Shown here piece by piece: positions 1 through 32,000 of a DNA stretch of 32,000 bases. The stretch comes from Gemmata obscuriglobus (lineage in GTDB: Bacteria > Planctomycetota > Planctomycetia > Gemmatales > Gemmataceae). Below the pieces are notes generated by a model. That model was not told where the DNA came from. It did not search any database and saw only the letters and a list, made by a program, of their open reading frames with translations. Location of the stretch: positions 8,160,001 through 8,192,000 of the forward strand of contig NZ_CP042911.1 of the NCBI RefSeq assembly GCF_008065095.1, in the 5' to 3' direction. The position numbers and the translations under genes were made by a program. The number at the start of each line of letters is the position of its first letter. The stretch's first letter is position 1.

Positions 1-249
1 CGTGTAGCTCAAGTCGAGGGTGGTCAGGCCCTTGAGTGCGGCCAACTCCTTCAGCCCCGTGTCCGTCACCCGCGTGAAGCTCAAGGAGACCTTGGTGACG
101 GGCCGGCCGTCTGGCGTCGTGTTGCGAGTCACCTTCCCGCCGCGCTTCTCGACGAGCGCCACGGCCTTATCCTCGGCCTCGTCCGCACGCGCCGACGGGC
201 ACACCCACAGGACCGCAAGGGCCAAGGCGAGAGCGCACACCCTGAGCAT
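1..249 (-). CDS. Exported leucine-rich-repeat (LRR) protein, N-terminal 83 codons only (gene runs off the left edge)
   Basis: ATG on complement at 249-247. Hand translation: MLRVCALALALAVLWVCPSARADEAEDKAVALVEKRGGKVTRNTTPDGRPVTKVSLSFTRVTDTGLKELAALKGLTTLDLSYT. Signal-peptide-like start. 60 of 83 residues identical to the N-terminus of the 564..1667 ORF by hand alignment. Confidence 0.7.
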   Translation of the reverse strand, partial: MLRVCALALALAVLWVCPSARADEAEDKAVALVEKRGGKVTRNTTPDGRPVTKVSLSFTRVTDTGLKELAALKGLTTLDLSYT

Positions 250-563
250 CGGTGTCTCCAGTTCTGAGGCAGTTCCGGACGGTCTTACGGCGCCGCGGGT
301 CCCGGCGTGCGGAACCCCGCCCTTCGTACACAGACGGCTCCGGCCGCGCCCGGGTCTGGGAGCGCGAGCGGCATCAGCCGCGCGACCGCCCCGCCGATGC
401 GGTCCACTGACTTCGTTTTCGCCGGCCGCACGTTCTTGTACCGGTCCCGATCGAGCCGCACCGCGTTGACGCACCCGCGCCGGCCCGCGGCCCACCAACG
501 CGGATGCCACGCCCGACCTCTCCGGGGCGCCGCCCGTGGCGTGGTGCCGACCGCGGCCTTACG

Positions 564-1667
564 TCAATTCAAGATCTTGCACTTCGGTAGCGCCGAGTTC
601 AACTCCTTCACACCCGCGTCCGTCACCTTCGTGCCGTACAACTCAAGGTTTGTTAGCCCCTTGAGCCCGGCCAGCGCCTTCACACCCGCGTCCGTCATCT
701 CCGTGTAGCTCAAGTCAAGGGTGGTGAGGCCCTTGAGCCCGGACAGCTCCTTCACACCCGCGTCCGTCACCTTCGTGTTGTTCAGGTAGAGGGTGGTCAG
801 GCCCTTGAGCCCGGACAGCTCCTTCAGCCCCACGCCAGTCACTTTCGTGCCAAACAGGTAGAGATGGGTGAGGTTCTTGAGCGCGGCCAACTCCTTCAGC
901 CCTGCGTCCGTCACCGGCGTGCCGGCCAGGTGGAGGTCGGTGAGGTTGAGCCCGGCCAGCTCCTTCAGCCCCGCGTCCGTTACCTTCGTGCCAAGCAGTC
1001 CAAGGCAGGTGAGGCCCTTGAGCGCGGCCAGTTCCTTCAGCCCCGCGTCCGTTACCTTCGTTTGGCTCAAGTCGAGGTCGGCGAGCTTTTTGAGGGCGGC
1101 CAGCTCCTTCAGCCCCGCGTCCGTCACCTCCGTGTTGTTCAGGCGGATGGTGGTGAGGCCCTTGAGCGCGGCCAGCTCCTTCAGCCCCGCGTCCGTTACC
1201 TTCGTGTGGCTCAAGTCGAGGTTAGCGAGCTTTTTGAGGGCGGCCAACTCCTTCAGCCCCGCGTCCGTCACGCCCTTGCCGCTCAGCCTGAGCGTGGTGA
1301 GGTTGTTGAGCGCGGCCAGTTCCTTCATACCCGCGTCCGTCACCGACGTGCTGTTCAGATCGAGGGTGGTGAGGCCCTTGAGCCCGGCCAACTCCTTCAC
1401 GCCCGCGTCCGTTACCCACGTGCTAAACAGGTTGAGGTGGGTGAGGTTCTTAAGCCCGGCCAGCTCTTTCAGCCCCTTGTCCGTCACTCGTGTGAAGCTC
1501 AAGTAGACCTTGGTGACGGGCCGGCCGGCCGGCCTCGTGTCGCGAGTCACCCTCCCGCCGAGCTTCTCGACGAACGCCACGGCCCTATCCTCGGCCTCGT
1601 CCGCACGCGCCGACGGGCACACACACAGGACAGAAACGACCGCGGCGAGCGCCAACGTCCTGAACAT
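564..1667 (-). CDS. Exported LRR protein (about thirteen 24-residue repeats LKELAxLKxLTxLxLxxTxVTDAG)
   Basis: 367-aa ORF. Hydrophobic signal-like N-terminus MFRTLALAAVVSVLCVCPSARA, followed by regular 24-aa LRR units to the C-terminus. Confidence 0.85.
   Translation of the reverse strand: MFRTLALAAVVSVLCVCPSARADEAEDRAVAFVEKLGGRVTRDTRPAGRPVTKVYLSFTRVTDKGLKELAGLKNLTHLNLFSTWVTDAGVKELAGLKGLTTLDLNSTSVTDAGMKELAALNNLTTLRLSGKGVTDAGLKELAALKKLANLDLSHTKVTDAGLKELAALKGLTTIRLNNTEVTDAGLKELAALKKLADLDLSQTKVTDAGLKELAALKGLTCLGLLGTKVTDAGLKELAGLNLTDLHLAGTPVTDAGLKELAALKNLTHLYLFGTKVTGVGLKELSGLKGLTTLYLNNTKVTDAGVKELSGLKGLTTLDLSYTEMTDAGVKALAGLKGLTNLELYGTKVTDAGVKELNSALPKCKILN
605..1490. repeat. Tandem 72-bp coding repeats (LRR units) with high DNA-level identity
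   Basis: Strings such as gcccttgagcgcggccagctccttcagccccgcgtccgttaccttcgt recur every 72 nt. The periodicity also creates repetitive shadow ORFs on the + strand. Confidence 0.8.
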
Positions 1668-2046
1668 CAGTTGCTCCTGGTTCGGGGTAGCCGTTCAGTG
1701 GCGCATTGTACCGCGTACCGCGCCCGGGTCGGAGCGCGGGCGCCGCGGCGACCGCCAGTACGTCCGCAGTCGCCCTCCGGCTCAGAAAGCGGGGCCACCT
1801 CCGTGGGGCTCGGCGTCTGAGAGTCACTGAACGCGCGATTGCAGAACCGGCACCGCTGGGCGAACTCAGCGCGATCCAACCGGCGTTCCGAGTCGGCCGG
1901 AGCGGCGGGCCGCCAAGTCGTAGCCGGAATTCACCCTGGCAGAACATGCCGACGACTTGTCACAAGCGAAATTCCCACCCGGGCCACAAATCGTAGTATC
2001 ATCGGTTCCTCCCCGCGCTGATCGAACCGAAACGGAGAGCCGTCAG

Positions 2047-3678
2047 ATGGCCGAGCACACGCTCCTGACCCAGCGCCCCGCATGGGCCGCGCTGCAGTCG
2101 CACTTCCAGGGCCTCAAGGCCGCGCACCTGCGCGACCTGTTCGCCGCCGACCCTGGCCGCGGCACCCGCCTCACCGCCGAGGCGGTCGGCGTGTTCGCGG
2201 ACTACTCCAAGAACCGCGTCACGGACGAAACGCTCAAGCTCCTGTTCGCGCTCGCCGGCGAGTGCGACCTGAAGGGGCGCATTGAGGCGATGTTCGGCGG
2301 CGAGAAGATCAACATCACCGAGAACCGCGCGGTCCTGCACACCGCCCTCCGCGCCCCGAAGGGGGCCGTCGTCACCGTCGACGGCAAGAACGTGGTGCCG
2401 GAGGTTCACGAGGTGCTCGACGCGATGTCGGCGTTCGCCGACCGCGTTCGTTCGGGCGCGTGGAAGGGGCACACCGGGAAGCCGATCAGGAGCGTCGTGA
2501 ACATCGGCATCGGCGGGTCCGACCTCGGCCCGGTGATGGCGAACGAGGCGCTGCGCTTTTACGCGCAGCGCGACCTCACCTTCCGGTTCCTCTCGAACGT
2601 GGACGGCACCGACTTCGCCGAGACGGTGCGCGACCTGGACCCGGCGGAAACGCTGTTCATCGTGTGCTCGAAGACGTTCACCACCCAGGAGACGATGACC
2701 AACGCGGAGAGCGCCCGCGCCTGGTCGCTCGCGACACTGAAGGACCCGGCGAGCGTGGCGAAGCACTTCGCGGCGGTCAGCACCAACGCCGCGAAGGTGA
2801 AAGAGTTCGGGATCGACACCGCCAACATGTTCGGGTTCTGGGACTGGGTCGGCGGGCGGTACTCGATGGACTCCGCGGTCGGCCTCGCCACGGTGCTCGC
2901 GCTCGGCCCGACCCACTTCCGGCAGATGCTCGACGGCTTCCACGCGATGGACCAGCACTTCCGGACGACGCCCTTCGAAAAGAACGTCCCGGTGATCCTG
3001 GGGCTCATCAGCGTGTGGTACGGCAGCTTCTTCGGCGCCGAAACCGCGGCGGTGCTCCCCTACGACCAGTATCTGAAGCGGTTCCCGGCGTACCTCCAGC
3101 AACTCACGATGGAGAGCAACGGGAAGCGGGTCACGCTGGGCGGGGCCGAGGTCGATTACCAAACCGGCGCGGTGTACTGGGGCGAGCCGGGCACGAACGG
3201 GCAGCACAGCTTTTATCAGCTCATCCACCAGGGGACGAAACTGATCCCGTGCGACTTCATCGCGTTCAGCAAGTCGCTGAACCCGGTGGGGCGGCACCAC
3301 GACCTGCTGATGGCGAACGTGTTCGCCCAGGCCGAGGCGCTCGCGTTCGGCAAAACCGCCGAACAGGTGCGGGCCGACAAGGTCGAGGAGTGGCTGGTGC
3401 CGCACAAGACGTTCCCGGGCAACCGGCCGTCGAACGTGCTGCTGCTGGAGAAGCTGACCCCGTTCGCGCTGGGCACGCTCGTGGCCCTGTACGAGCACAT
3501 CGTGTTCACGCAGGGGGTGATCTGGGACATCGGCTCGTTCGACCAGTGGGGGGTGGAACTGGGCAAGGCGCTGGCGTCGCGGATCGTGCCAGAACTCGAG
3601 GCGGCGACCGAACCCGACCTGAAGCACGACAGCTCGACCAACGCGCTGATCCGCCGCTACCGCCAGGGAAAGAAGTGA
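2047..3678 (+). CDS. pgi: Glucose-6-phosphate isomerase
   Basis: ORF 1957..3678 carries PGI hallmarks ([36 protein letters not shown]). I place the start at the internal ATG at 2047 (MAEHTLLTQ), preceded by ggagag. The upstream 30 codons look non-protein-like. Confidence 0.93.
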
Positions 3679-3726
3679 GGTGCGGAGTCCGGGCGGCTCA
3701 GAGATCGAACTGGACAGATTGACCCA

Positions 3727-3758
3727 CCACGTGCCCGCTGCCGTCCGCGGGCACGTGG
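3727..3758 (+). terminator. 12-bp perfect GC-rich hairpin downstream of pgi (possible terminator, no U-tract)
   Basis: ccacgtgcccgc (3727-3738), 8-nt loop, gcgggcacgtgg (3747-3758). Lies about 50 nt after the pgi stop. Confidence 0.35.
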
Positions 3759-3943
3759 CGACGTGCCGCAGCGCTTACCCGCGCCCGCCGCACCGCTTCC
3801 GACCGGTCTCCAGGCCCGCTTGTCACCGGTCCCGGTTACTCGTGGCATCCAGAGCGTCGTACCCCATTTTTTCCGCCGCTCAAGAGCGGAGCGCCCGGCG
3901 CGACCGCAGCGTGTCACGCACAACGCTCCGAAAGCGACTGCGG

Positions 3944-4336
3944 TTATGACACAGGGTGTCGCGTTGGCGCTTCGACCGCTGATTTGGCCAGCACCGAAGC
4001 GGGCCGGCCCGGCATGACGGAATCAATCCCGAGCAGGATCGCGAGTGTCGTCAAAATAGAAGGGATTGCGAGAAGACTAATGATCCAAAGAGCGCCACCG
4101 TCGCCGATTCCGCGATCAGGTCTGGGCAGCCTCAACGCCAAAACCACGAGAGGGACGACCACGCTGGACAGAACGGCCGCGCCCAAGCACAGCACCGCGA
4201 GGCGAAATTCGGACCGGTTGCGGACGCGCTCCGGGGAACCCATCGCGGCCCAAAACATCCCGATGATGAGCGCGCCAGCGACGGGACCGTGCCCGAGAAA
4301 CCAGACCACACCAACGATGATGATCGTGAACTCCAT
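3944..4336 (-). CDS. Small integral membrane protein, hypothetical (about 4 hydrophobic segments)
   Basis: 130-aa ORF MEFTIIIVGVVWFLGHGPVAGALIIGMFWAAMG. aagagg lies 8 nt upstream of the ATG. Locally lower GC than its neighbours. Confidence 0.55.
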   Translation of the reverse strand: MEFTIIIVGVVWFLGHGPVAGALIIGMFWAAMGSPERVRNRSEFRLAVLCLGAAVLSSVVVPLVVLALRLPRPDRGIGDGGALWIISLLAIPSILTTLAILLGIDSVMPGRPASVLAKSAVEAPTRHPVS

Positions 4337-4514
4337 CGCGTGCCTCTTGTCGTGGCGCCGCTCCGGGGCCAGTCGCTTCTGGCTGGCGTGATTCGAATCT
4401 CACCGGAACCGGGGGGGGCCCCCACCGTGAACGTGCCGGATCGCGCTCGAAACCACCGGAATCGGCAATCCACGGACAAAGACGACGCTTCCGCGCAGTC
4501 ATTCCCACCGCGGC

Positions 4515-5561
4515 TCATTTTTCGCGGCGGATGCTCCACTCGGTGACGGCTTCCAGGATGGAGCGGGCGTCCCCACGGGGCAGGCACTCCAGCTCTTGCC
4601 GCGCGGAGCGGGACAGCTCCTCGGCGCGGCGCTTCGCGTAGGTCACCGACTGCGTCTTCTCCAGGGCTTGCAGCACCCGGGCGCCCAGCCCCTCGCCGCC
4701 GGCCCGGATCAGGTCGCGGAGCTTGGCCGCTTCGCCCGCGGGGAGCCGGTTCAGGCAGTGGATGACAGGCAGGGTCAGTTTCTGCTGTTCGAGGTCGGTG
4801 CCCAGCGTCTTGCCCGCCGCCTCTTCGGTGCCGGTGAGGTCGAGCAGGTCGTCGGCGATCTGGAACGCAAGCCCGACCGAGCGCCCGTAGCTCGCCATCT
4901 TCGCGGCCACCTCTTCCGACGCGCCGGCGTAGAGCGCACCCAGCCGCCCGCAGCACTCGGTGAGGGCCGCCGTCTTGCCGTCGATGACCGCGAAGTAGTC
5001 GGCCTCGCTCAGCTCAAGGTTGCCGCGCTCGGTCACCTGGCGCAGCTCGCCGGCGCACACGCGGTTGGTGACCTCGCCGGTGATCTGGCACGCGCGGCCG
5101 TCCACGGTGCTGGTGAGGTGGAACGCGTGCGTGAACAGCATGTCGCCGAGCAGGATGCTGACCTTGTTGCCCCACCCGGCGCGGAACGTGGGGGCGTGGC
5201 GGCGCACGTCGGCCTCGTCCAGCACGTCGTCGTGAACGAGCGTGGCCGTGTGGATCATCTCCATCGCGGCGGCCAGCGTGTGGTGCGCGGGGGCCACCCC
5301 GCCGCACGCCTCCGCGGTGAGCAGCAGCAGCGCGGGGCGGAGCCGCTTGCCGCGGTAGTGCCGGAGGTGTTCGACGAGCGGGCCGAACGGGCCTTTGTGC
5401 GGGGCCAGGGTGCGGTCGAAAATGCGTTCCGCTTCGGCGATGTCGCTCGCGATCGGGCCGAACATCAGGGCCGCCTTCAGGCCGTTACGGTACGCGGGGT
5501 CGAGCCCCGCGGCGGGTCCGCCGGTCACGGCGGGCGAAACAGTTGCCATTGCGGTCCCCAT
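4515..5561 (-). CDS. Polyprenyl-diphosphate synthase (trans-isoprenyl diphosphate synthase family, IspB-like)
   Basis: Both Asp-rich motifs are present (LVHDDVLDEAD and FQIADDLLD). The ORF is open to 5624, but the ATG at 5561 (MGTAMATV) is preceded by gggaggg. Start uncertain. Confidence 0.88.
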   Translation of the reverse strand: MGTAMATVSPAVTGGPAAGLDPAYRNGLKAALMFGPIASDIAEAERIFDRTLAPHKGPFGPLVEHLRHYRGKRLRPALLLLTAEACGGVAPAHHTLAAAMEMIHTATLVHDDVLDEADVRRHAPTFRAGWGNKVSILLGDMLFTHAFHLTSTVDGRACQITGEVTNRVCAGELRQVTERGNLELSEADYFAVIDGKTAALTECCGRLGALYAGASEEVAAKMASYGRSVGLAFQIADDLLDLTGTEEAAGKTLGTDLEQQKLTLPVIHCLNRLPAGEAAKLRDLIRAGGEGLGARVLQALEKTQSVTYAKRRAEELSRSARQELECLPRGDARSILEAVTEWSIRREK

Positions 5562-5643
5562 CACGCGGCCCTCCCGCATTCCGGTGCGTGCCGCAATCCG
5601 GAAAGCATACGCCCGCGGTGCCAACCGTCAATTGCCGGGGGAG

Positions 5644-6123
5644 TTACGACGGGTCGCGGGCGAAGTGCCCGCTGCGCCCCCCGTCCTTCTCCTCCAGGCG
5701 GACCGCCTCGACCGTCATACCGCGGTCGGCGGACTTGCACATGTCGTACACCGTCAGGGCTGAGACCGTAACCGCGGTCAGGGCCTCCATTTCAACACCC
5801 GTGCGCGCGAAAACGGTCACAACAGCCTCGATCCGCAGCGCATCGGCCGCCGGGAAGCTGAACTCGAGCTTCACCGACGTGAGCGTCAACGGGTGGCACA
5901 GCGGGATGAGATCGGCCGTTTTCTTGGCGGCCATGATCCCGGCGAGCCGGGCGACCTCAAGGACGTCGCCCTTCGCCAGCTCCTTGTTGCGGATCAGGGC
6001 GAGCGTGGCGGGCTGCATGCGCACCAGGGCCGACGCCCGCGCGACGCGGTGCGTTTCGGCCTTCGCGCCGACGTCCACCATCCGCGAGGCGCCCGAGTCG
6101 TCGAAGTGCGAGAGGGTGGTCAT
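5644..6123 (-). CDS. moaC: Cyclic pyranopterin monophosphate synthase MoaC
   Basis: 159 aa. Typical MoaC sequence: [56 protein letters not shown]. Confidence 0.93.
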
Positions 6124-6223
6124 GGGTGGGCTTAACGCCGAATCGTGGTTGATACTGGTGTAGCCGGCTCCCCTCGCATAGGTCGGATGCAGGGAGGCAC
6201 GAACGGTCAGGCTTTGGCTGCGC

Positions 6224-7123
6224 TCATGGTCTCACCGGCGGAAGCAGCCGGGCGCCGCGTTCTCCGCTCGAAGGCATCGGCGGCGGCAACTCTTCCGTGC
6301 CCGCGGGTAATGCGGGCGGCACGCCCGGCGGCGGTGACTCTGGGAGGAGCCGTGTACGCCCGCCGCCCGGGGGGACGGTCATTCGGGGCACGGCGGGGCC
6401 GCCCGGCACCGGTTGCGGGTAAGGGAGCACGGCTCCGCCGGGGCCGCGGGGCGGAACCGTGACCCGCACCGTTATGTCGCGATCGGCCTCGAACGCCCGT
6501 CCGTCGGCGGTGGTGAGCCGGACCGCCACGCGCACGCGGTCCGAAGACGGGAGCGTTTGCCACGGCACCGCGACGAAGTACCCGGTGCTGATGAGCCCGC
6601 TTTTCCAAGTCCCGCGGAGCTTCTCGGCCGAAATTTCCCACGACCCGACCGGGCTCTTGAGGCCCGCGGGCGAAATCTCCCACGCCGCGACCAGCGCCCG
6701 GGCAGGCACCTTGATCGCGGAGCCGTCCTCGTCGCGCGGGACGATCACCACCATCAGCCCCTCGTCGCCGGGGGCGCCGTCCTCGTCGATGCCCCCGGTG
6801 CCGCGGGCGATGTCGATTTGTTTGATCGGATAGAACGGCCCCCCACGGCCGCTCACCGGCGTTCCGGGCTGCGGTTCCGGGCGCTGGGCGGTTTCGTACG
6901 CGCGGAGCAAGTTGCGAGATTGCTCCAGCGCCGCGCGGGTGTCGGCCAACTCGCGCTCGCGGGTGCGGAGTTCGGCCTCGATCAGGTCGTACCGGTTGTT
7001 GGACGACTTGCAACCGGTGCCGAGCGAACAGTGGGCGGCGAGGAGTGTGCAGACGAACCACCGGACCGCCCGCCGGCGGTGCCGCAGCGACTGACCCGGC
7101 GGTGGTGTGTGGTTCGTCTGCAT
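6224..7123 (-). CDS. Hypothetical lipoprotein with short coiled-coil and Pro-rich C-terminus
   Basis: 299-aa ORF starting 31 nt downstream of the clpP stop. Lipobox-like LGTGC follows a hydrophobic stretch. Overlapping alternative-frame ORFs (6207..7061, 6413..8011) look like Arg/Gly/Pro-rich GC artefacts. Confidence 0.6.
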
Positions 7124-7153
7124 CCCTGCCTACTGCCCACTGGTCGCGGCCCG

Positions 7154-7771
7154 CTACTCCGGCGGGCGGGCCGCCGCGAACGCTTCCGCCGGCATCCGTT
7201 CCAGCACCTTATCGATCAGGCCGAACTCGCGGGCCTCCTGCGCGGACATGAAGTTGTCGCGGTCGGTGCCCTTGAGGATCTTCTCGACCGGCTGGCCGCA
7301 GTGATCGGCCATCAGCTTGTTGAGCGTCTCCTTCGTGCGGAGGAACTCCTTCGCGTGGATCAGGATCTCCTCCGCGGTGCCCTCGCTACCGGCGCTGGGC
7401 TGGTGGATCATCACGCGGGCGTGGGGCAGCGCGTACCGCTTCCCCTTGGTGCCCGCGGTCAGCAGCATCGCGCCCATGCTGGCCGCCTGGCCGATGCAGT
7501 AAGTCGCCACGTCGCAGGTGATGAACTGCATCGTGTCGTAGATCGCCATGCCCGCGGTGACGCTCCCGCCGGGGCTGTTGATGTACAGGCTGATGTCGCG
7601 CTTCGGGTCCTCGAACTGCAGGTACAGCATCTGGGCGACGATCAGGTTCGCCATGTCGTCCTGAACGACGCCCTGCATGAAGATGATCCGGTCCTTCAGC
7701 AGCCGGCTGTAGATGTCGTAGGCGCGTTCTTCGCGGCCCCGGCTCTCAACCACGATCGGTACGAGCGGCAT
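7154..7771 (-). CDS. clpP: ATP-dependent Clp protease proteolytic subunit
   Basis: 205 aa. Motifs: [32 protein letters not shown] (catalytic Ser), MIHQPS (His), [12 protein letters not shown] (Asp). Confidence 0.95.
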
Positions 7772-7841
7772 GTCAGGCTCTCCGGGCGGGCCGCCGCGGC
7801 TCTTATATCGGGCCGGCGGCGCGCGGGTGATTGGGGGTGTA

Positions 7842-7876
7842 TGCGGAATGCGGGGTGCGGGGCGCGGGGCGCGGGC
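7842..7876. repeat. Five tandem heptads (TGCGGAA TGCGGGG TGCGGGG CGCGGGG CGCGGGC) containing a G-quadruplex-type motif
   Basis: Read directly in the clpP-clpP intergenic region. GGGGTGCGGGGCGCGGGGCGCGGG at 7852-7875 on the + strand, which is the template strand for the clp operon. Confidence 0.6.
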
Positions 7877-7938
7877 TCAGAACCCGAAGTGCCGCACCGG
7901 TCGGTACGGTTTGCCCGCCTTCACTCCCGCACCCCGGG

Positions 7939-8565
7939 TCACTTCTTGAGTTCGGGGCGGACCAGCACCTCGTCCACCAGCCCGAACGCCTTGGCCTCGT
8001 CGGCGTGGTAGTACTTGTCGCGGTCCGTCTCCCGCGCGATGATCTCGACCGGCTGGCCGGTGTGCTTCGCCAGGATCTCGTTCAGCCGGCCCCGCTCGCG
8101 CAGGATCTCGTTGGCCTGGATCTCGATGTCCGACACCTGCCCGCCGACCTGCCCGTAGGGCTGGTGGATCATCACCTTCGAGTTGGGCATCGCGTACCGC
8201 TTCTTCGGGCTGCCGGCGGCCAGGAGCACCGCCGCCCCGCTGGCCGCGAGGCCCATGCAGAACGTGTTGATCGGCGACTGCATGAACTGCATGGTGTCGT
8301 AGATCGCCAGCGTCGCCGACACCGACCCGCCCGGGCTGTTGATGTACAGGCTGATGTCCTCGCTCTTCTTCTCGTACTCGAGGTACAGGAGCTGCTTGAT
8401 GACGAGGGTGGCGACGTCGTTGTTGATCGGCCAGTTGAGGAAGATGATGCGCTGCTCGAGCAGCAGGTCGTCGAGCGTCAGCGTCCGCTGGCGCGCGTAC
8501 TGGCCGCGCTGGAGGAGCGGCTCGAACGGGCCGGCCGCGGCCGTCGGGTCGAACGGTGGGAACAT
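7939..8565 (-). CDS. clpP: Second ClpP paralogue (ATP-dependent Clp protease proteolytic subunit)
   Basis: 208 aa. Motifs: [32 protein letters not shown] (Ser retained, flanks diverged), MIHQPYG, ETDRDKYYHADEA. Confidence 0.9.
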   Translation of the reverse strand: MFPPFDPTAAAGPFEPLLQRGQYARQRTLTLDDLLLEQRIIFLNWPINNDVATLVIKQLLYLEYEKKSEDISLYINSPGGSVSATLAIYDTMQFMQSPINTFCMGLAASGAAVLLAAGSPKKRYAMPNSKVMIHQPYGQVGGQVSDIEIQANEILRERGRLNEILAKHTGQPVEIIARETDRDKYYHADEAKAFGLVDEVLVRPELKK

Positions 8566-8680
8566 GGTTGGCCTTCCGGGCTTACGCCACTTCGCCGCGA
8601 CCCGGGGCCAGAGAGCGCGGGCACTCCGTCCTGAGTCGCGGCGAACGAGAAAGAGGGTCAGTTACACTGTACGCGTGCGG

Positions 8681-10192
8681 TCAACTGGCGCTGTCGCCCT
8701 TGGCCTCGCCCTCGGCGGGCGCCGGGGCCGGGGCGTCGGGCAGCACCGCCTGCTCCACGGTCGCCACCTCGCCCTGCTGCGCCTCGGAGTTGAGCTCGTA
8801 GTCCTCGTAGGTGGCGCTGCCGAGGATCAGGTCGAGCGCCTTCCGCTCGAGCAGGTCGGCCGCGACCGCCTCCATCAGGTCTTCCTTCTCGAGCCGGGCG
8901 CGGACCTTGCGCGGGCTCTCGCCCGACTGGTCCGCGATCCGGTCGATCTCGGTGTCGATGTCGTCCTCTTCGATCTCGATCTTCTCGACCTCGGCGATCT
9001 TCTGGAGCACGAAGTGCTCCTTGAGCGCCTCGGCGGTGCTCTTCAGCACGTCCTGCTCGAGGATGCGGCTGCGGCCGCGGATCTGCTCGTCGCTCATGCC
9101 CGCGTTCCGCATCTCCATGACCTTACGGGCCAGGGTCTTGCGGGCCTGCTTGCGGAGCATGTCCTGCGGCAGCTCCCACGCGGCCGCGGCGGCGATCTGC
9201 TGGAGCACCTGCTCGCGGGCCACGCGGCGCTGGGTGTACTCGAGCCGGCGGTTCAGCACCGCCTCGACCAGCTCGGTGAACGCCTCCGGGGTGCTGACCC
9301 CGAACGCCGATTCGAGCAGGTCCGACGTGAGCTCCGGCTGCCGGGTGGTCTTCACGTCCTTGACGGTGAACTGCGCCTGCACGGTCTGGCCGCGGAGCTG
9401 CTCGGTCGCGGTCTCCTGCGACAGCGTGATGTCGACCACCCGCACGTCGCCGGACTTGGCACCTGCCATCGTCTTGCCGAAGTCGGCCGCGACGCCGTCC
9501 GACAGCGCGAGCTGCGGCTCGACCTTGACCTGCACCTCGTCGAGCTTGTTGATCTCCTTGCCCTGGAAGGAGATGGCCACGTCCGCGGAGATGACGTCGT
9601 ACAGCTCGGCGACGCCCGAGTCCTTCGGCACGATCTGGCCGTACGGGTCGAGCAGCCGCTTCTTCTCGTTCGCGACCTCTTCGGCCGTGTACGTGTGGGT
9701 GGGGCGCCGGAGCTTCAGCCCCTTGTACTCGGGCAGGTCGAACTCGGGCCGGACCTCAATGTCGAACTCGTAAACGAACGGCCCCTCCTTGGGGATGTTC
9801 ACGAGGTTCGGGTCGAACTCGGGCGGGCTGAGCGGCGAGATGGCCTGCTCGTCGGCGAGCTGCTCGAGGCTCGCCATGAGCACCTGCGACTTGATCTCGT
9901 CGGCGACGGTGGTGTAGTACCGCTTCTCGATCATCTTGCGCGGGGCCTTGCCCGGGCGGAACCCGCGGACCTGCGGCTCCTCGCTGAGCGTCAGTTCCGT
10001 GAACTTCTCGTTGAACCGATCGTCGATGGCCTTGCGGTCCACGGTCACCTTGACGTGCTTTTTGCACGGCCCGATGTCCTTGATCTCGACCGTCTGAACC
10101 AGCTTGCCGTTTTCCTCACCAGCTTCTGCGCCGGGCGCTTCCGCGACGGCGGTGGCTTCGGCCGGCGGGGTGGTCTCGTCGTCGTTCGCCAT
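8681..10192 (-). CDS. tig: Trigger factor (extended acidic/Ala-Pro-rich termini)
   Basis: 503 aa. The N-terminal ribosome-binding region contains GFRPGKAPRKMIEKRY. Sits immediately upstream of clpP, the classical tig-clpP arrangement. Strong SD gggaggaaacaccc before the ATG at 10192. Confidence 0.9.
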   Translation of the reverse strand: MANDDETTPPAEATAVAEAPGAEAGEENGKLVQTVEIKDIGPCKKHVKVTVDRKAIDDRFNEKFTELTLSEEPQVRGFRPGKAPRKMIEKRYYTTVADEIKSQVLMASLEQLADEQAISPLSPPEFDPNLVNIPKEGPFVYEFDIEVRPEFDLPEYKGLKLRRPTHTYTAEEVANEKKRLLDPYGQIVPKDSGVAELYDVISADVAISFQGKEINKLDEVQVKVEPQLALSDGVAADFGKTMAGAKSGDVRVVDITLSQETATEQLRGQTVQAQFTVKDVKTTRQPELTSDLLESAFGVSTPEAFTELVEAVLNRRLEYTQRRVAREQVLQQIAAAAAWELPQDMLRKQARKTLARKVMEMRNAGMSDEQIRGRSRILEQDVLKSTAEALKEHFVLQKIAEVEKIEIEEDDIDTEIDRIADQSGESPRKVRARLEKEDLMEAVAADLLERKALDLILGSATYEDYELNSEAQQGEVATVEQAVLPDAPAPAPAEGEAKGDSAS

Positions 10193-10261
10193 GGGTGTTT
10201 CCTCCCTTGATGAAGCCGGGCCGTTCCGTCCGATTACGTCGCCCGTATGTGGAAGTATGTG

Positions 10262-10335
10262 AAAAAAACGATAAGCCGGGAAGTAGTGGGCTGGCGGGAT
10301 TGCATACCCGCCGTCGGCCCGCGACTTCCCGGCTT
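10262..10335 (-). terminator. Rho-independent terminator downstream of tRNA-Gly
   Basis: On the minus strand: AAGCCGGGAAGT ... ACTTCCCGGCTT (12-bp stem, 10324-10335 pairing with 10273-10284). An internal GGCGGG/CCCGCC sub-hairpin is present. Followed by ATCGTTTTTTT (A-run 10262-10268 on +). Confidence 0.55.
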
Positions 10336-10374
10336 CGTCTTACGCCAAAGTGTACTGGGCGTTACATCGGTCAG

Positions 10375-10446
10375 AGCGGGTGATGGGACTTGAACCCACG
10401 ACAACCTCGTTGGCAACGAGGTACTCTACCACTGAGTTACACCCGC
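10375..10446 (-). tRNA. tRNA-Gly (anticodon GCC)
   Basis: Reverse complement reads GCGGGTGTAACTCAGTGGTAGAGTACCTCGTTGCCAACGAGGTTGTCGTGGGTTCAAGTCCCATCACCCGCT. 7-bp acceptor stem, D arm, anticodon stem CCTCG/CGAGG with loop TTGCCAA, T arm GTGGG-TTCAAGT-CCCAT. No encoded CCA. Confidence 0.9.
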
Positions 10447-10573
10447 ACTTCATTCAGCCTGACACACCCATTTTTAGGGCGCGAGGTCGCGGTTTCAAGG
10501 GAGAATATTTGGATCGCGTGAGGCGGACAGTCGTGGGCGCAGAAATCACCCAACCCGATTATCCGGACCGCTT

Positions 10574-11239
10574 ATGGGGACCGCTTCAATGACCGAACAG
10601 CAGTGGCTCGCGAGTGCCTCGCCGGTGGCGATGCTGCACCACCTCAACGCCGACGGGAACGCTCGCAAGCCGCTGCTTTATGCGATAGCGGTGTGCCTGC
10701 GTGAGCCGGAGTTGAAGACGGAAGCACTGCACAGGTGGGTCGAATTGGCCGAACGGTACCTCAGAGGCGGGGTGGAGAACTGCGACCTTGACGACGAGAG
10801 CTTCAACGCTGACGCCGAAGCGAACGTTCTCGCTCAATTTAACCAAGGCCAAACGAAAGTGCAGTACGCTGCTATCGCTGACGCTCTGGGTTGCGTCTGG
10901 ATCACCGCCAATGCCGAGTATGACCTCGACGCCGACGATCCTCCCGTCCCGCTTGAGGAACTCGAGCCGGTGCGCCGGGCCAACGCCGACCTCGTGCGCG
11001 ACATCTTCGGCAACCCGTTTCGCCCGGTGCGCTTTGCTCCGGGGTGGCGCACCGATACCGCAATCGCGATCGCGCGGCAGATGTACGAATCACGCGACTT
11101 CAGCGCGATGCCGGTTCTGGCCGACGCCCTTCAAGACGCCGGGTGTGACTGCGCGGACATACTCGCGCACTGCCGCGATCCGCAACAAGTTCACGTGCGT
11201 GGGTGCTGGGTTGCTGACCTCGTACTCGGTTACGAATGA
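10574..11239 (+). CDS. Hypothetical protein of a family I recall as common in planctomycetes/myxobacteria (N-terminal WL..ASP..ML..L, C-terminal FGNPFRPV ... LADALQDAGC ... HCR....HVRGCWVADLVLG)
   Basis: 221-aa ORF. Alternative start ATG at 10589 (MTEQQWL). I cannot name the family from sequence alone. Confidence 0.7.
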   Translation: MGTASMTEQQWLASASPVAMLHHLNADGNARKPLLYAIAVCLREPELKTEALHRWVELAERYLRGGVENCDLDDESFNADAEANVLAQFNQGQTKVQYAAIADALGCVWITANAEYDLDADDPPVPLEELEPVRRANADLVRDIFGNPFRPVRFAPGWRTDTAIAIARQMYESRDFSAMPVLADALQDAGCDCADILAHCRDPQQVHVRGCWVADLVLGYE

Positions 11240-11266
11240 GAGTAGGCTGTTCGGTGGAGGTGAACC

Positions 11267-11748
11267 ATGTCCGCACTCTCGTCCCCGCCGCCGTGGAAGC
11301 CGTCCAGCGTGGTGCCGCAGCCGCGCAAGTGACCGTCCAGGAGTTCGACCGGCTCGGGGCGCTCGGGTGCTTCGAGGGCCGGCGGGCGCTCCTCCTCGAC
11401 GGCGTCATTCTGCAGCAAGGACCGATGGACCCGCCGCACGCGAACGCGCTGGAGGTACTAACGGAAGCCGTTCGTGCGGTTTTCGAGGCCGGTTGGCGGT
11501 TCCGGGGCCAAACGCCACTGCACCTCGATCAGTTCAACAACCCGATGCCCGACCTCGCGGTCGTTGCAGGGCGACCAGGGTACAACCAAGGTCACCCAAC
11601 GGTGGCCGCGCTGGTGGTCGAGGTGTCTGACTCGACGCTGCACACGGACCTGACGGCCAAGGCGGAGTGGTACGCGACCGCCGGAATCGTCGATGGCTCA
11701 TGTGGCATCCCAGGTGGACTGTGGGCAGCAAGAGCCATGTTGGCCTGA
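11267..11748 (+). pseudogene. Uma2-family (DUF820) putative endonuclease, apparently frameshifted near the 5' end and with an aberrant 3' end
   Basis: Uma2-like core: LLDGVILQQGPMDPPHANALEVL ... PDLAVV ... AALVVEVSDSTLHTDLTAKAEWYATAGI. ATG 11267 reads MSALSSPPPWKPSSVVPQPRK, then TGA at 11330-11332. The homologous frame continues from GTG 11329 (VTVQEFDRL). After YATAGI the expected PEYW..VD continuation is missing. Confidence 0.55.
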
Positions 11749-11764
11749 AGTTAGCGCCAGCCAT

Positions 11765-12181
11765 TCACCTCTGACACCTCATGAGACCACCTTTTTTCCC
11801 CCCTTCGTACCCCTTGGGGCTGCCGCGGCGGGTCGTCTTGACCGTCTGCGCGTCCACCCGCAGGGTTTCCGGGGGCGGTGGGGCACCGGCCTCGATGCGG
11901 ACCCCCTCCCGCCGGGTGACGCGAACCTTCTCCCAGGTGCCGCCCAGCCGCCAGTCGCAGAATAACCCGTAAACGGTCTGCCAGGTCGGGACGTCGTGCG
12001 GGAGCACCCGCCATGCCCCACCGGCCCGCAGGTGGTAGAAGATGGCGTTGAGCACCTCCCGCCGATCCACGACGACCGGGTGACCGCCTTGGGGCGTGCC
12101 GGACTTGGACTTGGGAAGCAGTGGGGCCAGTCGCTCCCACTGCTCATCGGTCAGGTCGGTTGGGTACGGCTTGCGACTCAT
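11765..12181 (-). pseudogene. IS5-family transposase, N-terminal fragment only (DUF4096-type HTH region)
   Basis: Typical IS5/IS4-like N-terminus: MSRKPYPTDLTDEQWERLAPLLP...REVLNAIFYHLRAGGAWRVLPHDVPTWQTVYGLFCDWRLGGTWEKV...DAQTVKTT..GYEGGKK. Similarity stops at GGKK. No DDE catalytic domain follows. Confidence 0.75.
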
Positions 12182-12237
12182 GCAAACCCTGTACCCAATC
12201 CCACATTCCTAAGCGACATCAGTTTCAAAATACACTC
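11790..12237 (-). mobile_element. Truncated IS5-family element remnant (one end plus 5' third of the transposase gene)
   Basis: Covers the transposase fragment above. The putative terminus GAGTGTATTTTGAAACTGATG (complement of about 12217-12237) is a guess. The other end is deleted at about 11790. Confidence 0.4.
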
Positions 12238-12286
12238 TGATATCCTCGGCCCGGCGGACACCTGTCGTGCCTCTCCCGTCACAGCA

Positions 12287-13615
12287 TCACCCCAGGCGTG
12301 ACATCTTCACCGCGCCGCCGACGATTGTCGCCACCGCGCGGCCGGTCAGCTCGGTCCCGTGGAACGGCGTGTTCAGGCTCTTCGACTTCGACTCGCGCTT
12401 GTCGAACGTCCAGCGCACCTTCGGGTCGATCACCGTGACATCAGCCGGGCGGCCGGGTTGCAGCGTGCCGCGCTCTATGCCGAGCACCGCCGCCGGGTTG
12501 CAGGTCATCTTCGCCAGCATCTGCGGCCAGCTCAGGTGCCCCGGCTCGATCAGGTGCGTGACGCACAGCGGCAGGAAGGTTTCGAGCCCCAGGATGCCGT
12601 TGGGCGCCTGGTCCAGCTCGCGCTCCTTCTTCTCGGGCGCGTGCGGGGCGTGGTCGGTCGCCAGAACCGTCAGCGAGTCGTCCTTCAGGCCCTCGAGGAT
12701 CGCCTGCCGGTCCGCCTCGGTGCGCAGCGGCGGCGACATCTTGTAGTTGCTGTCGAACGTGCGCAGGCTCTCGTCGGTCAGAATGAAGTGGTGCGGGCAC
12801 GCCTCGCCGCTGATCCAGAACGACGGCTTCCCCGCCGCCTTGAGTTGCTCCGCCTTCTTGCGGCCCTGGCGGATGAGGTCCACCCCGCCGGCCGTCGAGA
12901 CGTGCAGGATGTGGACCTTCCCGCCGGTCAGCTCCGCGAGCACGATGTCGCGGTAGATCATGATGTCCTCGGCCACGCCGGGCATCCCGCGCAGCCCGAG
13001 CTGCACGCTCACGAGCCCCTCGTTCATCACGCCGCCCTGCGTGAGTTCGAGGATCTCGGCGTGGACCAGCACCGCCTTATCGAACATCTTGCAGTATTCG
13101 AGGGCGCGGCGCATGATCTCCGCCGAGTACACCGGCGCGCCGTCGTCGGTGAACGCGACCGCGCCGCCCTCCACCAGCCCGCCCAACTCGGCCAGCTCCT
13201 TCCCCGCGCGCTCCTTGGTCACAGCGCCGATCGGGAACACGTTGCAGAACCCGGCCCGCTGCGCCTGATGGATGACGAACTCCACCGACATGCGCGTGTC
13301 GAGCGCCGGTTCGGTGTTGGGCATGCACGCCACCGACGTGACCCCGCCCGCGACCGCCGCCGCCGTGCCTGTGGCGATGGTTTCGTCCTCCTCACGCCCG
13401 GGCTCGCGCAGGTGGACGTGCATGTCGATGATGCCCGGCGACACGATCAGCCCCGTGCAGTCGAGCGTCTGCTCGTCGCCCAAAAGGCCCGCGGGGCGCG
13501 GGCCGGTGCCGGCCACCTTGCCGTCGGCGAGCCAGAGGTCGGTCACCTGATCGAAGTCGCGGGACGGGTCGATGACGCGGCCGTTGCGGAGGCAGAGCGG
13601 AGCGGGAGTCGGCAT
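12287..13615 (-). CDS. pyrC: Dihydroorotase (amidohydrolase-type)
   Basis: Motifs: IIDMHVHLREPG, TSVACMPNT, VHAE, HILHVST, ATDHAPH. Start placed at ATG 13615 (MPTPAPLCLRNGRVIDP). The ORF is open to 13750, but those 45 codons look like non-coding read-through. Confidence 0.9.
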   Translation of the reverse strand: MPTPAPLCLRNGRVIDPSRDFDQVTDLWLADGKVAGTGPRPAGLLGDEQTLDCTGLIVSPGIIDMHVHLREPGREEDETIATGTAAAVAGGVTSVACMPNTEPALDTRMSVEFVIHQAQRAGFCNVFPIGAVTKERAGKELAELGGLVEGGAVAFTDDGAPVYSAEIMRRALEYCKMFDKAVLVHAEILELTQGGVMNEGLVSVQLGLRGMPGVAEDIMIYRDIVLAELTGGKVHILHVSTAGGVDLIRQGRKKAEQLKAAGKPSFWISGEACPHHFILTDESLRTFDSNYKMSPPLRTEADRQAILEGLKDDSLTVLATDHAPHAPEKKERELDQAPNGILGLETFLPLCVTHLIEPGHLSWPQMLAKMTCNPAAVLGIERGTLQPGRPADVTVIDPKVRWTFDKRESKSKSLNTPFHGTELTGRAVATIVGGAVKMSRLG

Positions 13616-13750
13616 GGGGTCGGAACCTGCGGGGGCGAAGGGTTGGCCGCGGCGCGGCGGAACGCCCGCGGCGCGAGGGCGTGCCGCGGGCGTCGTTTCG
13701 GTCAGCGTGCGGATCGGGCAGATTCGAGTTCCTGAACCTGCCGGAACCAC

Positions 13751-14212
13751 TTACCGGCTGCGGAGCCGGCTGAACAGCCCGCGGCGCGACTTGGCCGTCT
13801 CTGTGGCCGACGCCTGCACCACAACCGGGTCGGCGGTCGCGACGAAGTTTCCGAGGGTGATCTCGCTCGAGGCGGCGGCTGTGTCGGTCTTCGTGTCCAC
13901 CTTCGGCTTCGGCATCGGCATCGGGGTCGGCGCCGGGGCGGCGGTCGCCGGGGCCGGGGTGATGACCGTGCCCGGGGGCACAACGGTGGTGCCGGTGACC
14001 GGCACGGCGTAGGTCGTGGTGCCGCGGTTGCGGAGCCGGCCGAACAGCCCGCGGCGGGCGGGGGCGGCAGTGGTCACGACCGGTGCGGACTCGACGACCG
14101 GTGCGGCGGCGACGGCCGGGGCGGCCGGCGGGGTCGCTGCCGGCTTTTCCTCGGCGACAGTGAAGGGGGCGGCCAGGGCGACCAGGGCGCCGGCGAAGAC
14201 GAACCGCTTCAT
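13751..14212 (-). CDS. Small secreted Pro/Thr/Ala-rich protein with duplicated RRGLF(G/S)RLR(N/S)R motif
   Basis: ATG at 14212 preceded by GGAGGAAGCATC. Signal peptide MKRFVFAGALVALAAPFTVA. This is only the last 153 codons of the 482-aa track ORF 13751..15199. Confidence 0.65.
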   Translation of the reverse strand: MKRFVFAGALVALAAPFTVAEEKPAATPPAAPAVAAAPVVESAPVVTTAAPARRGLFGRLRNRGTTTYAVPVTGTTVVPPGTVITPAPATAAPAPTPMPMPKPKVDTKTDTAAASSEITLGNFVATADPVVVQASATETAKSRRGLFSRLRSR

Positions 14213-14401
14213 GATGCTTCCTCCTGAAACAACCGACCGCCGGACCGCCCGTCGGCCCGGCGACCGAGTCAGTCGACAGTGTAGCGACCGCGGCGGGGCG
14301 CGGGAACCTCCGCCGCCGGCACGCGGGTTGCTCTGGTTGCCGCACACCGGCCCCGGCGCGACCGAGGGCGCCCGGGCCACCGCGCTTCCGGAGAAACTGC
14401 A

Positions 14402-15286
14402 ATGAGTTCCGCCGTTCCGGGCTACCCCCCGGGGGCCGTCCCCGCCCCACACGCCGAGGCCGCCGCGGCCGCCAAGCCGGACGAAGAGATCCGCCTGTAC
14501 GGGCACAGCGACCTGTTCTACTGGTGGCCGGTTTGGGCGGTCGCGTTCCTGATGGCGGGCCTGACGTTTCTCGACGGGCACCTGATGGCCGTGGTGCCGC
14601 AGGGGACCGAGGTGCGGCAGGTGCAGACGGCGCCGGGCAGCGAGAAGACGCAGGAGGCGCTGGTGGTGCCGGAGAACAAGTCGGTACCGCCCGCCACCGC
14701 CACCAGCCCCGACGCGCAGCCGAAGCTGCGGGTGGCCGCAACGAACGCCTACGGCGTGGTGTTCGCGGGGGTGCTGATCCTGGTCATCGCGATCACCAAC
14801 CTGACGCTGCGCGGGCTGGCCTCGGTGATCGTCATCGCGCTGCTGGTCATCGCGGGGCTGACGATCGCGCTGCTGGGGTGGTGGGACAAGATTCTCATGT
14901 GGCTCGGCGGGGTGGACGTGCGGATGAACGCCGGGGGCTACCTGGCGATCGGCATCCCGGTGCTCGTGATGTGGCTGTTCGCGACGTTCATCTACGACCA
15001 CTACACGTACATCATTGTGGCCCGCGGCCAGATCCGCATCCGGCGCGAGATCGGGGACGGCGAGGTCGCCGTGGACGCCTCGGGGCTGGTGCTGGAGAAG
15101 AAGCGCGACGACCTGTTCCGGCACTGGCTGCTGGGGCTGGGCAGCGGCGACCTGCACGTGAAGACGGGCGGCCCGTCGAACCTGGACTTCAACCTGCACA
15201 ACGTGCTGTTCATCGGCTCGAAGCTGGACCGGGTGCAGAACCTGATTCGCGAGAAGGAGACCTCTCCCCAGATCGCCGGCGCGTAA
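14402..15286 (+). CDS. Hypothetical membrane protein (about 4 TM segments, C-terminal cytoplasmic PH-like/bPH-type region suspected)
   Basis: 294-aa ORF with clear hydrophobic helices (FYWWPVWAVAFLMAGLTFL; GVVFAGVLILVIAI; VIVIALLVIAGLTIALLGWW; LAIGIPVLVMWLFATFIY). Divergent from the secreted-protein gene. Confidence 0.7.
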   Translation: MSSAVPGYPPGAVPAPHAEAAAAAKPDEEIRLYGHSDLFYWWPVWAVAFLMAGLTFLDGHLMAVVPQGTEVRQVQTAPGSEKTQEALVVPENKSVPPATATSPDAQPKLRVAATNAYGVVFAGVLILVIAITNLTLRGLASVIVIALLVIAGLTIALLGWWDKILMWLGGVDVRMNAGGYLAIGIPVLVMWLFATFIYDHYTYIIVARGQIRIRREIGDGEVAVDASGLVLEKKRDDLFRHWLLGLGSGDLHVKTGGPSNLDFNLHNVLFIGSKLDRVQNLIREKETSPQIAGA

Positions 15287-15397
15287 AGCCGCTCGCCCCT
15301 GGGACTGTGGCCGCCGTATTTGTGCGACGGGATTTCAGTGCGGCCCGCTCACTCCGCGAGCGAAGCGGGCAACCGTGGTTTCGCGTTTGACGAGCCG

Positions 15398-15439
15398 CGA
15401 CCGCCGGGACGGGGATACACATCCCCGTCCCGGCGGTCG
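15398..15439. terminator. Perfect 19-bp hairpin between convergent genes (likely bidirectional terminator)
   Basis: cgaccgccgggacggggat (15398-15416), loop acac, atccccgtcccggcggtcg (15421-15439). Confidence 0.5.
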
Positions 15440-15554
15440 TAGCTCGTTACGGCACGTTAAAAAGCCCCGACCTTGTGCCGGGCAGGCAACACGGGTCATG
15501 GCCACGCGACCGCTCGCGGGGCGAGCGGACCACCTTGAAGCCAAGAACCCGGCA

Positions 15555-17579
15555 TCAAACGGCACGCCCCACGCGGGCGAGTTCCAGAATCCGGTCCTCG
15601 GAGAGTTGCTCCGTCGGGATCAGGTTCCGCGCCGCCTGGATCGCGCGCACGTCCCCCTCGCGCACCAGCCAAAACTCGCCGACCTTCTGGTCCGCGACCC
15701 GATCGGCCGCGCCGGGCTTCGACTGGAGCACCGGTTTCAGCTTTTCGATCGCCACCGGCTGCTTGACCTGTCCCACCAGCCACGTCGTGATCTGGTCCCG
15801 GCACTTGTAATCGAAGTCGCCGGGGCTCTGGGTCGCCAGGAACAGGCCGAGGCCGGCGGACCGGGCGCGCCGCAGCAGGCTCTCCATCGGCCCCTTGGTC
15901 GCCGGCTTCCCGACCGCCGGGAGGTACGCGTCCGCCTCGTCGAACAGGAACACGGCCTGCAACGCGCCGGGCGCCGGGTGCCGCTGCCGCCACTGGTCGA
16001 GCGCCAGCAGCAGTTGGGACACCCAGAAGTCGATCGTAGCCGCGTCCCCGAGCGCGCCGGTGTTGAGCACCGTGAGCCGGGTGCGTCCGGGCGCCGCGAA
16101 CGCCCCGCGCCCGAGCAGCGCGTCGATGTCGAGCGCTTCCGGGGCCTCGAACAGCCGCCGGTGCCGGGCGCCGAGCGAGTACAGATCCTGCCGGAGCGTC
16201 CGGAAGTGTCGCTCCTCGTACTGGCCGTCGAACTCCATGAGGAGCGCATCGTCCTGATCGCTGACGAGCTTCTGCAGCGTGTCCACGGTGACCGCGCGTC
16301 CGGCCGCGACCAACACCTCAATGGCCTTTTGCAGGATCACCAGTTTGGGGTCGATGCCGCGGCCCCGGTACCCCATCATCTGGGCCAGTCCGGCGGCGGC
16401 GTACTGGGCGTGTTGCTCGCGCTCGCTGGCCGGGGCGGTTGCCAGCCCGGGCGGGGCGATCGAAATGGCCAGCGGGCGCCCCTCGTTCGTCCCGGGCGTG
16501 TAGAGCTGAACGTCGATCGCCGCGCGCAGCCGTGCCCGGCGGGCCGCGCGGTCGGCGTCCGGTTCGGGCGCGGCCCACGCGGCGGGGTCGGCGTACTGGG
16601 CCAGGTCGCCCTTGCGGTCGAGCAGCACGGCCGGCACCCCGGCCAGGAGCAGTTCTTCAATGATCGCGAGCGCTGCGGTCGTTTTCCCGCTCCCCGACCC
16701 GCCGAGGAACGCCGCGTGCCGGCACAGGCTCTTGGGCTCCAGTTCGACGGGCGCCGGGAGCGCGCCGCGGGTGACGGCGAACCGGATCGCTCCCGCCGCC
16801 TTCGCCGGCGCCGCGGGCGGCGCGACCGGTGCGGGGACGGCCGCCGGCGGCGCCGCCTTGGCGAGGCCCGCGGGCGGCAGCGGCGGCGCGGGCGGCTGCG
16901 GCTTCGGGGCCGCCGCTTCGAGTCGGTCCAGATCGAGCACCCGGCGAAGGGAGGGCAGGTTGGCGAGCGGCCGGACCTGCTGGCGCCAGGCGCCGAACCC
17001 GTCCGCCTTCTGGTGCTGTTGGACGAACTGGCGGAACGCGACCATGGCCCGCCAGTCGGCGTTCTCGACGACAACCTTTCGGTGCTTACCGACCGGCGCG
17101 CACAGCTTCCCGAGGCGCTTGGCGACTTCGGCTTGTGGCGATTTCGGGAAGTCGGTCGAGCGGACGAACACCGACGGCAACTCGCCGCACTGCTTGACCG
17201 TCTCCTCAATCTGGTTCTTCAGCCCGCTACCTTGTGCGCCCCGGTCGCAAATTGCAACAAGCACCTTGTCGGCTGCGTTACCGCTTTGAACCTCAACCTG
17301 GACGAACCGGCTGTCCGGGTCCGGGCTGAATACGACTCCGTTCGGCATCTCATTGGACGTGGCCCCGATGGCCCACCCCAGCAGCTCGGCGAGCTTCGTC
17401 TCGTCCACGATCGGCGGTTTAACCTTGGGAAGTAGTTCTGCCCACAACTGGCTGAAATCCGGGCGCGGTGGTGGCGGAGGAGGGGGAGGGCTGACGGGTC
17501 CGACGACCGCGATGCCACCGCCTCGGACGCACTGTTCGTGATGCTTGCGGAAGTGGTCAAGGACTTCGCGTGTGCGCAT
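15555..17579 (-). CDS. C-terminal 674 codons of an IS-split double ATPase: middle domain plus HerA/FtsK/VirB4-type P-loop ATPase
   Basis: Walker A FLGGSGSGKTT, Walker B AVFLFDEADAYL, LFLATQSPGDFD motif typical of DUF87/HerA-like ATPases. The apparent ATG at 17579 lies 4 nt from the IS3 end and is in frame with the upstream fragment once the IS is removed. Confidence 0.85.
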   Translation of the reverse strand: MRTREVLDHFRKHHEQCVRGGGIAVVGPVSPPPPPPPPRPDFSQLWAELLPKVKPPIVDETKLAELLGWAIGATSNEMPNGVVFSPDPDSRFVQVEVQSGNAADKVLVAICDRGAQGSGLKNQIEETVKQCGELPSVFVRSTDFPKSPQAEVAKRLGKLCAPVGKHRKVVVENADWRAMVAFRQFVQQHQKADGFGAWRQQVRPLANLPSLRRVLDLDRLEAAAPKPQPPAPPLPPAGLAKAAPPAAVPAPVAPPAAPAKAAGAIRFAVTRGALPAPVELEPKSLCRHAAFLGGSGSGKTTAALAIIEELLLAGVPAVLLDRKGDLAQYADPAAWAAPEPDADRAARRARLRAAIDVQLYTPGTNEGRPLAISIAPPGLATAPASEREQHAQYAAAGLAQMMGYRGRGIDPKLVILQKAIEVLVAAGRAVTVDTLQKLVSDQDDALLMEFDGQYEERHFRTLRQDLYSLGARHRRLFEAPEALDIDALLGRGAFAAPGRTRLTVLNTGALGDAATIDFWVSQLLLALDQWRQRHPAPGALQAVFLFDEADAYLPAVGKPATKGPMESLLRRARSAGLGLFLATQSPGDFDYKCRDQITTWLVGQVKQPVAIEKLKPVLQSKPGAADRVADQKVGEFWLVREGDVRAIQAARNLIPTEQLSEDRILELARVGRAV

Positions 17580-17627
17580 CCCGTACAGTGGACCCCATTG
17601 TCTAGACCAAAAAGTTGCTATCCTTCG

Positions 17628-18494
17628 CTACTGTTTCGTCGGGGCCTTCGTGGCTCCGACGCCATACACCTGAGCCGGGGTGCGGTAGTCCAGGGACTGG
17701 TGTAACCGCTCGGTGTTGTAGAACCCGAAGTACGCCCGGAGCCCACTCTCCAGGGCCGGCACCGACTCGTAACCCTTGAGGTACACGTCCTCGTACTTGA
17801 CGCTCCGCCACAGGCGCTCCACGAACACGTTGTCCAGGCACCGGCCCCGCCCGTCCATGCTCACCGCGACCCCGGCCCGCTCCAATCGCCCGACCCACGC
17901 GGCGGCCGTGAACTGGACTCCCTGGTCCGTGTTGAACACCTCCGGCTTGCCCCGGCCCAAGGCCTCCTCCAGCATGTCCTGGCAGAATGACCCGTCCAAC
18001 GTGTTGGACAGTCGCCAGGCCACCACGTACCGGCTGAACCAGTCCATCGTTGCGGCCAGGTACATGAACCCGGTGGGCATCGGGATGTACGTGATGTCCG
18101 TGCTCCACACCTGATGGACCCGGTCGATGGCCACGCCCCGCAACAGGTACGGGTACACCTTGTGCCCGGACCCGACCGACAGCTTGGGCTTGGGGTACAG
18201 GGCCTCCAACCCCATGATCCGCAACAGCCGCTGCACCCGCTTGCGGTTCACCTCGTGGCCCTGGGTGCCCAGCCACGCGGCCAGGCGCCGGCTCCCGTAG
18301 AACGGGCACGTCGTGTACTGCTCGTCGATCAACCGCATCAGCGTCAGGTTCTCCGCGCTCTCCGGGGTCGGCTCGTAGTACACCGTCGAGCGGTTCAATC
18401 CGATCAGCTCGCACTGGCGCCGGACGCTCAGCTCCGGGTGCTCGGCCTCGATCCGGGCACGCTTGGCCTCAGCCGAGGGCGGCCGATTTTTTTT
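17628..18494 (-). CDS. IS3-family transposase OrfB (DDE/rve integrase core), expressed as OrfAB by -1 frameshift
   Basis: Typical rve domain: VWSTDITYIPM ... FNTDQGVQFTA ... MDGRGRCLDNVFVERLWRSVKYEDVYL ... FYNTERLHQSLDYRTP. The frame stays open upstream to the A-run, reading KKNRPPSAEAKRARIEAEHPELSVRRQCELIGLNRSTVYY. Confidence 0.9.
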   Translation of the reverse strand, partial: KKNRPPSAEAKRARIEAEHPELSVRRQCELIGLNRSTVYYEPTPESAENLTLMRLIDEQYTTCPFYGSRRLAAWLGTQGHEVNRKRVQRLLRIMGLEALYPKPKLSVGSGHKVYPYLLRGVAIDRVHQVWSTDITYIPMPTGFMYLAATMDWFSRYVVAWRLSNTLDGSFCQDMLEEALGRGKPEVFNTDQGVQFTAAAWVGRLERAGVAVSMDGRGRCLDNVFVERLWRSVKYEDVYLKGYESVPALESGLRAYFGFYNTERLHQSLDYRTPAQVYGVGATKAPTKQ

Positions 18495-18756
18495 TCACCC
18501 AGTCGAGTTCCACCTTGAGGCGGCCGATCTGCTCGTACAACTCGGTCGTCTTGTCTTCCGGGGGGCCGGTGCCCTTCGCCCCCGAGGCGAACACGGCCTC
18601 GGCCCCGGTGAGCAACTGCTTCTTCCACCCATGAATCAGGGTCGGGTGGACGCCGTGCTGACTCGCCAGTTCGTTGATGGTCTTGTCGCCCTTGAGGGCC
18701 GCCAGCGCGACCTGGGCCTTGAACGCCGCCGAGTGACTCTTCCGCTTGCCCGCCAT
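18469..18756 (-). CDS. IS3-family transposase OrfA (HTH)
   Basis: 95 aa: MAGKRKSHSAAFKAQVALAALKGDKTINELASQHGVHPTLIHGWKKQLL ... LYEQIGRLKVELDWVKKK (HTH plus leucine zipper typical of IS3 OrfA). Confidence 0.9.
   Translation of the reverse strand: MAGKRKSHSAAFKAQVALAALKGDKTINELASQHGVHPTLIHGWKKQLLTGAEAVFASGAKGTGPPEDKTTELYEQIGRLKVELDWVKKKSAALG
18487..18495 (-). promoter_or_regulatory. Programmed -1 ribosomal frameshift site (A9 run) of the IS3 transposase
   Basis: The minus strand reads GTG AAA AAA AAA TCG near the end of orfA. The -1 frame continues into OrfB without a stop. Confidence 0.7.
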
Positions 18757-18787
18757 GGGTTCCCCTTTCCTGGGCCTCCGGTATAGC

Positions 18788-19993
18788 TTAACCGGCGGTC
18801 CAGTTTTCGGGGTCCACTATACCGGCCAGCCGCGCGACATCCGCGGTGGTGTACGGGGCGAGGGGGTTGGTAGGATCTTGCTCGACCCCAACAGCGTTGA
18901 AGAAGACTTCTAGCCGCCGCGCCAGCATTGCGCGGACTTCGTCGCCTGTGCGCACTTCGGTGAGACGGATCGGCTCCGGATCATGTTCGAGTCGGTCGAG
19001 TTTGGGACGCGGAAGGTATCCCTTTTCTCTGGAACTGTCGAACAACTCCCTCAAACACCCGATCACCACCACTGCGTTCGGCAAGGCGTCGGCAACGTCG
19101 ATCAGCGTGTTGATCGCGCACCGGAACAGTTCGCCCGGCTCGGAGTCACCTTTCGCGAGTTCAATCATCTCGTCCAACTGATCGACCAGCAGCACAAACG
19201 CCGCCGAATGCACGGCGCGCATCAGCCGCCCGAGGCCGACGATCGTCTTGAGCGGCATCTCGGGACCGGGTCGAGGAACCAAGTCGCCGAGCATCTCACG
19301 GTCGTACTTCGCCAGATCCTCGCACCGCAGCCAGCTCAGCGCCCGCGGGCGAATTCGGCCGTCGTTCGGGAGGAGGAAAAGGACCGCGCGCAACAGGTTC
19401 AGATCGATTCCCGCGAACCGCTCGTCCTGGGCCGCAACATCAGCGAACCGGAACACGATCCGTGCCGTCTCGTCCGGCTCGAGCCAGTCGCTGAGTAACT
19501 TGTCACGGTCGGCGTCGGCGATCCCGATCGCGTCGAGCAACCCGCGAGCCAGACGCATGAGCCCGGTCGTCGGGTCGCCCGGCTTGTACGGCTGCTCGAG
19601 CGAATCGAGGAGGTAACTGAGGATGTATCGCGAGTAGTTGTCGGATCGGCTGAGCATCTGTAGATAGCCGCAATACCCAGCACCGCTCTCGTGGGCCGCA
19701 GTGCGGAACGCGCGCATCAGATGCGTCTTGCCGCAGCCCGCTTCGCCGAGCAGGAGCAGGCTCTTCCCGTGCGGCGGTAGATCAGCGTCAGACGCGCGGG
19801 CCAGCAGTCGGTCGAAGGCCGCACGGGCCTCCGGGTGTACGGCACCCACGTCGAAGGGGTCCGTGGTCCAGAGCTGGCTGCCGAACACGACCCCACTAAA
19901 CACCTCGGGGCCGTCGGGCGAGCAGTACGCCGCGACTCGCGGATCGGTCGCCGCCGGCACGGACGCGGGCAGAACAGAAGCGGTGGGCGACAT
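18788..19993 (-). CDS. N-terminal 391 codons of the IS-split double ATPase: AAA/ORC-like P-loop NTPase domain (last 10 codons and the stop are supplied by the IS3 end)
   Basis: Walker A LLLLGEAGCGKTHL, Walker B AFVLLVDQLDE. The tail IVDPENWTAG-stop is encoded by the IS terminal repeat. The ATG lies 3 nt after the upstream gene stop. Confidence 0.85.
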   Translation of the reverse strand: MSPTASVLPASVPAATDPRVAAYCSPDGPEVFSGVVFGSQLWTTDPFDVGAVHPEARAAFDRLLARASDADLPPHGKSLLLLGEAGCGKTHLMRAFRTAAHESGAGYCGYLQMLSRSDNYSRYILSYLLDSLEQPYKPGDPTTGLMRLARGLLDAIGIADADRDKLLSDWLEPDETARIVFRFADVAAQDERFAGIDLNLLRAVLFLLPNDGRIRPRALSWLRCEDLAKYDREMLGDLVPRPGPEMPLKTIVGLGRLMRAVHSAAFVLLVDQLDEMIELAKGDSEPGELFRCAINTLIDVADALPNAVVVIGCLRELFDSSREKGYLPRPKLDRLEHDPEPIRLTEVRTGDEVRAMLARRLEVFFNAVGVEQDPTNPLAPYTTADVARLAGIVDPENWTAG

Positions 19994-19996
19994 GGC

Positions 19997-21037
19997 TTAG
20001 CTCCCCTCGATCAGGATGAAGTGAAAGGTGGCGGTCAGGTAGGTCGTCTCGGACGCCCGCACGTCGGCCGGGTCCATGAGTTGCACGAGGTCGGCACGGC
20101 TTAGCGTCAGCAGACGCTCGCGGTTCGCTTCGATCAATTTGGCTTTGAAGCCATCGAGGCCGAGTGCGTGGAACGGTCGGTCGTTGCGCAGTTGTTCCCA
20201 GACGTGGCTGATGAACACCTTGTACCCGCCGAACCGTCCAGTCGGGCACCGTCGTGCAGCGGCCTTCACCGTATTCGCGAACGCCTCCAGGTCGAACGGC
20301 TCCGGGTCCGCAGGCCGGCTCGAGGGCTCCGGGTGCGGGTCCGCAGCTTTCGGGCGCGGCTCGGTGTGCGATCCGTCGGCCCATCCACGCAACGCGACCG
20401 CGCGGAGGCCGTTCGTGCCGGTCCCGGGCGCGTCCAAAAGCACCCGCGGAACGGTGTTGGTCATGTCACGCTCGTCCGGAGGGACCTCGCGGCCCATCTT
20501 TCGCGCGAGAAGAAGCGGGACGAGTGTTTTAAGCTCCGTGTGGTCGGCGAACCCGAGCGCCTGACAGGCGATGGCCTCGAACACCTTTTTGAGGGTGTCG
20601 CCGGTCGCAACCGGAAGCCCGAGTTCCCGCTTCAGCAGTAGCGCGGCGAGTTTCTCGCCCTTCAACGCGTCTGGGGTTGTGCCCAGCGCCCGCGGCACGA
20701 GGAATTTCGCCTTTACGGTGCCCCAGTTCGCCCGGGGCGGCAACTGCTCCACGCCCAAGAACTGCAACGCGCGGACGCGGCCGGCGTCGGTGGCGCGCTG
20801 GCCCTTCGCGGTCACGTACCCCTCCGCCCGGAGTCCCGTCAGCGCTTGCGTCACGTCGTCGGCCGTGGGGGCGCTGCGGGAGAAGAAGACCGCCAGATCC
20901 TTCCGCAGATCACTTTCGCCGACGCTCTTCGACGCGGGTAGCAGTCGCAGCAAGATCAGGTCGGCGAGGCCCGGCGCCGCAGCCGCCGAGGGGTCGGTTG
21001 GGGATGGGGGCGGGGCCAGTTGGGCGGTCGCACTCAT
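19997..21037 (-). CDS. Hypothetical protein B of the ATPase operon (346 aa; N-terminal winged-helix-like segment, conserved-looking C-terminal block)
   Basis: ATG at 21037 overlaps the TGA of the upstream gene (ATGA). MSATAQLAPPPSPTD ... LADLILLRLLPAS ... ALTGLRAEGYVTAKGQ ... GGYKVFISHVWEQL ... FKAKLIEANRERLLTLSRADL. In the track it is hidden inside the chimeric 753-aa ORF. Confidence 0.75.
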   Translation of the reverse strand: MSATAQLAPPPSPTDPSAAAAPGLADLILLRLLPASKSVGESDLRKDLAVFFSRSAPTADDVTQALTGLRAEGYVTAKGQRATDAGRVRALQFLGVEQLPPRANWGTVKAKFLVPRALGTTPDALKGEKLAALLLKRELGLPVATGDTLKKVFEAIACQALGFADHTELKTLVPLLLARKMGREVPPDERDMTNTVPRVLLDAPGTGTNGLRAVALRGWADGSHTEPRPKAADPHPEPSSRPADPEPFDLEAFANTVKAAARRCPTGRFGGYKVFISHVWEQLRNDRPFHALGLDGFKAKLIEANRERLLTLSRADLVQLMDPADVRASETTYLTATFHFILIEGS

Positions 21038-22258
21038 GCGGCACCTGTGGGTTGGGCGGGGCCGCGGCGCTCGGCCACGACCTCCAGAATCGTGTTCAGA
21101 ATCCGTTCGAGGTCGGTCACCACGTCCTCCGCCAGGAACCGCAGCACACGGTACCCGTGCTTCTGGTACAGGTGGTCCTTGCGCCGGTCCCGGCGGTACT
21201 GCTCGGGGTTCAGGTGGTAGAACGCGCCGTCCACCTCCACCGCCAGCTTCAGGCCGGCGGTGGAGGTGGACGGCTTCGGCCGTCTGGTTCCCGTGCTGGA
21301 ACGGGAGCGGTTGGTTCGGGCGGAACAGGCCGGCGGTCTCCGGCAGCGATTCCAACTGCCCGAACAGAAACTCCTCGTGGACGCTGCGGAAGTCGGACGC
21401 GAGGTCCGCCGGGGCGGGATTCCGGACGACCCGCGCCGCGCCCACGAACGCCGACGCCACGTCGTCCGCCACCCCGTCGTTCACGAGCCGGGCCACCGTC
21501 GCGACCGGCGGGTCGAGGCCGGCCGCGCGGAGCCGCGCTTCCAGATCGTTCCCGGCGACGCCGCGAACTTCGATGAACCCCTCGCTCGCCAGCGCGGCGG
21601 TCCGCGTCCCCTCGAATTGCGCCGCGAACTGGTCGTACTCGTCGCGGGTAACGGCCGCCCCGACCGGCACGCGCGGTTCGGTGACGGCGACGGCCTCAAG
21701 GAGCCGCAGTGCCGCCGGCAACGCGCCGGGGGCCGGGGTGAGGAGCAGCGCCGGCCACAGCTCCGGCGGGTACAGATCCGCGACCGCGCGCACCACCCGG
21801 CCGGGGTCGCCGGACGCACCCGCCACCTCGCGCACGAACCGCGGCGGATCGGTCGCAGCCCCTTGCGCCCGGTCGGACAGGAGGAGCCGCGCGGCGGTTG
21901 CAGCCGGCGCCCGCGGGTCGATCGGCAGGCCGCGCCACAGGACGTCCAGGTCGTAGAGAGTCGGGCGGGCCGGCAGGGTGACGGCGGCCGCCCCGGGGCC
22001 GGCCCAGCGCTCAACACACCGGACCGCGAGAGCAACGGCGTCCGTCGCGCCGAGTGCGACCGCGACCCACGCAGTCAGCACCTCGTCGGGTTCGGCCGTG
22101 GCCGCTACGGCATGTGGCCGCGGTAAGCTGGCAACCCAGAGGCTCCACGCGCGCCGGCCGAGCCCGACCGGGCCGACCAGAACCGCGATTGTGGGAACGC
22201 CCTGCGCGACGCGGGCGTGGTGCCGCAGGAACAATTCGGCGGTCGGTACGGTACTCAT
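21034..22258 (-). pseudogene. Protein A of the ATPase operon: N-domain with degenerate P-loop plus C-terminal DUF559 (Vsr-like PD-(D/E)xK endonuclease fold). Frameshifted at about 21250-21260
   Basis: Frame 1 (from ATG 22258): IAVLVGPVGLGRR ... EEFLFGQLESLPETAGLFRPNQPLPFQHGNQTAEAVHLHRR. Frame 2 continues LKLAVEVDGAFYHLNPEQYRRDRRKDHLYQKHGYRVLRFLAEDVVTDLERILNTILEV, ending at the TGA at 21034-21036. The two halves form one DUF559-type domain only if one nucleotide is removed near cgccggcctgaag. Confidence 0.7.
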
Positions 22259-22659
22259 GGGCGAGAAGACGTTTGTGTTGAAGAAACGTCAGTCTGCCAC
22301 AGCGCCGATCGGAACACGAGCGAAATTTTGAAACGAACGGCTATTTGTTCGCCTTCGGGTGAAATGAGCGCGAACGGGCATCATCGGAATGCCTTCACCG
22401 GAGGCGGAGTTCCGCCGTTTCAAGGTCGCGAATTTTGACGAGATCGAGACGCGCGAACGTTTGCCGCTGACAGCAGCAGGCAAACGCTCGGCGAGCCGTG
22501 AGGCGAACCGCCCGCGTCAGCGTGGCGGGAGGGAGTGCGAAACACGGGATTGACTACTGTGGCCTGGATTGGAGCCTCTTTGCGGTCCGGTTGCTGGTGC
22601 CCGTTTTTGGCTTGTGCCTTTGTGGCACAGACATAGCCAGCCGGCTCGGGGTCCAGGCG

Positions 22660-23574
22660 TCACACCGCCCGACTCAGCTCGCTCAGCACCGCCATCCGCA
22701 CCGCGAGGCCGTTGGTCACCTGGTCGAGGATCGCGGAGTGCGGGCCGTCGGCAACCTCCGGGGTGATCTCCACCCCGCGGTTGATCGGCCCCGGGGCCAG
22801 GAGCAGCGCGCCGGGCTTTGCCCGCTTCATGCGGTCGGCGTCCACCCCGAACAGCAGCCGGTACTCGCGGATCGACGGGAACAGCCCGCTCCGCTGCCGC
22901 TCGAACTGCACCCGCAGCAGGTTCAGCACGTCGCACCGCGGGATCACGTCGTCGAGCTTGTCCGCGATCTCCACCCCGAACCGGGCCACCTCCTGGGGGA
23001 CCAGCGTGGTCGGGCCGCACACGATCACCTTCGCGCCGAGCGTCGTGAGCCCGTAAATGTTGCTCCGCGCGACGCGGCTGTGCGCGATGTCGCCCACCAA
23101 CCCGACCGTGAGCCCCGCGACGCGGCCCAATTTCTTGCGGATGGTGAGGATGTCGAGCAGCGCCTGCGTCGGGTGCTCGTGCGCCCCGTCGCCGGCGTTC
23201 ACCACCCGCACGTGCGGCATCAGGTGCTTCGCCAGCACGTGCGGCGCGCCCGGCGACGAGTGCCGCACGACCACCATGTCGATGCCCATCGCCTCGATGT
23301 TCTTGGCGGTGTCGATGAACGACTCGCCCTTCGACGTGCTCGACCCGCTCGGGGAGAAATCGAGCACGTCGGCCCCGAGCCGCCGGGCCGCCAGCCCGAA
23401 GCTAACCCGGGTCCGCGTGGACGGCTCGTAGAAGAGGTTCACAACGACCTTGCCCTTCAGGTCGTCGCGCTTCGGCACGTCGCCGACCCCGACGCGGTCG
23501 AGCCGCTCCGCGGCGTCGAGAATGCGGGTCAGTTCCGCGGACGAAACCCCTTCCAGCCCCAGCAAGTGCTTCAT
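22660..23574 (-). CDS. pyrB: Aspartate carbamoyltransferase catalytic subunit
   Basis: 304 aa. Motifs: [45 protein letters not shown]. Confidence 0.95.
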
Positions 23575-23911
23575 TAAGACACCAAAATGAGGTCACGCTC
23601 GTCGGTACGCGAGCACAGATTTACCGAGACGGAGCCCCGCCCGCCTCCGCGCACCTACCGACGAAGCTCTTCACCGCCTCTTCCGCCCGTAAGCCTCCGG
23701 GGCGATCACGCGCGATCACGCCCCGGCGGACGCCCGGCTCGTGCCGCGTTCGGCGTGCAACCGGCTGTCGCCGTGGACGTGCGCATCCACAATGCGTCCG
23801 TTCCGGATGAGGTAATCCGGCACGCCCGTGCGCAGTGAGGAAGTTCTGAAGTACCTTACGGACGAACCGAGTGCGGGGCAGGTCCGGGGCCGGCGGGTAG
23901 TTCGCATGCGC

Positions 23912-23961
23912 CCGTGGTGCCGGTCGCGCGGGCTGGCTGGTGGGCGCGACCGGCACCACGG
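23912..23961. promoter_or_regulatory. 18-bp perfect inverted repeat in the pyrB / symporter divergent intergenic region
   Basis: ccgtggtgccggtcgcgc (23912-23929), 14-nt loop, gcgcgaccggcaccacgg (23944-23961). Lies about 85 nt upstream of the symporter ATG. Confidence 0.35.
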
Positions 23962-24044
23962 CGTGCGGTTTCGGGGCGACCCGGCCTGGACCGCTCGCTA
24001 AACTGTTCCGAACTTCCCGCCCCCGGCGCCACAACGGAGCACTC

Positions 24045-25346
24045 ATGGCCGCTGCCCACACGGTCCCGCACACGCGCATCCTGTTCGGCCTGATCGGCGG
24101 GGCCGCCCTCGGGTGCCTCGCGAACGCGCTCGTCAGCAAGGGCGTCGTGCCCGCGGGGCCGGTCGATTGGGTGGTGAAGTACCTCGCCCGCCCGGTCGGG
24201 GCGGTGTTCCTGAACCTGCTGTTCCTACCCATTCTGCCGCTCGTGTTCGCGTCACTGGCGCTGGGGGTGTCGCGGCTCGGCGGCACCGGCAACGTCGGCC
24301 GCATCGGGGCGAAGACGATCCTCTACTTCCTGATCACCACCGCGCTGGCCGCCGCCATCGGGCTGACGCTGGTGAACCTGATCGAGCCCGGCACCGCCGC
24401 CCGCGACCTCCGCGACGGGCTCATGGCCGAGTACGGCAAGGAGGCCGAGGAGAAGCTGGCGACCGCCAAGAAGAAGGAGTTCGGGGTGCAGACGTTCGTG
24501 AACGTCGTGCCCGCCAACCCGCTCGTCGCGTTCGTCGAGAAGGACATGCTCGCGATCGTGTTCACCGGCCTGCTGGTGGGGTTCGCGCTGACCCGCATCG
24601 AGCCCGCCCGGGCCGCGCCGCTGGTCGCCGTGCTGGAGGGGGTGAACCAGGTCACCGAGGTGATCGTGCGGTGGGCGATGGCCGTGGCCCCCTACGCGGT
24701 GTTCGCGCTGCTGTTCTCGACCACCGCCAAACTGGGGTACACGCTATTGTTCTCGCTCGGCGCGTTCGTGCTGACCGTGCTCGGCGGCCTGGCGCTGCAC
24801 CTGTTCGTTGTGCTGCCGCTGTTGGTGAAGTTCTTGGGCGGGATGTCGCCGACGGAGTTCTTCACCAAGGCCCGCGGCACCATGGTGACCGCGTTCAGCA
24901 CCAGCTCCTCCAGCGCGACGCTGCCGACCGCGATCCGGTGCGCCGAGGAGGACCTGAACGTGCCGCGGGAGGTGTCGAACTTCGTGCTGCCGCTGTCGGC
25001 AAGCATGAACCACAACGGCACCGCCCTGTTCGAGGCGGTGACGGTGCTGTTCCTCGCGCAGGCGTTCGGCATTCACCTGAACCCGGAGCAGCAACTGGTG
25101 GCCCTGGTGCTGTGCATCCTGACCGCGAGCGGGATGGCCGGCGTCCCCGGCGGGTCGCTCCCGCTCATCGGGCTGATCCTGGTGCAGTTCGACGTGCCGG
25201 CCGGGGGGATCGCGCTGGTCATCGGGGTGGACCGGCTGCTGGACATGTGCCGGACCATGGTGAACGTGACGGCCGACCTCACGACCGCCGTGTTCGTGGC
25301 CCGGGGCGAGCGCGGCCACGCGCCCGCCGGCGCCGCGAAGCCGTGA
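24045..25346 (+). CDS. Dicarboxylate/amino acid:cation symporter (DAACS/GltP-type family)
   Basis: Multi-TM protein with family motifs: TAFSTSSSSATLP, NHNGTALFEAV, AGVPGGSL, DRLLDMCRTMVNVT. Start placed at ATG 24045 (MAAAHTVPHTRILFGLIGG). The track ORF begins earlier, at 23940. Confidence 0.88.
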   Translation: MAAAHTVPHTRILFGLIGGAALGCLANALVSKGVVPAGPVDWVVKYLARPVGAVFLNLLFLPILPLVFASLALGVSRLGGTGNVGRIGAKTILYFLITTALAAAIGLTLVNLIEPGTAARDLRDGLMAEYGKEAEEKLATAKKKEFGVQTFVNVVPANPLVAFVEKDMLAIVFTGLLVGFALTRIEPARAAPLVAVLEGVNQVTEVIVRWAMAVAPYAVFALLFSTTAKLGYTLLFSLGAFVLTVLGGLALHLFVVLPLLVKFLGGMSPTEFFTKARGTMVTAFSTSSSSATLPTAIRCAEEDLNVPREVSNFVLPLSASMNHNGTALFEAVTVLFLAQAFGIHLNPEQQLVALVLCILTASGMAGVPGGSLPLIGLILVQFDVPAGGIALVIGVDRLLDMCRTMVNVTADLTTAVFVARGERGHAPAGAAKP

Positions 25347-25354
25347 GCCCGAAG

Positions 25355-27904
25355 CTACTTCCGCGGATCGGCGGCAGGAGCCGCCCCGGCGAGTTGCTTC
25401 GCCAGATCCCCGAGCCGCTTCAGGTCGAGCTTGCCGGTGCCGAGCACGGGCATGGCGTCGACCGGGTGGCAGTCGCGCCGGTCCGGCACCCACAGGTTCG
25501 GGAGCCCGCGCTTCGGCAGCGCCGCGAGCAGGTCCGCCAGCCGCGGTCCGACCTCGGGCAGGTGTAGCACCACCAACCGCTCGCCCCGCTTCTCGTCGGG
25601 CACCGCGGCCACCGCCAGCACCCGGTCGCCCCCGGTCGCGAGCGCCTCGTGCATCTCGTCGTCCAACTTTTCCAGCGGCACCATCTCGCCGGCGATCTTC
25701 GCGAACCGGGACAGGCGCCCGGTGATCCGCGGGAACCCCTCCGGCTCGATGAACCCCGCGTCCCCGGTGCTGTACCACCCGGCGCGGACGGCGTCGGCCG
25801 TCTTCTCGGGCTGGTGCAGGTAGCCGGCCATCACGTTCGGCCCCTTCACGCACAGCACGCCCCCGGCGCCGACCGGGAGCGGGACGCGCGTCTCGGGGTC
25901 GAACGCCTTCACGCACACGCCGAAGATCGGCTGCCCCACCGTGCCGCGCATGTTCCGCTGCTGCCGCCGGCCGCCGCGGTCCACGTCCGGCATGTTGCAC
26001 GACACCACCGGGGACAACTCAGTGCAGCCGTACCCCTCCAGCGGGAGCACCCCGAACTTCTCCCGGAACTCGTCCTGCAGTTTAACGGGCAGCTTTTCCG
26101 CGCCGCAGATGATGAGCCGCAGCGTGCGGAAGTCGTCGGCGCCGCACCGCCGCATGTAGAACCGCAGGAACGTGGCGGTCGCGGCCATCACGGTGGCCCT
26201 CGTCGTGCGGGCGATGTCGCCCACCTCCTTCGCCTGGCGCGGGTCCGGGAAGTAGACCGCGGCGCACGGCGTGTTCAGCGGCAGCCACAGGCACACCGTG
26301 TACCCGAAGCTGTGGAAGAACGGCAGGAACCCGAACAGCACCTCGCCCGTCGCGACCTCCAGCGTGCGGAGCGACGCGTCCGCGTTCGACGCGACGTTCC
26401 GGTGCGTGAGCACCACGCCCTTCGGCTCACCGGTGCTGCCGCTGGAGAACATGATCGTGATGATGTCGTCGATCTGGTGCCGGTGGAGCCCCAGGACGAA
26501 GCGGTCGATGGCCCATCCCGGCAGCGCCAGCACGAGCAGGAACGTCGAGACGCGCTGCCACTTCGTTACGCCTTCAAGGGCGTCTTCGAGGTAGATCAGT
26601 TGCACGTCTGCGGGCAGGTCGAGGGGCACGCGGGCGGTGAACCGCTTCGCGGTCACGACGACCCGCACTCCCGCCTGCTGGGCGGCGGAGCGCACGGCCG
26701 CGGTGCCGGCCGTGTAGTTGAAGTTCACCGACGTTTTGCCCAGGAACGCCGCCGCGATGTTCGCTAGCGCACCGCCCAGCCCCGTGGGCAGCCAGATGCC
26801 GACGTTCTGCGCCGCGCCGACCCGCGGGCGCAGGTACCTCGTAACGCACAGCGCCGCGACCAACAGCTTCGCCCACGTGAGGGTACGGGGCGGCCCGGCG
26901 GAGTAATCGGTGATCGCAGGGCGGAACAGCCGGCGGAACTTCGCGGCCTGTCGGACGAACCGCCGGTGGACCGGGAGCAGGTGGGCGCTTTCGAGGAGCG
27001 CGAGGTCGGCGGTACACTCCTGCACCGCCAGGCGCAGATCTGGAGCGGAAGAGGACCTACCCCCCGGCCCCCTCCCTGAAGGTAAGGGGAGTGCGAGCGC
27101 AGCGCCACGCGGGTCCGGTGTGCAAGGCGGTTCAAAAGGGTTTTCGCTCCCCTTCCCTTCAGGGAGGGGGCCGGGGGGTAGGTCCTCTTCCGCCGCACCG
27201 AACAGCACACTCACCCGCGGGCGAAAGGCCGTCGGCAGTTTCCGCAGGATCGGCCCGCCCCCGTGGCTGAAGAAGCCCCCCCACAGCCCCCCGACGCACG
27301 CCGGAACCACTTTCACGTCCGTCGTGACGAACTTCAGGACGTGTTCGACGCCGCGTCCGAACGGGAGCATGTTCCCGGAGCGCGTCAGCGCGCCTTCGGG
27401 GAACATCACCACCACCCGACCGGCATCAAGCACCTCCGCAATCCGCTTCAGGCTGTCGTGAACCGCGTGCGGCCGGGCGCCTTCCGCCACGCGAACAGTG
27501 TTGTGCCGCCCCCATGACAAGAAGAACCGCAGCAACGGGTGGCGGTAGTACCCTTCCCACAGGACGAAGGTCGCGGGGCGCGGGCACGCCACCCACAGCA
27601 CCAGCCAGTCGACGTAACTCACGTGGTTCGAGACGACGAGCACGCCCCCCGTCCGGGGAACGCGCGCGCGGTGGTACACCGTGAACCGGTACAGCACCCG
27701 CACCAGTACCCACAGAAAGGGCCTTAACAGAGCGGGGGCCAGCCACGCCGCCCCGGCCAGCGCGAAGAAAGTTACAAGAAGAACGGTGACCGCTTCGACC
27801 AACATGGGCAATCCAAGGGAGCTGGCGTGTCCCGGTCGCGCCGAATTCGGGCGCGGCAGGAACGGGGCCGGGAGGTTCCAGCCCACCTTATCCGGCTTAC
27901 TCAC
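25355..27904 (-). CDS. Bifunctional Aas-like protein: N-terminal lysophospholipid (PlsC-type) acyltransferase plus C-terminal acyl-ACP/acyl-CoA synthetase (AMP-binding), with a 49-codon repeat-derived insert in the linker
   Basis: HX4D motif SNHVSYVD and FPEG in the N-half. AMP-binding motifs MFSSGSTGEPKGVVLTH, GYGCTE, TGD in the C-half. GTG start at 27904 or ATG at 27805; start uncertain. Confidence 0.85.
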   Translation of the reverse strand: MSKPDKVGWNLPAPFLPRPNSARPGHASSLGLPMLVEAVTVLLVTFFALAGAAWLAPALLRPFLWVLVRVLYRFTVYHRARVPRTGGVLVVSNHVSYVDWLVLWVACPRPATFVLWEGYYRHPLLRFFLSWGRHNTVRVAEGARPHAVHDSLKRIAEVLDAGRVVVMFPEGALTRSGNMLPFGRGVEHVLKFVTTDVKVVPACVGGLWGGFFSHGGGPILRKLPTAFRPRVSVLFGAAEEDLPPGPLPEGKGSENPFEPPCTPDPRGAALALPLPSGRGPGGRSSSAPDLRLAVQECTADLALLESAHLLPVHRRFVRQAAKFRRLFRPAITDYSAGPPRTLTWAKLLVAALCVTRYLRPRVGAAQNVGIWLPTGLGGALANIAAAFLGKTSVNFNYTAGTAAVRSAAQQAGVRVVVTAKRFTARVPLDLPADVQLIYLEDALEGVTKWQRVSTFLLVLALPGWAIDRFVLGLHRHQIDDIITIMFSSGSTGEPKGVVLTHRNVASNADASLRTLEVATGEVLFGFLPFFHSFGYTVCLWLPLNTPCAAVYFPDPRQAKEVGDIARTTRATVMAATATFLRFYMRRCGADDFRTLRLIICGAEKLPVKLQDEFREKFGVLPLEGYGCTELSPVVSCNMPDVDRGGRRQQRNMRGTVGQPIFGVCVKAFDPETRVPLPVGAGGVLCVKGPNVMAGYLHQPEKTADAVRAGWYSTGDAGFIEPEGFPRITGRLSRFAKIAGEMVPLEKLDDEMHEALATGGDRVLAVAAVPDEKRGERLVVLHLPEVGPRLADLLAALPKRGLPNLWVPDRRDCHPVDAMPVLGTGKLDLKRLGDLAKQLAGAAPAADPRK
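27045..27193. repeat. Near-perfect 149-bp palindromic (MITE/REP-like) element inside the Aas-like CDS
   Basis: The 47-nt arms 27045-27091 and 27147-27193 are reverse complements with one mismatch (T at 27083). The loop is 55 nt. Terminal GC dinucleotides are present at both ends. Confidence 0.85.
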
Positions 27905-28077
27905 CTGTGCCTACTGGGCGAACTCACAAGCCGCGAAATGCGGCACGTGCGCTTGCGACCGACCGGCGCCCGCGTTATACGCCCCGTCACACACGCGATG
28001 AACGTCCGAGCGGATCGGGCCGGCGGGTTGGGGGACCTGCCGGCCGTGGGGTGATATGGCTCGTGGGGGAACGGCTC

Positions 28078-28446
28078 ATGCCGACGCAGTGCGACCTGCT
28101 CGTTCGCTACGTTTTACGAGATGAAGCGCTGACCCGGGGGCTAGGCGACATTGAGGCCCGGATGCTGGTGGAGTGGCTCGCGGACTGGACCGAGTTGCTC
28201 TCCGACGCGGCCCGCACGGAAGACGACGCCTTATCGTGCATCGACCGGCTCTGCCGCCGGGGGCGCGCGATCGGCAAGTTCGTTCGGCTGTGGAACGAGC
28301 CGTTCGGCCGGGGGGCCGCGATCCAGCTCGCCGCGTCCGAGCGGTTCGACTGGCCGCTACCGACGACTGACATGGACCCGGCCGACCTGATGCATCACAT
28401 TCTGACTTGGGAGAATCAGCACCCCGGCACCGACGCCGGCGTGTAA
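28078..28446 (+). CDS. Hypothetical protein (122 aa)
   Basis: ATG at 28078 preceded by ggggga. MPTQCDLLVRYVLRDEALTRGLGDIEARMLVEWLADW. The upstream part of track ORF 27907..28446 is Arg/Pro-rich and overlaps the Aas-like gene start region. Confidence 0.55.
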   Translation: MPTQCDLLVRYVLRDEALTRGLGDIEARMLVEWLADWTELLSDAARTEDDALSCIDRLCRRGRAIGKFVRLWNEPFGRGAAIQLAASERFDWPLPTTDMDPADLMHHILTWENQHPGTDAGV

Positions 28447-28617
28447 GATGAGTAGGCCGTGCCGGCAGCGCCGGGCGTGCCGAAAGTGCGAATCGTGCGG
28501 CATCCGACCGTGAGCTTGCCCGCACCCCCGTTTGCGAGATATGATCGACGATATTCGTCCGGCCGCGTCTGTCGCCCCAGACGGTACGCTCGGAACCGTA
28601 ACGCGAGGCCAAAAGCC

Positions 28618-30831
28618 GTGAACCCGACCACGACCGCTCCCGCCGTCCCCTCCGGGGGCGGCGATGACGCACGTAGTAAATACGCGCGTCAGATCGAAGA
28701 AGCGTTCGAAACCGCCGGGCGCTTGGCCGGCTCGGCCCTTCCGCCAACCGACTTTTACCGCGAGTTCCTGAACCGCACCCTGAGCGCCATCGATGCGCCG
28801 GCCGGGGCGGTCTGGCTGCGCACGCCGCAGGGTTTCTTGCAGCTCGCGTGCCAGGAGAACATCGACAAGATGGGGCTGGACGCCCGCCGCGGCGGGCGCC
28901 AGTGCCACAACGAGGTGCTGCGGCAGGTGTTCCAGGCCGCGCCGCCGCGGCCCGTGCTGCTGGAGCCGAACGGGCGCATGGCGCCCGGCCCCGGCGAGCC
29001 CGGCCCGGTCCCGCCCGCCAACCTGACCGACCACTTCGCGCTCTTCGCGCCGATCGTCACCCCCGAGAAGCAGACGCTCGGCATCCTGGAAGTGTTCCAG
29101 GACGCGGTCCACGACCCGCGCATGTATCCGACCTTCTTGAACTACGCGTTCCAGATGGCCGGGTACGCCAGCCAGTACCACAGCTTCAGCAACGCCCGCG
29201 TCGCCGCCGGCATCGAGAAGACCTACACGCAGGTCGAGTCGTTCGCCCGGCACATCCACTCCAGCCTGAACCCCACGGAGGTGGCGTACCACGTCGCCAA
29301 CGAGGGCCGCAAGCTGATCGAGTGCGACCGGCTGTGCGTCGGCGTCCGGCACGACCGGAAGCGGGTGACCGTTGAGGCGGTCAGCGGGGCGGATGTGGTC
29401 GAGAAGGCGAGCACCCACGTGCGCCGGCTCCGGCTGCTGATGCAGGCCGTGCTCCAGTGGGGAGAGACGCTCACGTTCAAGGGCGAGAAGGACCCCGGGC
29501 TGCCCCCGGACGTGTCCCACGCGCTGGACGACTACCTGCACGAGAGCCAGCCCAAACTGCTCATCGTGCAGCCGATCCGCGACGAGCGCGAGAAGGACTC
29601 CGCCAAGCCCGCCCGCGGCGTGCTGGTGATGGAGGTGTTCAACCCGCCGGAGCAGACCGAGGCGCTCGTCCAGCGGTTCGAGATCGTGGCCAAGCACGCG
29701 GCCCCGGCGCTGTACAACGCGGCCGAGATGAAGCGGGTGCCGCTCAAGTTCCTGTGGTGGCCCATCGCCAAGGTGCAGGAGGGGCTCGGCGGTAAGAGCC
29801 GGTTCATCACCGCCGGGATCGTGCTGCTGGTCGTGGTGCTGGCAACCGTGATGGCCCTTGTTCCGGCGCCGCTGCGGGTGGAAGCCAAGGGCCAGATGCT
29901 CCCGGTGGAGATCGCGAAGATCTACCCGCCCCGCGAGGGGGTGGTGCGTGACATCCGCGCCAAGCCGGGCCAGCGGGTGAACCCGAACTACGAACTGGTG
30001 ACGCTGTCCAGCGACCAACTCTCCGAGGAATACAACCGGGCGCGGGGCGAGTGGCTCGAACAGAACATGCTCATCGGTGAATACAACAAGCAGATTCAGT
30101 CGTCGCCCCCCGAGGCCGACAAGCGACGGATCGAGGCCGACCGGTCGGTTGCGGAGGGTCGGCGCGATAAGGCGCGGGGCGACATGGAAGCCCTGGACCA
30201 GCAGTACAACCGGGTCAGCACCGACCCGTCCGCGAAGGGCCAGGCGCACGGCCGCGGTCCCGGGTTCTTCCGGGCCAACGCCCCGGACTTCGGCTCGCTG
30301 GCCCGCGCCGGCGGGGACCAGTGGACCGTCCTCAACAACGACAACCGCGAGAGCCTGCTCGGGCGCACCATGCGGCCCAACGAGGAGATGCTCCGGATCG
30401 CCCACCTGGAAGGGCCGTGGCATCTCGAACTCAAGATCCCGCAGCGGAACGTGGGGCAGGTGCTACGGGCGTTCGCCGACCCGGCCCAGCACCTCACCGA
30501 CCCCGACCGCGGCGGCCGCAAGTACCTCGAGGTGGACGTGATCCTGCGGAGCCAGGCTGCCACGCAGTACAAGGGCCGGCTGTACCGCGAGGACCTGATG
30601 GCCGAGGCGGTGCCGAACAAGAACGAGCACGACGAGAACGAGCCCGTCGTGACCGCCTACGTCAAACTCAACATCGACGGCATTGATCCCGACAAGTGGA
30701 TCCCGCGCGAGCAGTTGACGACTGGTCTGGAAGTGAACACCCGCATCCGGTGCGGCGACCACGCCCTCGGGTACACGCTGTTCCACGGCGTGTGGGAGTG
30801 GTTCTACGAGAAGGTGATCTTCTTCTTCTAA
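28618..30831 (+). CDS. Membrane-fusion (HlyD-family) periplasmic adaptor with a long cytoplasmic N-terminal region resembling two GAF domains
   Basis: The N-terminal ~390 aa has two GAF-like modules (GAVWLRTPQGFLQLACQ ... GILEVFQ; VAYHVANEGRKLIECDRLCVGV ... GVLVMEVF). One TM segment: FITAGIVLLVVVLATVMALV. Then HlyD-like lipoyl/coiled-coil/beta-barrel segments. The GTG 28618 start is chosen because the upstream 53 codons are Arg-rich and non-protein-like. Confidence 0.7.
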   Translation: MNPTTTAPAVPSGGGDDARSKYARQIEEAFETAGRLAGSALPPTDFYREFLNRTLSAIDAPAGAVWLRTPQGFLQLACQENIDKMGLDARRGGRQCHNEVLRQVFQAAPPRPVLLEPNGRMAPGPGEPGPVPPANLTDHFALFAPIVTPEKQTLGILEVFQDAVHDPRMYPTFLNYAFQMAGYASQYHSFSNARVAAGIEKTYTQVESFARHIHSSLNPTEVAYHVANEGRKLIECDRLCVGVRHDRKRVTVEAVSGADVVEKASTHVRRLRLLMQAVLQWGETLTFKGEKDPGLPPDVSHALDDYLHESQPKLLIVQPIRDEREKDSAKPARGVLVMEVFNPPEQTEALVQRFEIVAKHAAPALYNAAEMKRVPLKFLWWPIAKVQEGLGGKSRFITAGIVLLVVVLATVMALVPAPLRVEAKGQMLPVEIAKIYPPREGVVRDIRAKPGQRVNPNYELVTLSSDQLSEEYNRARGEWLEQNMLIGEYNKQIQSSPPEADKRRIEADRSVAEGRRDKARGDMEALDQQYNRVSTDPSAKGQAHGRGPGFFRANAPDFGSLARAGGDQWTVLNNDNRESLLGRTMRPNEEMLRIAHLEGPWHLELKIPQRNVGQVLRAFADPAQHLTDPDRGGRKYLEVDVILRSQAATQYKGRLYREDLMAEAVPNKNEHDENEPVVTAYVKLNIDGIDPDKWIPREQLTTGLEVNTRIRCGDHALGYTLFHGVWEWFYEKVIFFF

Positions 30832-31000
30832 CCGTTCCGGGTTCTAGACTCCGGGCTGAAGAGGGACGGCTTCGCGCTTCGACCCGGAGCGGAAGTCTGG
30901 AACTCGCGACAACCCGCCTTCCGGCCCGACTGGCGAGCGCCAGGGCACCGGTGGCCCCAGGTCACAACCCCTTACGGTCCCAGTAAAAGAGGACAACGTC

Positions 31001-32000
31001 ATGCGTTCTCGCGTTCTCGCGTTCTCGCTCCTGTCGGCCGCGCTCGGCGGCCTACTCATCGGTTGTAGCCCCAAAAATACCAGTCCGGGCGGCAAAAACG
31101 GCCCCACGGACCCGCCGGCGCCGGTCGACCCCGGTAGCCCGCTCTGGGTCCCCGCGCCGCTGCCGGCCTCTGTCGCGGGCGTCGTCCGCGGCGAACCGCT
31201 GGTGGTTCCCAACTGCGTTGTCCAGTACGACGAGCGGCAGATCGTTTCGGCCGAGGTGGACGGCACCATTGAGCTTCTCGCCACGCCGTACACGCCGGGC
31301 GAACTGAAAGCTCTGATGGACGACCCGAAGCTCACCGAGCAGCAGAAGCGGGACCGCATCCTGTACCACCCGCGCGACACCGGGAACCCCAAGAAGCCGC
31401 TCAAGCGCATCCGCGAGAGCATGCCGGTTGAGGCGCGACAGATCGTCGCGTTCATGGACGACCAACTCGTCAGCGCCCGCATGGAGGGCGCGAAGCAGAT
31501 TAAAGACTCCGCGGTCAGCGCGAAGAAGAACTCGGAGGAGGGGGTCAAGGCGGCGGACGAGAAACTCCGCGTGACCGAGAAAACGATGGGGATCGCCGGC
31601 TCCCAGCGCGAGCGGCTCGACGACCTCATCACCCTGACGCGGTTCCGCGAGAACCAGGACCAAGCGGTCAGCCAGATCGCCAAGTCCGACGCGGACTACA
31701 AGGAAGCGGTGGTGCTGATGGGCCGGCACCAGATCCGGAGCGGGGTGAACGGCACCATCCGTACCATCGCCAAGCGGCCGGGCGAGTACGTGAAGGCCGG
31801 CGACAAGATCATGGAGATCGAGGGCACTGATAAGGTGCGGATCGAGGGCCAGCTCGACGTGCAGTACATCCGCGCGGTGCGGATCGGCATGGAGGTGATC
31901 GTCGAGCCGGCGCTGCCCAGCGCGCCGGAGGCGTCGCACAGCGGCCACCGGCAGGCGGTCACGGGGGTCACGGTCACCGCGCACCCCGACGGCCCGCTCG
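31001..32000 (+). CDS. Lipoprotein with HlyD-like (lipoyl/barrel) region, continuing beyond the window (possible WD40-type repeat beginning at the edge)
   Basis: Absent from the ORF track because it has no stop in the window. ATG 31001 after aaaagagg. MRSRVLAFSLLSAALGGLLIGCSPK (lipobox LIGC). ... IRSGVNGTIRTIAKRPGEYVKAGDKIMEIEG ... GHRQAVTGVTVTAHPDGPL at the window end. Confidence 0.7.
   Translation, partial: MRSRVLAFSLLSAALGGLLIGCSPKNTSPGGKNGPTDPPAPVDPGSPLWVPAPLPASVAGVVRGEPLVVPNCVVQYDERQIVSAEVDGTIELLATPYTPGELKALMDDPKLTEQQKRDRILYHPRDTGNPKKPLKRIRESMPVEARQIVAFMDDQLVSARMEGAKQIKDSAVSAKKNSEEGVKAADEKLRVTEKTMGIAGSQRERLDDLITLTRFRENQDQAVSQIAKSDADYKEAVVLMGRHQIRSGVNGTIRTIAKRPGEYVKAGDKIMEIEGTDKVRIEGQLDVQYIRAVRIGMEVIVEPALPSAPEASHSGHRQAVTGVTVTAHPDGPL
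31004..31027 (+). repeat. Three perfect tandem copies of the octamer CGTTCTCG in codons 2-9 of the lipoprotein gene
   Basis: atg cgttctcg cgttctcg cgttctcg ctcc, read directly. Confidence 0.9.

What the first reader, a model, noticed from the sequence alone, without database searches (positions are those of the whole stretch)
15555..22258. Unclassifiable three-gene operon: degenerate-P-loop/DUF559 nuclease-fold protein + wHTH-like protein + 1065-aa AAA-HerA double ATPase (candidate novel defence-type system)
Three co-directional minus-strand genes have coupled junctions. The stop of A overlaps the start of B (ATGA at 21034-21037). The B stop and C start are 3 nt apart (19993-19999). A has a ~330-aa N-domain whose P-loop-like motif is degenerate (VLVGPVGLGRR; Lys-Ser/Thr replaced by Arg-Arg), fused to a DUF559/Vsr-like endonuclease-fold C-terminus (LKLAVEVDGAFYH...RDRRKDHLYQKHGYRVLRF). 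B (346 aa) has a winged-helix-like N-terminus and a distinctive C-terminal block (GGYKVFISHVWEQL...FKAKLIEANRERLLTLSRADL) that I cannot assign to any family. C, reconstructed across the IS, combines three parts. The first is an ORC/AAA-like NTPase (GEAGCGKT; VLLVDQLDE). Then come Pro-rich linkers, including a P8 run and PKPQPPAPPLPPAGLAKAAPPAAVPAPVAPPAAPA. The last is a HerA/FtsK/VirB4-type ATPase (GGSGSGKT; VFLFDEAD; LATQSPGD). A nuclease fold paired with a HerA-type ATPase is the design logic of several anti-phage systems, such as the HerA-partnered effector systems. This particular domain combination and gene order does not correspond to any named system I know. Two of the three genes are damaged (frameshift, IS), as often happens to costly accessory systems. 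A local GC trough (about 53% over 22281-22400 by hand count, against a much higher surrounding GC) lies just upstream of gene A.
Basis: partly seen in the sequence, partly recalled or inferred. Interest (0 to 1): 0.85.

Follow-up and report, generated by a model that had tools for sequence, protein, structure and literature searches.

The report
Broken three-gene HerA/nuclease defence-like cassette
Between pyrB and pyrC of Gemmata obscuriglobus lies a compact three-gene cassette (nuclease, DNA-binding protein, double ATPase) that is conserved across several bacterial phyla and looks like an untested anti-foreign-DNA system, but this copy is dead, disrupted by an insertion sequence and a hairpin-templated frameshift.

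Summary
Three co-directional minus-strand genes with coupled junctions lie at 15555-22258. Gene A is frameshifted and gene C is split by an IS3-family element. All quoted motifs and the GC trough are present.

The trio is a real module. In 78 of 78 loci with room upstream, a B homologue sits directly before a C homologue. These loci span Planctomycetota, Myxococcota, Cyanobacteria, Nitrosomonas, Thiocystis, Hyphomicrobiaceae and Verrucomicrobium. A precedes B in 38 of the 80 genome-scan loci, and flanks differ even among Gemmata.

- **A:** an inactivated P-loop (AAA+/STAND-like) domain plus a DUF559/Vsr-fold endonuclease.
- **B:** a winged helix, a helical domain and a second winged-helix-like domain.
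- **C:** an AAA_16/ORC-like ATPase, a restriction-endonuclease (REase)-like middle domain and a HerA/FtsK ATPase.

No PADLOC or NCBIfam system matches. The only notable hit is to the MADS mad8 ATPase. The domain logic matches the computationally predicted 'HerA/FtsK capture systems' (Rakesh, Aravind and Krishnan, NAR 2024), which have not been tested experimentally.

The most likely function is capture and cutting of invading DNA. Defence is inferred, not shown, and neighbouring genes are mostly ordinary. I rate this a new variant of a predicted kind, of moderate interest. The A frameshift is a single quasi-palindrome template-switch mutation that also removes the catalytic Asp.

The parts
21034..22258 (-). 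Gene A, a pseudogene. Intact homologues are 398-415 aa, with an inactivated P-loop (AAA+/STAND-like) N-domain, a helical linker and a C-terminal DUF559/Vsr-fold endonuclease.
   Evidence: tblastn with the JC717 protein splits into two frames at 21272-21291. Pfam DUF559 scores E 1.8e-9 and 37.8 bits against a cutoff of 20.6. The AF2 model of homologue P0241 has pLDDT 84.4. Foldseek gives 3hrl with TMt 0.80 and prob 1.00 for the C-terminus, and weak AAA+/STAND hits for the N-domain: HslU, CED-4, Cdc6/Orc1, RdrA and MuB, E 0.02-1.
21556..22258 (-). A N-terminal alpha/beta domain with degenerate Walker A (GPVGLGRRAW) and no Walker B acid (PALLLTPP).
   Evidence: The model has five parallel strands. 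The Lys-Ser/Thr and the acidic Walker B residue are missing in all 29 full-length homologues from four phyla.
21226..21274 (.). A 22-nt inverted repeat (arms 21226-21247 and 21253-21274) at the frameshift site. It is the footprint of a quasi-palindrome template-switch mutation.
   Evidence: (I5) and 90: the arms are 21/22 complementary; all five differences from JC717, including the +1 and GAC->GTC at the catalytic Asp, make the left arm the complement of the right arm.
19997..21037 (-). Gene B (346 aa, intact). It has an N-terminal winged helix (about residues 24-95), an all-helical middle domain (105-216), a disordered linker, and a C-terminal alpha/beta winged-helix-like domain (250-342).
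   Evidence: AF2 pLDDT is 88.6. Foldseek hits to PadR/MarR/linker-histone wHTH have prob up to 0.99 but E >= 0.03. There are no Pfam, PADLOC or NCBIfam hits. The family has 2,481 cluster representatives at E <= 1e-3, nearly all 320-360 aa.
18822..19993 (-). Gene C, 5' part (residues 1-391): an AAA_16/ORC-STAND-like ATPase with intact Walker A (GEAGCGKT) and Walker B (VLLVDQLDE).
   Evidence: Pfam hits are AAA_16 at 1.8e-7, AAA_22, TniB, NACHT, nSTAND1 and ORC-CDC6-like, all weak. The PDB profile search gives only P-loop-level hits, including DnaA-related, DnaC and ORC5 chains. GxxGxGKTHL and DQxE are invariant across phyla.
17584..18821 (-). IS3-family insertion sequence: orfA 18469-18756, orfB 17628-18398, an A9 slippery run at about 18481-18489, 13-bp terminal inverted repeats, and a CGG target duplication at 17581-17583 and 18822-18824.
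   Evidence: Pfam hits are HTH_Tnp_1, and rve, rve_3 and HTH_21. Ends were read from the sequence. Removal restores the C frame.
15555..17580 (-). Gene C, 3' part (residues 391-1065): a Pro-rich linker, a REase-like middle domain, a second Pro/Ala-rich linker and a HerA/FtsK (DUF853/YjgR-like) ATPase.
   Evidence: Pfam HerA_C scores 2.8e-9 and DUF87 3.1e-7. PADLOC mad8 scores 1.8e-15. The best PDB hit is the HerA-like helicase YjgR, 11kk. Homologues are 1047-1078 aa and collinear.
16923..17444 (-). C middle domain (about residues 437-610). Its conserved pattern is W..E...(D/E)...C-N/D/Q-K/R...Q...R, which resembles an inactivated PD-(D/E)xK nuclease core.
   Evidence: Cross-phylum alignment A5 has invariant W, E, C, Q, R, G, F and W. 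There is no Pfam or PDB sequence match. The fold was not modelled, so this assignment is an inference.
15555..16760 (-). C HerA/FtsK-type ATPase domain (GGSGSGKT, VFLFDEAD, LATQSPGD).
   Evidence: The motifs are invariant in alignment A1.
15466..15482 (-). Terminator-like hairpin plus T-run, 73 nt downstream of the C stop.
   Evidence: This is a consensus match only. The region had fewer such sites than shuffles (3 against 5.1).
22259..22420 (.). Low-GC intergenic stretch upstream of A. It is a likely promoter region, but no sigma-70 consensus was found.
   Evidence: GC is 53-57%. No promoter-like match was found.

Best explanation
A-B-C is a self-contained, horizontally mobile three-gene module. 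Its most likely function is to intercept and cut invading DNA. It is a variant of the predicted 'HerA/FtsK capture' class of anti-invader systems.

Inferred mechanism:
1. B (two winged-helix domains) and the ORC/STAND-like AAA+ module of C recognise or load onto target DNA.
2. ATP binding by the AAA+ module drives assembly.
3. The C-terminal HerA/FtsK ring of C pumps the DNA.
4. A docks through its catalytically dead P-loop domain onto the AAA+ assembly of C and nicks or cleaves the DNA with its Vsr/DUF559-type endonuclease.

What is shown: the gene linkage, the domain identities, the inactive P-loop of A, and conserved nuclease catalytic residues in intact homologues.

What is inferred: the defence role, the order of events and the A-C docking.

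The copy in this window is non-functional. C is split by an IS3-family element. A lost its catalytic Asp and its reading frame in one quasi-palindrome template-switch mutation. Only B is intact.
For: Linkage and spread:
- B lies directly upstream of C in 78 of 78 loci with room upstream, across at least five phyla.
- A precedes B in 38 of 80 genome-scan loci, in Planctomycetota, Myxococcota, Cyanobacteria, Nitrosomonas and Thiocystis.
- The coupled junctions are kept in homologues: a 4-nt A/B overlap and a 3-nt B/C gap.
- Flanks differ even among Gemmata: pyrB, MarR/RND or kinase genes.
- Several genomes carry two copies: Cystobacter, Minicystis, Chondromyces and a Polyangiaceae MAG.
- The phyletic pattern is patchy. 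The B family has 2,481 representatives at 50% identity, of uniform length.

Domains:
- A has a DUF559/Vsr fold. ExD, ExDG and RRDRRKD are conserved in 29 homologues.
- The A N-domain is AAA+-like and lacks Walker A and B.
- B has a winged-helix (wHTH) domain.
- C has AAA_16 and HerA domains with intact Walker motifs.

Context and literature:
- The same domain logic was independently predicted to be anti-invader (PMC10853773; PMC12839542).
- Defence genes occasionally sit next to the module: Septu PtuA at E 7.5e-165 in L014, and EAD1, WD40, AriA and PDC-S03 hits among 123 neighbours.
- Decay by an IS and by an active-site mutation fits a costly accessory system.
Against: - There is no experimental evidence for any member of this family.
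- There is no PADLOC or NCBIfam system match.
- The window context is purely housekeeping. Most neighbours elsewhere are ordinary genes such as AcrB, UvrA-like, cytochrome and SDR genes.
- No copies were found on plasmids or phages in the collections searched.
- About 27 loci, including all Hyphomicrobiaceae, have B-C with no nuclease gene. Cutting therefore cannot be the universal output.
- The module is present in nearly every Gemmataceae genome sampled at 50-87% identity. That could also fit a lineage-wide cellular function.
- The A N-domain fold matches are weak (E 0.02-1). Profile-profile comparison of A with C is not significant.
Confidence: 0.55

Rival explanations
1. A cellular DNA-maintenance machine, analogous to HerA-NurA end resection or FtsK-type segregation. 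It would have been recruited in large-genome, developmentally complex bacteria, with A acting as a repair nickase of the Vsr kind.
For: - The HerA/FtsK and Vsr-fold domains are also used in repair and segregation (established knowledge).
- Contexts are housekeeping in the window and in many loci.
- The module is near-universal among sampled Gemmataceae and well conserved.
- The best PDB relative of the ATPase is YjgR, a chromosomal E. coli protein of unknown role.
Against: - The distribution across phyla is patchy, and flanks differ between close relatives.
- Some genomes carry two divergent copies.
- Two of three genes are knocked out in a viable strain.
- There is no NurA or Mre11/Rad50 partner.
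Confidence: 0.17
2. A domesticated or still selfish mobile-element module. An ORC-like initiator and an FtsK-like DNA pump would serve transfer or replication, with a DUF559 homing-type endonuclease, and the cassette would move as a unit.
For: - The compact cassette is found at different chromosomal sites in related genomes.
- DUF559-fold enzymes include homing endonucleases: I-Bth0305I by Foldseek and PADLOC 'HEase' at 9.5e-6.
- The NAR 2024 paper notes that such neighbourhoods show features of both mobile elements and defence systems.
Against: - No integrase, relaxase or replication genes, no nearby tRNA and no flanking repeats surround the cassette in the window.
- The cassette is absent from the plasmid and phage collections.
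- The A P-loop is inactive in all homologues.
Confidence: 0.15
3. B-C is a nuclease-independent sensor and motor core, for example an abortive-infection or signalling NTPase switch. A would be only one of several optional add-ons.
For: - B-C occurs alone in about 27 loci, including the whole Hyphomicrobiaceae clade.
- Other co-directional genes occupy the A position in some loci: EAD5-CHAT in L031, PARG in L052, and YcaO-TfuA in Polyangiaceae.
Against: - The alternative upstream genes may belong to neighbouring systems. No EAD5 partner domain was found in the B or C of L031.
- Several apparent upstream ORFs are spurious antisense frames.
- Where A is present its junction to B is translationally coupled.
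Confidence: 0.1
4. It is a member of an already named system (MADS, DndFGH/SspFGH, BREX, SIR2-HerA or DUF4297-HerA).
For: The C ATPase domain hits PADLOC mad8 at 1.8e-15 and HerA models at 1e-5 to 1e-6.
Against: - MADS is an eight-gene operon with a methylase, a specificity subunit and a kinase, and mad6-8 are mandatory. None of these is present here.
- A and B hit no PADLOC or NCBIfam system model.
- There is no SIR2, DUF4297, Dnd or PglZ gene in any of the operons examined.
Confidence: 0.03

Closest known systems
'HerA/FtsK capture systems' coupled to Orc/CDC6-family AAA+ ATPases (Rakesh, Aravind and Krishnan, Nucleic Acids Res 2024, PMC10853773; computational prediction)
   Same: The parts list is the same: an Orc/CDC6-type AAA+ ATPase, a HerA/FtsK ATPase, a wHTH protein and an active restriction-endonuclease-fold nuclease, spread over one or several polypeptides. 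There may also be an inactive restriction-endonuclease (REase) domain after the AAA+ core. Gene neighbourhoods are mobile. The proposed role is the same: localise to invader DNA, pump it and cut it.
   Different: - Here the nuclease is a DUF559/Vsr-type domain fused to a dead P-loop domain on a separate protein (A). The text I could read does not describe that architecture.
- AAA+ and HerA are fused in one 1065-aa chain through Pro-rich linkers.
- The inactive-REase status of the C middle domain is untested.
- I could not check whether these proteins are already in that paper's supplementary lists.
DndFGH / DptFGH restriction module
   Same: A HerA/FtsK-type motor (in DndH) is combined with multi-wHTH DNA-binding proteins (DndG) and a nuclease, and acts on foreign DNA.
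   Different: There are no DndF, DndG or DndH homologues by PADLOC. There is no SWI2/SNF2-like domain and no kinase domain. No associated phosphorothioate or methylation module is present.
SIR2-HerA and DUF4297-HerA anti-phage systems
   Same: A HerA-family hexameric ATPase is partnered with an effector enzyme encoded in the same operon.
   Different: The effector here is DUF559 with an inactive AAA+ domain, not SIR2 or DUF4297. The HerA domain belongs to the DUF853/YjgR-like group and is fused to a second ATPase. A third gene (B) is obligatory. PADLOC HerA hits are confined to the P-loop.
BREX core (BrxB inactive STAND plus BrxC ORC/Cdc6-like ATPase plus BrxA HTH protein)
   Same: An active ORC/Cdc6-like ATPase is paired with an inactive STAND/AAA+ domain lacking Walker motifs and with a small multi-HTH DNA-binding protein (PMC12839542).
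   Different: There is no PglX methyltransferase and no PglZ. HerA is present. No BREX models hit A, B or C.
MADS (methylation-associated defence system, Pseudomonas aeruginosa)
   Same: The C HerA-like ATPase domain resembles Mad8 (PADLOC E 1.8e-15).
   Different: MADS has eight genes, including a methylase, a specificity subunit and a kinase. None is present here, and A and B have no MADS counterpart.

Membership tests
HerA/FtsK capture systems with Orc/CDC6 AAA+ (NAR 2024 prediction) | [quoted passage not shown] | tested here: inconclusive
   The C N-terminus has intact Walker A and B. It hits AAA_16 at E 1.8e-7 (32.2 bits against a cutoff of 32.6), plus TniB, DnaA/Hda, NACHT, nSTAND1 and ORC-CDC6-like weakly. 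PDB profile hits are limited to the P-loop and include DnaA-related, DnaC and ORC5 chains. This is compatible with the ORC/STAND assemblage, but the clade is not resolved because no structure model of C was made.
HerA/FtsK capture systems with Orc/CDC6 AAA+ (NAR 2024 prediction) | An inactive REase domain inserted between the AAA+ core and the C-terminal wHTH of the Orc/CDC6 module | tested here: inconclusive
   The C middle domain shows an E...(D/E)...C-N-K...Q pattern, with the usual acidic residue replaced by an invariant Cys. No Pfam or PDB sequence match was found. The fold was not modelled.
HerA/FtsK capture systems with Orc/CDC6 AAA+ (NAR 2024 prediction) | An active REase-fold nuclease in the operon | tested here: met
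   A has a DUF559/Vsr fold, and catalytic residues are conserved in 29 homologues. They are destroyed in this window. Whether DUF559 is one of the two REase families meant by the authors could not be checked.
HerA/FtsK capture systems with Orc/CDC6 AAA+ (NAR 2024 prediction) | A HerA/FtsK ATPase domain | tested here: met
   Pfam HerA_C scores 36.6 bits (cutoff 22) and DUF87 31.1 bits (cutoff 23.2). PDB hits include YjgR and HerA chains.
HerA/FtsK capture systems with Orc/CDC6 AAA+ (NAR 2024 prediction) | A wHTH domain or protein | tested here: met
   In the AF2 model of B (pLDDT 88.6), the N-terminal domain aligns to PadR, MarR and H1 winged helices with prob up to 0.99, at weak E-values.
MADS | Operon with Mad6, Mad7 and Mad8 (mandatory), plus a methyltransferase, a specificity subunit and a kinase | tested here: not met
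   Only a mad8-like ATPase hit was found. No other mad models hit A, B or C. The operon has three genes.
SIR2-HerA / DUF4297-HerA | HerA partnered with a SIR2 or DUF4297 effector | tested here: not met
   There is no SIR2 or DUF4297 hit in A or B, or in neighbouring genes of five annotated loci.
DndFGH / SspFGH | DndF-, DndG- and DndH-like proteins | tested here: not met
   No Dnd or Ssp model appears among the PADLOC hits for A, B or C at E <= 0.1.
HerA-NurA repair module | A NurA nuclease (and usually Mre11/Rad50) next to HerA | tested here: not met
   No NurA, Mre11 or Rad50 domain occurs in the operon or its neighbours. NCBIfam HerA_Thermprot scores only E 0.0057.
DUF559 / Vsr-like endonuclease fold (C-terminus of A) | Pfam DUF559 above the gathering score, a Vsr-like fold, and conserved D / ExD / K residues | tested here: met
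   Pfam scores 37.8 bits against 20.6. Foldseek gives 3hrl with TMt 0.80 and 3r3p with 0.77. Residues are conserved in homologues. In the window the Asp is Val and the frame is broken.
IS3 family insertion sequence | orfA (HTH) and orfB (DDE rve) joined by a -1 slippery site, terminal inverted repeats, and a 3-bp target duplication | tested here: met
   HTH_Tnp_1 and rve/rve_3/HTH_21 hits. An A9 run lies at the orfA end, the 13-bp inverted repeats match 12/13, and the duplication is CGG.

The most novel reading that the evidence does not exclude
B-C is a previously unstudied two-gene DNA-capture engine found across bacterial phyla. One polypeptide couples an ORC/STAND-like recognition switch, through a dead nuclease domain, to a HerA/FtsK pump. 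An inactive-AAA+ adaptor domain recruits an exchangeable effector: the DUF559 nuclease in most systems, none or others elsewhere. If so, it would be a new immune architecture, enriched in large-genome, developmentally complex bacteria (planctomycetes, myxobacteria, filamentous cyanobacteria). It would be mechanistically distinct from SIR2-HerA, Dnd and BREX.
Probability: 0.3. Interest if true: 0.7.

Novelty: new variant of a known kind. Interest (0 to 1): 0.5.

Why it matters
If the intact versions defend against phages or plasmids, this would be a widespread system that current defence-finding tools do not call. The B family alone has about 2,500 clusters at 50% identity.

It would give an experimental handle on the predicted but untested 'HerA/FtsK capture' class. 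It would allow a test of how an ORC-like switch, a HerA pump and a nuclease carried by a dead ATPase domain work together.

It also occurs in lineages whose immunity is almost unexplored: Planctomycetota, Myxococcota and Hyphomicrobium.

The dead copy in G. obscuriglobus is a clean natural example of two inactivation routes. One is IS insertion. The other is a quasi-palindrome template-switch mutation that hits the nuclease active site.

Tried and rejected
1. **MADS membership.** Rejected after reading the MADS description. Only the ATPase domain is shared.
2. **Homology between the A dead P-loop domain and the C AAA+ domain.** hhalign gave probability 0.3% and E 0.19. It aligns the Walker-B regions suggestively, but the result is not significant.
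3. **Sequence-based assignment of the C middle domain.** Pfam and PDB profile searches gave nothing.
4. **Sequence-based assignment of the C N-domain to a clade.** PDB hits are limited to the P-loop.
5. **Plasmid or phage carriage.** tblastn with the Gemmata and Nitrosomonas C proteins found no real homologue in 72,556 plasmids or 50,697 phages. Only distant HerA-domain hits appeared.
6. **Defence-island test.** Among 123 nearest-neighbour ORFs from 41 loci, a few clear defence genes appear: Septu PtuA, and PDC-S03, AriA-like and EAD1/WD40 conflict proteins. Most neighbours are ordinary, and no family recurs across taxa. The result is suggestive only, and no background control was run.
7. **Alternative effectors in the A position** (EAD5-CHAT, PARG, YcaO-TfuA). 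Not established. They may belong to neighbouring systems, and some 'upstream ORFs' were antisense artefacts of high-GC DNA.
8. **Integration signatures.** There is no tRNA next to the cassette and there are no flanking direct repeats. The ARAGORN 'tRNA-???' at 21242-21335 is the hairpin artefact.
9. **Supplementary tables of the NAR 2024 paper.** They are not held as text, so I could not check whether this family is already listed.
10. **Literature searches.** Searches for YjgR/DUF853 and for HerA with DUF559 found nothing relevant.

Full report
**Source and anatomy.** The window is Gemmata obscuriglobus chromosome: the C-terminal fragment of gene C is 100% identical to a protein on a 9,032,617-bp contig. 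On the minus strand, gene A starts at 22258, B runs 21037..19997, and C runs 19993..15555 with an interruption. They are ATGA at 21037-21034, and a 3-nt gap between the B stop (19997-19999) and the C ATG (19993). The flanking genes are aspartate carbamoyltransferase (22660-23574) and dihydroorotase (12287-13750). The rest of the window is housekeeping: pgi, polyprenyl synthase, trigger factor, an SDF transporter and an acyl-activating enzyme. GC falls to 53-54% over 22220-22379, just upstream of A.

**The two lesions.** tblastn with the proteins of Gemmata sp. JC717 shows that C aligns over residues 1-392 to 19993..18818 and over residues 389-1068 to 17588..15558.
- Reading the ends gives an IS3-family element at 17584-18821. 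Its terminal repeats are TATAGTGGACCCC and TACAGTGGACCCC, its duplication is CGG, its orfA is HTH_Tnp_1, and its orfB is rve.
- Excising the IS restores a 1065-aa frame.
- A aligns in two frames that meet at 21272-21291.
- At DNA level the only divergent patch from JC717 is a 12-nt cluster: GAC->GTC, CTC->CAC and CT-GG->CTCCA, which includes a +1 insertion.
- That patch is the left arm of a 22-nt inverted repeat whose arms are 21/22 complementary.
- Every change makes the left arm the complement of the right arm. JC717 has only a quasi-palindrome there.

The simplest reading is one templated quasi-palindrome-correction event. It removed the invariant catalytic Asp and shifted the frame at the same time. 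The mechanism rests on established knowledge of template-switch mutagenesis. Both lesions occur in two independent NCBI assemblies and in assemblies of 20 or more sequencing runs of the strain.

**Is the trio a module?** Homologues of C are numerous, 1047-1078 aa long and collinear.
- In Gemmata JC717, the Gemmataceae isolate CJuql4 (LR594584.1), Urbifossiella, G. palustris and a metagenomic Gemmataceae contig, an A-like DUF559 gene and a B-like gene precede C with the same tight junctions. The flanks differ in each.
- A scan of one genome per GTDB species returned 247 relatives, of which 80 were fetched. They come from Planctomycetota, Myxococcota, Cyanobacteria, Nitrosomonas, Thiocystis, Hyphomicrobiaceae, Devosia and Verrucomicrobium. 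Four genomes carry two copies.
- HMMs built from A and B found B immediately upstream of C in 78 loci. The five misses are loci truncated upstream.
- A was found in 41 loci, 38 of them from the genome scan.
- About 27 loci with room upstream have B-C only. These include all Hyphomicrobiaceae and most Polyangiaceae.
- The B family has 2,481 representatives at 50% identity (1,724 at E <= 1e-10), nearly all 320-360 aa.

**What the proteins are: A.** Pfam DUF559 is above threshold.
- An AF2 model of the 90%-identical JC673 protein has pLDDT 84.4.
- Its C-terminus superposes on DUF559 and homing-endonuclease structures, with TMt 0.77-0.80 and probability 1.00.
- Its N-terminal five-stranded alpha/beta domain draws only weak hits, but they are consistently AAA+/STAND: HslU, CED-4, Cdc6/Orc1, RdrA, MuB and DnaA.
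- The Walker A Lys-Ser/Thr and the Walker B acid are absent in all 29 full-length homologues. The nuclease motifs are invariant.

**What the proteins are: B.** B has no family hit. Its AF2 model (pLDDT 88.6) shows an N-terminal winged helix, a seven-helix middle domain and a C-terminal alpha/beta domain. That last domain has the helix-strand-helix-helix-strand order of a winged helix and conserved basic residues on its long helix.

**What the proteins are: C.**
- The N-terminal part is an AAA_16/ORC-STAND-like ATPase with intact motifs.
- The conserved middle domain has a pattern that looks like a nuclease core with its acidic residue replaced by an invariant Cys. It is unassignable by sequence.
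- The C-terminal part is a HerA/FtsK ATPase closest to the DUF853/YjgR group.

**Comparison with known systems.** PADLOC and NCBIfam give no system-level match. The only notable hit is C to mad8, at 1.8e-15. MADS is an eight-gene methylation system, so membership fails. Dnd, BREX, SIR2-HerA, DUF4297-HerA and HerA-NurA memberships also fail on their defining partners.

The closest description is computational. Rakesh, Aravind and Krishnan (NAR 2024) report mobile neighbourhoods that combine an Orc/CDC6 ATPase, an inactive REase inserted after the AAA+ core, an active REase, a HerA/FtsK domain and a wHTH, in varied single- or multi-protein arrangements. They propose that these capture and restrict invading DNA. 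A 2026 BREX survey restates the theme and also describes inactive STAND domains paired with ORC-like ATPases.

The present system meets three of the five listed features: a HerA/FtsK domain, a wHTH and an active REase. The Orc/CDC6 clade assignment and the inactive-REase domain remain inconclusive. It adds a DUF559 nuclease carried on a dead P-loop domain.

**Function.** I favour an anti-invader capture-and-cut mechanism, at about 0.55.
- For: a compact cassette found at different sites in related genomes, a patchy multi-phylum spread, paralogous copies, an effector nuclease, occasional defence neighbours such as Septu PtuA, and decay in this strain.
- Against: mostly ordinary neighbours, no plasmid or phage copies, many nuclease-less B-C loci, and no experiment.
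- The rivals are a cellular DNA-maintenance role, a domesticated mobile-element module, and a nuclease-independent B-C core. They are listed with what would refute each.

**Verdict.** It is a new variant of a predicted, untested kind of system, and in this genome it is a pseudogenised copy. Interest is moderate.

Noticed in passing
window 21226-21274: The A frameshift is the footprint of a quasi-palindrome template-switch mutation. Five clustered changes relative to Gemmata JC717, including the +1, convert an imperfect inverted repeat into a 21/22 perfect one. They also change the catalytic Asp codon GAC to GTC.
   Followed up: yes
window 21242-21335: ARAGORN reports a 'tRNA-???' with a two-base anticodon on the plus strand. 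It overlaps the hairpin inside gene A and is almost certainly an artefact.
   Followed up: partly
window 17584-18821: An IS3-family element with an A9 run at the orfA/orfB overlap (a likely -1 frameshift site), 13-bp terminal repeats and a CGG duplication. Its copy number in the genome was not examined.
   Followed up: partly
window 15390-15447: A 27-nt inverted repeat, 93% complementary with a 4-nt loop. It lies between the end of C (15555) and the convergent 294-aa membrane-protein gene (14402-15286), and may be a bidirectional terminator.
   Followed up: no
window 13751-14290 (minus strand): A small Pro/Ala/Thr-rich protein with a hydrophobic, signal-peptide-like N-terminus carries a repeated C-terminal-type motif, RRGLF(G/S)RLR(N/S)R. 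The motif is encoded by a 32-nt direct repeat (13755-13786 and 14025-14056, 94% identical). Function unknown.
   Followed up: no
window 12287-13750 and 22660-23574: pyrC and pyrB lie on the same strand but are separated by about 8.9 kb. This stretch holds the cassette plus two small genes. In Gemmata JC717 the cassette also follows pyrB, but the downstream genes differ. In G. palustris the cassette is elsewhere.
   Followed up: partly
L035, L041, L042, L043, L050 (Minicystis, Polyangiaceae, Sorangium), about 500-7000 and 11200-15000: In Polyangiaceae, B-C is preceded by YcaO and TfuA genes and flanked on both sides by roughly 1230-aa Pkinase-AAA_16-TPR proteins. Whether these belong to the same system is unknown.
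   Followed up: partly
L031:5836-6999: In one Minicystis rosea copy, an EAD5-CHAT (caspase-like) protein is encoded 33 nt upstream of B, in the position usually held by A. No EAD5 partner domain was found in the B or C of that locus.
   Followed up: partly
L062:6294-10760: In a Polyangiaceae MAG, most of B (profile positions 2-265) lies in the same 1489-aa open frame as C. This may be a B-C fusion or a frameshift or assembly error.
   Followed up: no
L057-L083 (Hyphomicrobiaceae), about 5600-6450: The Hyphomicrobium clade has B-C only. A divergently oriented CAP (cysteine-rich secretory protein) family gene and a polysaccharide-flippase gene lie upstream in the Hyphomicrobium loci examined by Pfam (L066, L072), which may reflect vertical inheritance there.
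   Followed up: partly
L014:3204-4553 and L048:12219-13544: A Septu PtuA ATPase gene (PADLOC E 7.5e-165 for the L014 gene) lies within about 1 kb of the cassette in an Archangium genome. Its BLAST relative lies in the same position in a Kofleriaceae genome.
   Followed up: partly
window 564-1667 (minus strand): A 367-aa leucine-rich-repeat protein lies at the edge of the window.
   Followed up: no

What the first reader, a model, noticed from the sequence alone, without database searches (positions are those of the whole stretch)
17581..18824. IS3 element splits one large ATPase gene exactly in frame; the two annotated ORFs are halves of a single 1065-codon gene
Removing 17584-18821 and one copy of the CCG duplication gives, on the minus strand, ...GAT GTC GCG CGG CTG GCC GGG ATG CGC ACA CGC GAA... 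This reads ...DVARLAG MRTREVLDHF..., so the 18788..19993 ORF (391 native codons) runs in frame into the 15555..17579 ORF (674 codons). The current stop of the upstream half, and its last 10 residues IVDPENWTAG, come from the IS terminal repeat. The IS looks active: near-perfect terminal repeats, an exact 3-bp target duplication, and intact orfA/orfB with an A9 slippery site. That suggests a recent insertion. The downstream half keeps an ATG 4 nt from the IS end, so a free-standing HerA-type ATPase might still be made from outward IS transcription.
Basis: seen in the sequence. Interest (0 to 1): 0.75.

Follow-up and report, generated by a model that had tools for sequence, protein, structure and literature searches.

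The report
Insertion sequence splits one ATPase gene
A 1238-bp mobile element of the IS3 family has jumped into a single 1065-codon ATPase gene of Gemmata obscuriglobus, so public annotation lists two separate proteins; this is an ordinary recent gene knock-out, in a three-gene cassette that carries a second disabling mutation.

Summary
Window 17584..18821 is a 1238-bp IS3-family element flanked by a 3-bp CCG duplication. Removing it and one CCG joins ORFs 18788..19993 and 15555..17579 (minus strand) into one 1065-codon frame. More than 110 uninterrupted homologues of 1030-1100 aa cover 97-100% of the repaired protein. The junction lies inside a conserved motif, G(L/M)RTRDVLD. The closest orthologue, from Gemmata algarum, has a single CGG at the site.

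The IS is active. Five of six other copies in the same genome are 100% identical and one is 99.9%. The insertion is present in three independent assemblies. The repaired protein keeps 93/93 family-invariant residues, so the knock-out is recent.

One correction: orfB lies in the +1 frame, not -1. The A9 run is therefore a transcriptional-slippage site of the kind shown for IS1447, and 74 of 86 related loci share this layout.

Two additions. The gene is the last of a conserved cassette: a DUF559 nuclease-like gene, a gene of unknown function, and the AAA+/HerA ATPase. In this strain the nuclease gene also carries a frameshift that turned a quasi-palindrome into a near-perfect (21/22) one.

The idea that a free-standing HerA fragment is still expressed remains untested. 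Overall this is ordinary biology, correctly read.

The parts
17584..18821 (-). 1238-bp IS3-family insertion sequence. Its genes are on the minus strand, the same orientation as the interrupted gene.
   Evidence: The fused OrfAB matches NCBIfam NF033516 (IS3 family transposase) at 318 bits over the full profile. Pfam finds HTH_Tnp_1, HTH_21, rve and rve_3. Six other copies in G. obscuriglobus are 99.9-100% identical over exactly these 1238 bp.
18809..18821 (-). Left terminal inverted repeat in IS orientation: TATAGTGGACCCC.
   Evidence: It starts 5'-TA, not TG.
17584..17596 (+). Right terminal inverted repeat, TACAGTGGACCCC as read inward on the + strand. It matches the left repeat at 12 of 13 positions.
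17581..17583 (.). Target-site duplication, copy 1 (CCG).
   Evidence: The orthologous site in G. algarum JC717 carries this triplet once.
18822..18824 (.). Target-site duplication, copy 2 (CCG).
   Evidence: Three other copies of the IS also have 3-bp duplications: CCC, GTT and GAC.
18469..18756 (-). IS orfA, 95 aa, helix-turn-helix protein.
   Evidence: Pfam HTH_Tnp_1, E=1e-10. The exact protein occurs on 22 contigs.
18487..18495 (-). A9 run (T9 on the + strand) at the orfA/orfB overlap; the presumed transcriptional-slippage site.
   Evidence: an A8 transcript gives a 375-aa OrfAB, A11 gives 376 aa, and A10 gives a 109-aa dead end. A9(G) with orfB at +1 is found in 74 of 86 related loci.
17628..18494 (-). 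IS orfB reading frame (DDE/rve catalytic part), +1 relative to orfA. It is open from just after the TGA that overlaps the first A of the run, down to its stop at 17628-17630.
   Evidence: frame 0 translation; rve, E=5e-22.
18825..19993 (-). 5' part of the interrupted gene C, approximately codons 1-390. Codon 391 (GGG, Gly) spans the duplicated triplet and is re-formed only after excision. It encodes most of the AAA+ domain, with Walker A GEAGCGKT.
15555..17579 (-). 3' part of the interrupted gene C, codons 392-1065 plus stop. It encodes the last helices of the AAA+ domain, the middle domain and the HerA-like ATPase (Walker A GGSGSGKT).
19997..21037 (-). Gene B of the cassette (about 346 aa, no recognisable family). 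It is intact here.
   Evidence: tblastn with JC717 gene B: 95% identity over residues 1-343 in one frame. No Pfam or PADLOC hit.
21037..22258 (-). Gene A of the cassette (DUF559/Vsr-like endonuclease domain at the C terminus). It is frameshifted in this strain, so that it reads through into gene B as a 753-aa ORF.
   Evidence: tblastn: residues 1-329 lie in frame -2 and residues 323-407 in frame -3. The out-of-frame fragment 21037-21291 still hits DUF559 at E=2e-9.
21226..21274 (.). 22-bp inverted repeat (21/22 complementary, 5-nt spacer) that contains the +1 frameshift of gene A. Orthologues have only an imperfect palindrome here.
   Evidence: The identical sequence is present in six contigs from independent assemblies.

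Best explanation
A 1238-bp IS3-family insertion sequence transposed into codon 391/392 of a single 1065-codon gene and duplicated the 3-bp target CCG. It sits in the same orientation as the gene.

Consequences for the gene:
- Translation of the 5' part runs 10 codons into the IS end and stops, giving a 401-aa product.
- That product lacks the last helices of the N-terminal AAA+ domain, the middle domain and the C-terminal HerA-type ATPase.
- The full-length protein can therefore no longer be made.

The IS:
- It belongs to the variant of IS3 elements whose orfB lies +1 of orfA behind an A9 run.
- Inferred: RNA polymerase slippage produces A8 transcripts that encode the 375-aa OrfAB transposase.
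- Inferred from knowledge of the IS3 family: transposition is by copy-out/paste-in.
- Near-identical sister copies show the element is currently mobile in this genome.

The interrupted gene:
- It is the last gene of a conserved three-gene cassette: A, with a DUF559/Vsr-like nuclease domain; B, unknown; C, the AAA+ plus HerA-like ATPase.
- The cassette has unrelated flanking genes in different Gemmataceae.
- Inferred: it is a nuclease-plus-translocase system acting on DNA, possibly anti-phage or anti-plasmid defence.
- In G. obscuriglobus, gene A also carries a frameshift, so the cassette has two independent lesions and is most likely non-functional.
For: Shown:
- In-frame join into 1065 codons with no stop.
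- More than 110 uninterrupted full-length homologues.
- A conserved motif and invariant residues lie either side of the junction.
- The G. algarum orthologue has a single CGG at the empty site.
- The IS is an IS3-family transposase element.
- Element ends are defined by seven copies, six of them identical (the window's plus five others), and 3-bp duplications flank four of the seven.
- The insertion is present in LR593888.1, CP025958.1, ABGO01000327.1 and Logan read assemblies.
- The repaired protein keeps 93/93 invariant and 162/167 near-invariant positions, the same as intact orthologues.
- A9 with orfB at +1 occurs in 74 of 86 related loci, with transposase identity down to roughly 45-60%.
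- An A8 transcript gives a 375-aa OrfAB.
- IS1447 cDNA data show A8 and A10 transcripts from an A9 template (PMC6211511). Runs of 9 A in IS elements serve transcriptional slippage (PMC1088944).
- The A-B-C cassette is present in all 6 distinct genomic loci of intact homologues examined (7 locus records; Telmatocola seen twice).
- The C-terminal domain has a HerA fold, with HerA, Sir2-HerA, DndH-C and TdpA as best matches.
- Gene A frameshift.
Against: - No expression or transposition data for this organism were examined. Slippage at the A9 run and loss of function are inferred.
- Only one strain lineage of G. obscuriglobus is available, so no empty site within the species was seen and the insertion cannot be dated.
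- 3-bp duplications are absent at three of seven copies. This may reflect recombination between copies or nested insertion.
- The function of the cassette is unknown. Gene B has no detectable homology. PADLOC gives only partial HerA/mad8 hits.
Confidence: 0.93

Rival explanations
1. The two ORFs are naturally separate genes, and the IS merely landed between them. The in-frame join would then be coincidence.
For: A random join has a one-in-three chance of being in frame. Public records list both halves as ordinary proteins.
Against: - Without the IS the upstream ORF has no stop codon for 674 further codons.
- All of the more than 110 listed homologues covering 97-100% of the query are single proteins of about 1060 aa.
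- The junction lies inside the conserved motif G(L/M)RTRDVLD, just before a modelled helix of the N-terminal domain.
Confidence: 0.01
2. The IS at this locus is an assembly artefact: a repeat was misplaced.
For: The IS is multi-copy, and short-read contigs break at it (L094 and L095).
Against: - Both junctions are spanned in three independent assemblies: ABGO01000327.1, CP025958.1 and LR593888.1.
- A clean 3-bp duplication flanks it.
Confidence: 0.01
3. This IS copy is itself dead: the A9 run is a frameshift mutation of an A7/A8 ancestor that uncoupled orfB.
For: orfB is in the non-canonical +1 frame. Eight related loci have A8 with orfA and orfB in frame.
Against: - A9 with orfB at +1 is the majority state: 74 of 86 loci across several phyla. 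It includes all seven G. obscuriglobus copies and 26 or more copies in Limnoglobus roseus.
- Multiple identical copies imply recent transposition.
- IS1447 with the same layout is experimentally active (PMC6211511).
Confidence: 0.03
4. The 3' part is still expressed as a free-standing protein carrying the middle domain and the HerA ATPase, from read-through or outward IS transcription. It would start at the ATG 4 nt from the IS end or at a downstream start, and would retain some function.
For: - The IS has the same orientation as the gene.
- No terminator-like site lies inside the IS.
- The orfB stop is about 46 nt upstream of the ATG.
- The middle and HerA domains are separate modules behind a disordered linker.
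- The ORF is undecayed.
Against: - No promoter-like site lies in the IS ends.
- The ATG encodes an internal L/M residue, not a conserved start.
- No family member is a natural stand-alone version, apart from fragments.
- The partner nuclease gene A is frameshifted too, so a functional system is unlikely.
- The lack of decay is equally explained by a recent insertion.
Confidence: 0.12

Closest known systems
IS1447 (ISfinder IS120) of Clostridium thermocellum, an IS3-family element using transcriptional slippage (PMC6211511)
   Same: - orfA/orfB layout with orfB in the +1 frame.
- A run of nine A at the overlap.
- Inverted repeats starting 5'-TA instead of TG.
- 3-bp target duplications.
- Many near-identical copies per genome that split host genes.
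   Different: - The host is a planctomycete, whereas the paper describes the IS1447 group as Firmicutes-enriched and not closely related to non-Firmicutes elements.
- Sequence relatedness to IS1447 was not measured here.
- Slippage was not measured for this element.
- No convincing stem-loop next to the A9 run: folds are no better than shuffles.
Canonical IS3-family elements (IS911, IS3, IS150, IS2, IS407)
   Same: - Length of about 1.2 kb.
- HTH OrfA plus DDE (rve) OrfB, with a fused OrfAB transposase.
- 3-bp duplication.
- Full-length match to the IS3 family model.
   Different: - The canonical elements use -1 ribosomal frameshifting on A6G-type heptamers and end in TG...CA.
- This element needs a +1-equivalent shift at A9 and ends in TA...TA.
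HerA-type ATPase/effector pairs: HerA-NurA, Sir2-HerA, HerA-DUF4297, TdpAB, DndFGH (DndH C-domain)
   Same: - The C-terminal 420 aa of the interrupted protein has the HerA/FtsK fold. Foldseek E-values are 7e-13 to 1e-8, and TM-score is 0.72 normalised to the DndH C-domain entry 7es4.
- The gene is encoded next to a nuclease-fold protein (DUF559).
   Different: - The partner is a DUF559/Vsr-like protein plus an unknown 340-aa protein, not NurA, Sir2, DUF4297 or TdpB.
- The HerA module is fused to an N-terminal AAA+ domain, which resembles BrxC, RdrA and ORC only weakly, and to a middle domain.
- Sequence-profile matches to Pfam HerA_C, DUF87 and TrwB clear those models' cut-offs but cover only ~55-60 residues around the Walker A motif; matches to the NCBIfam HerA/CedD models fall far below their cut-offs.

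Membership tests
IS3 family insertion sequence | DDE (rve) transposase with an N-terminal HTH, matching the family profile over its full length. | tested here: met
   NF033516: 318 bits (cut-off 160), profile positions 2-368 of 369. Pfam rve, rve_3, HTH_21 and HTH_Tnp_1.
IS3 family insertion sequence | Two consecutive ORFs (orfA, orfB) fused by programmed -1 ribosomal frameshifting at an A6G-type motif. | tested here: not met
   Two ORFs are present, but orfB is +1 of orfA and the motif is A9. This is the known IS1447-type variant.
IS3 family insertion sequence | Terminal inverted repeats ending 5'-TG...CA-3'. | tested here: not met
   The ends are 5'-TATAGTGG...CCACTGTA-3' in all seven copies.
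IS3 family insertion sequence | Length of 1.2-1.6 kb and a 3-5 bp target duplication. | tested here: met
   1238 bp. CCG/CCG here; CCC, GTT and GAC at three other copies.
IS1447/IS120-like subgroup (PMC6211511) | An A9 run at the orfA end with orfB in the +1 frame. | tested here: met
IS1447/IS120-like subgroup (PMC6211511) | Inverted repeats beginning 5'-TA; 3-4 bp direct repeats. | tested here: met
IS1447/IS120-like subgroup (PMC6211511) | Transcripts with A8/A10 produced from the A9 template (transcriptional slippage). | not testable with these tools
   This needs cDNA sequencing of the G. obscuriglobus IS transcripts.
IS1447/IS120-like subgroup (PMC6211511) | Phylogenetic grouping of OrfAB with IS1447. 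| not tested
None of the 80 best related loci is from Firmicutes.
HerA/FtsK-type P-loop ATPase (C-terminal domain of the interrupted protein) | Walker A/B motifs plus the HerA-like fold. | tested here: met
   - Invariant GGSGSGKTT, and an invariant D-E-A motif consistent with a Walker B (my reading of the invariant-column list).
- Pfam HerA_C and DUF87 above their cut-offs.
- Foldseek top hits are HerA, Sir2-HerA and DndH-C.
Known HerA-based defence systems (Sir2-HerA, HerA-DUF4297, TdpAB, DndFGH) | The cognate effector gene (Sir2, DUF4297, TdpB, DndF/G) next to the HerA gene. | tested here: not met
   In all 6 distinct genomic loci (7 locus records; Telmatocola seen twice) the neighbours are a DUF559 protein and an unknown 320-346-aa protein. 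PADLOC gives only partial mad8/HerA hits and nothing for gene B.
DUF559 / Vsr-like endonuclease (gene A) | A C-terminal DUF559 domain with the acidic motif (E-A-D...E-V-D-G). | tested here: inconclusive
   - Intact in orthologues: DUF559 at E=7e-9, and a weak match to the I-Bth0305I structure 3r3p.
- In the window the domain is split by a +1 frameshift immediately before the conserved Asp. The full 753-aa ORF gives no Pfam hit.

The most novel reading that the evidence does not exclude
The A-B-C cassette would be a previously undescribed DNA-targeting defence system of Planctomycetes. It consists of a DUF559/Vsr-like nuclease, an unknown 340-aa protein, and a 1060-aa protein fusing an AAA+ domain to a HerA-type ATPase. 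HerA-type translocase and nuclease would be coupled as in HerA-NurA, Sir2-HerA or DndFGH, but with a new architecture. The G. obscuriglobus type strain would have lost the system through two independent recent mutations: the IS insertion in C and a templated palindrome frameshift in A. This would be a snapshot of defence-system turnover. Separately, the IS belongs to a multi-phylum clade with a conserved A9/+1 layout. That would extend the transcriptional-slippage type of IS3 elements, so far described as 'Firmicutes-enriched', to Planctomycetota, Acidobacteriota, Chloroflexota and Bacteroidota.
Probability: 0.35. Interest if true: 0.5.

Novelty: new member of a known kind. Interest (0 to 1): 0.3.

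Why it matters
- **Annotation.** Public records list the fragments as ordinary proteins: WP_010048945.1 'ATP-binding protein', 401 aa; 'DUF853/DUF87 domain-containing protein', 617-630 aa; and a 753-aa 'hypothetical protein'. They are in fact pieces of two disrupted genes. Ten residues of the 401-aa protein are IS-derived.
- **Strain biology.** The model planctomycete G. obscuriglobus carries a mobile, multi-copy IS3-type element that is still inactivating genes. Its type strain lacks a working copy of a cassette that is conserved in every one of the 6 distinct genomic loci of homologues examined across Gemmataceae and related planctomycetes.
- **IS biology.** The A9/+1 layout, experimentally tied to transcriptional slippage in IS1447, is conserved in a broad clade outside Firmicutes.

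None of this overturns current understanding. An IS-split gene is routine.

Tried and rejected
- **Genome scan for sister copies.** The genome-contig scan with OrfAB returned no G. obscuriglobus locus, so the source genome seems absent from that collection. Copies in the same genome were found instead by exact look-up of OrfA. A total copy number for the complete genome could not be obtained.
- **Wrong ORF at first.** I initially submitted ORF 17602..18414 as orfB and got no Pfam hit. It is an overlapping spurious frame. The true orfB frame ends at 17628.
- **Approximate fusion.** My first hand-made OrfAB (377 aa) had 'KKKIG' at the joint instead of the exact A8 product 'KKN' (375 aa). This does not affect the profile matches.
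- **Promoter and terminator scan of the IS and junctions.** No promoter-like site, and one terminator-like site outside the IS that is not above shuffles. This gives no support for outward transcription. The scan is sigma-70-based and may not fit Planctomycetes.
- **RNA folding around the A9 run.** z = -0.3 for either side and -2.1 for the 121-nt span. No convincing stimulatory hairpin.
- **PDB sequence searches.** Only weak hits: YjgR and HerA for C, the Vsr-like homing endonuclease 3r3p for A, and nothing meaningful for B.
- **Foldseek of the N-terminal half.** Only generic AAA+ matches with TM-score at most 0.39: BrxC, RdrA, ORC/Cdc6, TnsC. I therefore do not assign it to BREX, RADAR or ORC.
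- **PADLOC.** A partial mad8 hit (E=2e-18) and short HerA/IetA hits. No known system is recovered.
- **ARAGORN 'tRNA-???' at 21242..21335.** Rejected as an artefact of the palindrome in gene A.
- **Literature on G. obscuriglobus IS elements.** Nothing specific found.
Full report
**1. The observation**

- On the + strand the left junction reads ...GCGCATCCCG|TACAGTGGACCCC. The right junction reads GGGGTCCACTATA|CCGGCCAG.
- A 1238-bp element therefore occupies 17584..18821, flanked by CCG at 17581-17583 and at 18822-18824.
- The outer 13 bp of the ends are inverted repeats matching at 12 of 13 positions. Further in, similarity is weaker, at about 18 of 25, counted by eye from the alignment printed.
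- Deleting 17584..18824 in silico gives a minus-strand ORF of 3198 nt: 1065 codons plus stop, with no internal stop. The junction reads ...DVARLAG|MRTREVLDHF.
- The present upstream ORF (18788..19993) ends ...ARLAGIVDPENWTAG*. Its last ten residues and the stop are read from the IS end.
- The downstream ATG (17577-17579) lies 4 nt from the IS.
- The 13-mer end motif occurs only at these two positions in the window, against 0.23 expected.

**2. It is an insertion sequence, and a mobile one**

- The element encodes a 95-aa helix-turn-helix OrfA at 18469..18756 (Pfam HTH_Tnp_1).
- It also encodes an OrfB frame ending at 17628, with HTH_21, rve and rve_3 domains.
- The fused protein matches the NCBIfam IS3-family transposase model over its whole length, at 318 bits against a cut-off of 160.
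- The exact OrfA protein is encoded on 22 contigs of public assemblies.
- Six further G. obscuriglobus loci carry the same 1238-bp element. Five are 100.0% identical and one has a single mismatch.
- Identity stops exactly at TATAGTGGACCCC... and ...GGGGTCCACTGTA in every copy, which fixes the boundaries independently of this locus.
- Four of the seven copies, including this one, have 3-bp target duplications: CGG, CCC, GTT and GAC in IS orientation.
- One of the others abuts a partial copy of the IS, and two lie in a cluster of copies. Nested insertion or recombination between copies is a plausible reason for the missing duplications.

**3. The frameshift site needs a correction**

- orfB lies in the +1 frame relative to orfA, not the canonical -1 frame of IS3 elements.
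- With the templated A9 run (18487-18495), orfA terminates five codons after the run.
- A transcript with A8 gives a 375-aa OrfAB. A11 gives 376 aa. A10 gives a 109-aa dead end.
- This is not a defect of this copy. I examined 86 loci: 80 related loci from other genomes, the six sister copies, and the window.
  - 74 have A9 or A9G with orfB at +1. Transposase identity to the query falls to roughly 45-60%. The genomes are labelled Planctomycetota, Acidobacteriota, Chloroflexota, Bacteroidota and others.
  - Eight have A8 with the two ORFs in frame.
- The same architecture is described for IS1447 (ISfinder IS120) of Clostridium thermocellum: A9, orfB at +1, inverted repeats starting 5'-TA, and 3-4 bp direct repeats. 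There, cDNA cloning showed A8 and A10 transcripts from the A9 template (PMC6211511).
- Conserved 9A runs in IS elements were proposed earlier as transcriptional-slippage sites (PMC1088944).
- I therefore infer transcriptional slippage here. This was not measured.
- RNA folds next to the run are no better than shuffled controls.

**4. The two ORFs are halves of one gene**

- A search with the repaired 1065-aa protein found 266 relatives.
  - More than 110 of the 120 listed are single proteins of 1030-1100 aa. They cover 97-100% of the query at 45-90% identity.
  - Those that carry an organism name are from Gemmataceae and other Planctomycetes.
  - The best is a 1068-aa protein of Gemmata sp. 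JC717 (G. algarum) at 90% identity.
- The only 100% matches are fragments from Gemmata obscuriglobus, which identifies the source organism.
- In a 63-sequence alignment the junction falls inside the conserved motif G(L/M)RTRDVLD. R395 and L398 (P0001 numbering) are invariant just after it, and P380 is invariant just before it.
- The window's Met392 is Leu or Met in homologues. It is an internal residue, not a conserved start.
- At the DNA level the G. algarum orthologue reads ctggccgggctgcgc, with the CGG triplet present once.
- An assembly artefact is excluded. ABGO01000327.1, CP025958.1 and LR593888.1 all span both junctions.

**5. Timing**

- The repaired protein keeps 93 of 93 invariant family positions and 162 of 167 nearly invariant ones. 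Intact orthologues miss 2-5 of the latter, so the numbers are the same.
- The IS copy is also identical to its sisters.
- Both facts point to an evolutionarily recent insertion.
- All available data come from one strain lineage, so the event cannot be dated and no empty allele was seen within the species.

**6. What the gene is**

- Pfam finds AAA_22 and AAA_16 around a Walker A at residues 83-90 (GEAGCGKT). It finds HerA_C, DUF87 and TrwB around a second Walker A at about residue 680 (GGSGSGKT).
- An AlphaFold2 model of the G. algarum orthologue has mean pLDDT 89.6 and shows three modules:
  - residues 16-421, an AAA+ domain;
  - residues 433-624, an alpha/beta middle domain;
  - residues 649-1068;
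  - the modules are separated by disordered Pro-rich linkers.
- The IS cut lies just before the last long helix (394-411) of the first module.
- Foldseek against the PDB places the C-terminal module with HerA, Sir2-HerA, TdpA, HerA-DUF4297, TrwB and the DndH C-domain (7es4, TM-score 0.72 normalised to the target).
- A separate model of the window's N-terminal fragment (pLDDT 90.8) matches only generic AAA+ proteins weakly: BrxC, RdrA, ORC/Cdc6 and TnsC, with TM-score at most 0.39.

**7. Genomic context**

- In all 6 distinct genomic loci of intact homologues examined, the gene is the last of three co-oriented, abutting or overlapping genes. The loci are G. algarum, G. palustris, Urbifossiella limnaea, Telmatocola sphagniphila (seen in two records), LR594584.1 and a metagenomic contig.
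  - A is about 400-418 aa, with a C-terminal DUF559/MTES_1575 Vsr-like endonuclease domain.
  - B is about 320-346 aa, with no detectable family.
  - C is the ATPase.
- The genes flanking the trio are unrelated from genus to genus.
- This pattern, and the pairing of a HerA-type motor with a nuclease-fold protein, resembles known HerA-based systems. However, none of their effector genes is present, and PADLOC recovers no known system.
- A defence or other DNA-processing role is therefore an inference, not a finding.

**8. A second lesion in the same cassette**

- In the window, genes A and B appear as one 753-aa ORF (19997..22258).
- tblastn with the G. algarum proteins shows A residues 1-329 in one frame and residues 323-407 in another. 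B follows, intact, at 95% identity.
- The shift is a +1-nt complex change at the conserved E-A-D-L-L motif of the DUF559 domain. All four orthologues compared keep this motif.
- In the window the changed stretch is a near-exact (21/22) reverse complement of the sequence just downstream. Together they form a 22-bp inverted repeat that is 95% complementary, with arms at 21226-21247 and 21253-21274. Orthologues have only an imperfect palindrome there.
- This is the signature expected of a template-switch 'quasi-palindrome correction' mutation. That is my inference.
- It is not a sequencing error. The identical sequence is present in six contigs from independent assemblies.
- The out-of-frame C-terminal fragment still scores as DUF559, whereas the 753-aa ORF does not.
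- The cassette therefore has two independent disabling mutations in this strain. Which came first cannot be told.

**9. The free-standing HerA idea**

In favour:
- The IS has the same orientation as the gene.
- There is no terminator-like site inside the IS.
- The 3' part contains complete middle and HerA modules.

Against:
- There is no promoter-like site in the IS ends.
- The ATG is an internal codon.
- No natural stand-alone version was seen among the listed homologues, apart from fragments.
- The partner nuclease gene is broken too.

It remains possible but unsupported; I put it at about 0.12.

**10. Verdict**

This is a recent insertion of an active IS3-family element into a single 1065-codon gene.
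- Refinements:
  - The IS is of the A9/+1 transcriptional-slippage type, with TA ends.
  - The interrupted gene belongs to a conserved, uncharacterised three-gene cassette combining a nuclease-like protein, an unknown protein and the AAA+/HerA ATPase.
  - That cassette carries a second, mechanistically interesting frameshift in this strain.
- As biology it is ordinary: an IS-generated pseudogene that public annotation does not flag.
- The modest interest lies in the candidate cassette and in the wide distribution of the slippage-type IS.

Noticed in passing
window 21226-21274 (within gene A, 21037..22258, minus strand): Gene A, the DUF559 nuclease-like gene two genes upstream of the IS-split gene, carries a +1 frameshift. 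The shift lies inside a 22-bp inverted repeat (21/22 complementary) that is only an imperfect palindrome in four orthologues. This looks like a template-switch (quasi-palindrome correction) mutation. It fuses A out of frame to gene B, giving the 753-aa ORF 19997..22258. It is present in all assemblies of the strain.
   Followed up: yes
window 21242-21335 (+): ARAGORN calls a 'tRNA-???' with a two-base anticodon here. It overlaps the palindrome inside gene A and is almost certainly an artefact of that hairpin.
   Followed up: partly
L010, L013-L034, L050 (Limnoglobus roseus PX52, NZ_CP042425.1): A related IS is present in at least 26 copies in one Limnoglobus roseus chromosome. Its transposase is about 72% identical, and it has the same A9G/+1 layout. 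This suggests a burst of the same IS type in another member of the Gemmataceae.
   Followed up: no
L006, L007, L008, L035, L042, L049, L054, L075: Eight related IS loci have an A8 run with orfA and orfB in one frame, so the transposase is constitutively fused. These could be natural fused variants, replication-slippage mutants or homopolymer assembly errors.
   Followed up: no
L087 2645-4173; L089/L090 (ABGO01000001.1, about 151-162 kb): In the same genome, one IS copy directly follows a partial copy (IS positions 1-291). That locus sits next to phage-like genes (Mu F, protease, capsid). Two further copies lie about 2 kb apart in inverted orientation. At least five copies sit in one 196-kb contig, so this is an IS-rich, prophage-like region.
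   Followed up: no
window 10374-10446 (-), and the 10001-11000 block: A tRNA-Gly(GCC) gene lies in the only block of the window with clearly lower G+C: 0.605 against about 0.68 elsewhere.
   Followed up: no
window 13751-15199 (-) versus L001 13421-14356: Synteny with G. algarum JC717 holds upstream of the cassette (OTCase, SDF transporter, acyltransferase/AMP-binding gene). It breaks immediately downstream of gene C. The window has a 482-aa ORF with no family hit followed by an amidohydrolase, whereas JC717 has a metallo-beta-lactamase-fold gene.
   Followed up: partly
window 15555-19993; public records WP_010048945.1, AWM41971.1/QEG32048.1, WP_050790368.1, WP_232068438.1: Public annotation gives the gene fragments ordinary protein accessions and names: 'ATP-binding protein', 'DUF853/DUF87 domain-containing protein' and 'hypothetical protein'. 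They are not flagged as pseudogenes. The start chosen for the 3' fragment differs between records (617, 630 or 674 aa).
   Followed up: partly

Follow-up and report, generated by a model that had tools for sequence, protein, structure and literature searches.

A palindrome translated in the linker of an Aas-like gene of Gemmata obscuriglobus is probably a copy of a REPIN/RPE-like dispersed repeat

The window analyzed here, a 32,000-nucleotide stretch of the Gemmata obscuriglobus contig NZ_CP042911.1, contains a 149-bp palindrome located in frame within an Aas-like gene. We consider it likely that this palindrome is a copy of a REPIN/RPE-like, non-autonomous dispersed repeat, which is tolerated as a translated linker and contributes nothing that the gene requires. 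When reference genomes were scanned with the core motif, at least 120 loci were identified, distributed over at least 13 phylum-level groups and sharing the family arm ACCTA-C-run-NN-C-run-TCCC-TGAA-GGGAAGGGG. At least 80% of 162 arms have the ACCTA tag and the C-runs, although neither was included in the search pattern. The features of the window copy and its host gene are as follows (positions are those of the window).

25355..27904, minus strand: host gene, Aas-like bifunctional acyltransferase plus AMP-binding/acyl-ACP synthetase (ORF, Pfam)
27047..27193, minus strand: 49 codons through the element, residues 238-286, AEEDLPPGPLPEGKG...LPLPSGRGPGGRSSS (translation)
27045..27193: whole palindromic element, 149 bp, long (two-unit) form of the family (repeat search, shuffles, fold, arm HMM)
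27045..27091, plus-strand coordinates: arm 1 (repeat search, family consensus)
27045-27054: arm 1, outer extension GCGGAAGAGG
27055-27059: arm 1, tag ACCTA
27060-27072: arm 1, C-run-GG-C-run
27068-27089: arm 1, inner self-hairpin CCCCCTCCC / TGAA / GGTAAGGGG
27092..27146: spacer (loop), 55 nt
27147..27193: arm 2 (repeat search, arm HMM)
27149-27170: arm 2, inner self-hairpin CCCCTTCCC / TTCA / GGGAGGGGG
Remainder of arm 2: G-run-CC-G-run, then tag TAGGT (27179-27183), then outer extension CCTCTTCCGC

The near-perfect palindrome described in an earlier sequence-only reading was recovered by the repeat search: two inverted arms of 47 nts each, complementary at 46 of 47 positions (98%), are separated by 55 nts, and the sole mismatch places T27083 opposite C27155. 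The arm sequence had no match in 100 dinucleotide-preserving shuffles, and within the window it matches only the two arms, i.e., one copy of the element. The arm HMM likewise hits the window at 27048-27092(+) and 27189-27147(-). This is the layout of a REP doublet, in which each 47-nt arm has its own 9-bp stem and 4-nt loop and the two are joined by the 55-nt spacer. The terminal GC dinucleotides, which had been read as a 2-bp target duplication, form the outermost base pairs of the palindrome, and in 43 of 45 family elements no direct repeat of 2 nts or more flanks the element. Since shuffled controls gave 40.6 of 45, this number is at chance level, and target-site duplication is absent across the family.

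Among the loci listed, 70 palindromic elements could be delimited, all with the same architecture as the window copy. The matches listed comprise 44 loci in Planctomycetota, 41 in Chloroflexota, 14 in Desulfobacterota/delta-proteobacteria, seven in Bacteroidota, five in Gemmatimonadota and two in Armatimonadota, plus seven other groups, and the family arm is also present in genomes of 38-43% G+C. Several genomes are multi-copy: at least eight loci were found in a closed Chloroflexota chromosome (OZ250185.1), at least seven in a Frigoriglobus MAG and at least four in Gemmata algarum, and a delta-proteobacterial MAG (CAWEAR01) has copies on at least 12 contigs. The repeat thus recurs in genomes other than that of the window, including inside other genes. 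A local one-off palindrome generated by template switching, or an assembly artefact, in either case outside any family, could be suspected from the single copy in the window; given the same arm at so many loci elsewhere and the occupation of the site in independent assemblies from NCBI, ENA, JGI and Logan, the probability of such an origin is negligible. An arm search of 50 kb of orthologous Aas flanks found no further family copy, and this, together with the single copy in 32 kb, counts against the dispersed-repeat explanation.

The host gene is an 849-codon minus-strand ORF that stays open across the element. Pfam places an acyltransferase domain (PF01553) at residues 73-204, with the HX4D motif NHVSYVD (H94...D99), and an AMP-binding domain (PF00501) at residues 327-696; the true start of the protein is probably M34, where the orthologues begin. 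Residues 238-286, encoded by the element, fall between the two domains, as the sequence-only reading had it, and the insert peptide given there was correct. AlphaFold2 assigns pLDDT values below 50 to residues 238-306 and no secondary structure to residues 241-286, and the 49-residue Pro/Gly-rich segment is predicted to be a disordered linker. Together with the multi-copy family and the in-frame copies elsewhere, this predicted disorder supports the original proposal of a REP/MITE-like insertion translated as a Pro/Gly-rich linker. The proposed net insertion of 147 nts, exactly 49 codons, is not supported: there are no target duplications, and distant orthologues, which keep the two-domain architecture without the insert, have about seven linker residues (PLKKGRK) in its place.

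At the RNA level, the coding strand of the element is predicted to fold with -131.1 kcal/mol, compared with -78.6 ± 4.7 kcal/mol for shuffled sequences (z = -11.1), which is consistent with the strong hairpin expected from the sequence. An intrinsic terminator was rejected, because no terminator-like site (G+C-rich hairpin plus T-run) is found in 26700-27500 and the ORF runs on through the element; an internal promoter was also rejected, as no promoter-like site was seen at the element. When the window was searched with Rfam, the only match at or above the gathering score was a tRNA elsewhere and none lay at the element; eight element-bearing loci yielded only sub-threshold look-alikes of miRNA hairpins.

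Orthologues of the Aas-like gene give a divided answer to the question of whether the 49 residues are absent from relatives. They are missing from the distant orthologues; at the DNA level, however, each of the seven other Gemmata-clade orthologues examined (L001-L006 and L030) has a palindrome at this position of the linker, and no empty site was found among the eight clade genomes examined. The site is therefore old or repeatedly used, and the palindrome is not a recent private insertion. The two arms within one element are 93-100% alike, whereas the same arm of the window copy and of L003/L004 is only 71-75% alike, the differences occurring on both arms. The form of the element varies as well: L002 is a collapsed short form with 34-nt arms, L001 is a nested double element with 89-nt arms, and L005 and L006 have partly decayed arms. 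A comparison with a very close relative is provided by G. algarum (L030), whose flanking coding sequence is 97% identical to that of the window in nucleotides. Its Aas spacer is inverted relative to that of the window (97% identity over 32 nts), its left outer arm is 13 nts shorter, and its first arm is translated in another frame (PSLKGRG, compared with PLPEGKG in the window). What is conserved between these two genes is the continuity of the ORF only, not the peptide.

Retention of the palindrome at this linker in eight of eight Gemmata-clade genomes, despite sequence turnover and with changes matched on both arms, would also be consistent with a selected cis-acting structure. Such a hairpin might pause ribosomes between the domains, so that the N-terminal half can fold co-translationally or insert into the membrane; alternatively, cleavage by a double-strand RNase might uncouple the two halves. 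Selection would then maintain the palindromy. The extreme predicted stability (-131 kcal/mol) and the splitting of the gene exactly at the position of the element in one lineage point in the same direction. However, the same family is found in many unrelated genes and in intergenic DNA, more distant orthologues have the same two domains and no insert, and the structure at this site takes several forms, the 47-bp stem with a 55-nt loop as well as the nested, short and partly decayed forms described above. The single mismatch between the arms of the window copy is G.A or C.U, not a wobble pair, and DNA-level correction from arm to arm accounts for the matched changes without selection. Moreover, relatives differ in the peptide, the reading frame and the loop, and not even the long form is always present, which argues against a site-specific function. 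We thus regard a selected hairpin as improbable. Near-perfect arms at an old site could nevertheless reflect selection for the hairpin, and to that extent they count against a merely tolerated repeat copy.

The history of the site could also be one of independent, recurrent insertions or replacements into a hot-spot or a resident copy, instead of one ancient insertion. Two subfamilies are present at this one site, a TGAA type in the window, L001, L006 and L030 and a TAAGAA type in L003 and L004. Spacers of different species show no relationship, and the nested L001 element has a second copy within the first. The window spacer is 90% identical over 52 nts to the spacer of a G. algarum copy in another gene, MnmE (L083), which indicates recent movement or conversion between sites. 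Further support comes from clusters of different element families in MnmE and MoeA, and from P0075 and P0080, in which a related insert lies a few residues further along than the window site. On the other hand, the left junction (FGxxKK followed by ACCT...) and the right junction are common to all Gemmata-clade copies, the subfamily at the site tracks the host phylogeny (L003 and L004 are alike), no empty site was found within the clade, and neutral spacers would be unrecognizable at such divergence anyway. Recurrent insertion is therefore possible but rather unlikely.

For a tolerated, non-autonomous repeat copy, the following course of events can be proposed. The anatomy of the element is that of a REP doublet, with two inverted units of ~45 nts around a variable spacer, each unit consisting of the ACCTA tag, two C-runs around a variable dinucleotide, and its own 9-bp hairpin with a TGAA loop. 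The Aas linker would have received a copy in the ancestry of the Gemmata clade, or the site may have been re-used since. The copy would be tolerated because the structure of the linker permits it and most frames through the G/C-rich arms are free of stop codons, and it would be transcribed and translated with the gene, adding 49 disordered Pro/Gly-rich residues. Templated correction from arm to arm, or conversion by other copies, may maintain the likeness of the arms; the spacer may be flipped when the arms recombine or the template is switched between them; and slippage between the direct repeats created by the nested hairpins may reduce the long form to a short single hairpin. For the Aas-like gene itself, we infer that the insert is a tolerated linker of little consequence.

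Among known systems, REPINs (dimers of REPs) are similar in several respects: inverted units, each a small palindrome, are separated by a spacer of 20-100 nts and form one long hairpin (PMC3116915; PMC3733652), and the elements are non-autonomous and without target-site duplication. REPINs are also dispersed in many copies per genome; for the present family, at least four, seven and eight loci were counted in G. algarum, the Frigoriglobus MAG and the Chloroflexota chromosome, respectively. REPs inside ORFs, mostly dimers encoding 20-30 residues, were described by Di Nocera et al. 2013 (PMC3733652), and part of the REPIN literature describes vertical persistence over very long times. The hallmark of REPs is a GTAG (or CGTC) tetranucleotide that lies unpaired directly 5' of the stem (PMC3733652). 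In the present family, the ACCTA / TAGGT tag (often TTAGGT) is instead paired with the partner arm, 11-13 nts from the small hairpin, and on the strand that reads GTAG it lies 3' of this hairpin. Thus, unlike GTAG REPs, the tag, (G/T)TAGGT, is at the far outer end, with a G-run between it and the small hairpin and the opposite polarity. In addition, REPIN families are lineage-specific, whereas one arm sequence is shared here by at least 13 phylum-level groups, a degree of conservation that counts against a classical REPIN assignment; a large intragenic share in Planctomycetota and the lack of a RAYT in 0.99 Mb of loci are further differences.

Rickettsia palindromic elements (RPEs) resemble the family in being palindromes of ~150 bp that are inserted in frame in unrelated housekeeping genes and translated (as summarized in PMC10969869), and the peptide segments that they encode are thought to be compatible with the protein fold (PMC10969869). 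In-frame insertion was found here in the Aas-like gene and in at least nine other genes. RPEs, however, are confined to Rickettsia, A+T-rich and encode a conserved peptide, whereas this family is G+C-rich and multi-phylum and its peptide is not conserved, both frame and spacer orientation differing between close relatives; given this composition and host range, membership in an RPE family is very unlikely, and the resemblance is one of analogy. Bacterial MITEs are also small and non-coding, have terminal inverted repeats and can form in-frame fusions with host ORFs (PMC10969869). They differ from the family in that no target-site duplication and, at the loci listed, no parent IS with matching ends were found here, and in that the palindrome, with its nested hairpins, extends over the entire element, whereas MITEs have short terminal repeats around unique DNA.

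An integron attC recombination site could also be considered. The attC core consensus is RYYYAAC / GTTRRRY, and an unpaired spacer and extrahelical bases define the strand choice. In many family members, those of the TTAGGT type (e.g., L023, L034 and L038), the outer 7 nts, ACCTAAC...GTTAGGT, fit these cores exactly. The window copy, in which TAGGT is preceded by G, does not fit, since it has ACCTACC / GGTAGGT, as does roughly half of the family. In addition, the arms are perfect palindromes with no unpaired central spacer or extrahelical bases, the copies are located inside housekeeping genes, and among the loci listed there is neither a cassette array of ORFs between same-orientation sites nor an integrase near the elements. 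An attC identity is accordingly very improbable.

With regard to mobility, a tblastn search with E. coli RayT against the 0.99 Mb of element loci detected no homologue (best E-value 0.75), and all-against-all clustering of 2640 ORFs from the 120 loci listed revealed no recurrent transposase-like neighbour; both results count against the preferred explanation. The recurrent ORF families near the elements are only generic (ABC ATPases, histidine and Ser/Thr kinases, oxidoreductases and DUF1501), and among the loci listed no arm pair encloses a gene and no parent IS has matching ends. Because of the nested hairpins and the absence of target-site duplications, our best guess for the mobilizing enzyme is a single-strand, hairpin-recognizing HUH/Y1-type transposase. 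Y1 HUH transposases, which act on the palindrome-associated elements derived from IS200/IS605, recognize hairpins and leave no target-site duplication, and appear to be the most plausible kind of enzyme. IS200/IS605-derived elements are asymmetric and strand-specific, with different left and right ends, whereas the present element is a true palindrome and no Y1 transposase was found in the 0.99 Mb with the E. coli RayT query. Only three single arms were detected in 2.9 million viral contigs, giving no sign of a phage vehicle. The spacer-specific subfamily of the window copy is known from three sites only (the window Aas, the G. algarum Aas and the G. algarum MnmE genes), since metagenome scans gave no match with a 27-nt spacer pattern and, with a 22-nt pattern, three chance matches in a MoeA-type gene without the element. 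This small number also counts against a dispersed repeat.

Searches of the literature by DNA string, peptide string and Gemmata repeat topics found no publication of the family sequence, which is also absent from the text and supplements of PMC3733652; while the kind of element is known, the family itself appears to be undescribed. Tentatively, at somewhat less than even confidence, we propose that the ACCTA...CCCTGAAGGGAAGGGG elements form a superfamily of palindromic mobile DNA that is undescribed and spreads horizontally, with an arm of ~45 nts conserved across more than 12 phyla and a conserved mobilizing enzyme. Such elements would time and again provide or reshape Pro/Gly-rich linkers between domains as well as surface loops, and would persist at permissive sites for whole genera, with arms evolving in concert and spacers flipping. 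Conservation of the arm across phyla, even where it is compositionally alien (38-43% G+C), would point to the conserved enzyme, and the small number of stop codons in the arms would allow the elements to survive inside genes.

In at least nine other genes, a copy is inserted in frame and flanked on either side by Pfam domains, mostly at interdomain linkers. The hosts include Glucosamine_iso/PIG-L, Acyl_transf_1/PS-DH and Sulfatase/BNR_2 proteins, HrpB helicase, penicillin amidase, MnmE and Fpg, as well as GT4/GT1 in a Chloroflexota genome and an FAD-oxidase/Fer4 plus CCG protein in a delta-proteobacterium of 38% G+C. A profile search of representative proteins with the insert peptide gave 44 matches, including Kdo kinase, an Hpt protein, MmeI, MoeA, an esterase and UbiD. 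Among the matches listed, many of the copies in Planctomycetota are intragenic, and other copies of the family lie in intergenic DNA. The family thus offers a large natural data set, outside Rickettsia, of sites that tolerate 15-60 extra residues, and the matched arm changes, flips and collapse between close relatives allow a direct test of how palindrome symmetry is kept up in bacterial chromosomes. The gene fission at the Aas linker in one lineage suggests that the elements can serve as breakpoints for domain shuffling. For annotators, the Pro/Gly-rich stretch should be taken neither as a functional motif nor as a sign of a frameshift. MnmE forms a second orthologous series with a pattern like that of the Aas site: the G. 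obscuriglobus protein has no insert, unlike that of G. algarum, which is annotated at 401 residues, a truncation by the gene caller at the element.

The inverted repeat proposed from the sequence alone was recovered exactly where it had been placed, at 27045-27091 and 27147-27193, with 47-nt arms complementary at 46 of 47 positions around a 55-nt spacer. Arm matches within the 32 kb numbered two, the element's own two arms, and none occurred in 100 shuffles of the window. A strong hairpin, one of the suggestions made for the mRNA, is also predicted by folding of the coding-strand RNA (-131.1 kcal/mol vs -78.6 +/- 4.7 for shuffles; z = -11.1). The element lies within an Aas-like gene organized as follows.

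Host gene of the element
25355..27904, minus strand: host ORF of 849 codons, enclosing the element
Residues 73-204 of the ORF: acyltransferase domain (Pfam PF01553)
Residues 238-286: translated element, between the two domains
Residues 327-696 of the ORF: AMP-binding domain (Pfam PF00501)

In an AlphaFold2 model with 18 orthologues as input, pLDDT was below 50 for residues 238-306, and residues 241-286 had no secondary structure; the insert follows the final strand of the acyltransferase fold and precedes the first helix of the C-terminal half. The GTG start of the ORF is 33 codons upstream of the starts of the closest orthologues (window 27805-27904), of which P0002 begins with MLVEAV and the others start a few residues before it. 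M34 is the probable true start, giving 816 residues.

We scanned 185,579 reference genomes with an exact 21-25-nt core pattern, CCCCC-N(0-4)-YCCCTGAAGGKAAGGG, and obtained at least 120 loci, all copy numbers from this exact-core scan being lower bounds. The outer C-run and the ACCTA tag, which the search pattern did not include, were present in nearly all matches listed, with ACCTA retained in 80% or more of the 162 arms aligned. The element is a member of a repeat family rather than singular.

Family loci by taxonomic group
Planctomycetota: at least 44 loci (Gemmata algarum, Gemmata sp. IIL30, three Gemmata MAGs, Frigoriglobus, Singulisphaera and others)
Chloroflexota: at least 41 loci, including several closed 4.3-4.4-Mb chromosomes with many copies each
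Delta-proteobacteria/Desulfobacterota: at least 14 loci
Bacteroidota: at least 7 loci
Gemmatimonadota: at least 5 loci
Armatimonadota: at least 2 loci
Seven further groups: at least 1 locus each

This unusually broad taxonomic range is the most noteworthy feature of the family. Since the delta-proteobacterial MAG has 38-43% G+C, base composition does not account for its G+C-rich arms. No Rfam family matched the element or the element-bearing loci, no DNA or peptide strings of the family occurred in the searchable literature, and its sequence does not appear in the supplementary data of the main prokaryotic REP survey (PMC3733652).

From outside to inside, each arm consists of a variable extension (GCGGAAGAGG in the window copy), the tag ACCTA, two C-runs around a dinucleotide (CCCCCC-GG-CCCCC in the window copy) and a small self-complementary hairpin, CCCCCTCCC-TGAA-GG(G/T)AAGGGG, whose halves are denoted S and S'. 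Because the arms are composite, alternative folds exist, either one 47-bp stem or an outer stem with two 9-bp hairpins; these two-hairpin inverted arms have the same architecture as a REP doublet, or REPIN. Seventy palindromic elements were delimited in the family. Long forms span 90-230 bp with spacers of 13-157 nt, and short forms (38-56 bp) are a single hairpin, outer arm-S-TGAA-S'-outer arm, the product that a long form would yield on slippage between its direct S (or S') copies. Flanking direct repeats were absent at 43 of 45 elements, matching chance expectation. The 2-bp GC target duplication suggested earlier is not supported, as the terminal GC pairs belong to the palindrome itself and the family makes no target-site duplications. 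For the latter reason, and because about 7 residues already occupy the site in uninserted orthologues, the figure of exactly 49 inserted codons is unsupported as well.

Other arrangements of the arm were also observed. Gut Bacteroidales MAGs (L021, L029, L099, L101 and L117; 40-52% G+C) carry a solo 36-nt unit, GAGCCTACCCCC[A/G]CCCCCTCCCTGAAGGGAAGGGAG, equal to one arm plus the small hairpin without an inverted partner; its flanks differ between genomes, and it would add 12 codons within a gene. Two Chloroflexota loci contain arrays rather than isolated palindromes, with four arms in the same orientation spaced by about 172-200 nt (L082:5262-5839) and five in mixed orientation (L037:6217-6770). 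The 499-aa protein P0126, from the profile search described below, has the motif AAMEPLPEGRGD every ~24 residues, with the same repeat in other frames between, and looks like a translated CRISPR-like array; its ~36-nt repeat would include the same small hairpin, CCCCTCCC-TGAA-GGGAGGGG.

Comparison of 1162 Aas homologues supported the proposed insertion in part. The segment is absent from the distant orthologues P0035, P0046, P0057 and P0108, which have a short linker at the site (e.g. PLKKGRK in P0035), but every orthologue at 72-85% identity carries a variable insert there, with arm translations PLPEGKG ... PFPSGRGAGGVG; P0027 retains only a remnant. All seven orthologous genes seen as DNA (six fetched, plus the G. 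algarum copy from the scan, L030) carry a palindrome at the linker.

Palindromes at the Aas linker of the fetched orthologues
L003: 47-nt arms, 98% complementary, of a different subtype, CCCCCCAACCCCCTCCCCTAAGAAGGGAGGGGG
L004: arms as in L003, shorter spacer
L001:3629-3856 (Gemmata palustris): nested double element, 89-nt arms, 88% complementary, second copy inside the first
L005 and L006: partly decayed palindromes
L002: collapsed short form, 34-nt arms, 2-nt loop

The nesting in L001 suggests that existing copies attract new insertions. Similarity between the two arms of a single element is 93-100%, but it falls to 71-75% when an arm of the window copy is compared with its counterpart in L003/L004, with each difference present on both arms. 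In L030, the closest relative, whose flanking coding sequence is 97% identical to the window, the spacer is inverted and aligns well only after reverse-complementing the window element; the left outer arm is 13 nt shorter, and the first arm is in another reading frame (PSLKGRG vs PLPEGKG). Conservation is hence limited to the open reading frame and does not extend to the peptide. Over 52 nt, the window spacer also shares 90% identity with that of the G. algarum MnmE copy, which indicates recent exchange or movement between sites.

The junctions common to the copies at this site, and a pattern that agrees with host relationships, favour a single old insertion in the ancestor of the clade. Several hits at the site have to be considered too, and replacement or conversion also occurs, given the different subfamilies at one site, the nesting of one copy in another and the spacer shared recently between sites. 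A hairpin function specific to the Aas site is argued against by these sequences, as the structure varies here and is absent in more distant orthologues.

On the contig encoding P0086 (L127:1150-1560), the AMP-binding half is a separate gene of 548 aa, 83% identical to the C-terminal half in the window. A palindromic element from another family (CCCTCTCCCCTTGCGGGAGAGGG...GGGTGAGGGG) stands immediately upstream of APDLRLAVQ, and after it comes an unrelated opposite-strand gene. In this lineage, the breakpoint of a gene fission or rearrangement coincides exactly with the linker. P0087, P0092 and P0095 are half-length proteins similar to P0086.

Many copies elsewhere, especially at Planctomycetota loci, also lie within long ORFs whose third-position G+C is high to either side of the insert. 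Pfam confirmed genuine host genes at nine loci, with domains flanking or surrounding the insert.

Host genes with in-frame copies
L065: Glucosamine_iso / insert / PIG-L
L100: Acyl_transf_1 / insert / PS-DH, polyketide synthase
L122: Sulfatase / insert / BNR_2
L060: HrpB helicase
L089: penicillin amidase
L083: MnmE
L022: Fpg
L023: GT4 / GT1 glycosyltransferase, Chloroflexota genome
L121: FAD-oxidase/Fer4 / CCG protein, low-G+C delta-proteobacterium

A profile built from six insert peptides matched 44 representative proteins among 1.84 billion (E <= 0.001), including a Kdo kinase, an Hpt protein, two MmeI enzymes, an esterase, UbiD and MoeA. Most inserts lie between domains, a bias expected if selection removes insertions elsewhere. 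MnmE repeats the behaviour seen at the Aas site. Most Gemmataceae carry an insert in one surface loop of its N-terminal domain (L083:396-538, MnmE alignment), and these inserts belong to several palindromic subfamilies; at that position the 449-aa G. obscuriglobus protein has no more than PLPTSPGSRR, and nothing at all is present in species further removed. The public G. algarum MnmE annotation begins after the insert (401 aa), indicating that gene callers truncate such genes. The MoeA protein P0153 (535 aa) has three different palindromic inserts in succession at residues ~305-425, between MoCF_biosynth and MoeA_C: NPLTPFPKKEGRTE...SPSPFRGGVGEG, PTPPSSLPEGKGEKE...SPFPSGRGDRGVG and GECGEGGGVGEG.

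Family membership, in-frame copies elsewhere and predicted disorder uphold the initial view of a REP/MITE-like insertion read as a Pro/Gly-rich interdomain linker. The data fit a non-autonomous palindromic repeat in a permissive linker, translated as a stretch predicted to be disordered, where translation, like everything said here on expression, is what we infer. Such a repeat would enter the linker, be translated with the gene and thereafter evolve as a palindrome, its arms correcting each other or undergoing conversion, its spacer inverting, further copies nesting inside it and the long form collapsing.

In mode of working, the closest elements are REPINs/REP dimers and Rickettsia palindromic elements (RPEs). 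REP families are known from eight phyla, Planctomycetes and Chloroflexi among them, and dimeric REPs occur within ORFs, encoding 20-30 residues (Di Nocera et al., PMC3733652); in-frame RPE insertions are summarised in a MITE review (PMC10969869). The element nevertheless departs from REPINs and MITEs on some defining points. Unlike REPs, it lacks a GTAG or CGTC tag at the canonical position and in the canonical polarity, and its family is not lineage-specific; no RAYT was found by tblastn with E. coli RayT in 0.99 Mb of fetched loci. Unlike MITEs, it is not flanked by a target-site duplication, and no parent IS was found at the at least 120 loci examined. Integron attC sites were also considered and rejected: ACCTAAC...GTTAGGT resembles attC cores in only part of the family, and the remaining attC anatomy is missing. 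We therefore regard the family as a new one of a known kind of element.

Additional features of the window
10375-10446, minus strand: tRNA gene (Rfam RF00005, 70.7 bits)
15334-15539: nested inverted repeat, apparently intergenic; inner arms 15390-15416 / 15421-15447 (27 nt, 93% complementary, 4-nt loop), outer arms 15334-15362 / 15511-15539 (29 nt, 79% complementary)
21226-21274: inverted repeat GCCGTCCACCTCCACCGCCAGC..., 22-nt arms, 95% complementary, 5-nt loop
23912-23961: perfect 18-nt inverted repeat, 14-nt loop

The nested repeat is unrelated in sequence to the 27045-27193 element and has no T-run after it. The repeat at 21226-21274 lies within a 753-codon minus-strand ORF (19997..22258), and that at 23912-23961 spans the predicted GTG start (23940) of a 468-codon ORF (23940..25346). 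The tRNA gene is located in the lowest-G+C kilobase of the window (0.605).
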